From: Spirochaetaceae bacterium
GTDB lineage: Bacteria > Spirochaetota > Spirochaetia > Treponematales > Treponemataceae
Direction of reading: 5' to 3'
Length of the DNA: 35,689 nucleotides
Assembly: GCA_031272345.1 (NCBI GenBank)
Contig: JAISTZ010000146.1
Coordinates: 1 to 35,689 of the forward strand
The position numbers and the translations under genes are program-made. Position 1 is the stretch's first letter, and each line of letters begins with the position of its first letter. Shown in pieces: positions 1 to 35,689 of this stretch. The notes beneath the pieces are model-generated. The model was not told where the DNA came from. It saw only the letters and a list, made by a program, of their open reading frames with translations, and ran no database searches.

Positions 1-124
1 GGGTTGGGTTGAAGAGCATGACTTCGTCAAAGAAGGCTTCCATCACGGGAAGGAGCCCCAGGTCCACCCCCAGGCGGCGGAGCCCCTCCCCAAGGAGACG
101 GGCCTCCGGGGAGTCCCCCCTCAC
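1..124 (-). CDS. Partial CDS (N-terminal ~41 codons, continues past the window start). Possibly an RsmG/GidB-like 16S rRNA methyltransferase.
   Basis: GTG at 124-122 overlaps the TGA stop (123-121) of the upstream gene as GTGA. My translation is VRGDSPEARLLGEGLRRLGVDLGLLPVMEAFFDEVMLFNPT, with GC3-rich codons. The pattern L..GL..LGV.L......F......FN loosely resembles RsmG N-termini. The family call is weak. Confidence 0.3.
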   Translation of the reverse strand, partial: MRGDSPEARLLGEGLRRLGVDLGLLPVMEAFFDEVMLFNPT

Positions 125-810
125 GGCCCCTCCCCGGCGTTCTGCCCCAGGTCGATCAGCATGTCCAGGGCCGCGCCGTTTCCGGCCCCCCGAATCGAGA
201 GGATGCTGCCCGTGCGGAACGCCCTGACGGACCCCTCGCCGGAAAGCCCGCCCGTGGGCTCTCCCCCCTGGGACACCATGAGGGCCGCGTCGTAGGTCAC
301 TTCGCCGGGGCTCACCCCGCGGGGCCTGGCGAGGACGTGGAAGCCTTCGTCAATCACCCTGCCCTCCCGGATGAACCGCCGTTCCCCGGAGACGAGGAGG
401 AGTCCCCCGCCGGGGAAAGACAGGGTGACATTCCTGCAATCCCTGAGAACGTCCGCGCCGTTGACCGCGAATCTGAGGATTCGCCCCCCGGAGCTGTCCC
501 CTCCCGGGGGCCGGGGGGACGAGAGGATGGCCTGGAGGAGGAGGGTGACGGAATCGGGCGGCCCGGGGACGACGGGAAGCTCCTCGGGTTCGGCCCCCCC
601 ATCCGGCTGCACCGGGAGGAACTCCGGCACGGACTCCTCCTCCGGGGCCTGAAGGACGGCGGTGAGGGCCGGCATGAAGGGCGTCTTCTGGGGTGAATAA
701 AAGCTGTTCCCCACCCCCGGCAGGACCGAGGCGGGCATCTTCACCGGGGAGCGCGCAGACAGCGCCGCCGGAAGGAGGAGGAGCCAGAGGACGAGCCTAG
801 AGGTTCGCAA
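121..810 (-). CDS. Secreted hypothetical protein with a signal peptide.
   Basis: The track ORF is 121..864 with a TTG start. I prefer the in-frame TTG at 810-808, which is preceded by GGAGG with a 6-nt spacer. That start gives (M)RTSRLVLWLLLLPAALSA/RSP, a canonical signal peptide. It overlaps the upstream stop by 14 nt. No family recognised. Confidence 0.6.
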   Translation of the reverse strand: MRTSRLVLWLLLLPAALSARSPVKMPASVLPGVGNSFYSPQKTPFMPALTAVLQAPEEESVPEFLPVQPDGGAEPEELPVVPGPPDSVTLLLQAILSSPRPPGGDSSGGRILRFAVNGADVLRDCRNVTLSFPGGGLLLVSGERRFIREGRVIDEGFHVLARPRGVSPGEVTYDAALMVSQGGEPTGGLSGEGSVRAFRTGSILSIRGAGNGAALDMLIDLGQNAGEGP

Positions 811-1609
811 GATTTTCCTCCACGATATGGAGCCGCTTTGTAAGGGCTTCGATCGTCTTTTCAAGCCTGTTCTTCTCCCTTTCCCATTGAGTCTTCCTGT
901 CGAGCTCCCCGGCGGGTTTTCCCGCCTGACTCCTCACCGTGTCCGGGGATTTTCCCGCCAGGAACTGGGCCTCCGCGGCCTTCCGCTTTTCCTCAGGCCC
1001 CAGGGACGCCACGTACTTCATGTTCTCCCCGCCGATGGCGGGATTCACCTGGAAGAGGGACGCCCTGGTGATGGCCCTGGCGGCGTTCCTGGGCAAGAGG
1101 AGCACCCGGTCGACGTAGTCCTCGTAGCGGATCTTCTCCTGGCGGCACAATTCCTGGGCCTTGATGAGCAGGTCCCCCAATTCACGCATAAAAACACCGT
1201 TCTGTTCCACCTGTTTCCGAATTTGTTCCGTAAGCGCCCCGAGTTCCTCCGAGACCCTGGGGTCGAGCTTGTAGTAGCCCTTCTCCTCGGCGGCCTCAAG
1301 GAGCCGGTGGAACCGGGCCCAGAAGTCCGTGGTGTGGAACCGGAGGGGGCTCAGGGCTTTGGCGTTCTCCAGGCCCCCCATGCGCTCGGCGAGTTTTTCG
1401 TGCTCCAGGTGATGGGCGTACTCGTGGATCGCCGTGTAGACCAGTTGCCCATCGGACGAAAAATTCTTGTTGTGAAGGAGAATCTCAAGGGTGTCGGGCT
1501 TGTAGAGGCCGTTCACCCGTTTGCTGGCCTTTCCGGTAAAAATGACGCTGAAATCCAGGGACGTATTTTCTAAGTCCAGGAGCATGGCCTTGACGCTGTC
1601 CTGATTCAT
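797..1609 (-). CDS. Hypothetical protein with an HExxH motif, a putative metal-dependent hydrolase.
   Basis: 270-aa ORF with an ATG start preceded by GGAGG. It carries IHEYAHHLEH (HExxH plus a downstream His/Glu) in the N-terminal half and a charged helical C-terminal half. It is packed in the same-strand run with rsmE and tyrS. Confidence 0.7.
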   Translation of the reverse strand: MNQDSVKAMLLDLENTSLDFSVIFTGKASKRVNGLYKPDTLEILLHNKNFSSDGQLVYTAIHEYAHHLEHEKLAERMGGLENAKALSPLRFHTTDFWARFHRLLEAAEEKGYYKLDPRVSEELGALTEQIRKQVEQNGVFMRELGDLLIKAQELCRQEKIRYEDYVDRVLLLPRNAARAITRASLFQVNPAIGGENMKYVASLGPEEKRKAAEAQFLAGKSPDTVRSQAGKPAGELDRKTQWEREKNRLEKTIEALTKRLHIVEENLANL

Positions 1610-1664
1610 GGGGCCTCCGTTTTGAGGGAATCTTTTAAGTGAAATTATGAGGGATTCCCGTTAT

Positions 1665-2420
1665 TTAAACTTCGGCGTTTTTGGGGGCGGTCATTATCGA
1701 AAGAATCAGCGCGGCAGCGGCGGTGCAGGCGGTTTCCGTGCGGAGGACCCGCTCCCCCAGGCCGCAGAGGCGGAATCCCGCCCCAAGGAGGAGCTCCCGC
1801 TCCCGGTCCGTCCAGCCCCGCTCGCTCCCGACGGCGGCCCACACGGGGGGGCGCGGCCCTTCGGACGCCAGGACCTCCGCCAGGGGCGCCGTGGCGAACC
1901 GGGGGGACCGGCTGGGCACGTCCAGGGCGAATCTGCCGCCGGTTGCCGGGCCGGCCGCTTCCAGGGCGGCTTCCAGGGACTCGTGCCGGAAGAGGCGGGG
2001 CACGTGGACGCTCCTGGCCTGGGCGCTCCCCTCCCGGAGCAGGGCCTCAGCCCGGCCGCGCTCGAAGAGGGTCGAGTCCCGGTAGGATTTTTCCCCCAGG
2101 TCCGTACCCGCCAGGTGAATCTCCTGCACCCCCAGCCCGGCCATGTCCCGGAAGAGGCGGCGCAGTTGAATCGGCCGGGGGAACCCGACGAGCATGTGGA
2201 GCGGATAGAGGGGAAGCCCCTCCGTCTGCGGGGTGAATTCAAAGGTGATTGCGTCCGTGACGGCCCCTATCCGCGCGACCCCCGCCGCCCTGTTGACCAC
2301 CCCGGCCTCGAAGGTGTCCCCCGCCCGTTTGCGGAGGACCGTGACGATGTGCTGGGCCCTGGGGTCGGAGAGGGGGAGGGGGACGGAAATTTCCGGTTCG
2401 TCAAAGAGGACGATGTTCAT
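1665..2420 (-). CDS. rsmE: 16S rRNA (uracil1498-N3)-methyltransferase RsmE.
   Basis: 251 aa. N-terminal PUA-like region (RAQHIVTVLRKRAGD) and the C-terminal SPOUT signature VGSERGWTDRE...LG.RVLRTETA. Confidence 0.9.
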   Translation of the reverse strand: MNIVLFDEPEISVPLPLSDPRAQHIVTVLRKRAGDTFEAGVVNRAAGVARIGAVTDAITFEFTPQTEGLPLYPLHMLVGFPRPIQLRRLFRDMAGLGVQEIHLAGTDLGEKSYRDSTLFERGRAEALLREGSAQARSVHVPRLFRHESLEAALEAAGPATGGRFALDVPSRSPRFATAPLAEVLASEGPRPPVWAAVGSERGWTDRERELLLGAGFRLCGLGERVLRTETACTAAAALILSIMTAPKNAEV

Positions 2421-2428
2421 GGGGCGGC

Positions 2429-3679
2429 TTATGTGGCCAGGACCCGGCAGAACTTCTTCTTGCCCGCCCGCAGAATCACCTCCCCCGATGCGAAGTCCCC
2501 CTCGGTGAACCGGAAGTCCACGGTGGAAATGCGCTGTTCCGCGCCCCCCCCGCCGGTGAAGAAGGCCCCCCCCTGCTCGATGAGCCGGCGGCAGTCGCTT
2601 TTGGTGGCGCAGAGTTTTGCCTGCACGAAGAGGTCCGCCGCGGCCACGCCGGCCCCCTGGGGGGTCGCCGCCCGCAGGGCCGCCGCAGGAATCTCCGCCT
2701 GGGGCATGGACGCTTTGTCTCCCCCGCCCCCGAAGGCCGCCCTGGCGCCGGAGAGGGCCCGTTCCGCCTCGTCCTTCCCGTGAATCACCGCGGTCACCTC
2801 GTAGGCCAGGCGCTCCTTGGCCCTGTTGATGTCCCCGGAGGCGATGGAGTCAACCTCATCCACGGGCAAAAAGGTGAACAGGAGGAGGAATTTCCGCACG
2901 TCCGGGTCGGAAACGTTCCGCCAGTATTGGAAGAAGTCGTAGACCCCCGTGAGGGCGCTGTCCAGGAAGAGGGCCCCCCGCTCGGTCTTGCCCATCTTCT
3001 GGCCGTCGCTCCGGGTGATGAGGGGGAAGGTGAGGCCGAAGGCGTCCTTGCCGGTCTTGCGGCGGATAAGGTCCACCCCGGCGGTGATGTTGCCCCACTG
3101 GTCGTCCCCGCCGATTTGGAGCACACAGTTGTGCCGCTGGTGGAGCATGAGGAAGTCGTAGCTTTGCAGGAGTTGATAGTTGAATTCGATGAACGACAGG
3201 CCCGTCTCCAGGCGTTTTTTGTAGGACTCGAAGGTGAGCATCCTGTTGACCGAAAAGCACGAGCCGATGTCCCGGAGGAAGTCGATGTAGTTCAGGTCCG
3301 CCAGCCAGTTCTTGTTGTTGTCCCACCGGGCGGTTACCCCGTCAAACCCGATGAACCGGTCGAGCTGTTGCCGGATGCTTTCGGTGTTGGAATCGAGCTG
3401 CTCATAGGAGAGCATCTGGCGCATCTCGGTCTTGCCCGAGGGGTCCCCGATCCGGGCCGTGCCCCCCCCGATGAGGGCGATTGCGGTGTGCCCGGCGTCC
3501 CGCAGGTGCCTGAGGGCAAAAAAGGGCACCATGTGGCCGATGTGCAGGCTGGGCCCCGTGGGGTCGCAGCCCACATAAAAGGCGACAGGCCCCTTGTCCA
3601 TCAGGCTGGAAAGGTCCTCCGGGGCCGTGCACTGCTGAAAAAATCCCCGTTCCTTGAGGGTTTCGAGCGCTTTGTTCAT
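2429..3679 (-). CDS. tyrS: Tyrosine--tRNA ligase.
   Basis: 416 aa. HIGH motif (SLHIGHMVP), KMSKS-type motif (KMGKT), and a C-terminal S4-like domain with an insertion. Confidence 0.95.
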   Translation of the reverse strand: MNKALETLKERGFFQQCTAPEDLSSLMDKGPVAFYVGCDPTGPSLHIGHMVPFFALRHLRDAGHTAIALIGGGTARIGDPSGKTEMRQMLSYEQLDSNTESIRQQLDRFIGFDGVTARWDNNKNWLADLNYIDFLRDIGSCFSVNRMLTFESYKKRLETGLSFIEFNYQLLQSYDFLMLHQRHNCVLQIGGDDQWGNITAGVDLIRRKTGKDAFGLTFPLITRSDGQKMGKTERGALFLDSALTGVYDFFQYWRNVSDPDVRKFLLLFTFLPVDEVDSIASGDINRAKERLAYEVTAVIHGKDEAERALSGARAAFGGGGDKASMPQAEIPAAALRAATPQGAGVAAADLFVQAKLCATKSDCRRLIEQGGAFFTGGGGAEQRISTVDFRFTEGDFASGEVILRAGKKKFCRVLAT

Positions 3680-3692
3680 CGGGGCGAGTATA

Positions 3693-4511
3693 TCACTCGG
3701 AAGCGGCGGCGTCTACCAGGCTGCTCACCTGCCTGATCGTCTCCGCGGGGGAAGCGTTTCTGGAGAAGATCTCCAGCAGGGCCGGATGCCGCTCGAAGAT
3801 TTCCCCGAGTTTTTCCAATTGCTCCATGGCGGCGGCGTTTTTTACGGCGATTTGGGCGTCCTGGGGGGCCCTGCGGGCCATGGCGGCGTCCACTTCCGCC
3901 CGGTAGGCCCCGTAGGATTCCCGCGCCATGGTGTACAGGGCGATGTCGGGAATCCGGGCGCTTTCTACTCCAAGGGCGAGCACTTCCACCTCCTGGAGGG
4001 TCGGCTCAGCGGAGAGGGACGCCAGAAGGGTGTGGTCGAGCTTTTTTTGGGCCAGGAGCGCGTCCAGGGCGATGTGGGCGGCTTCCTTGCTTTTCTGGTC
4101 CAGGAACGCGGTGAGCGCCTCCTGGGTGGTGACGCCCATGCGGTCGCAGAGGGACGGCAGCGATTCGGGCCTGACGTTCAGGGTGACGTGCAGGGACACG
4201 GAGTAGGAAAAATCCGGCTTCTGCTCCAGGACGGAGCTGTATACCTTTGCCGAGGGCAGTTCCCCGGAGAGGGTCTGCACGGCGGTGTAGGGTTGGGCGT
4301 CGAAAAGGAGGATCTCCGTGTTTGTGGGGATGAGCCGCTCGGCGCTCCAGGCGAAGACCCCCCGCCTGAGGGTCTGGGGATACACGCCGGACGTCTTGGT
4401 GAGCATGACTCCGTATTTGCCGATCGGCACGGTGAACTGAATCCACCCGAAATAGAACACGCACCCCCCGCACAGGGCCAGGAACACAAGAAAGGCCAGG
4501 AATTTTTTCAT
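3693..4511 (-). CDS. Membrane-anchored hypothetical protein, possibly with an SPFH/band-7-like fold.
   Basis: The track ORF 3693..4799 has a low-complexity N-terminal extension. The internal ATG at 4511 gives MKKFLAFLVFLALCGGCVFYFGW, an N-terminal anchor or possible lipobox. The following beta-rich region and coiled C-terminus resemble band-7 proteins only loosely. Confidence 0.7.
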   Translation of the reverse strand: MKKFLAFLVFLALCGGCVFYFGWIQFTVPIGKYGVMLTKTSGVYPQTLRRGVFAWSAERLIPTNTEILLFDAQPYTAVQTLSGELPSAKVYSSVLEQKPDFSYSVSLHVTLNVRPESLPSLCDRMGVTTQEALTAFLDQKSKEAAHIALDALLAQKKLDHTLLASLSAEPTLQEVEVLALGVESARIPDIALYTMARESYGAYRAEVDAAMARRAPQDAQIAVKNAAAMEQLEKLGEIFERHPALLEIFSRNASPAETIRQVSSLVDAAASE

Positions 4512-4550
4512 GGAACTAGTGTATACTACAATCGGAAGGATTGCAACACC

Positions 4551-4883
4551 ATGAATGAACCGCCCAGGGGGTTGTTTTTTATACTCCACAGGCTCGTCCT
4601 GTTCCTCACCCTTTTTCAGATAGCCCTGTTCGCCCTCTTCGCCGCGGGCAGCCTCAACCGCTGCCAGGACAGGACCCTCATCTTCATCCTCCACGGGGGG
4701 ACCCTCTGCGCCTGGATTCTCCTGGCCGTTCTTGTCCCCTACCTCTGCCTGACGGTCCTCCTGGGGGCCCTCACCAGGCGGCCGGCCTACCTGCTGCACC
4801 TGCTCCTCTGGGCCCTTTCCCTGGCAATCGCCCTGGGGCTGGGGTTCTTCTCCCGGAGTCTGCCCCTGTGGAGCGCCGTGTAG
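4551..4883 (+). CDS. Small integral membrane protein (about 3 TM segments), hypothetical.
   Basis: ATG at 4551 inside the spurious 3654..4883 track ORF. It encodes 110 aa with strongly hydrophobic segments (LVLFLTLFQIALFALFAAG, CAWILLAVLVPYLCLTVLLGAL, LLLWALSLAIALGLGFF). Codon use is host-like and GC3-rich. No other credible gene covers this interval. Confidence 0.5.
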   Translation: MNEPPRGLFFILHRLVLFLTLFQIALFALFAAGSLNRCQDRTLIFILHGGTLCAWILLAVLVPYLCLTVLLGALTRRPAYLLHLLLWALSLAIALGLGFFSRSLPLWSAV

Positions 4884-4922
4884 ACGAACCCCGCGAAGGC
4901 TCCCAGGGCTTTGTTGGCCCGT

Positions 4923-5414
4923 TCAGCATGGAAGAGGAACCTCACCGGCCAGGACGAGGATTTTTGCTATAAGACCGGGACTAAACCAGGTGTTGTTGCC
5001 CTGCAATTCTTTAATCAATGGGGCTATTTCAGAAATAAAACCTTTCTCTTTTGCCCTAAGCAGAATCCCCAGGGTTCCGGTAACCGGAATGTCCATAAGC
5101 TGCGCATAACGGCGCGCACATTTTTCGTCTATGAGAATTAAATCCGCCCCAAGTTCCTGGGCCAGCATGAGCGCCTCTGCTTCCCCGTCATCTAAATCAT
5201 ACAAAAAAACCCTGGCAGCCGTCGAATGAAGGCGCTCAATGCTCACCCAATCCAATGCGGTTAAATCCGTGTAAAAGCTGTCTTTTCCCGCCTCGATTTC
5301 CTGATACACCGCATAAGGAATAAAAATATTGCCGTACAAGAGGCGCAGCAGGTCCAGCTTTCCGATTTTCAGCAAGGAAATAAGCGGAGTGGTATTGGAA
5401 ACAACCTTACGCAT
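4923..5414 (-). CDS. PIN-domain toxin of the DUF3368 type (VapC-like).
   Basis: The internal ATG at 5414 gives MRKVVSNTTPLISLLKIGKLDLLRLLYGNIFIPYAVYQEI, which is the typical DUF3368 N-terminus. The ATGCGTAA overlap with the upstream antitoxin gene supports this start. The segment is lower in GC than its flanks. Confidence 0.8.
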   Translation of the reverse strand: MRKVVSNTTPLISLLKIGKLDLLRLLYGNIFIPYAVYQEIEAGKDSFYTDLTALDWVSIERLHSTAARVFLYDLDDGEAEALMLAQELGADLILIDEKCARRYAQLMDIPVTGTLGILLRAKEKGFISEIAPLIKELQGNNTWFSPGLIAKILVLAGEVPLPC

Positions 5415-5658
5415 TGGCAAAATCAGACTCAAGTTCCTCCGCTCCGGCCAGCATCGACACGCCATACCCGGCGAGCATGTCCAGAAACGTGATACGGGAA
5501 ATTCCCAAAGTCCGCGCCGCCATGCCGGAGGATATTCTGCCTAATTCATACAGCTTTATCAGCGACAGGAGTTTGATTTCCTGCTCAAACTCTGAGTTTT
5601 GCATTCGCAACGAAAAAGCCAGCGTTTCCGGATAAGAAATTGCGATTTGCCGTTCCAT
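5407..5658 (-). CDS. UPF0175-family antitoxin, partner of the DUF3368 PIN toxin.
   Basis: 83 aa. The region LYELGRISSGMAARTLGISRITFLDML is the HTH-like signature of UPF0175 proteins. GGAGG lies 7 nt upstream of the ATG. It overlaps the toxin gene by 8 nt. Confidence 0.8.
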   Translation of the reverse strand: MERQIAISYPETLAFSLRMQNSEFEQEIKLLSLIKLYELGRISSGMAARTLGISRITFLDMLAGYGVSMLAGAEELESDFANA

Positions 5659-5817
5659 GGTGTTGCCTCCGTTGCCTCCACCCTATCATATTCCGCTGCG
5701 AAATTCAACCATGCCGCGAACCCCGTACCGCCCCGCGGCGGCTCTGCGTCCAGGGGGCGCTCCGCGGGCGGCCCGGAATCGCCCTCCATAATTTCTGAAA
5801 AATTCGTCCAAAAGGGC

Positions 5818-5845
5818 TTGACGCGGTGTGAAAATATCGTATAAA
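5818..5845 (+). promoter_or_regulatory. Sigma70-like promoter for the rplU operon.
   Basis: TTGACG (5818-5823), a 16-nt spacer, then TATAAA (5840-5845). This sits about 30 nt upstream of the rplU ATG. An AAGGGGAAGG Shine-Dalgarno follows. Confidence 0.45.
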
Positions 5846-5874
5846 CTGAATTTCACATTTTTAAGGGGAAGGCT

Positions 5875-6189
5875 ATGTACGCACTCATCGAGTATAAAGG
5901 AAAGCAGTATAAGGCGGAAAAGGGCGCGGTTTTAACCGTGGACAAGGTGAACGAGGCCGCAGGGGCAAAGCTCAACATCGAAACGGTGCTCCTGGTCAGC
6001 AACGAGGGGGCCGCGTCCGTGGGAACCCCCTATGTGCCGGGCGCGCGGGTAGAGGCGGTGGTGGAGAAAACCTTCCGGGACCGCAAGGTTCTGGTGCTCA
6101 AATACAAGAGCAAGAAGGACTACCGCAGGCTCATCGGGCACAGGCAGAGTTACACCAACATCCGGGTAGAAGACATCGTCGTCGCGTAA
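5875..6189 (+). CDS. rplU: 50S ribosomal protein L21.
   Basis: MYALIEYKGKQYKAEKGAVLTVDK... is a canonical L21 N-terminus. 104 aa. Confidence 0.95.
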   Translation: MYALIEYKGKQYKAEKGAVLTVDKVNEAAGAKLNIETVLLVSNEGAASVGTPYVPGARVEAVVEKTFRDRKVLVLKYKSKKDYRRLIGHRQSYTNIRVEDIVVA

Positions 6190-6573
6190 ATGACGGAGGT
6201 GGCGCTTTCCCGCACGGAACAGGGCTTCACCTGCCGGGCCGAGGGCCACGCGGGGTTCGCCCCGGCTGGAAGTGATATTGTGTGCGCCGCGGTCACGGTC
6301 CTCCTGCGGACGGCCGCGGAGATGCTCGAAGCAACCCCCGGCGTCGCGGTGCGGCCCCTGGCGGTGCAAGCGGGGGCTCTCTCGTTCCAGGTTGAACGGA
6401 GGGAGCGGGGGGAGTCAGGCAGGGCGCGGGATGACGGGCCGGATGCGCTTGGGGCGCGGCTGTGGGCCGTTGGGGACTTCATCAAAACCGGCATGGAATC
6501 CCTTCAAAGAGAATTCCCCGGACATATTTCGTTCCGGGAAGAACCGGGGCGCTCCGGCGTTTCCGGGGCATAA
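6190..6573 (+). CDS. prp: Ribosomal-processing cysteine protease Prp-like protein (DUF464).
   Basis: It occupies the conserved position between rplU and rpmA. The motif GHAGFAPAGSDIVCAAVTVLL carries the His/Cys dyad of Prp. The ATG immediately follows the rplU TAA. Confidence 0.85.
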   Translation: MTEVALSRTEQGFTCRAEGHAGFAPAGSDIVCAAVTVLLRTAAEMLEATPGVAVRPLAVQAGALSFQVERRERGESGRARDDGPDALGARLWAVGDFIKTGMESLQREFPGHISFREEPGRSGVSGA

Positions 6574-6583
6574 GGAGTAAGTT

Positions 6584-6835
6584 ATGGGACGTAAAAAAGG
6601 CGGCAGCGGCGCAAAAAACGGGCGGGATTCCAACCCCAAGAGGCTCGGGGTAAAAGTATACGGCGGTCAAACCGTAAGCGCGGGGTCGATCCTGGTGCGC
6701 CAGCGGGGCACAAGGATTCATCCCGGCGCTAACGTCAAGCGGGGCAGGGACGACACGCTCTTTGCCACCAGCCCCGGCACGGTGGTGTATCACGACCGCA
6801 TGGGAAGGAAGTACGCTTCAGTAACCCTGCCGTGA
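6584..6835 (+). CDS. rpmA: 50S ribosomal protein L27.
   Basis: [24 protein letters not shown]... is canonical mature-type L27. TAAGGAG lies upstream of the ATG. Confidence 0.95.
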
Positions 6836-7995
6836 TTCGTTTTGCAGATGAGGCCTTCATAGAGGTGCGCTCCGGAAAGGGCGGCAACGGCTGCATCTCC
6901 TTCAGGCGGGAAAAATACGTGCCCAAGGGCGGTCCCGCGGGGGGGGACGGCGGCAGGGGCGGGGACGTTGTGTTCTTTCTCAAGCGCAACCTGCGCACCC
7001 TCTCCCACCTGCGCTACAAGCGGGTGTTCAAGGCCCAAAACGGGGGTGACGGCGAGGGCGGCTCCAGGCACGGCAGGGACGGGGATGACATACTCATCCC
7101 CCTGCCGCCGGGGTCAACCCTCAAGGACCCTTCCACGGGGGAAATCCTTTGCGACTTCGGCCCCAACGAATCCGGGGACGCGCGGTTCGTGTTTTTAAAG
7201 GGCGGAAACGGCGGCTGGGGGAACGTCCACTTTAAATCATCCACCAATCAGGCCCCGAGGAGGGCGAACCAGGGTCTGCCCGGAGAAACCAGGCGGCTCC
7301 TGGTGGAACTGAGCATCATGGCGGACGTGGGCCTGGTGGGATTCCCAAACGCGGGAAAGTCCTCCCTCCTGGACTACTTCACCAACGCCCGCCCCGCGAT
7401 CGCCCCCTACCCCTTCACCACAAAGATCCCAAACCTGGGGGTGCTCAGGCTTGCCGGGGACGGCCCCGGCGAACCCGATGACATCATCCTGGCGGACATC
7501 CCGGGGATCATCGAGGGGGCCTCCGAAGGGGCGGGACTCGGCACGGCCTTCCTCAAGCACATCTCCCGCTGCCGGGCCCTCCTCCTCCTGATCGACTGCG
7601 GGGATGATTCCTGTTTTGGGGCCTACGGCACCCTCCTGGACGAAATCTCCAGGTACGACGCCCGCATCGCCGCCGAGGGGGGGGAGTCCCGGCTGGGGGA
7701 GAAAAAACGCCTGGTCCTCTGCAACAAGCTCGACCTCGAAGGGGCCGAAGAGCGGGCGCAAAAGGTCGCGGCCCTGGTAAGGGAGCGGAATCCCGGGGAG
7801 GAGGTCTTCAACATATCCATCCACCGGCAGAGGGGGCTCCGGGCCGTGCAGGCCGCGGTCGCGGGCCTGGTTGCGCCCAGGGAGGCGGTCCAGGGGGACA
7901 AGACCGGAGATTTTCTGCGCACCCGCTCCGTGTCGGACTACCGGGAGGAGCAGTTTCCCGGAGTCCCCCCCCAGGACCAGGGGGACGGACTGTGA
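6832..7995 (+). CDS. obg: GTPase Obg/CgtA.
   Basis: The GTG start overlaps the rpmA stop as GTGA. It has the glycine-rich Obg fold ([30 protein letters not shown]), the G1 motif GFPNAGKSS and the G4 motif NKLD. Confidence 0.95.
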
Positions 7996-8570
7996 AGCTC
8001 GCGGTTCTGGGGGGCAGCTTCAACCCGCCCCACATCGGGCACCTGGCCCTGGCGGACGAAGCGGTCCTGTCCCTGGGGTACGACAGGGTGCTCTTTGTGC
8101 CCGCCAGGGTGCGGCCCTTAAAGGACATCAGCCCCGGAGCGGACGACAAAGACAGAATCGCCATGACCGCCCTGGCGATCGAGTCGAACAGGGCCTTCGG
8201 CCTGGAGACCTGCGAGATGGAACGGGAGGGCCCCTCCTTCACCTGGGACACCCTCCTCTTCCTTGCCCAAAAATACCCCCTGGAGGGAAAAATCGGCTTC
8301 ATCCTGGGGGACGACCTCATCGAGAGCTTCCCCCGGTGGCGGAACTACCGGGACATCCCCCGGGCGGCAGACCTCATCCTGGCCCGGCGGACCGCGGAGC
8401 CCGTGGAGGTCCCCTTTCCCCACATCCCCCTGGGGAATCCCCTCGTGCCGATCTCCTCGTCGGACATCCGGGAGCGGATCCGCGCGGGAAGGGCCTGGCG
8501 GTACCTTGCGGGAGAACGGGTTTCGGAGTATATTATCAGGGAAAAGCTGTATGGATACGGAGCTATTTAA
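7992..8570 (+). CDS. nadD: Nicotinate-nucleotide adenylyltransferase.
   Basis: The GTG start overlaps the obg stop as GTGA. It carries GGSFNPPHIGHL (the (H/T)xGH motif) and ISSSDIR near the C-terminus. Confidence 0.9.
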   Translation: MKLAVLGGSFNPPHIGHLALADEAVLSLGYDRVLFVPARVRPLKDISPGADDKDRIAMTALAIESNRAFGLETCEMEREGPSFTWDTLLFLAQKYPLEGKIGFILGDDLIESFPRWRNYRDIPRAADLILARRTAEPVEVPFPHIPLGNPLVPISSSDIRERIRAGRAWRYLAGERVSEYIIREKLYGYGAI

Positions 8571-9144
8571 AGCCCTCAAGGGGCGGGCGGAACGGTCGGT
8601 GAACAGGAGCCGGTTCGAGCACTCCCTCAGGGTGACGGAAACCGCCAGGGAGCTGTGCAGGCGGTACCAGGCGGATGAACACAGGGCGGCCCTGGCGGGG
8701 ATTTCCCACGACATGTGCAAGGAGCTCCCCCCGGAGGCCCTCCTCGCCCTGGCGTCCCGGGACGGCGGGGCGATCACGGAGATCGAGCTGCATAAGCCCA
8801 GGCTCCTCCACGGCAGGGCCGCCGCGGTCACCCTCAGGGAGGAGTACGCCCTCACGGACCCGGAGATCCTCGAAGCGGTCAGCCGCCACACCTTCGGCGC
8901 GCCCCGCATGGGGACGATCGCCAGGATCATCTACATCGCCGACAAGATCGAGCCCGCCAGGGAGCAGGTCACCCCGGAGTACCTGGCGCGGCTGGCGCCC
9001 CTTTCACTGGATGAATTGCTGTTTTACATTGCGGACGAGAATATTTCGTACCTGGAAAAAAAAGGAGAACAGGTGGCCCCTGTTTCGTATGCCCTGAGGG
9101 AATCCCTCAAAAAAGAGCTTGCCCATGAAAAAACACGGCTTTAA
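8561..9144 (+). CDS. yqeK: HD-domain protein YqeK (bis(5'-nucleosyl)-tetraphosphatase family).
   Basis: ATG at 8561 inside the track ORF 8263..9144. The sequence has RFEHSLRVTETA...GISHDMCK...LLHG...HT...IIYIADKIEP (HD motif). It overlaps the nadD end by 10 nt. The nadD-yqeK-rsfS order is conserved in many bacteria. Confidence 0.8.
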
Positions 9145-10330
9145 ATCCCCCCTGGACAGGAGCGTCCTCTTCCTCATCGTCATTCTGGCTGTGCTGGCGA
9201 TCACCTGCGTGTTCCTGGTACAATCCCTCAAGCGTGACATCGTCTCCGACGCCATAGAAAACGACGCCCTCATCAAGATTCTCTTCGTGTTTGAAGACCA
9301 GGGCAAGGCCCTGTTCACGGACGTGTTCTTCTACTACCCGCCCCTCAAGCGGGGGGCCGTGTTCTCCATACCGGGGAATACGGGGGCGATCTACCAGAGC
9401 CTGGGCCAGGTTGACCGGATCGACTCGGTCTACAATTCCCTGGGGATAGAAGCCTACCGCAGGGAGGTGGAGACCCTCCTTGACCAGACGATTCCCTTCT
9501 CGGTCACGATTACCCTGGACAACCTGTGCGTCCTGGCGGACCTGTTCGGCGGGCTCCGGGCCTTTGTGCCCAACCCGGTGGATTCCGAGGGCCCCAACGG
9601 GGAGCGGTGGCTCCTGCCTTCCGGGGCGGTCACCCTGGACGGGGGCAAACTCCGCACGTACATCACCTACTCCCTCCCCGAGGAAACCGGGGAGGAAAAG
9701 CAGGAGCGGGAGCAGAGCGTCATGGTGTCCCTCCTTTCCGCCTTCAACGAGCACTCGTCCTTCTTCACCAACCGGCGGACCCTCAGGGTGATCAGCCCCC
9801 TCTTCTCGTCCAACGTCGACCGGGAGGACCTGGCCGACGTGCTGGCGGAGATCTCCCAGGTAAGCACCGACAGGATGGTCCCCCAGACCGTCATCGGCAA
9901 TGTACGGCTCACCTCGGACGGCAAGTCCCTCCTCTTCCCCCACTCGGACGGCCAGTTGATAAAGGACGTGCTCAAGCAGACCACCGGGGCCCTGGTGTCC
10001 CTGGAGGAGACCAACTTCAGCCGGATCTACGTGCTGGAAATTCAAAACGGCACCACCGTGCAGGGCCTGGCGCGGAACACGGGCATCCTGCTCCAGAGCA
10101 TCGGCTACGAAATTTTCGCCGCCGTGAACGCCCCGTCCAGCGACGTGGCCCGCACCGTGATAATCAACCACATCGGCGACCAAAGCGCCGCAAAGCAACT
10201 GGGCGATTTCATCCACTGCACCAACATCGTCGTGCCGGTGATCCCGGAGGCGGAGGAAGAAACCAGAGCTTCCCAGGTTGACTTTACGTTGATTCTGGGG
10301 AAGGATTTCGACGGCAGATATGTACGCTAA
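9125..10330 (+). CDS. LytR-CpsA-Psr (LCP) family protein with a C-terminal LytR_C-like domain.
   Basis: The track start at 9119 is a TTG, so I use the ATG at 9125. There is an N-terminal TM (VLFLIVILAVLAITCVFLV), an LCP-like core (IPGNTG...LDNLCVLADLFGG...LDGGKLRTYITY) and a C-terminal segment (IYVLEIQNGTTVQGLARNTG...ILGKDF) typical of LytR_C. Confidence 0.75.
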   Translation: MKKHGFKSPLDRSVLFLIVILAVLAITCVFLVQSLKRDIVSDAIENDALIKILFVFEDQGKALFTDVFFYYPPLKRGAVFSIPGNTGAIYQSLGQVDRIDSVYNSLGIEAYRREVETLLDQTIPFSVTITLDNLCVLADLFGGLRAFVPNPVDSEGPNGERWLLPSGAVTLDGGKLRTYITYSLPEETGEEKQEREQSVMVSLLSAFNEHSSFFTNRRTLRVISPLFSSNVDREDLADVLAEISQVSTDRMVPQTVIGNVRLTSDGKSLLFPHSDGQLIKDVLKQTTGALVSLEETNFSRIYVLEIQNGTTVQGLARNTGILLQSIGYEIFAAVNAPSSDVARTVIINHIGDQSAAKQLGDFIHCTNIVVPVIPEAEEETRASQVDFTLILGKDFDGRYVR

Positions 10331-10340
10331 GGAAACACCC

Positions 10341-10691
10341 ATGAAAACCCTTCAAGACATCGCCCTGGAACTGGCGGCCCTCCTGGAAGACGGCAAGGGC
10401 AGGGACGTGACCGTGCTGGACGTGTCGGAGATAAGCAGTTGGACCTCCTGCTTCGTCATCGCCACCAGCGCCAGCAGCACCCACTGGAAGAGCCTCTACA
10501 AGCTCGTCAAGGACTACTGCGGGGCCTCCGGCGGGGCCGTGGAAATCTACGCGCCCCAGAAAAAAATCCCCGACGGGGACGACTGGGTCCTCATCGACCT
10601 GGGGGGAATCGTGGTGCACCTGATGTCCGCCGAAGCCAGGGGCTTCTACGACCTGGAAAAACTCTGGTATAACGGAAAAAAACTCAAATAA
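10341..10691 (+). CDS. rsfS: Ribosomal silencing factor RsfS (iojap).
   Basis: The track ORF starts at 10320. The ATG at 10341 has TAAGGAA 7 nt upstream and gives MKTLQDIALELAALLEDGKGRDVTVLDVSE..., with the DWVLIDLGGIVVHLM motif. Confidence 0.9.
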   Translation: MKTLQDIALELAALLEDGKGRDVTVLDVSEISSWTSCFVIATSASSTHWKSLYKLVKDYCGASGGAVEIYAPQKKIPDGDDWVLIDLGGIVVHLMSAEARGFYDLEKLWYNGKKLK

Positions 10692-10723
10692 GAAGGGCCG
10701 CAAAAAATCCGGCCGCGTCCCTT

Positions 10724-11836
10724 TTAGCAGATCGACTGGAGCACGTCCAGGGTGCGCCGGGCTGTCTTTTCCCAGGTGAACCGCCTTGTCCATTCCAGCC
10801 CCCCCGACACCAGGGTCTTCCGCAGTTCCCCGTCGGACACGATCTTCTCCAGCCCCAGGGCGATGTCCACGGCGTCACCGCTGGTAAAAAAGAGCGCGTG
10901 GTTCCCGGCGATTTCCGGCAGCACCCCGCCCCTGGAGCACACGCAGGGGATTCCCACGGCCATGGCCTCGATCACCGGCAGGGCTGACCCCTCCCCGGAG
11001 GCGGGGAACACGAAGGCGTCCGCCCCGGCGTACAACTGGGGGAGCCCCTCGTGGGGAAAATATCCCGTGAGCAGAATGTCCGACGTGAAGGGGGACTTCT
11101 GGGCGGCGGCCCTGGCGGCGGGGAGCCCCGGACCATCGCTTCCCGCAAGGACGAGCCTGTGGGGGAGCCCGGTGTTCAACTTGAACAGGTTGAAGGCCTG
11201 GATGAGTTCCACGTGTTTTTTCTCCGGCCCGCTCAGGCTGGTCACGTAGACGAAGTACGGCCGCTTTACCGCGAAGGGTTTTGTGTCGATCGGGGCGTCC
11301 TCCGGGCCGGACCGGGGGCAAAAAAGCGCGTGGTCGATCCCGTTGTGGACCACCTCGATCTTTGCCCCGTCGATGCCCAGACCCATGAGGTCCTTGCGCA
11401 CGAACTGGCTGGGGGCAATCACCCTGGCAACCCGCTTGAGCCCGGCGAGGACCCTGGTGTTGGAAAACCAGTTGCTGCGGGTTTTGAGCCTGAGGGACAG
11501 GTGCTCGTGCACCACCGCCGCCGCGGGGAAGGAATAGGCCCGCTGGAGCAGTTGGGGCCCCGCGGGGAAGAGCACACAGTCGTAGCGTTTCTTTTTTATG
11601 AACCCCTGGGCTTGAAAAAGGTGCCACAGGCGCTCAAAGGCGGGGTTGTCCGGGGCGGAGATGCCCGCGTAGCCGATGTTCTTGTCCCGGTTGTAGGTGT
11701 ACCGGTCCATCTCGGAACCGAAAAGCTCAAACTGAAACGTCCCGTCATCGGGGAGGTGCGCGCACAGGGACACCAGATACGTTCCGATGCCTGAACGCCC
11801 GTGTCCGCACCCAAACGTATCGATTCCGACTTTCAT
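10724..11836 (-). CDS. Glycosyltransferase family 4 (GT-B, retaining, RfaG-like).
   Basis: 370 aa. The C-terminal E-x7-E region reads PASGEGSALPVIEAMAVGIPCVCS. The N-terminus MKVGIDTF is typical of the family. Confidence 0.85.
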   Translation of the reverse strand: MKVGIDTFGCGHGRSGIGTYLVSLCAHLPDDGTFQFELFGSEMDRYTYNRDKNIGYAGISAPDNPAFERLWHLFQAQGFIKKKRYDCVLFPAGPQLLQRAYSFPAAAVVHEHLSLRLKTRSNWFSNTRVLAGLKRVARVIAPSQFVRKDLMGLGIDGAKIEVVHNGIDHALFCPRSGPEDAPIDTKPFAVKRPYFVYVTSLSGPEKKHVELIQAFNLFKLNTGLPHRLVLAGSDGPGLPAARAAAQKSPFTSDILLTGYFPHEGLPQLYAGADAFVFPASGEGSALPVIEAMAVGIPCVCSRGGVLPEIAGNHALFFTSGDAVDIALGLEKIVSDGELRKTLVSGGLEWTRRFTWEKTARRTLDVLQSIC

Positions 11837-11881
11837 GGAGTCATTCTAGCACAAGAGGCGGTTTTCTGCTATGGTTTTTGT

Positions 11882-13012
11882 ATGAAAACATTTGCGGACC
11901 TGGGTATTTCCGGGGTTTTCGCCCCGGCCCTGGACGCCCTGGGCATCGAGGCCCCGACCCCCGTGCAGGAACGGGTGATTCCGGAGGTCCTCGCGGGCAG
12001 GAACGTCCTCTTCGAGGCGGAGACCGGCTCGGGCAAGACCTACGCCTACGCCCTCCCCCTGCTGCAAATGTTCCTCCCCGGCATGGAAGCCCCGGGAAAG
12101 TCCCCGGTGATCTGCATCGCCTGTCCCACCCAGGAGCTTTCCTCCCAGCAAAAGCGGGCCCTCGAGGCCCTGGGGGTCAAAAATATGCCCCTCCTCATCG
12201 GCGGGGTGTCCATCAAACGGCAGTGCGAAGCTCTCCAGAAGGGCCCCCCCGTCGTCCTGGGCACCCCGGCCAGGCTCTGCGAGTTGATTTTCCTCAAAAA
12301 GCTGCGCCTCCGGGAGCTCAAGGCCCTGGTGTTGGACGAGGCGGACAGGCTTTTTTCAAAGGAGCTGGAGGAATGGACAGGCCGCCTCCTCGGCCTCGCG
12401 CCCCAGGGCACACAGCTCCTGGGGGAGTCCGCCACGATCGACGGGCGCACCGAGGGAAAATTCGCCGAATTCGCCCGTGATTGGGTCCCTGTCCGAATCG
12501 ATTCCCAGGATGTGCTCAGGAAAAATATCGAACACCAGGCCCTCTTCGCTGAGGACCGGGACAAGGTGGCCGCCCTGCGGAGCTATCTGCTGGCGGAAAA
12601 GCCCCCCAGGGCGCTGATTTTCTGCGCCCGCCTGGCGGAGGTTGAAAAAATCACCCTGGCCCTTCAGGCCAAAAAAATCGACTGCCTGGGCATCCACGCC
12701 AGGGCGGAACAACAGACCCGCAAAAACGCCGTGGACCGGTTCCGGTCGGGAAAAACGCCCCTCCTCGTCACCAGCGACCTGACCGCCCGGGGCATGGACA
12801 TCCCCGGAATCACCCACATCATCCAGATGGACCTGCCCGAGGGAACCGCCTTCATCCACCGGGCGGGCCGCACCGCCAGGGCGGGCAGGCGGGGAATCAA
12901 CATGGTAATCGGAAACGAGTGGGAGCTGCGCCGGTACGCGGCCCTGGAGAAAAAACTCGGCATCACCGTGTACCCCAAGGCCCTCTACAAGGGCGCGGTG
13001 ATCCCCGCCTAG
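11882..13012 (+). CDS. DEAD-box ATP-dependent RNA helicase.
   Basis: ATG at 11882 inside the track ORF 11801..13012. It has the Q motif (F..LGI....L...G...PTPVQ), motif I AETGSGKT, DEAD (LDEADRLF), SAT and motif VI HRAGRTARAGRRG. Confidence 0.9.
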   Translation: MKTFADLGISGVFAPALDALGIEAPTPVQERVIPEVLAGRNVLFEAETGSGKTYAYALPLLQMFLPGMEAPGKSPVICIACPTQELSSQQKRALEALGVKNMPLLIGGVSIKRQCEALQKGPPVVLGTPARLCELIFLKKLRLRELKALVLDEADRLFSKELEEWTGRLLGLAPQGTQLLGESATIDGRTEGKFAEFARDWVPVRIDSQDVLRKNIEHQALFAEDRDKVAALRSYLLAEKPPRALIFCARLAEVEKITLALQAKKIDCLGIHARAEQQTRKNAVDRFRSGKTPLLVTSDLTARGMDIPGITHIIQMDLPEGTAFIHRAGRTARAGRRGINMVIGNEWELRRYAALEKKLGITVYPKALYKGAVIPA

Positions 13013-14778
13013 GCCGACGCCAGGATGCCCTCTATTTCTTTGGTGACGGCGTTGCAGAGGGTGTCCGCGCTGTGCTTTGCGGCTCCCAGATCGCCATCGG
13101 CAACGGGAACATGGCAGGAGATGTAGAACTTTATCTTGGGTTCCGTGCCTGAAGGCCGGGCGCTCACCACCGTATCCCCCTCCAGGAAGAACTGGAGCAC
13201 GTTGCTTTTGGGCAGACCGATGGGTTCCCTGCGCCCGGGGGACGCGGGGTCGTAGGCGGCGCCCTCTTCCACGTCCCGGATGCGGAGGACCCGCTTGCCC
13301 CCCAGGGACGTGAGCCCCTCCCTCCGAAGGCGGGACATGATGCCCCGCATGGTCTCCGCTCCGGCCTCGCCGGGGAAGCTCCTGGAAATCGCCCGATCTT
13401 CGTAGTAGCCGAAGCGTTTGTAGAGCTCCTCGATGCGCTCCAGGAGGCTCTTCCCCACGGACCGCCAGTAGAGGGTCATCTCGGCGCATAACGCCGCCGC
13501 GGAAACCCCGTCCTTGTCCCGGATGCTGTCCTCCACGGTGTAGCCGTAGCTCTCCTCAAACCCGAAGATGTACCGGCGGCTGCCCGTGCGGTTGAATTCC
13601 TCCATGGCGTCCCCGATCCACTTGAACCCCGTGAGGCACTCGACGGTGTCCACCCCGTAGGACGCGGCGATTTTGTCCGCCAGGGCGGTCGACACGATCG
13701 ACCGCACCACCACCGGGTTCGGCGGCATAATCCCCAGTTCCTTGCGGGACAGGCAGATGTAGTCCGTGAGGAGCGCCCCCATCTGGTTCCCCGTAACGAG
13801 CACAAAGGCGCCCTCCCTGTCCGGGAAGGCCGTGCCGAACCGGTCGGCGTCCGGGTCCGTGGCCATCACCACGTCGGCCTTTTCCTTGCGGCCCAGTTCG
13901 ATCGCCAGCTTCATTGCCGGGGCCTCCTCCGGGTTGGGTTTTTCCACCGTGGGGAAGTCCCCGTCGGGCTCCCGCTGCTCCGGCACGGAAATCACCCGCA
14001 GGCCCAGGCTGCCGAGCACGCTTTCCACGTGCATGGCCCCGGTGCCGTGGAGGGGTGTGTACACGATTTTGACCTCCCCGGCCCGTTCCTTGATGAGGCC
14101 GGGCCTGAAAAGTGATGCCCTCACCATGGATTCGTATTTTATGTCAATATCCTTATCTATCATGACCAGGAGGCCCCTGGCGATTGCCTCGAGGCGGGTG
14201 ATGGTTTTGACCGAGGTGACGCCGTTCACCTGGGCGATGATGCCCTCGTCGTGGGGCTCGATCACCTGGCCGCCGGTGTTCCAGTAGGCCTTGTAGCCGT
14301 TGTATTGGGGCGGGTTGTGGGACGCGGTCACCACGACCCCGGTGTCGCACCCGAGTTCCCGGATGGCGAAGGAGAGTTCCGGCGTGGGCCGCAGGGAGGT
14401 GAAGAGATAGGTTTTGAATCCCCTGGCGGCGAAGATGAGGGCCGCGGATTCCGCAAAGAGGGCGGAAAAGTGACGGGAGTCATAGGCGATTACCGCAGAG
14501 AGCTTTCCGGCCCGGTCCTTTTCCGGGAAGGCCTTTGCCACATAATCCGCAAGCCCCTGGGTTGCCCTGTTGACCACCAGGGTGTTCATGCGGTTCGTGC
14601 CCCCGCCGATGATTCCCCGGAGGCCTCCGGTGCCGAATTCCAGGTTCTGGTAGAACCGGTCCTCCAGTTCCTTCCAGTTTTTGTCCGCGATGAGTCTTTC
14701 CACCTCCCCCCGGAATCCGGGGTCGGTCTCTTCCTGGATATACGCTTTGGCCCGTGAAAGAATTTCCGTGTTTTCCAT
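13009..14778 (-). CDS. Alpha-D-phosphohexomutase (phosphoglucomutase/phosphomannomutase family).
   Basis: The active-site loop is TASHNPPQYNGYK, the metal loop is DPDADR, and GFEESYGY is also present. The track start at 14793 is a TTG. I prefer the ATG at 14778, which is preceded by AGGTGA. It overlaps the convergent helicase gene stop by 4 nt. Confidence 0.9.
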   Translation of the reverse strand: MENTEILSRAKAYIQEETDPGFRGEVERLIADKNWKELEDRFYQNLEFGTGGLRGIIGGGTNRMNTLVVNRATQGLADYVAKAFPEKDRAGKLSAVIAYDSRHFSALFAESAALIFAARGFKTYLFTSLRPTPELSFAIRELGCDTGVVVTASHNPPQYNGYKAYWNTGGQVIEPHDEGIIAQVNGVTSVKTITRLEAIARGLLVMIDKDIDIKYESMVRASLFRPGLIKERAGEVKIVYTPLHGTGAMHVESVLGSLGLRVISVPEQREPDGDFPTVEKPNPEEAPAMKLAIELGRKEKADVVMATDPDADRFGTAFPDREGAFVLVTGNQMGALLTDYICLSRKELGIMPPNPVVVRSIVSTALADKIAASYGVDTVECLTGFKWIGDAMEEFNRTGSRRYIFGFEESYGYTVEDSIRDKDGVSAAALCAEMTLYWRSVGKSLLERIEELYKRFGYYEDRAISRSFPGEAGAETMRGIMSRLRREGLTSLGGKRVLRIRDVEEGAAYDPASPGRREPIGLPKSNVLQFFLEGDTVVSARPSGTEPKIKFYISCHVPVADGDLGAAKHSADTLCNAVTKEIEGILASA

Positions 14779-14836
14779 AGTGTCACCTTGCAACGTTAAA
14801 CTGGCTCAAGTATACCACAGGGGGAAAAAATTGACA

Positions 14837-14871
14837 ACACGGCGCGGTGCCAGGCACATGCGCCTGGCACC
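14837..14871. repeat. Left copy of an imperfect direct repeat. It contains a 10-bp-stem palindrome (GGTGCCAGGC-acatgc-GCCTGGCACC at 14846-14871).
   Basis: ACACGG...CATGCGCCTGGCaCC shares ACACGG and an exact 12-mer CATGCGCCTGGC with 16850-16880. It lies exactly where GC content drops. Confidence 0.5.
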
Positions 14872-14880
14872 CAAAGGGTA

Positions 14881-14909
14881 TTGACAAACCGCTAAATTAT
14901 ATGTATCAT
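14881..14909 (+). promoter_or_regulatory. Near-consensus sigma70-like promoter for the DUF1566 lipoprotein and PIN genes.
   Basis: TTGACA (14881-14886), a 17-nt spacer, then TATCAT (14904-14909). It sits in an AT-rich tract about 80 nt upstream of the ATG at 14990. Confidence 0.55.
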
Positions 14910-14989
14910 TTTTTTTACTAATTAAGGTGTATTTTTTCTAAAATATCAAACTATCACTCATAGGCAGGGACGTAAAAAAGGATTTTAAG

Positions 14990-16168
14990 ATGAAAAAGCA
15001 CACAGTTTTTGCGGCAAGCGCGATGGTTGTACTTGCGGTGATTCTCGCCCTCGTGTTGGGCGCGTGTGTAACAACGGGCGGCCACCAGACTCAGGCCGTG
15101 GGTACGGCGGTCCCTGCCTCATCAGGCAGCATGACCCTGGACGAAGCGATCGCTTTGGCGGCGGAGCGCATGGAAGCGCGGCTCCCCAGGGATACCGAGG
15201 TGGCGCTTATCAACGTGAGTTCACCGACGGCAGCGTTTTCCGAGTATGTGCTCACAGGCCTTGAAGCGGTTCTGGTGAACAACGGAAAGCTCGTAGTGGT
15301 TGACCGCGCCAATCTGGACAAAATCCGGGCGGAACAGGGCTTTCAGGCATCCGGGGAGGTGAGCGACGAGTCCGCCAAGTCTATCGGGCAGATGCTGGGG
15401 GCCGGGGCCATTGTCACCGGGACGCTTACCAATATCGGCTCGTCCTACCGGCTCACCCTCAAGGCCATCAACGTGGAGAAGGCCACCGTGGCAGCGTCCT
15501 CTCCCGCTACCATCGCCAATGACGATATAGTACAAGCCCTACTTGCCGGGGGCGGCGGCACGGCTCCAGCGGCACAGGCGAGTGCGGCGGCGACATCAAC
15601 AACATCGACAACTGCCCCAGCAAAGCCCGAAGCAACTGCGGCGGCGAAACCTGCGGTCCCCAAGACCTACAAAACAGGCGACAAAGGACCCGCTGGCGGA
15701 CTGGTGTTTTATGACAAGGGCAACGAAAGTGACGGCTGGCGCTATCTGGAAGCCGCACCCGCTTCCACGGAGTGGAAAGACCTCAAGTGGGCTGAATCCA
15801 AAGGCAATGTGGATAAGACGAGTCCCGGCATAGGGGCGGGGAAAGAGAATACGAAGCTCATCATGGCCCGGTTTATGGACACCGGAGAGGGCTTCCGTGC
15901 GGCCCAGCGCTGCGACACTCTGGTATACGGCGGGTGTGACGACTGGTATCTGCCAAGCAAACTTGAGTTGGGACTGATGTTTGTGTATCTAAAAGAGGCG
16001 GGCATCGGCGGTTTCAGCGAGGACTGGTACTGGTCTTCCTCCGAGTCAGATATTAGCAACGGTGCATGGGCGCAACGGTTCAGCGATGGTAGACAGGAAG
16101 GGGGAGGTTATTCTACTTTTGCCAACAAGTCGCGTGGAAATTCAGTCCGCGCCATCCGGGCTTTTTGA
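14990..16168 (+). CDS. Lipoprotein with a C-terminal DUF1566 (Lcl C-terminal-like) domain.
   Basis: The lipobox is LVLGAC. The N-terminal domain (VALINVSS...VVVDRANLDKIRAEQGFQASGEVSDESAKSIGQMLGAGAIVTGTL...YRLTLKAINVE) resembles LpoB/CsgG-type periplasmic modules. An Ala/Thr/Pro linker follows. The C-terminus has DDWYLPSKLEL, WYWSSSE and SVRAIRAF, matching DUF1566 motifs. Confidence 0.8.
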   Translation: MKKHTVFAASAMVVLAVILALVLGACVTTGGHQTQAVGTAVPASSGSMTLDEAIALAAERMEARLPRDTEVALINVSSPTAAFSEYVLTGLEAVLVNNGKLVVVDRANLDKIRAEQGFQASGEVSDESAKSIGQMLGAGAIVTGTLTNIGSSYRLTLKAINVEKATVAASSPATIANDDIVQALLAGGGGTAPAAQASAAATSTTSTTAPAKPEATAAAKPAVPKTYKTGDKGPAGGLVFYDKGNESDGWRYLEAAPASTEWKDLKWAESKGNVDKTSPGIGAGKENTKLIMARFMDTGEGFRAAQRCDTLVYGGCDDWYLPSKLELGLMFVYLKEAGIGGFSEDWYWSSSESDISNGAWAQRFSDGRQEGGGYSTFANKSRGNSVRAIRAF

Positions 16169-16177
16169 AGGGGAAAG

Positions 16178-16624
16178 ATGCAGAAACTAACTGTCTATTT
16201 GGACAACTGCTGTTACAACCGTCCCTACGATGACCAGTCGCAGGCAAAAGTTGTCCTTGAGACACTGGCGAAACTGTATATTCAGGAGTTGGTGCTGAAC
16301 AGGAAACTTGACCTTGTGTGGTCTTACATTCTCAAGTTCGAGAACAGCCAAAACTCCTTTGAGGCAAAGCGCGAGGCAATCGCCCAATGGGAAAAGTTGA
16401 GCGTCCGCTTTGTCGGCAAATCAGACGAGGTTGTCGCCCTGGCAAAAGAGGTCGAGGAGACCGGTGTGAAGCCCCCTGACGCGCTTCATATCGCGTGTGC
16501 TATAACCGCAAAGTGCGATTATCTCATTTCGGTAGACAATCGCGTTTTGAAATACCGTGATGACAGGATTACTGTGTGCAATCCTGTCGATTTTGTGCAG
16601 AGGGAGGCCGGAAATGACGAATAA
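16178..16624 (+). CDS. PIN-domain ribonuclease (toxin-like).
   Basis: 148 aa. The acidic residues are in PIN positions: YLDNCC (N-terminal Asp), QELVL (Glu), PPDALHIACAI (Asp) and YLISVDNR (Asp). GC is low relative to the backbone. Confidence 0.75.
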   Translation: MQKLTVYLDNCCYNRPYDDQSQAKVVLETLAKLYIQELVLNRKLDLVWSYILKFENSQNSFEAKREAIAQWEKLSVRFVGKSDEVVALAKEVEETGVKPPDALHIACAITAKCDYLISVDNRVLKYRDDRITVCNPVDFVQREAGNDE

Positions 16625-16832
16625 CGCCGTTTTGCTCGATAAGGGTATAAAGTGTCTGACCGAAAGCATGGGTCTTTTGGAGGCGGAGCAGTTTATCTAT
16701 GTGCTTTTAAGCCAGCCCTTTGACTATACGGAATGGCGCAGGAAGTATTTGTTTGCCGGTATGACGGTTGACGAAATCAGCGACGCCGCCGACAAGTATT
16801 GCGCGGAAAATCCGGAAAAGGCCGCAGTATAG
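16614..16832 (+). CDS. Small protein downstream of and overlapping the PIN gene, a putative cognate antitoxin or partner.
   Basis: ATG at 16614 inside the track ORF 16557..16832. It overlaps the PIN gene by 11 nt. The 72-aa product is MTNNAVLLDKGIKCLTESMGLLEAEQFIYVLLSQPFDYTEWRRKYLF.... No family recognised. Confidence 0.55.
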   Translation: MTNNAVLLDKGIKCLTESMGLLEAEQFIYVLLSQPFDYTEWRRKYLFAGMTVDEISDAADKYCAENPEKAAV

Positions 16833-16849
16833 GCTGTCCGGGCGTCTAC

Positions 16850-16880
16850 ACACGGGGCGCCGACGCATGCGCCTGGCGCC
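16850..16880. repeat. Right copy of the imperfect direct repeat flanking the low-GC patch.
   Basis: ACACGGGGCGCCGACGCATGCGCCTGGCGCC. It has the same ACACGG and CATGCGCCTGGC core as 14837-14871, and GGCGCC...GGCGCC form imperfect palindromic arms. Confidence 0.5.
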
Positions 16881-16923
16881 AGCAGACCTTGCTTTTTTCC
16901 CCGCCCCGGCCTATCATGGGCGT

Positions 16924-17976
16924 ATGCAGAACGAGGGCTTTAACAAGGTTTCCGGGAACCCGGCCGGGGCTGGGGCGCTCGTCAAAACCGCGCCGGATTC
17001 TTCCCCCAAGACTTCTCCCGAAAGCATATACCGCAGGGTGGCAAAGTTTTTGCTCCTCATCGGCGTGGACGAGGCCGCCAAGGTCATGTCCCGGCTGGGG
17101 GAGGAGCAGACGGAAAAAATCATCCCGGAGATCGCCGGGATAAAGCGGGTGGACCCCGCCGAGGCCGCGGGGATTCTGGAGGAATTCCAGACCCTCCTGG
17201 AGCGCTCCAGGGAGGCCGGCGGGGTGGGCGCGGCCAGGGAGATCCTTGAAAAAGCCTTCGGGGCCGAGCGGGCCCAGGCGGTGCTGGAAAAGGCCGCCCC
17301 CTTCCACGAGGGCAAGCCCTTCGAGTACCTGGCGGATTTTGACGGGGACCGCATGGACCTGCTCCTCCGGGAGGAGTCCCCGGAGGTAAAGACCCTGGTG
17401 CTTTCCAGAATCAAGCCGGACCTCGCCGCCGCAACCATCAGCCGCCTCCCGTCCCGGGAGAAGACCCTCATCGTCAAGCGGCTGGCAAAGATGGGCCCCG
17501 TGCTGCCGGAGGTGCTCAAACAGGTGGACAAGCGCCTCCAGGAAAAATCCCTCACCCTGAGCGCTGACCGGTCGGACAAGATGGACGGGGAAAACGCCCT
17601 GGCCCAGATTCTCCGGCGCATGGACCCCGAGGCCGGGCAGGTCATCCTGGAGTCCCTGGAACGGGATTCCCCCCAGGCGGCGGCCAGGCTGCGGGAACAG
17701 TTGTTCACCCTGGACGACGTGGCCCGTGTGGACGACCAGTTCATCCAGGAGGAGCTGGCGGCCATGGAGGACAGGGACGCGGTGCTCCTGATTGCGGGGA
17801 AACCCGAGGGCTTCCGCACAAAAATTCTCACCAACGTGTCCAAGGGCCGGGGGGACCGGCTCCTGGAGGACGAGCAGATCAACAGGCCCTTCAGACGGGA
17901 GGACTGCGCCAGAGTCACCTCGGAATTTCTGGGGCGGCTGCGGAACTTTCACGCGGGAGACGGGGAATGGGTGTAA
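16924..17976 (+). CDS. fliG: Flagellar motor switch protein FliG paralogue.
   Basis: ATG at 16924 inside the track ORF 16768..17976. It has FliG middle and C-terminal domain patterns: AKFLLLIGVDEAAKVMSRL, and LFTLDDVARVDDQFIQEEL...LLIAGKPEGFRTKILTNVSKGRGDRLLED. The start is uncertain because there is no SD. An in-frame ATG at 16867 is an alternative. Confidence 0.8.
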   Translation: MQNEGFNKVSGNPAGAGALVKTAPDSSPKTSPESIYRRVAKFLLLIGVDEAAKVMSRLGEEQTEKIIPEIAGIKRVDPAEAAGILEEFQTLLERSREAGGVGAAREILEKAFGAERAQAVLEKAAPFHEGKPFEYLADFDGDRMDLLLREESPEVKTLVLSRIKPDLAAATISRLPSREKTLIVKRLAKMGPVLPEVLKQVDKRLQEKSLTLSADRSDKMDGENALAQILRRMDPEAGQVILESLERDSPQAAARLREQLFTLDDVARVDDQFIQEELAAMEDRDAVLLIAGKPEGFRTKILTNVSKGRGDRLLEDEQINRPFRREDCARVTSEFLGRLRNFHAGDGEWV

Positions 17977-19295
17977 AAATCAAGCCGCCCCTGGCAGCGC
18001 TGGTCCTGCTCGCCCTGGGGTTGAGCCTTGGGGCCCAGGCCGGGGACGACCCAAGCCGGGACAGGGACGTGATCCGCTACGGGCTGGATTCCGAAATCAT
18101 CACCCTCCTGGGCACATTGGGCAAGGAAGAATCCATCAAATACAAGGACGACATCCTCCTCCTCTTCCGGGACGCGGGGAACAGCGCCCTCAGGGAGGCG
18201 GTCATCGGGTATTTCACGGCCTTCAAGGACGACTCCCTCAAGAAGGACGCCCTCGCCGCGCTGGAGGACCCCTTCGGGGAAAAGAATTCCACCCTGAACC
18301 TGTGGTTCAAATACATCGCCGAGATCCGCCTCAAGGAAGCGGCGGCGGGCCTGCGCCGCATCCTCTCGGAGGGCTCCGGGGAATACCTCGACGGGGCGGT
18401 CCCTGCCCTGGGGGAAGCGGGCGGGCCCGGGGACGGGGCCTTCCTCCTGGACTACATGGACAGCAACGACGTAACCGCCGGGCAAAAGCAGGCCCTCATG
18501 CGGGCGGTGTCCAAGCTGGCCTCCCCGGACATCGCCGGAAAGCTCACGGAGATCGCCGGGGACGACAACGAGAACACCTACGTGCGCATGTACGCCGCCG
18601 AAGCCCTGGGGTCCCTGGGGGACGAACAGTATGTGCCCCTCCTGGCGGGGTTCTACGACCACAGTGATCCCGTGTTCCGCGCCGGGGTGGTGCGGGCCCT
18701 GTCGTCCTTCGGGGACAACAGGGAAGCCCAGGCCCTGGTTTTGCAGGCGATTCGGGACAGCCACTACCGGGTGCGCCTCGAGGCGATCGGGGCCGCAAAA
18801 AAGATGAAACTCAAAAAGGCGGAACCCTACCTCCTCGCGCGGGCGGAAAACGACCCGGAGGCGCAGGTGAAATACGCCGCCTACGGCGCACTGGCGGCCC
18901 TGGGGACAAAGGAAGGGGAAAACTTTCTCCTGGGCGTCCTCAGGGGCGAAAAAAACTCCGACGCCGCCAGAACACGGGCGGCCGCTGCCCTCCTGGAAGG
19001 GGGAATCGCGGTCAAGGAGGTGGCCGCCGCGGCGGAGGCAACCCTGAGGGACGACAGGCAGAAGAACCTGCGCTACAGCCTGGGCAAGGAGTTCGCCAGG
19101 GTGAAGAATTCCGATTTGGCGGGCATTTGCGGCCAGTACCTTGCCCACCAGGACGCGGCCACCAGGGGCACGGGCCTGGACATCTTCGCCAGGGGCCGCT
19201 ACCCAGGCGTCCTGGACGCGGTGAAGGCTATCGGGGCGGACGAGAAGGGCGGAACCCTTGCGGCAAAGGCCCGGCGCATCCTGGAGGAGCACTAA
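17967..19295 (+). CDS. Secreted HEAT/PBS-lyase-type repeat protein.
   Basis: The signal peptide is MGVKIKPPLAALVLLALGLSLGAQA. Repeated units of the form ..VR..AA.ALG.LGD....P.L...L.D.D..VR occur several times. It overlaps the fliG stop by 10 nt. Confidence 0.8.
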   Translation: MGVKIKPPLAALVLLALGLSLGAQAGDDPSRDRDVIRYGLDSEIITLLGTLGKEESIKYKDDILLLFRDAGNSALREAVIGYFTAFKDDSLKKDALAALEDPFGEKNSTLNLWFKYIAEIRLKEAAAGLRRILSEGSGEYLDGAVPALGEAGGPGDGAFLLDYMDSNDVTAGQKQALMRAVSKLASPDIAGKLTEIAGDDNENTYVRMYAAEALGSLGDEQYVPLLAGFYDHSDPVFRAGVVRALSSFGDNREAQALVLQAIRDSHYRVRLEAIGAAKKMKLKKAEPYLLARAENDPEAQVKYAAYGALAALGTKEGENFLLGVLRGEKNSDAARTRAAAALLEGGIAVKEVAAAAEATLRDDRQKNLRYSLGKEFARVKNSDLAGICGQYLAHQDAATRGTGLDIFARGRYPGVLDAVKAIGADEKGGTLAAKARRILEEH

Positions 19296-19315
19296 GGGCG
19301 GCCAGGAAACCGCCC
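19296..19315. terminator. Short GC hairpin between convergent genes, a possible terminator.
   Basis: GGGCGG (19296-19301), an 8-nt loop, then CCGCCC (19310-19315), followed by a T-containing tract (gagtctttct). The stem is short and the U-run is poor. Confidence 0.3.
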
Positions 19316-19330
19316 CCGAGTCTTTCTATA

Positions 19331-20686
19331 TTATTGCGGGAAGAACCGGGTGGAAGCTTCAACCTTGGTCAGATGGATGGTGTCGTTTTTGCAGCGCCCG
19401 ATGAAATCCTCCAGGGACATTTCCTCGCCGTTTTCAAACACCACCCCCTGGAACCGGCCTGAGGCGTCAAAGTAGGGAAAAATCACCGCGCACCGGGAGA
19501 AAAACCGCACCGGCGGCACGGAATTGTCGGACTCCCTCACAGCCGCCAGGTAGAACTCGTCGGGCCGCATCACCGCGAGCACGTAGAGGAGGGGGTACAG
19601 CCCCCCGGCGGGATACCCCGCGTCTTTGATGTGGGTGGTTTCATCCGCCAGGGCGAAGGGCTCGTAGACCACGTCCACCCCTGGGATGAACCCCCGCTGG
19701 GACCTCCCTGTTTTTGCCGCGGCCGCCGCTGAGGCAAGATTCCGGGTCCAGTCCAGGGAAAAGGAGATGTTGTACCTTTCGGCGATTCCCCCCTGGTACC
19801 CGCCGGGCTTGTAGGCCACGGTCGGCCTGGTGAGGGGGGCGAGCATGGTGTACCCCTGGGTGATGGGGGCCACGAGTCCGTCCACAATCCACTTGAGGAA
19901 TCCCGCGTCGGAGAAGAAGAGCTTGTTCCCCTGGAGTTCCCCCTCGGAGCGGGGGCGTTTTTCCCCGGTCAATATCGAAATGGGTTCCCCGGTTTCGTCG
20001 TAGCAGGCGTCCTTTGCCGGGACAAAACGCCTGGCGTTGCTCCTGATGACGCCGATCATCTGGGCGCAGCCCTCGTAGAGGGACGGGGAGGCCCCGGCGT
20101 ACTGCCAGGGGATCGTGGGAGTCCACTTTTGTATGTCCTGGAAGGATGCGGTGTAGAGCCGCTCAAAGGGGACTCCGGTTTCAACCCCCCTGGCCGCCCT
20201 CGCGCCGAAAATCACGAGCTCCCCGTCGCAGCCCTTTTTCCCCGGGGTGAACCGGGCAAACACCTGGCGGTCCCCGGCAAAGTGAATCACCACGGAGAGG
20301 GGCCTGCCCGTGGCGCTGTCCCTGGTGAGGATCCAGCCCCCGGGATTATCCGCGGTGAACACCGCGTCCATCTCGGAGAAGATCCCGTCGTCCGAGTAGA
20401 CATCCAGCTTCACCACTTCCCTGGGCGCGACGATCACGTCAAAGACGCCGCCGCGCTCTTCCAGGCGCACCTGGAACACCTCGCCCCGGTCCGTCCGGCG
20501 CTCCTCGGGGGGCCGCCCCCGCAGCTCCTCCAGGGGCAGGGTGAACCAGTCCGTCAGGTTCCTGCGCACACCGGCGGATTCCGGCAGGGCCTGTGCGCCG
20601 GAAAATTGGGCAGCCAGGGCCGTCCCGCACAGAATCAGGACCGCCGCGGGGGCGATCAGCTTCAGGGGCATCGTTTTGGTCATCAT
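19331..20686 (-). CDS. Secreted hypothetical protein (451 aa).
   Basis: The ATGATG start is preceded by AGGAG. The signal peptide is MMTKTMPLKLIAPAAVLILCGTALAAQ. Codon usage is host-like. No family recognised. Confidence 0.8.
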   Translation of the reverse strand: MMTKTMPLKLIAPAAVLILCGTALAAQFSGAQALPESAGVRRNLTDWFTLPLEELRGRPPEERRTDRGEVFQVRLEERGGVFDVIVAPREVVKLDVYSDDGIFSEMDAVFTADNPGGWILTRDSATGRPLSVVIHFAGDRQVFARFTPGKKGCDGELVIFGARAARGVETGVPFERLYTASFQDIQKWTPTIPWQYAGASPSLYEGCAQMIGVIRSNARRFVPAKDACYDETGEPISILTGEKRPRSEGELQGNKLFFSDAGFLKWIVDGLVAPITQGYTMLAPLTRPTVAYKPGGYQGGIAERYNISFSLDWTRNLASAAAAAKTGRSQRGFIPGVDVVYEPFALADETTHIKDAGYPAGGLYPLLYVLAVMRPDEFYLAAVRESDNSVPPVRFFSRCAVIFPYFDASGRFQGVVFENGEEMSLEDFIGRCKNDTIHLTKVEASTRFFPQ

Positions 20687-20703
20687 GGTCTCCTAGGAAA
20701 GCA

Positions 20704-20793
20704 CTGAAAAACTTCGAGTTTTTCAGCATGCCCCTAGTATCGGCAGATTTTCAGCCTGACAAAACGTCCTCCGGGGCTGTTTTTTTCAGCCCC
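20704..20793. promoter_or_regulatory. Cluster of TTTTCAG(C) motifs and two perfect hairpins in the divergent intergenic region.
   Basis: There is a perfect palindrome CTGAAAAAC-ttcga-GTTTTTCAG at 20704-20726. TTTTCAGC occurs again at 20748-20755 and 20783-20790. A hairpin GGGGCTG-T7-CAGCCCC lies at 20773-20793. Confidence 0.4.
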
Positions 20794-20905
20794 CAGCTTG
20801 CTCCCGCGCTGTTTTTGCGTTACGATATATGAAGTGTCCCATGAAACTACGGTTTAAGAGCTTTTACGCCCGGTTTCAAATTCAAAACACAAGGAGACAA
20901 AGGAA

Positions 20906-22666
20906 ATGAAAAAAATTTCTGGATGCACACTGATTATTGCATTGGTTCTGGGCTGCGCCGCGCTGGCCGTCGGCTGCGCCGGGTCGCCCGCAAGCGCCGC
21001 CCAGGAAGCGGTATCCGCGGCCAGGCCCAGGCCCGCTTATCAGGGAGATCCGGACGACCTCTACGGCCGCAGCGCGGTAGGCAAGAACGGCATCGTCGCA
21101 TCGGCAAAGCCCGAGGCGTCCCAGGTGGGAATCGACATCCTCAAAGCCGGGGGCAACGCGGTTGACGCGGCTGTGGCAACGGGCTTCGCGATCGGCGTGG
21201 TGGAACCGAACACCTCCGGTCTGGGCGGAGGCGGCTTCATGATCATCAAGCTCGTCAATATGCCCGAGGCTGTCGTCATCGACTTCCGCGAGATGGCCCC
21301 TGGCGCGTCTACCCCGGACATGTACGTAAAAGCCAAGGCCGCCGGCGTCAAGGACCCCACGGAAACGGGGGGCCTTTCATCGGGCATACCCGGAGACGTG
21401 AAGGGTCTGCTCTACGCCCTGGACAACTACGGCTCCAAAAAACTCGACCGCAAACAGATCATGCAGGGGGCGATCGACCTGGCTGAAAATGGCTTTGTCG
21501 TAACGTCGAACTTCCAGGGCATGATTCAGGACAACCTGGAGCGGATCAACCAGTATCCGGCAACGGCGAAGATCTACACCGACGACGGCCTTCCCCCCGA
21601 ACCGGGCACGGTCATCAAGAACCCCGACCTGGCCGCCACACTCCGGCTCATCGCGGACAAGGGCGAGTCCGTTATCTACAAGGACCTGGCCCAGGAAATC
21701 GCCGATGCCGTGCAGGCCGCGGGGGGCATCCTCACCGTGGAAGACCTTGCTAAATACGAAGTCAAGGTGCGGAAACCCGTCACGGGCACATACAAGGGCT
21801 ACACCATCATCTCCGTGCCGCCCGCAAGCTCCGGGGGAACCACGGTCATCGAAACCCTGAACATCCTGGAAAACATGGACCTTTCCAAACTGCGGCCCGC
21901 CTCCGCCCCGGCGGTGCACGCCTGGATTCAGGCCCTCCGTCTGGCCTTTGCCGACAGGGGCAGCTTCCTGGCCGACTCGGACTTCGTGGACGTGCCCCTT
22001 AAAGGCATGACGAGCAAGGACTATGCCAGGACCCTCTACCAGAAATTCGACCCCGCCAAGGCCATGCTCAGCGCCGCCGCCGGGGAGCCCGCCAAATACG
22101 AGAGCGGCTCCACCACGAGCTTCTCGGTGATGGACAAAGAGGGCAACATGGTCACGATCACCAAGACCATCAACTTCTTCTTCGGCAGCGCGGTGACCGT
22201 GCCGGGCCGGGGCTTCATCATGAACGACGAAATGGACGACTTCGTGACCACTCCGGGGCACGTACAGTCCGTTGAGCCCTACAAGCGGCCCCTGTCTTCC
22301 ATGACCCCCACCCTGGTGCTCGACCCCCAGGGCCGCCCGTTTATGACCCTGGGCTCTCCCGGCGCGACCCGCATCATCGCGGCGGTGGCCCAGATCATCT
22401 CCAACGTGGTCGACCACGGCATGACGATCCAGGAGGCCATCGACGCGCCCCGGTTCTTCGCCACAGCCTCGGGCCAGGTGCACATCGAGGGCCGCACACC
22501 CAGCGCCACCGTGGAGGGCCTCAGGAAGCTCGGCTACGACGTGAACGTTCACGCAGACTGGGACAACTACTTCGGCGGCGCCCAGGGCGCGTACTTCGAC
22601 CAGGACACCAAAACCCTGTACGGAGGCGCAGACCCCCGCCGGGACGGACACGCGAAGGCGTACTAG
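20906..22666 (+). CDS. ggt: Gamma-glutamyltranspeptidase family lipoprotein (GGT/CapD-like).
   Basis: AAGGAG lies upstream of the ATG. Lipobox-like LVLGCAALAVGCAG. GGT core motifs are present, including the autoprocessing and nucleophile site ESGS-TTSFSVMDKEGN and the C-terminal GGADPRRDG. Confidence 0.9.
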   Translation: MKKISGCTLIIALVLGCAALAVGCAGSPASAAQEAVSAARPRPAYQGDPDDLYGRSAVGKNGIVASAKPEASQVGIDILKAGGNAVDAAVATGFAIGVVEPNTSGLGGGGFMIIKLVNMPEAVVIDFREMAPGASTPDMYVKAKAAGVKDPTETGGLSSGIPGDVKGLLYALDNYGSKKLDRKQIMQGAIDLAENGFVVTSNFQGMIQDNLERINQYPATAKIYTDDGLPPEPGTVIKNPDLAATLRLIADKGESVIYKDLAQEIADAVQAAGGILTVEDLAKYEVKVRKPVTGTYKGYTIISVPPASSGGTTVIETLNILENMDLSKLRPASAPAVHAWIQALRLAFADRGSFLADSDFVDVPLKGMTSKDYARTLYQKFDPAKAMLSAAAGEPAKYESGSTTSFSVMDKEGNMVTITKTINFFFGSAVTVPGRGFIMNDEMDDFVTTPGHVQSVEPYKRPLSSMTPTLVLDPQGRPFMTLGSPGATRIIAAVAQIISNVVDHGMTIQEAIDAPRFFATASGQVHIEGRTPSATVEGLRKLGYDVNVHADWDNYFGGAQGAYFDQDTKTLYGGADPRRDGHAKAY

Positions 22667-22686
22667 CCCCGCGGTAACAGCGAACC

Positions 22687-22730
22687 ACACGGACCTCACG
22701 GACAACACAGTCCGTGCGGTCTGTGTTTTT
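22687..22730 (+). terminator. Rho-independent terminator after ggt.
   Basis: ACACGGACC-t-CACGGAC-aacaca-GTCCGTG-c-GGTCTGTGT followed by TTTT. The stem has 16 pairing positions, with one G-U pair and one 1x1 mismatch. Confidence 0.75.
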
Positions 22731-22745
22731 AAAGAATGAAAAGGA

Positions 22746-23303
22746 ATGAATATGAAGAAACTAGCGGTTTTCACGGCCCTTGCGCTGCTCCTGGGTTCCG
22801 CGCTTTTCGCCCAGACGCCGAAAGCGTTTGCGGACAGGCCCCTGCGGCTCACGTCCATCGGCCAGAGCGCGGACATCGAGATGGTGCGGGTGCTCCTTGC
22901 CAGGGCAAAATTCGACGCCAAATCCGAGCCGTTGATAAAGGCGTCCGACCTTAACGGCAGCGCCAAGACCCTGGTGCTCGTCATCGGCGGCAGCTCCAAG
23001 GGGCTGGGCGCGGCGGGCATCAGCGCGGAAGCGGAAATGGAGCGCGCAAAGGCCCTGGTGGCAAAGGCGAAGAGTCTGGGAATGAAAATCATTTCCGTGC
23101 ATGTCGGCGGGGAAGCCCGGCGGGGCACCCTCTCCGACGGCTTCATCAACTACGCGGTGCCCCAGTCCGACTACGTGATCGTGGTGTCCGAAGCCGACAA
23201 GGACGGGCTTTTTACGGCCCTCGCCGGGGGCGCGAAGATTCCCCTTACAAAGGTGGACAAGATCGCCCAGGTAGGCGCGCCCCTCACCGGCGCCTTCAAG
23301 TGA
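22746..23303 (+). CDS. Secreted protein of unknown function. From memory, possibly the family annotated only as a DUF (DUF6305).
   Basis: The signal peptide is MNMKKLAVFTALALLLGSALFAQ, with an alternative ATG at 22752. The mature ~160 aa have alternating beta/alpha character (LRLTSIGQSAD...TLVLVIGGSSKGLGAAG...MKIISVHVGGEARRG...DYVIVVSEAD). It is the first cistron of a tightly packed operon. Confidence 0.75.
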   Translation: MNMKKLAVFTALALLLGSALFAQTPKAFADRPLRLTSIGQSADIEMVRVLLARAKFDAKSEPLIKASDLNGSAKTLVLVIGGSSKGLGAAGISAEAEMERAKALVAKAKSLGMKIISVHVGGEARRGTLSDGFINYAVPQSDYVIVVSEADKDGLFTALAGGAKIPLTKVDKIAQVGAPLTGAFK

Positions 23304-23310
23304 GGCCCCC

Positions 23311-24585
23311 GTGTCGATAGAATTACTCTACTTTTTGGTGATGGTCGGCGTGTTTATTGTCTGCGCCTTCGCCCTGAAGCTTCCGGTGTCCCTTGCCATG
23401 CTGGCGGCGTCGGAGATCACCCTGCTGATTTCCGGGAACGGAATCGGCGTGAGGCACCTGGTCGAGGGCTCCTTCTCGTACCTGGACACGATTCTCGTGA
23501 TCGCCACGGCGATGATCTTCATGCGGACGATTCAGGAAAGCGGCGCCCTCGACGCCCTGAGCGTCGTCATCATCAGGCGCTTCAGGAATATGCCGGCGCT
23601 GCTCCTCCCCCTGCTCATGATCCTCTCGATGTTTCCGGGCATGATTACGGGCTCGTCCACCGCGTCGGTGCTCACCGCCGGGGCGATCGTCTCGCCCGTG
23701 CTGATCACCCTGGGGATGCCCCGGCACACCGCGGGGGCGTTCATCGCCATGGCGGGAATCCTGGGCATGATCGCCCCTCCGGTGAACATCCCGGCGATGC
23801 TCATCGGCGGCGGAATCGACATGCCCTACGTGGGCTTCGGAATCCCCTTGCTCCTCATGGTGATGCCCCTGGCGGTCCTGTTTTCCTGGACCTTCGGGCT
23901 TAAATTCGTCAAAAAAATGTCCTGGGAGGACCTGGCGCCGAAACTCAACACGGAAATTTACGCCCGCTACGGCGCGCGCCTCTTCATCCCCATCGCGGTC
24001 GTGGTGGCGTTGATGATTCTGGCGCAGGTTTCGCCGAGCATCTTCGGCTGGGGCCTCCCGGTCATCTTCCTCCTGGGCGCGGCGAGCGGGGTCTTCACCG
24101 GCAAGCGCTTCAACGTGCTCAGGGCGGCCAAGGCCGCGCTCCACGACTGCCTCCCGGTGGCGGGGATCCTCGCGGGGGTGGGCATGTTCATCCAGGTGAT
24201 GACCCTCACCGGCGTGCGGGGGTTCATCGTCGTGAACGCCCTGAGCCTCTCCTTCAACACGGCCCTGCTCTACCTGGCGATGGCGGTCACCATACCGCTC
24301 TTCGGCGCGGTTTCGGCCTTCGGGGCCGCGAGCGTCCTGGGGGTGCCCTTCATCCTGGCCCTGCTGAACCAGGACCAGATCATCACCGCGGCGGCCCTGT
24401 CGCTCATCGCGTCCCTGGGGGACTTCATGCCCCCCACGGCGCTCTCGGCGATTTTCGCGGCCCAGGTCATCGGCGAGCCCAGGTATTCTTACGTGCTCAA
24501 GAAGCTCATCCTGCCGGGCCTGGTGATCATCGCCTGGGGGCTTGTGTTCATCACCTTCTCGAAGCAGCTTCGGGCCATATTATAG
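23311..24585 (+). CDS. DctM-like (TRAP large-subunit / ion-transporter superfamily) permease.
   Basis: The GTG start is preceded by GAGG, 7 nt after the upstream stop. The 424-aa product is polytopic. The motif MFPGMITGSSTASVLTAGAIVSPVL resembles the DctM GSS(A/T)A loop. No DctQ or DctP gene is present in the window. Confidence 0.75.
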   Translation: MSIELLYFLVMVGVFIVCAFALKLPVSLAMLAASEITLLISGNGIGVRHLVEGSFSYLDTILVIATAMIFMRTIQESGALDALSVVIIRRFRNMPALLLPLLMILSMFPGMITGSSTASVLTAGAIVSPVLITLGMPRHTAGAFIAMAGILGMIAPPVNIPAMLIGGGIDMPYVGFGIPLLLMVMPLAVLFSWTFGLKFVKKMSWEDLAPKLNTEIYARYGARLFIPIAVVVALMILAQVSPSIFGWGLPVIFLLGAASGVFTGKRFNVLRAAKAALHDCLPVAGILAGVGMFIQVMTLTGVRGFIVVNALSLSFNTALLYLAMAVTIPLFGAVSAFGAASVLGVPFILALLNQDQIITAAALSLIASLGDFMPPTALSAIFAAQVIGEPRYSYVLKKLILPGLVIIAWGLVFITFSKQLRAIL

Positions 24586-24594
24586 GAGGCGGCA

Positions 24595-24738
24595 ATGTTT
24601 GTGATTTATTTGATAATCGACGCGGCGATTCTTGCCCTGGCGGTTTGGAATTTCGTGACGGAAAAGGACTGGAAGGCCCAGGCCGCCATCGCCATGGTGA
24701 CAGTCCCCCTCCTTTTGCGTCTGCTCCTGGTAAAGTGA
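24595..24738 (+). CDS. Untracked 47-aa membrane peptide.
   Basis: My own translation is MFVIYLIIDAAILALAVWNFVTEKDWKAQAAIAMVTVPLLLRLLLVK. TAGGAGG (24582-24588) lies 6 nt upstream of the ATG. The gene sits 9 nt after the permease stop, and its stop (24736-24738) falls inside the SD of the next gene. It is shorter than the ORF-track cutoff. Confidence 0.55.
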   Translation: MFVIYLIIDAAILALAVWNFVTEKDWKAQAAIAMVTVPLLLRLLLVK

Positions 24739-24744
24739 GGCACT

Positions 24745-25866
24745 ATGAAAAAATATCACATCTCGGCAATCGTCATCGCCATAGCCGCCCTTGCGGCGGC
24801 CTTCGTTTCGGGGAGGGAATTCCTTGCCCACAGAAGGCCCGAGACGATTTTTCCCGGGCCTGGGGTCACTGAAAAGAGGATGCTTTCGGACTGGTACCCG
24901 GCCCTGAAAGGCGGCCGGGGGGACACGGAGGTCTACATATTCAGGGGCGACGAAGAGGGCGGCTCGATCCTCGTACTGGGGGGGACTCACCCCAACGAGC
25001 CCAGCGGCTATCTGGCGGCCACGGTTCTGGTGGAAAACGCCTCGGTGAGCAAGGGAACCCTCTACGTGATCCCCAGGGCGAACAACTCCGCCTTCACCCA
25101 CAACGACCCCCAGGAGGGGTCCCCCGCGTCGTTCACCATCAAAAAGAGTGACGGCGACGAGCGGGTGTTCCGCTTCGGCTCCAGGGCGACGAACCCCCTG
25201 GACCAGTGGCCCGACCCGGAGGTGTACATCCACGCCTCAAGCGGCCAGCACCTTTCGGGGAACGAAACCCGCAACCTGAACCGGGGCTATCCCGGCAGGA
25301 CCAACGGCACCTTCACGGAAAGGGTCTGCTACGGAATCACGTCCCTTATCAAGGCCCAGAACATCACCATGACCATAGACCTGCACGAGGCGTCCCCGGA
25401 ATATCCGGTGATCAACGCGATTGTCGCCCACGAGCGCGCCATGACCCTGGCGTCCTACGTGGTGCTGGGGCTGGAAATCCAGGACATCAAAATCGGCCTG
25501 GAGCCTTCCCCCAGGAACCTGCACGGCCTCACCCACCGGGAACTGGGGGACGCCACGGACACCTTCGCGGTGCTCATGGAAACCGCCAACGCATCCCAGG
25601 GGAGAATCCGGGGCAGGACCGACGCGGCCCTGGCCCTCACGGGAAAGGACACGTGCTATGTGAAGGCGGCGGAACTCGGGCGGCTCTATGTGCCCTTTGA
25701 CGAAAGGGGCCACCCCATCGAGGAGCGGGTCGGCAGGCACCTGGCGGGAATCGCCGAATTCGCCTTCGCCCTGGGAACGGAATACCCCGACAAGGAGATT
25801 CTCATCGAGGGAATCCCGGACTACTACGAGTTGCAGGACAATGGCCTGGGCGCTTACCTCAAATGA
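24745..25866 (+). CDS. Membrane-anchored M14-like zinc hydrolase (succinylglutamate desuccinylase/aspartoacylase AstE/AspA family).
   Basis: The N-terminal anchor is ISAIVIAIAALAAAFV. Zinc and catalytic motifs are GGTHPNEPSG (HxxE), NRGYPG and DLHEA. Confidence 0.8.
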   Translation: MKKYHISAIVIAIAALAAAFVSGREFLAHRRPETIFPGPGVTEKRMLSDWYPALKGGRGDTEVYIFRGDEEGGSILVLGGTHPNEPSGYLAATVLVENASVSKGTLYVIPRANNSAFTHNDPQEGSPASFTIKKSDGDERVFRFGSRATNPLDQWPDPEVYIHASSGQHLSGNETRNLNRGYPGRTNGTFTERVCYGITSLIKAQNITMTIDLHEASPEYPVINAIVAHERAMTLASYVVLGLEIQDIKIGLEPSPRNLHGLTHRELGDATDTFAVLMETANASQGRIRGRTDAALALTGKDTCYVKAAELGRLYVPFDERGHPIEERVGRHLAGIAEFAFALGTEYPDKEILIEGIPDYYELQDNGLGAYLK

Positions 25867-25870
25867 GGCC

Positions 25871-27109
25871 ATGGTTTGCGCCGCGGCGGCTCTGGCGGCT
25901 CTGATTCTGGTTTTTGCCCTTCTTGCAGCGGAAAATCTGCTCGTGGGTGCGGCGCGGAAGAAGCTTTCCCTGGTGATTCTGGTGAACGGAACCCGGGGAA
26001 AGTCCACGGTCACCAGGATGCTGCACTGCCTCCTGCGCGAAGCCCCGGGGTTCGCTCCCGTGTTCGGCAAGACCACGGGCAGCGCCGCGATGCTCCTCCT
26101 CCCCGACGGAACCGAAAGACCCCTCCGCCGGATCTGCGGCGGGAACGTGCGGGAACAGCGGAACTGCCTCATCGGGGCCGCCTTTTCCGGGGCGAAGACC
26201 CTGGTGTTCGAGTGCAACGCCGTAAAGCCTGAACTGCAAAAGATTACCGCCCGATGGCTCGTCCCGGACATCATGGTGGTAACGAATGTGCGGGAAGACC
26301 ACGCGGACGCCCTGGGGAAACCGGAACAGGCGGCCCGGGTGTTCGCCCAGGTTCCGCCCAAAAACAGCGTCCTCATCACAAGCGACCGCGCCTTTGCGCA
26401 CATCTGGGAAGAGGAAGCCCCACGGCGCGGCTACCGCCTGTGTTTGCACTCCCCGGAGGAAGCCCTTGCCGGGGACCGCTTCCCGGAAAACACCGCCTGT
26501 GTGCTGGCCGCGGCAGCGTGTCTGGGGCTGGACCGCCGGAAGGCGGAAGGGGCCGCAAAAAACTACGCCCCTGACCCCGGCGAATTCACCGTCCTTTCAT
26601 GGAAGGAGGACTCCCGGAGCGGCCCGTCCCCGGCGGGCGCGGGGAGGACCGTCTTTTTCGCGGACGCCCGCTCCGCAAACGACACGGCCTCCACGGACGC
26701 GCTCCTTCAGGCAGCCGAAGGGACCCTCGAAGGCGCGGGGGCGCGACGCGGAAGCTGCGCCGGGCGGGTGTTCCTCCTCGTGAACCGGGAGGACAGGCCC
26801 GACAGGACCGCCGCCTTTGCGGAGTACCTCGCCGCCCGCTGCACCGGAAGTGACGGCTGCGTCGTGCTGGGCCGCGCCCCGGCTGCTTTCAGGAACAAGC
26901 TGAAACGCGCGGGGCTGAAGCCGGTCTACCTGGGGGCGGGCGCGAAAAGCGCCGACATCGACAGGGCCTGGGACGCCGCGCTGCCGGCCGCTCCGGAGGG
27001 GGACCCGGTCTTCGTGTTCGCCCTGGGGAACTACGGGGGCGCGGGCTCCTGTGTCACAACCTATCTTGCGGAAAAACGGGTCCTCCATGACGTTCGCGTT
27101 CAGGCCTGA
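25871..27109 (+). CDS. pgsB: Poly-gamma-glutamate synthase PgsB/CapB-like Mur-ligase-family enzyme.
   Basis: The ATG at 25871 is 4 nt after the upstream stop, with an alternative ATG at 25841. There is an N-terminal TM, then VNGTRGKSTVTRML (B. subtilis PgsB has INGIRGKSTVTRL, from memory). Further matches are GKTTGS, EC.AV.PE, VVTNVREDH, FPEN, APDPGEF and SANDTAST. Confidence 0.85.
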   Translation: MVCAAAALAALILVFALLAAENLLVGAARKKLSLVILVNGTRGKSTVTRMLHCLLREAPGFAPVFGKTTGSAAMLLLPDGTERPLRRICGGNVREQRNCLIGAAFSGAKTLVFECNAVKPELQKITARWLVPDIMVVTNVREDHADALGKPEQAARVFAQVPPKNSVLITSDRAFAHIWEEEAPRRGYRLCLHSPEEALAGDRFPENTACVLAAAACLGLDRRKAEGAAKNYAPDPGEFTVLSWKEDSRSGPSPAGAGRTVFFADARSANDTASTDALLQAAEGTLEGAGARRGSCAGRVFLLVNREDRPDRTAAFAEYLAARCTGSDGCVVLGRAPAAFRNKLKRAGLKPVYLGAGAKSADIDRAWDAALPAAPEGDPVFVFALGNYGGAGSCVTTYLAEKRVLHDVRVQA

Positions 27110-28301
27110 AATCTTCATCATCCTGGGAATCCTCCTCAGCCTCGCCTGTTCCGAGGGGCTGAATCTGTCCCCGGGGGGCGTGGTCGTGCCGGGCTACGTG
27201 GCCCTCTGCCTGAACCGGCCCCTGGAGCTGGCCGTCACCCTGGGGGCGGCCCTTGCCGCGTTCTTCACGATAAAAATAGCGGGCCGCTTCTTTTTTCTCT
27301 TCGGCAAGCGCAGATTCGCCCTGTGCCTGCTTTCGGGACTCGCCTGGGGCCTCCTGTTCCGCGCCTTCGCCCCAGCCCCCGGCGCGATTCTGCGCATCGG
27401 GGGATTCCTCATTCCGGGAATCCTCGCATCGGAAATGACCCGGCAGGGCGCGCTCAAGACCTTCGCGGCGATGGCGGCGGTGTCGGCCGCCGTGTTTCTG
27501 GCGGGAACGGGCCTGACCCTGCTTTTGGGGGCGCAGGAACGGCGCGCGGAGGCCGCGTATACGGAAATCCTGGAGGGCCTGCACGGGCGGAACAGGGCGG
27601 GAATCATCGGGGAGGAATACACGGCCCTCACCACGACTCTGGGAAGCCCTGAGGCAAAGCTGCTCCAGCTCGACCCGGCTGCGGCGGGCCTCATGGCGCG
27701 GCTCCTGAAAGACGCGGGAGTCCGGCGGGGCGCAAAAATCGCGGTGAACGCCTCCGGTTCCTTTCCGGGCTTTGTCTTTGCATCCCTCGCCGCGTGCCGG
27801 ACGCTGGGGCTGGACGCGGTCCTCGTGGTGTCCCTGGGGGCGTCCAGTTACGGCGCGAACATTCCGGGCTGGACCGTGGCGGACATGCTCTTTGCGGCCT
27901 CTGCCATGCCCGGAGCTCCCCTCGCCGGGGTGGAATTCGCGGCCATAACCCCCGGCGGCTCAGGGGACGCGGGGAAGGAGCTGGACCGGGCGGAACTGGA
28001 GCGGGCGGCGCTTTTGGCGCAAAGTCACGGCGTGCCCTTCGTTGTTCCCGCGAGTCTGGACGAAGCCCTGGCCCTCCGGGAGGCGGCCTTTAAGGACTGC
28101 GCCGTGCTGGTGAACGTCGGCGGAAATCACCCCTCAACCTTCGCCAGCGAGGAGCTCTCCCGCATGGGCGGCCTCATCCGTCCCACGGACGCATACGCGG
28201 GGCAGGGCCTCGTCGGGAATTTTCTTTCACAGGGGAAGCCGGTCATTCAGGTGCTGAATGTCAGGCAGCTTTTCAGGCAGTTCGGCATAGGGAAGGACTG
28301 A
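27087..28301 (+). CDS. pgsC: Fusion protein: an N-terminal PgsC/CapC membrane domain plus a C-terminal ~250-aa domain. The C-terminal domain possibly belongs to the 'poly-gamma-glutamate system protein' family.
   Basis: ATG at 27087 overlaps pgsB by 23 nt. The N-terminus MTFAFRPEIFIILGILLSLACSEGLNLSPGGVVVPGYVAL... and ...GGFLIPGILASEMTRQGALKT parallel B. subtilis PgsC (..GLVVPGY.., ..GIIVPGLIAN..QKQG, from memory). After a last TM (about residue 150) comes a soluble domain: IGEEYTALTTTLGSPEAK...AVNASGSFPG... Confidence 0.8.
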   Translation: MTFAFRPEIFIILGILLSLACSEGLNLSPGGVVVPGYVALCLNRPLELAVTLGAALAAFFTIKIAGRFFFLFGKRRFALCLLSGLAWGLLFRAFAPAPGAILRIGGFLIPGILASEMTRQGALKTFAAMAAVSAAVFLAGTGLTLLLGAQERRAEAAYTEILEGLHGRNRAGIIGEEYTALTTTLGSPEAKLLQLDPAAAGLMARLLKDAGVRRGAKIAVNASGSFPGFVFASLAACRTLGLDAVLVVSLGASSYGANIPGWTVADMLFAASAMPGAPLAGVEFAAITPGGSGDAGKELDRAELERAALLAQSHGVPFVVPASLDEALALREAAFKDCAVLVNVGGNHPSTFASEELSRMGGLIRPTDAYAGQGLVGNFLSQGKPVIQVLNVRQLFRQFGIGKD

Positions 28302-29120
28302 CCAGTCCAGGTCGAGGCGGGAATTTTTTACCAGGAGCCGCATCGCCTCAAGGTGGAACGCGGCCCGCTTCCACAGGGGGTATTCGGGATGATTGAACTG
28401 GTCGATGTCCCCCGGCGCGTCCGGGGCCTGGGCGGGATTCGCGGTTTCGATCAGAAAGGCCCCAGCGCCGGTCCTGTCGCCCCATTCCCGGTGGGAAAAT
28501 CCCGTGTTCGCCTCCGCCGACGCCTCCAGGTTGAACAGGAAGCCGGGCATGAAATCCTCGTCCTCCAGATCCAGGATGGTCTCAGCCGCGGCGGTCAGGT
28601 TTTTGGGATTCGCCACGATGTGCCAGGCGAGGCCGTCGGGGGCGGCCTCGTGCAGGTCGAAGGCGATGTCGACGTGTTCCGTGCGGAGCAGGTTCATCAC
28701 GGCCAGGGCGATTTCCCCCGCGAGGCCCCGGCCCGGGACGCCCGGATAGGCGCGGTTGATGTTGGTTTCAGGCCCGTCAACGGAGCCCGCCGCGGAACCG
28801 TCTGCGGAAATCAGGCGCGTCCCCCCGGTGTTCAGGGCGGGAATCACGATGATGCGACCCCGGTTCACCCTCCCGGTTTCGGCGAGGACAGAAGCGGCGG
28901 CGATTCCCCCGATTTCGTTCCCGTGGGCGCCCCCGGCCGCGAACATCACCGCCCCGGGCTTTCCCGATTCCAGATAGTACACCGCAACATCCCCGGGGCC
29001 GCCCGCCAGGGACGGAAGATAGTCCGAAAGCCTCGCGCTTGTGCGTCCCCCTGTTTTGGGGGTCGCGCAGGAGGCGAGGACGAGAACGGCAAGAACCGCA
29101 AAAACCGATGGCCTGGGCAT
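28227..29120 (-). CDS. Lipoprotein, the second M14-like zinc hydrolase (AstE/AspA family).
   Basis: The lipobox is VLVLASCATP. Motifs are GGAHGNEIGG (HxxE), NRAYPG and DLHEA. Its 3' end overlaps the convergent pgsC-fusion gene by 75 nt. Confidence 0.8.
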   Translation of the reverse strand: MPRPSVFAVLAVLVLASCATPKTGGRTSARLSDYLPSLAGGPGDVAVYYLESGKPGAVMFAAGGAHGNEIGGIAAASVLAETGRVNRGRIIVIPALNTGGTRLISADGSAAGSVDGPETNINRAYPGVPGRGLAGEIALAVMNLLRTEHVDIAFDLHEAAPDGLAWHIVANPKNLTAAAETILDLEDEDFMPGFLFNLEASAEANTGFSHREWGDRTGAGAFLIETANPAQAPDAPGDIDQFNHPEYPLWKRAAFHLEAMRLLVKNSRLDLDWSVLPYAELPEKLPDIQHLNDRLPL

Positions 29121-29138
29121 GTCACTATCAGCGTGTCC

Positions 29139-30668
29139 CTAGGGCAGGGGCCGGGCGTGGACTTCCCGGGAAAATTCCCCCGCCACTGCGGGGTCGTGGC
29201 GGGAATAGGCGGCCACGGCAAAGTAGTACATCCTGCCGTTTTTGAGACCCGTCAATCTGAGGGAAGTTTCCTTTCCCGCGCTAACCGGGGAGGGCCCCTC
29301 CGCCGCCGCGGCGCCCAGGTATTCGCCGGGCCTTTCGCCGTAGTACACGTAGTAGCCCCCCACAGCTTCGTCCGGGGAGATGGACCAGGAGAGGGACACC
29401 GCCCCGTTTTCCGCCCGGGCTTGCACCGACGACGGGGGCAGGGGTGACACCTCTTCCCGCCAGGTAAGGGACACGGAGGTGACCGACGGGGAAATGCTCC
29501 CCGCGCCGTCGGGGTAGAGGCTGGCCCCGATCTGGAAATACCGGCCCCGCAGGTCCGGGAGGGGCTTCCCTGCCTCCACGGGGAACCAGGGCGGGTCGCT
29601 TTCGGTCCAGCCGAAGAGATGATCCCCGGCGCGGACGAAATACTGAATCGAGGTTTCATCGGGCGCGTCCTCAAGGCTCTCGAAGGACACCAGGGTTGCG
29701 CCGGGGGACGCGGTTATGGGGAGAGTCTCGAACCTGCCCCCGTCGATGCCGTAGATGTCGCAGTAGACCCCGTTGTTCCCCTGGGTATACCTGGTCTCGT
29801 CCACCCTGCCGGCGGGACGGCGGAGAATCCGCACCTCGTCGATGCACCCGGCAAAGGCCGGGCACAGTTCCAGGGGCGCCGGGGCCCCGAGGATGGGCTG
29901 GAAAATTTCGCCCCCCTCCCTGCCCGTGGCGGTCACGTAGCGCACGTCCTCGGTCCTGCCGTCGATGGCGTATTCCAGGAGCCCGGTCTCTTCGTCAAAG
30001 GAGACGCTGTGGTGGGCCCACTTGTCCGGGATGATGATTCCGCTGCTCCGCAGACCCATTTTTTCCATGGGCCCGGCGCTTCCGAAAAACACATTGAAGA
30101 ATTCCCATTCGAGCCTGTTGTTGCTGATTGCCGCGCTGATTTGCTGGTAGTAGGGGTAGTTCCGGGCTATGCGGGAGGACGACCAGGAGAGGACCGTCTC
30201 CCCGTTTTCCGCGATGGCCGGCTTGAGCCAGAATTCAATCGTAAAGGACCCGGCCGCGCCGGGGGAACCGAAGAGGGCTGAGGGCTTCCCCCTGACCGAA
30301 ATCCCCCCGCTTCCCTGGGCGAGGGCAGCGCCCTTTCCCATCAGAGCGCGGGAGGACCGCCTGGCTCCCGAGAAGGCCGCCTCGTAGTTTCCGGCCCTGT
30401 CCCCGAGGTCCCCTTCAAAGTCGAGCAATAAGTCGGTATAATCGGTGACGGACCGGGCGTTGGACGCCAGTTTCAGGCTCTGGTAGCCGAACTTGCCCAC
30501 CCCGGTGTCGATGCCGGCCGTGTAGGAGAGGGCGGGCCAGCCCTCTTTTCCGCCGAAGACCGCGGTGTGTTCCCGGGCTCCCAGGGGAAAAAGGAGAAAA
30601 AGCAGACCCCCAAGGGCTGCAAAAAGACCAATGAAGGATGTTTCTGTTTTATCTGACACTGCGCGCAC
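29139..30668 (-). CDS. Secreted or membrane-anchored protein with a LamG/concanavalin-A-like lectin domain and a C-terminal fibronectin type III-like domain.
   Basis: The GTG start at 30668 is preceded by GGAGGAAGGGG. The N-terminal hydrophobic segment is FIGLFAALGGLLFLLFPLGA. GSFTIEFWLKP...LEWEFFNVFF...WAHHSVSF...LLEYAIDG... is LamG-like. The C-terminal AVSLSWSISPDEAVGGYYVYYGE...LKNGRMYYFAVAAYS is FN3-like. The gene ends 18 nt upstream of the M14 lipoprotein gene. Confidence 0.75.
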   Translation of the reverse strand: MRAVSDKTETSFIGLFAALGGLLFLLFPLGAREHTAVFGGKEGWPALSYTAGIDTGVGKFGYQSLKLASNARSVTDYTDLLLDFEGDLGDRAGNYEAAFSGARRSSRALMGKGAALAQGSGGISVRGKPSALFGSPGAAGSFTIEFWLKPAIAENGETVLSWSSSRIARNYPYYQQISAAISNNRLEWEFFNVFFGSAGPMEKMGLRSSGIIIPDKWAHHSVSFDEETGLLEYAIDGRTEDVRYVTATGREGGEIFQPILGAPAPLELCPAFAGCIDEVRILRRPAGRVDETRYTQGNNGVYCDIYGIDGGRFETLPITASPGATLVSFESLEDAPDETSIQYFVRAGDHLFGWTESDPPWFPVEAGKPLPDLRGRYFQIGASLYPDGAGSISPSVTSVSLTWREEVSPLPPSSVQARAENGAVSLSWSISPDEAVGGYYVYYGERPGEYLGAAAAEGPSPVSAGKETSLRLTGLKNGRMYYFAVAAYSRHDPAVAGEFSREVHARPLP

Positions 30669-32319
30669 TGCCCCTTCCTCCAGCGGAGTCTACCTGTGGC
30701 GGAATTCCGCCGGAACGATCATCTACATCGGCAAGGCGAAGAACCTGAAAAACCGGCTTTCGTCGTATTTTTCCGGGAAAAAGGACATCAAGACCCAGTT
30801 CCTCGTATCGAACGCCGCCGCAATCGAATACATCACCACCAACGACGAATTCGAAGCCCTGATCCTGGAAAACAACCTGATAAAACAGCACCGCCCCAGG
30901 TACAACATCAGCCTGAAGGACGACACGTCCTATCCGGTTCTCCGCATCACCAGGGAGCCCTTCCCCAGGATGTTCCGCACCAGGCGGATCCTCCAGGACG
31001 GGTCCCGGTACTTCGGGCCCTTCCCGAACATCCCGGCCCTGATCGCGTTCATCGACGCGGTAGAGTTGATTTTCCCGCTCAGGCATTGCGGAACATTCAA
31101 GAAACGCGGTTTACCGTGCTTGTACTACCACATTGGGCGTTGTTCCGCGCCTTGCAGCGGGAAAATCAGTCAAAACTCCTACAATGAATTTATCGAAGAA
31201 ATCGTCCAAATTCTTGAGACCGGGGACGAAAAAACCAGGGAAAAACTCGAAGGGGCAATGAAAAAGGCCGCGGGGGAGCAGAATTTCGAGAAGGCGGCGC
31301 GCCTCCGGGACGGGCTCAACGCCCTGGGGATTCTGCGGCGGGAAACCTTTGTGCAGGAATTCGCCGTGGACGACAGGGACTACATCGCCTGGTACCGGGA
31401 GGAGGAACTCGTGAGCTTCGCGGTCCTCAAGATGCGGGGGGGGAAGCTCGTGGGCCGGGACAACTACCGGGCCTCCAGCCTGAACGACGACGAAGAGCTG
31501 ATCGGGGGCTTCCTCATGGCCTACTACACCTCCCCGGACTCCTTCCCCCCGAAGATCATCGTCCAGGACGGCGGGGGCTCCGGGGACCTCGCCCTGATCC
31601 GCCGCTGGTTCGCCGAGACCTTCCAGACCCCCCCGGCGATCGGGACCCCCCGGTCCTTCCCCCAGGGGGAGGCTGCCCGGCACCAGGCCGCCCTCAACAT
31701 GACCCGGCAGAACGCCCGGGAGGACATCCTCCGCCGCCTTCGGGAACGGGGGGACCTCCCCGCCATGGAGGAACTGCGGGACACCCTCTCCCTGCAATCC
31801 CTCCCGGTGCGCATCGAGGGCTTCGACATCGCCCATCTGGAGGGCAAATTCCCCGTGGCGAGCCTGGTGAGTTTCCTGAACGGCAACCCGGACAAGAAGA
31901 ACTACCGGTACTTCCGCCTCCGCACCACCGAGGGCATCATCGACGACTTCGCCTCCATGCGGGAGGCCCTGGCGCGGCGGTACACCCGGCTCCTGAACGA
32001 ACAGGGGGAGATGCCCGACCTCATCGTGGTGGACGGCGGGGCGGGGCAGGTGAACGCGGCCTTCGCTGTGCTGAACGCCCTGTCCCTGGACATCCCGGTA
32101 ATCGGCCTGGCAAAGAAGAACGAAGAGATTTATCTGCCACACACGGGCGCCCCCCTGGTGATTCCCCGGCGGAGCGCGGCGTTGCGGCTCTTGCAGCGGG
32201 TGCGGGACGAGACCCACCGGTTCGCCACGGGGCTGAACAACCGCCTCCGGGCAAAGGAGACGGCGGAGGAATTCGACGAGACCCTTGCCGCTTTGGCGGC
32301 CCAGAAGAAGGAAGACTAG
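30631..32319 (+). CDS. uvrC: Excinuclease ABC subunit C.
   Basis: ATG at 30631 inside the track ORF 30565..32319. It has the GIY-YIG region (SGVYLWRNSAGTIIYIGKAKNLKNRLSSYF...YI...E.EAL.LE..LIK...P.YN), a UVR domain (FEKAARLRD) and the endonuclease V region. Confidence 0.9.
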   Translation: MKDVSVLSDTARTAPSSSGVYLWRNSAGTIIYIGKAKNLKNRLSSYFSGKKDIKTQFLVSNAAAIEYITTNDEFEALILENNLIKQHRPRYNISLKDDTSYPVLRITREPFPRMFRTRRILQDGSRYFGPFPNIPALIAFIDAVELIFPLRHCGTFKKRGLPCLYYHIGRCSAPCSGKISQNSYNEFIEEIVQILETGDEKTREKLEGAMKKAAGEQNFEKAARLRDGLNALGILRRETFVQEFAVDDRDYIAWYREEELVSFAVLKMRGGKLVGRDNYRASSLNDDEELIGGFLMAYYTSPDSFPPKIIVQDGGGSGDLALIRRWFAETFQTPPAIGTPRSFPQGEAARHQAALNMTRQNAREDILRRLRERGDLPAMEELRDTLSLQSLPVRIEGFDIAHLEGKFPVASLVSFLNGNPDKKNYRYFRLRTTEGIIDDFASMREALARRYTRLLNEQGEMPDLIVVDGGAGQVNAAFAVLNALSLDIPVIGLAKKNEEIYLPHTGAPLVIPRRSAALRLLQRVRDETHRFATGLNNRLRAKETAEEFDETLAALAAQKKED

Positions 32320-32323
32320 GCTT

Positions 32324-33595
32324 ATGGAAGCGGCAATGGCGGAGGCCCTCGATTTATTCACCTCCCAGGGGCGGTATTTTTTGTCCGGCGTCTTCTCCAG
32401 ACCCGCCAGGGGAAGCGCCCTGCCCTGGCCGCCCCTCCTCTCCCCGCCCCTTCCGCCTGACGCCGGGGGCCCTCTGGAAAAGCTTGCCCTCAAACCCGGA
32501 GCCGCCGGGGGCTACTTCGCCGAGTTCTTTACCAGGGACAAGGCCTTCCACCGGTCCTTCTCCCAGGGGGAGATTCTTTCCCTGGTTGAAACCCTGTGCC
32601 CCAGCCGCTTCAGGACCCTCACCCTGCGCTTCCGTCTGCCCGAATCAATCCTTACCGCGACCCTGGTGTCGAACAGGCGGGGCCGGTTCACCCTGCTCAG
32701 GAGCGAAGAACCGGCCGGTCCGGCGGAACAGGCGGAAAGCGGCCGGGCTGAAGGGGGGGCGCGCCCCATCATCCCCGAGGGGATTGCCGCGCCCTTTTTG
32801 GTGCGCCTCGGTGTTATGACCCCCCAGGGGCGGGTCATCGCGGCAAGGCGGGGGAAATTCCGGCAGATAAACCGCTTCCTGGAACAGGTTGACTACCTGG
32901 TGAAGGCGCTGGATGCCCGCCGGGGGGACGCCGCTGGGACCTTCACCATCGCGGACCTGGGGAGCGGCAAATCCTACCTCTCCTTTGCCGTGCACTATCT
33001 CTTTACGGCGGTGTACAAGCGCCCCGTGTCCATCACGGGGATCGACAGGAAGGCCGCCCTGGTGCGGGACTGCAACACCCTGGCGGAACACCTCTCCTGC
33101 CCGGGGCTTTCGTTCACCCCCGGGGACCTGGAGGACCTCCTGGGGGACGGGGCCGGCGGTGTCCCGCCCCCGGACCTGCTCATCTCCCTCCACGCCTGCG
33201 ACACCGCCACGGACTACGCCCTGGCCTACGGAATCCTCCGGGGGGTCCACGGAATCATCGCGGTCCCCTGCTGCCAGCATGAGCTGAATGGTCTCCTTGA
33301 CAAAAAAAGCTGCCCACCCGAATTCGCCCCCTTCCTTGCCCACGGGCTCCTCAAGGAGCGGTTTTCCGCCCTCGCCACGGACGCCCTCCGAATCGAGGCC
33401 CTCGAAGGGGCGGGGTACAGGGTGGACGCCCTGGAATTCGTTGACCCGGAGGACACGCCCAAGAATCTCCTGATCCGGGCGGTCAAAAAAAACCGGCCCC
33501 CCCAGGGTTCCGGCGGCGCCCTCAGGGAGGCCCTGGGGGTCAAACTTTCCCTGGAAAAATTACTCGAAAGTTCCGTCACCCCTAAAAATGACTAA
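32324..33595 (+). CDS. Class I SAM-dependent methyltransferase (Methyltransf_32-like) with an N-terminal domain of unknown function.
   Basis: The ATG at 32324 is 4 nt after the uvrC stop. It carries FRQINRFLE, motif I IADLGSGKSYLSF, the SLHACDTATD loop and VPCCQHE. Confidence 0.75.
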   Translation: MEAAMAEALDLFTSQGRYFLSGVFSRPARGSALPWPPLLSPPLPPDAGGPLEKLALKPGAAGGYFAEFFTRDKAFHRSFSQGEILSLVETLCPSRFRTLTLRFRLPESILTATLVSNRRGRFTLLRSEEPAGPAEQAESGRAEGGARPIIPEGIAAPFLVRLGVMTPQGRVIAARRGKFRQINRFLEQVDYLVKALDARRGDAAGTFTIADLGSGKSYLSFAVHYLFTAVYKRPVSITGIDRKAALVRDCNTLAEHLSCPGLSFTPGDLEDLLGDGAGGVPPPDLLISLHACDTATDYALAYGILRGVHGIIAVPCCQHELNGLLDKKSCPPEFAPFLAHGLLKERFSALATDALRIEALEGAGYRVDALEFVDPEDTPKNLLIRAVKKNRPPQGSGGALREALGVKLSLEKLLESSVTPKND

Positions 33596-33622
33596 AATTT
33601 TATAAAAAAATCGAAATTCCCC

Positions 33623-33651
33623 TTGACAAAATCGTTCTGTTACTCTATATA
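33623..33651 (+). promoter_or_regulatory. Sigma70-like promoter upstream of trpD.
   Basis: TTGACA (33623-33628), a 17-nt spacer, then TATATA (33646-33651). It sits in an AT-rich intergenic tract. Confidence 0.55.
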
Positions 33652-33659
33652 GATACAGA

Positions 33660-33681
33660 GTGTTTCTACTTATAGAAACAC
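33660..33681 (+). promoter_or_regulatory. Perfect 9-bp inverted repeat in the trpD leader, either an operator or a small attenuator hairpin.
   Basis: GTGTTTCTA-ctta-TAGAAACAC, immediately downstream of the putative -10 and followed by AATTTT. AGGAG lies at 33692-33696 and the ATG at 33703. Confidence 0.4.
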
Positions 33682-33702
33682 AATTTTGAACAGGAGACAC
33701 CG

Positions 33703-34716
33703 ATGATAAAAGAAGCGATCAGTCTGGCCGCCAAGCGGCAAAACCTGTCCTATGACATGGCCCTGGAGTCCATGAACGAAATCATGGAGGGCAAGGCCAG
33801 CGAGATTCAGATGGCGGCGTTTCTCACCGCCATGACCGTGAAGGGCGAGACCATCGAGGAGATCACCGCCTGCGCCGCCGGGATGCGCGCCCACTGTGTG
33901 CGGCTCCTCCACGAGATGGACGTGCTGGAAATCGTGGGCACCGGGGGGGATTTTTCCAATTCCTTCAACATTTCCACCACCTCTGCCATGGTGATTTCCG
34001 CCTGCGGTGTGCCCGTGGCAAAGCACGGGAACCGGGCCGCGTCCAGCAGGAGCGGCGCCGCGGACGTGCTGGAAAGCCTGGGGGTGGACATCACGATTCC
34101 CCCGGAAAAGAGTGTTCGGCTCCTCCAGAAAATCAACCTGTGCTTCCTCTTTGCCCAGAACTACCACATCTCCATGAAGTACGTGGCTCCGGTGCGCCGG
34201 GAGCTCGGCATCAGGACGATTTTCAACATCCTGGGGCCCCTGGTGAATCCGGCAGGGGCGAACATGGAGCTCCTGGGGGTCTACGACGAGTCCCTCATCG
34301 AGCCCCTGGCGAAGGTGCTTTCCAACCTGGGGGTAAAGCGCGCCATGGTGGTCTTCGGGCAGGATGGGTTCGACGAAATGTCCCTCTCCGCGCCCACGTC
34401 GGTCTGCGAGGTGCGGGACGGCAGCTTCCGCTCCTACGTGATGGAACCCGAGGAGTTCGGCCTGGGGCGCTGCAAGAAGGAGGACCTGATCGGCGGCAGT
34501 CCCCAGGAAAACGCCGCAATAACCCGCGCCATCCTTGGGGGAAAACCCGGCCCCAAGCGGGACGCGGTGCTCCTCAATTCAGCCGCGGCGATCCACATCG
34601 CCAGGCCGGAGGTCTCCATAAAAGACGCCCTGTCCCTCGCGGCAAACGCGATCGATTCGGGCAAGGCCAAGGAGCAGATGGAACAGCTCGCATCGCTTTC
34701 CAGGGGGGATGTATAG
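33703..34716 (+). CDS. trpD: Anthranilate phosphoribosyltransferase.
   Basis: 337 aa. It has GTGGDFSNSFNISTTSAMVISACGVPVAKHGNRAASSRSGAADVLESLGV, the TrpD PRPP-binding signatures. No other trp genes are in the window. Confidence 0.85.
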   Translation: MIKEAISLAAKRQNLSYDMALESMNEIMEGKASEIQMAAFLTAMTVKGETIEEITACAAGMRAHCVRLLHEMDVLEIVGTGGDFSNSFNISTTSAMVISACGVPVAKHGNRAASSRSGAADVLESLGVDITIPPEKSVRLLQKINLCFLFAQNYHISMKYVAPVRRELGIRTIFNILGPLVNPAGANMELLGVYDESLIEPLAKVLSNLGVKRAMVVFGQDGFDEMSLSAPTSVCEVRDGSFRSYVMEPEEFGLGRCKKEDLIGGSPQENAAITRAILGGKPGPKRDAVLLNSAAAIHIARPEVSIKDALSLAANAIDSGKAKEQMEQLASLSRGDV

Positions 34717-34841
34717 ATTCTGGGGAACCGATTTCCTCGGAAGCCTTCGAGCGGGGCGTGGGCGGCAAGGGCCTGAACCAGGCAATCGCCCTGGCAGACC
34801 GCATGGCCGTGGAAATCTACTCGGAGTTTTTCAAACCCTGA
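34716..34841 (+). pseudogene. Short remnant of a PfkB/ribokinase-family gene (41 codons).
   Basis: My translation is DSGEPISSEAFERGVGGKGLNQAIALADRMAVEIYSEFFKP*. It contains the ribokinase N-terminal signature (PGE...F....GGKG.NQA.A.A). The first ~35 residues and everything after about residue 75 of a normal ribokinase are missing. It ends about 15 nt before GC content collapses. Confidence 0.35.
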
Positions 34842-35014
34842 TGCCGTGCGGGGTTGACATTATTATTGCACAGTTTTTTTGTTTGAGGTAAATTCTCTTC
34901 GTGATGTTGTGGAATTACTTTAAATTGTATTTCATTTAGACCACCGAATTCTTCTCCGTCAAATGAGAGTATTTCATCTAACCATTTGGCGTAAAAGACA
35001 GCACAGTTTGGCAT
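34817..35014 (-). other. Low-GC 65-aa ORF spanning the GC-content junction, possibly the remnant of a foreign gene such as a restriction-enzyme tail.
   Basis: ATG at 35014. The product is MPNCAVFYAKWLDEILSFDGEEFGGLNEIQFKVIPQHHEENLPQ.... The frame is open for 13 further codons upstream. It lies downstream of the methyltransferase fragment on the same strand. The last ~15 codons read into GC-rich host sequence. Confidence 0.2.
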
Positions 35015-35153
35015 TAAATCTATTAATTTTACATTCGCAACACATGGGTTTTTTCAGGGCTGGCGTTTCGCAGAACAGAACGGTAGCCCCGGAGGTGTGG
35101 CGCGTCCGTGCCGGAGCAGTTGCTGTTCATTATGTGCTGTTACCCTGCCGTAT

Positions 35154-35689
35154 TTACGCAAACAATGCCAGCTCAGAAACCGGCTTTAGCACGGATTCAT
35201 TATAATCGGACAATATATGGTAATGCAGATTGGCATAATGCCTGGCGGCTATTTTTTGCAAGTCCAGGGAATTTAAAACATCAGTTGTTATTGGGCGCTT
35301 AGAATCCCAGAATATAATGGAATTAAAATATTCAATGGATTCACGGCTCATTAATAGCGAATAGATTATTTCCGCCTCGGACTCCATGTTACAGGAAATA
35401 AAATTGCAGGTATCGTCTACCATAACACACTTGTCATCTTGAGGCAGAAGCAATTGAAATGATAGCCGTTTATACAACCCGGAGATTGCAATTTTTATTG
35501 GTTGAAAACTATATGCTCCTATTGAAAATATAGAGAACGGTGGTTTGTTTTTGTATATTGAACTTTTTCGCGTCTCGAAATTTTTCATGTAAGAACATAG
35601 GTAATCCCATGTTTTAGGATATTTTGTTTTGATGTACTTTGTATCTTCCCCTACTTTTGTCTGCGGTATGATTACCATTTTTTTTGCAA
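35154..35689 (-). CDS. DNA methyltransferase, C-terminal (target-recognition, TaqI_C-like) portion. Partial at the window edge.
   Basis: The frame stays open upstream of the ATG at 35678 to the window end (..AKKMVIIPQ). YPKTWDYLCSYMKNFETRKSSIYKNKPPFSIFSIGAYSFQPIKIAISGLYKRLSFQLL...VMVDDTCNFISC matches, from memory, the C-terminal region of gamma-class N6-adenine restriction-modification methylases. The segment is very AT-rich relative to the backbone. Confidence 0.6.
   Translation of the reverse strand, partial: AKKMVIIPQTKVGEDTKYIKTKYPKTWDYLCSYMKNFETRKSSIYKNKPPFSIFSIGAYSFQPIKIAISGLYKRLSFQLLLPQDDKCVMVDDTCNFISCNMESEAEIIYSLLMSRESIEYFNSIIFWDSKRPITTDVLNSLDLQKIAARHYANLHYHILSDYNESVLKPVSELALFA

Follow-up and report, generated by a model that had tools for sequence, protein, structure and literature searches.

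Two separable conserved modules, a PgsB–PgsC–TIGR04332 synthetase and a GGT–DUF6305 cassette, stand together at a spirochaete locus

We found that a Spirochaetaceae locus (positions 20906-30668 of the window, that is, of the whole 35,689-nt stretch of DNA analysed) consists of two separable conserved modules. The synthetase module is PgsB–PgsC–TIGR04332 without PgsA, and the cassette is GGT–DUF6305–DctM-like permease–47-aa peptide–AstE-like hydrolase, which occurs across several phyla, in 529 species or more. Our comparison of about 170 related loci indicates that this gene arrangement is not due to chance, since the same genes stand together in more than 100 independent loci across several phyla. 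We favour the reading, with a probability of about 0.58, that the cell makes polyglutamate, trims both of its ends outside the cytoplasm and re-imports glutamate. The sequence-only reading had described a self-contained module whose genes should recur as neighbours; they do co-occur across genomes, but as two modules rather than one.

Gene layout and the synthetase module

Nine open reading frames were confirmed across window positions 20906-30668. On the forward strand, the GGT gene (20906-22666) opens the conserved cassette and is separated by a terminator-like hairpin and U-run (22687-22731) from the gene for the secreted DUF6305 protein (22746-23303). The genes for the DctM-like permease (23311-24585), the 47-aa membrane peptide (24595-24738) and M14a (24745-25866), a membrane-anchored AstE/AspA-type zinc hydrolase that closes the cassette, follow at gaps of 7, 9 and 6 nt. 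The gene for the PgsB-like ligase (25871-27109) begins 4 nt after M14a and overlaps by 23 nt with that for the PgsC~TIGR04332 fusion (27087-28301). On the reverse strand lie M14b (28227-29120), a second AstE/AspA-type zinc hydrolase that is a lipoprotein and an accessory of the synthetase module, and a LamG/FN3 gene (29139-30668; fn3 33 bits, Laminin_G_3 30 bits). The latter had been noted as converging on the operon; among the related loci compared it is conserved with neither module. The hairpin after GGT (22687-22726) has 16 pairs, interrupted, followed by the U-run; it was overlooked by a simple terminator scan and revealed by folding against 200 shuffles, where the 82-nt stretch reached -32.3 kcal/mol (z = -4.59) and 0/200 shuffles were as stable. 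ORF coordinates and folding thus bear out both the tight spacing and the terminator that had been read from the letters.

The PgsB-like ligase, which has an N-terminal membrane anchor, the motif LVNGTRGKSTVTR and the P-loop NGTRGKST, matched TIGR04012 with 189.9 bits (profile positions 6-376 of 380) and so falls short of the equivalog cut-off, 222.7. Other Mur-ligase families scored at most 25 bits, about 165 behind TIGR04012, and the PgsB assignment therefore stands. The PgsC domain (residues 11-136, about nt 27117-27494) matched PF14102 with 92.5 bits and TIGR04011 with 85.1 bits, the latter under the equivalog cut-off of 96.45, in agreement with the PgsC/CapC call made earlier for the N-terminal part of the fusion. 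Syntenic orthologues scored above the NCBI equivalog cut-offs for both PgsB (234-376 bits) and PgsC (104-118 bits). The window synthetase copies retain 34/35 (PgsB), 18/19 and 30/31 family-conserved residues.

The sequence-only reading had noted an extra domain on PgsC; this domain is present and can be named more closely as TIGR04332 'poly-gamma-glutamate system protein', an uncharacterised family (residues 169-402, about nt 27591-28292; 201.1 bits, cut-off 100). The fusion ORF is uninterrupted. The same fusion occurs independently in one other locus (L104), while 93 others keep the two genes apart; in loci L005/L006 it is an AstE-like domain that is fused to the system protein. Most homologues end in a tail of about 60 aa that contains a TM helix; the window protein has no such C-terminal extension. 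Its TIGR04332 domain matched no Pfam family, PGA_cap included, and a structure search with an AF2 model (pLDDT above 90 over most of its length) returned no PDB relative. In line with the sequence-only reading, the window ORFs scanned contained no PgsA (PGA_cap) domain, and no PgsE is present at the locus. Overexpressed PgsBC makes PGA without PgsA in B. subtilis (PMC6029982). PGA production has been reported for F. nucleatum (Candela 2009, as cited in PMC3815933), and Fusobacterium sp. MFO224 has the same eight-gene array as the window, a match to the producer at the level of the genus.

The cassette genes

GGT matched TIGR00066 with 494.6 bits (cut-off 357.85) and PF01019 with 527 bits, and its N-terminus carries a lipobox (…LVLGC/…AVGC). 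At the lid loop it is 10 residues shorter than H. pylori GGT and aligns gap-free with B. licheniformis GGT, and 105 of the 112 GGT genes linked to the cassette share the short loop. In GGTs without the lid loop the cleft is open and accommodates PGA as a polymer, whereas the enzymes of Gram-negative bacteria normally possess the lid (PMC8062742). The alignment places the protein among true GGTs, of the Bacillus type that is lid-loop-negative; the GGT and lipoprotein parts of the earlier GGT/CapD-like description hold and the CapD-like part does not. GGT is a member of the cassette despite its own terminator, and nearly all DUF6305 loci include a GGT gene within the block. An Ntn-hydrolase/peptidase-like gene lies upstream of GGT in some lineages.

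DUF6305 is the hallmark of the cassette. The window protein (PF19823, 171 bits; signal peptide MNMKKLAVFTALALLLGSALFA|Q) keeps 30/30 family-conserved columns, the invariant motifs being GQSAD, GGSSKGLGAAG, HVGGxxRRG, SD and D153, and belongs to a family of more than 2172 protein clusters and at least 529 species. Its AF2 model (pLDDT 90.5) has a flavodoxin-like alpha/beta fold, and comparison with the PDB gave only weak matches (TM at most 0.5), mostly SGNH/GDSL hydrolases, none of them an informative structural relative. The permease, whose gene follows that of DUF6305 in every long-form locus, matched PF06808 (DctM) almost end to end (profile positions 3-412 of 413; 47 bits) and TIGR02123 with 36.5 bits, and keeps 62/62 conserved columns; its Fusobacterium orthologue bears the PGAP name 'TRAP transporter large permease subunit'. 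No DctP, TAXI or DctQ genes were found in the block. The 47-aa peptide (MFVIYLIIDAAILALAVWNFVTEKDWKAQAAIAMVTVPLLLRLLLVK) is a two-helix membrane hairpin, and an ORF of 47-54 aa with the same pattern occupies the interval between permease and AstE-like genes in 55/56 long-form loci across phyla, the exception being L060. The peptide is probably a small subunit of the permease.

M14a and M14b scored 23.4 and 26.4 bits to AstE_AspA_cat (PF24827), on either side of the Pfam cut-off of 25. The best PDB matches of M14a were 2qj8 and 3cdx, of the succinylglutamate desuccinylase/aspartoacylase family, and M14b matched 3cdx (E = 1.4e-6). In both, the zinc ligands (HxxE…H), the carboxylate-binding NR motif and a conserved, presumably catalytic Glu are retained; the motifs GGTHxNE, RNLNRxYPG, DLHEA, GLxHRExG and LxETxN, conserved in 109 M14a orthologues, are shared by M14b (64 orthologues). 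M14a begins with a hydrophobic anchor and has an insert of about 55 residues, and M14b has the lipobox LVLASC. At locus L001 and in several termite-gut contigs M14b likewise lies after the system-protein gene and converges on it, and in L004 an M14b-type gene stands in line, before pgsB. PGA hydrolysis is known for phage PghP, a carboxypeptidase A-related zinc enzyme (PMC4497714). Taken together, the matches, the retained ligands and the ORFs in place confirm the secreted DUF protein, the DctM-like permease, the 47-aa membrane peptide and the two M14-like hydrolases listed in the sequence-only reading, the last two as AstE/AspA-type enzymes.

Linkage of the modules and proposed function

We found DUF6305 within 10 kb of about 80% of well-flanked synthetase loci; in a metagenome scan this was 15/19 loci with flanks of at least 12 kb and 12/14 with flanks of at least 16 kb. 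Cassette genes adjoin the system-protein gene in 6/6 sampled loci. Gene order and orientation differ among linked loci, a variation that speaks for selected linkage and against common descent as its sole cause. The cassette is far commoner than the synthetase, which lies within 10 kb of only some 22–30% of cassette loci. With at least 5 kb of flank on both sides, PgsBCS lay nearby in 5/23 long-form cassette loci and 18/23 had no synthetase in the available flanks; among loci of the short form, which lacks the permease, PgsBCS was nearby in 0/6. Since most cassette loci have no synthetase in their flanks, the cassette does not need a neighbouring one. Since DUF6305 also occurs in cassettes without a permease, it is not simply a transporter binding protein. 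No cassette was found near the synthetase at loci L118, L119, L137, L149 and L169. Among the papers searched, none describes the cassette or the wider eight-gene unit, in keeping with the earlier remark that no description of the combination was known; databases already define the PgsB–PgsC–TIGR04332 trio as a unit.

Building on the gene content, families, motifs, absent lid loop, conserved linkage and recurrent fusions reported here, we infer a product, every enzymatic activity, a transported substrate and a topology, together with roles for DUF6305, the 47-aa peptide and TIGR04332. The membrane-anchored PgsB-like ligase would polymerise glutamate via gamma-amide bonds at the cytoplasmic face, with PgsC as its putative integral-membrane partner, and the TIGR04332 domain would stand in the place that PgsA holds in Bacillus, facing the periplasm after its TM helix. 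The GGT lipoprotein would take gamma-glutamyl units off the free-amino end of PGA. M14a and M14b, as carboxypeptidase-like enzymes needing a free alpha-carboxylate, would release glutamate from the other end, since the residue at that C-terminal end of PGA is in chemical terms an N-acylated glutamate comparable to N-succinylglutamate. The permease and its 47-aa partner would re-import glutamate or short gamma-glutamyl products, and DUF6305 may bind or process the polymer at its conserved Ser/Arg/His-rich pocket. The net effect would be an anionic glutamate polymer that is produced, size-controlled and recycled, and in cassette-only genomes the same genes would scavenge external PGA. Counting against this reading are the window scores of PgsB (189.9 vs 222.7) and PgsC (85.1 vs 96.45), the cassette loci mostly without synthetase and the five synthetase loci without cassette, the permease-less short form, the strong terminator between GGT and the operon, and the lack of informative structural relatives for DUF6305 and the system domain.

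We reasoned that the cassette might instead mainly scavenge external gamma-glutamyl compounds (PGA, glutathione, gamma-glutamyl peptides), its place beside the synthetase genes reflecting glutamate supply at most, and that it leaves the polymer made by the cell itself alone. The excess of cassettes over synthetases (PgsBCS near 5/23 long-form and 0/6 short-form loci), the suggestion of separate transcription from the terminator after GGT, and the Ntn-hydrolase/peptidase-like gene of some lineages agree with this, but we consider it unlikely: about 80% of the synthetase loci with good flanks have the cassette within 10 kb, its order and orientation changing from locus to locus, the system protein of L005/L006 carries a directly fused AstE-like domain, and a lid-loop-negative GGT points to a polymer substrate rather than glutathione.

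A different product is also conceivable, in which PgsB/PgsC/TIGR04332 attaches gamma-glutamyl or other amino-acid tails to an acceptor (peptidoglycan, lipid or protein), the hydrolases remodel that product, and no free PGA is made. FolC and MurD, members of the Mur-ligase superfamily, add glutamate to defined acceptors, and a product of this kind would fit the scores of the window PgsB and PgsC under the equivalog cut-offs, the missing PgsA among scanned window ORFs and a system protein without known function or fold relative. We find it rather improbable given that orthologues in the same synteny pass both cut-offs, that PgsBC alone is enough for PGA in B. subtilis (PMC6029982), and that this locus type occurs in Fusobacterium, a genus that includes a demonstrated PGA producer according to the report cited above. 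The absence of PgsA and PgsE, together with a permease in the same tight operon as pgsB, might even suggest that permease and 47-aa peptide, aided by DUF6305, export the polymer or oligomers in place of the export role proposed for PgsA/PgsE. This is very improbable: the DctM/ion-transporter superfamily consists of secondary carriers for small anions, permease and peptide occur mostly in loci without an adjacent synthetase, and the permease is missing from some synthetase loci.

Comparison with known systems

Like TRAP transporters (DctPQM), the locus has a large permease that matches DctM over its full length; unlike them, the block is without DctP, TAXI and DctQ, and a 47-aa two-helix peptide follows the permease while the single-domain DUF6305 of 150 residues precedes it. 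M14a and M14b share the HxxE…H ligands, the NR motif and the conserved Glu with AstE/AspA/DoeB amidohydrolases, but reach only 23-26 bits to the Pfam domain, M14a has its insert of about 55 residues, and both are predicted to be extracytoplasmic (signal anchor, lipoprotein) whereas AstE/AspA/DoeB are cytoplasmic and catabolic.

PGA degradation in Bacillus combines an exo-acting GGT with the endo-acting PgdS. The window GGT is lid-loop-negative like BsGGT and BlGGT, but an NlpC/P60-type PgdS is absent from the locus. Its zinc hydrolases are carboxypeptidase-A-related, as is phage PghP, but belong to the AstE/AspA branch, with no Pfam match to the PghP family. In contrast to the Bacillus enzymes and PghP, one is membrane-anchored and the other a lipoprotein, and they stand with a dedicated permease and DUF6305.

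With Bacillus PgsBCA(E)/CapBCADE the locus shares a Mur-ligase-fold PgsB with N-terminal anchor and P-loop, a small polytopic PgsC directly downstream in an overlapping gene, and a GGT-family enzyme nearby. It differs in having TIGR04332, fused to PgsC, instead of metallophosphatase-like PgsA (PGA_cap) and PgsE, and in its spirochaete, presumably diderm, host. In Fusobacterium sp. MFO224, PgsB–PgsC–TIGR04332 stand in the same order (the NCBIfam/TIGRFAMs unit), within the array GGT–DUF6305–DctM–47 aa–AstE-like–PgsB–PgsC–system protein. A two-component regulator, made up of histidine kinase and response regulator, is encoded in both Fusobacterium and L005 but not in the window. The window differs further from Fusobacterium in the fusion of PgsC to a system protein without the C-terminal TM tail, and in the additional AstE-like lipoprotein gene that converges on the operon.

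Layout of the locus and its surroundings

We found that the locus at 20906-30668 holds two gene modules related to poly-gamma-glutamate (PGA), a cassette (GGT–DUF6305–DctM-like permease–47-aa ORF–AstE-like hydrolase) and a synthetase (PgsB–PgsC–TIGR04332). On the plus strand, the GGT gene (20906-22666) is followed by genes for a secreted DUF6305 protein of 185 aa (22746-23303), a DctM-like permease of 424 aa (23311-24585), a 47-aa ORF (24595-24738), a membrane-anchored AstE/AspA-type hydrolase of 373 aa, referred to here as M14a (24745-25866), a PgsB-like ligase of 412 aa (25871-27109), and a 404-aa fusion of PgsC to TIGR04332 (27087-28301). A second AstE-like hydrolase, the 297-aa lipoprotein M14b (28227-29120), and a 509-aa secreted LamG/FN3 protein (29139-30668) are encoded on the minus strand. 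The six plus-strand cistrons that start with DUF6305 are spaced by gaps of 7, 9, 6, and 4 nt and then a 23-nt overlap, and at 28227-28301 the PgsC fusion gene and the convergent M14b gene share 75 nt at their 3' ends, in antiparallel orientation. All ORF coordinates of an earlier sequence-only reading were exact on re-examination, and the terminator it had placed 3' of the GGT gene is real: a 16-pair interrupted hairpin at 22687-22726 is followed by a U-run, and direct folding of the 82-nt stretch gives -32.3 kcal/mol (z = -4.6), although a simple terminator scan of the window missed it.

The LamG/FN3 gene had also been counted as part of the locus. It lies 18 nt upstream of the M14b gene on the same strand, and given this spacing the two probably form one operon in this genome. 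LamG/FN3 homologues were found at 0 of 80 DUF6305 loci, with one weak distant match in 86 system-protein loci; since the gene is not conserved with PGA genes elsewhere, we rejected it as a module member.

The window has a G+C content of approximately 63% and contains housekeeping neighbors (uvrC, obg, rplU/rpmA, a FliG paralogue, and phosphoglucomutase). The nearest relatives of the locus proteins are found in spirochaete MAGs, several of termite-gut origin. Neither the Rfam scan nor the tRNA scan of the window gave a match. The gene at 19331-20686 (-), divergent from that for GGT, encodes 451 aa; its product is predicted to be secreted or a lipoprotein and has no Pfam match. Two genes that overlap by 10 nt occupy 16768-19295 (+): the first encodes a FliG-like protein of 402 aa in which the three FliG domains are all present, and the second encodes a HEAT-repeat protein of 442 aa. 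A low-G+C island at 4923-5658 (-), with 50.6% compared to approximately 63%, is located immediately upstream of the rplU–small ORF–rpmA–obg genes; its two overlapping ORFs (180 and 83 aa) look like a toxin–antitoxin pair. Four long ORFs at 797-1609 (-), 1647-2783 (+), 2780-3736 (+), and 3693-4799 (-) have no Pfam match at E ≤0.001, and some of them may be spurious given the high G+C of the sequence.

Synthetase and cassette proteins

The ligase carries the motif LVNGTRGKSTVTR, with the P-loop (NGTRGKST) present, and its match to TIGR04012 spans profile positions 6-376 of 380 and scores 189.9 bits, below the equivalog cut-off of 222.7, while syntenic PgsB orthologues score 234.4, 336.8, and 375.9 bits. 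Other Mur-ligase families (MurC, MurF, and MurD) reach ≤25 bits, which supports the original assignment as PgsB/CapB-like rather than MurC-F, FolC, or cyanophycin-synthetase type. Likewise, the N-terminal domain of the fusion (residues 11-136) matches PgsC/CapC as proposed, with 92.5 bits against PF14102 (above the cut-off of 27) and 85.1 bits against TIGR04011 (below the cut-off of 96.45), for which syntenic orthologues score 104-118 bits. Nearly all family-conserved columns, defined as ≥90% conserved among orthologues, are kept by the window copies (34/35 in PgsB, 18/19 in PgsC, and 30/31 in TIGR04332), and we therefore rejected decay of the PgsB and PgsC genes. Since the orthologues pass the cut-offs and the conserved columns are kept, the sub-threshold scores reflect divergence, and the window PgsB is a divergent orthologue rather than a clean equivalog match. 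PgsA (PGA_cap) had been reported missing, and indeed the ORFs scanned, those of the locus and others in the window, gave no match to it.

The sequence-only reading described PgsC as fused to an extra domain. The fusion stands, and the domain can now be given an identity: residues 169-402, directly after PgsC and here in the same polypeptide, match TIGR04332 ('poly-gamma-glutamate system protein') with 201.1 bits (cut-off 100). In place of the N-terminal 63 profile positions, which form an anchor, the window protein has the PgsC linker helix, and it ends just after a conserved LNVxxL…G motif, without the C-terminal tail (approximately 60 aa, including a TM helix) found in most homologues. A PgsC–system-protein fusion also occurs, independently, at one other collected locus (L104, 34-38% identity), and two further loci (L005, 8058-9953; L006, 10001-11896) encode a 631-aa protein that joins the system protein to a zinc hydrolase domain of the AstE/DUF2817 type at its C terminus. 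The recurrence of these fusions points to physical partners. The system domain was modeled with pLDDT >90 over most of its length; a Foldseek search with the PgsC–system-protein model returned nothing with TM >0.25, and a system-protein profile search against PDB sequences found no relative. Similarly, no solved structure or relative of PgsB or PgsC was detected by sequence searches of the PDB copy used, and profile–profile comparison indicates that DUF6305 and the system protein are unrelated (probability 0.2%).

The GGT matches TIGR00066 with 494.6 bits, above the cut-off of 357.85, and its small subunit starts at an aligned TTS motif that supplies the Thr nucleophile of autoprocessing. It had been called GGT/CapD-like; GGT holds, and CapD-like does not, as similarity to ordinary GGTs (368 bits for Bacillus licheniformis and 361 bits for Escherichia coli) is closer than to CapD (3g9k, 130 bits). 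A subgroup of GGTs lacks the lid loop of approximately 12 residues in the small subunit; in these lid-loop-negative enzymes, from Bacillus, archaea, and extremophiles, the cleft is open and fits PGA in polymeric form, while Gram-negative GGTs are normally lid-positive, and grafting a lid onto the B. subtilis enzyme moves its preference away from PGA (PMC8062742, a review). The window GGT has a 10-residue deletion in this loop compared to Helicobacter pylori GGT (spacing of 13 versus 23 residues) and aligns without gaps to B. licheniformis GGT. When the spacing was measured across collected loci by tblastn, 105 of 112 GGT genes had the short form (11-14 residues). Judged by its sequence, the window GGT is a member of the lid-loop-negative subgroup and a candidate PGA-accepting enzyme.

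Both M14a and M14b have PDB matches to structures of the succinylglutamate desuccinylase/aspartoacylase family, and against PF24827 (AstE_AspA_cat, cut-off 25) M14b scores 26.4 bits, above the cut-off, and M14a 23.4 bits, just below. The motifs GGxHxNE, RNLNRxYPG, DLHEA, GLxHRExG, and LxETxN are common to the M14a (109) and M14b (64) orthologues; we read these as zinc ligands (HxxE…H), a carboxylate-binding Asn-Arg pair, and a catalytic Glu of the carboxypeptidase type. Both window proteins retain GGxHxNE, DLHEA, and the NR motif. At its carboxyl end, a PGA chain finishes in an N-acyl-glutamate and there resembles N-succinylglutamate, on which AstE acts; chemical logic therefore suggests that M14a and M14b would free glutamate from that end. 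An established PGA hydrolase, phage PghP, is a zinc enzyme related to carboxypeptidase A (PMC4497714).

The DUF6305 protein scores 171.1 bits against PF19823 (cut-off 25), covering positions 3-154 of the 154 in the profile, and its model (pLDDT 90.5) is a single flavodoxin-like alpha/beta domain. The invariant motifs GQSAD, GGSSKGLGAAG, HVGGxxRRG, SD, and D153 are all located at the C-terminal ends of strands in this model, so they would form one pocket. Foldseek matches of the model to the PDB were weak (TM ≤0.5) and comprised generic alpha/beta proteins, with SGNH/GDSL hydrolases first. Hydrolase activity and carboxylate binding are both possible roles for the modeled domain. DUF6305 is not simply the binding protein of a transporter, because it is kept in cassettes that have no permease.

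The permease matches DctM (PF06808) weakly, with 47 bits, over its full length. No match to DctQ or DctP was found among the locus proteins, and the permease is flanked by DUF6305 and the 47-aa peptide in place of DctQ/DctP. Apparently, this DctM-type permease works without the classical TRAP partners. We examined 56 long-form loci, ranging from spirochaetes to acidobacteria and Fusobacterium, and all but one (L060) have an ORF of 47-54 aa between the permease and AstE-like genes, with a conserved pattern of two hydrophobic helices, a short charged loop between them, and the end …PLLLRLLMIK. PGAP labels the Fusobacterium copy 'hypothetical protein'; the conserved pattern indicates that this ORF is a real gene.

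Distribution and linkage of the two modules

In a DUF6305-anchored scan of one genome per GTDB species, relatives were found in at least 529 species, mostly of Spirochaetota but also of Acidobacteriota, Fusobacterium, Clostridiales/Bacillota, Propionivibrio, and Comamonadaceae. We typed the cassette by tblastn of the window proteins against the best 80 DUF6305 loci. The long form found in the window (GGT–DUF6305–DctM-like–small ORF–AstE-like) is present in 63 of 80 loci. The remaining 17 have a short form without permease, DUF6305–AstE-like–GGT–AstE-like–unknown protein of approximately 140 aa (order read in six); examples are L014, L023 (10001-15003), L031, L041, and L064, where the GGT is approximately 43% identical to the window GGT and no pgsBC is adjacent. 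One locus, L017, combines both forms, with three AstE-like and two GGT genes.

The association of cassette and synthetase is asymmetric. PgsB, PgsC, or the system protein lies within 10 kb of the long-form cassette in 9 of 30 loci with at least 10 kb total flank, the synthetase is within 10 kb in 5 of 23 loci with at least 5 kb on each side, and for the short form (at least 10 kb total flank) the count is 0 of 10. From the other direction, a system-protein scan of metagenomes yielded 555 relatives, from which 80 loci were kept; DUF6305 is within 10 kb in 15 of 19 with at least 12 kb total flank and in 12 of 14 with at least 16 kb. Cassette genes are also adjacent in three further sampled distant system-protein lineages. 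The sequence-only reading regarded the locus as one self-contained module; its genes do recur together elsewhere, as two asymmetrically linked modules instead of one.

Gene order is the same as in the window in a Spirochaetia genome (L001), and all genes of the array are on the plus strand in L004. In L005 and L006 the order is PgsB–PgsC–[system protein~AstE/DUF2817]–HK–RR–GGT–DUF6305–DctM–48 aa–AstE-like, and a Fusobacterium locus (L084) has a similar pair, an HK and a DpiA-like RR, upstream of GGT. Overall, the cassette is upstream, downstream, or divergent relative to the synthetase, sometimes with regulators, a chemoreceptor gene, or an IS element between them. Varied order and orientation of modules that stay linked is the pattern expected for functional linkage. 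Clustering of neighbors around the cassette revealed no further universal partner and yielded lineage-specific synteny only (aldo-keto reductase, SbcD-like, AMP-ligase, and PRPP synthetase genes).

Individual loci show further neighbors. A methyl-accepting chemotaxis protein gene (6411-8237) separates the pgsBC–system-protein genes from the cassette in L017, a wastewater/metagenome lineage (L089-L091) has an IS element (DUF772 transposase) inserted 3' of the AstE-like gene and ahead of pgsB, and an IS66-family element is just upstream of GGT in L087. In one spirochaete lineage, comprising L021 (6434-7777) and 10 further loci of Rectinema type, the gene for a 447-aa protein that begins with MCDT… and weakly matches PF03417, an Ntn-hydrolase family, lies a few kb upstream of the cassette GGT and is followed by one for a conserved unknown protein of approximately 220 aa.

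Proposed PGA handling and comparison with known systems

We propose, with a probability of roughly 0.6, that PGA is made, trimmed outside the cytoplasm from both ends, and re-imported, and that genomes with only the cassette scavenge external PGA. PgsB would polymerize glutamate on the cytoplasmic side of the membrane, and the PgsC–system-domain protein would hand the polymer to the periplasmic side. There, M14b, M14a, and the lid-less GGT would trim it from both ends, with GGT acting at the amino end, and DUF6305 would bind or cleave it. The DctM-like permease and the 47-aa peptide would take glutamate or short products back up, and the same genes would serve the scavenging of external PGA where the cassette stands alone.

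Other readings of the same genes differ in what they assign to each module. That the cassette has a purely scavenging role, at the loci where a synthetase is nearby as well as at those where it is not, is unlikely in our view. The synthetase, whose ligase and PgsC are divergent in this window, might yield a product other than free PGA, and we consider this quite improbable. An export role for the permease, the DctM-like protein to which we assign uptake, seems very improbable. The proposal of synthesis, trimming, and re-import can also be extended, and the extension taken as a whole is tentative and rather doubtful. In it, the cassette would be a complete, previously unrecognized system of PGA use and recycling that spans Spirochaetota, Acidobacteriota, Fusobacteriota, Bacillota, and Pseudomonadota, with more than 500 species; DUF6305, with its flavodoxin-like fold, GxSxG-like motif, and invariant His, Asp, and Arg, would be a new kind of extracytoplasmic PGA-binding or -cleaving protein; the permease and the 47-aa hairpin would form a new two-part transporter architecture without DctP/DctQ; and TIGR04332 would functionally replace PgsA, contacting PgsC and an AstE-like hydrolase.

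PGA forms capsules, contributes to virulence and to the biofilm matrix, and has industrial uses. To our knowledge, almost all that is known of its synthesis and degradation comes from Bacillus. The locus type described here is a natural PgsA-less system and bears on how PGA is handled outside Bacillus. Our data suggest that spirochaetes, acidobacteria, and fusobacteria of guts, sediments, and sludge commonly make or consume PGA, and the widespread five-gene cassette offers testable predictions for three uncharacterized parts (DUF6305, the 47-aa peptide, and the AstE-like ectoenzymes).

Parts of the locus are named one by one in automatic annotation, and the PgsB–PgsC–TIGR04332 trio is already a database-defined unit. 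Our literature search found no paper on DUF6305, on the function of the system protein, or on the eight- or nine-gene arrangement. An identical eight-gene array is present in a Fusobacterium genome, where PGAP names PgsB, PgsC, and the system protein. F. nucleatum is the reported Gram-negative PGA producer (Candela 2009, as cited in PMC3815933), and the strain studied there may carry this locus type. When overexpressed in B. subtilis, PgsBC without PgsA is enough for PGA production (PMC6029982). Compared to TRAP systems (DctPQM), the locus has a counterpart of DctM and lacks those of DctQ and DctP/TAXI. Bacillus PgsBCA(E)/CapBCADE has PgsA and PgsE, whereas the window locus is without both and instead contains TIGR04332, here fused to PgsC, AstE-type zinc ectoenzymes where Bacillus has PgdS, and, unlike the Bacillus systems, a dedicated permease, a small peptide, and DUF6305.
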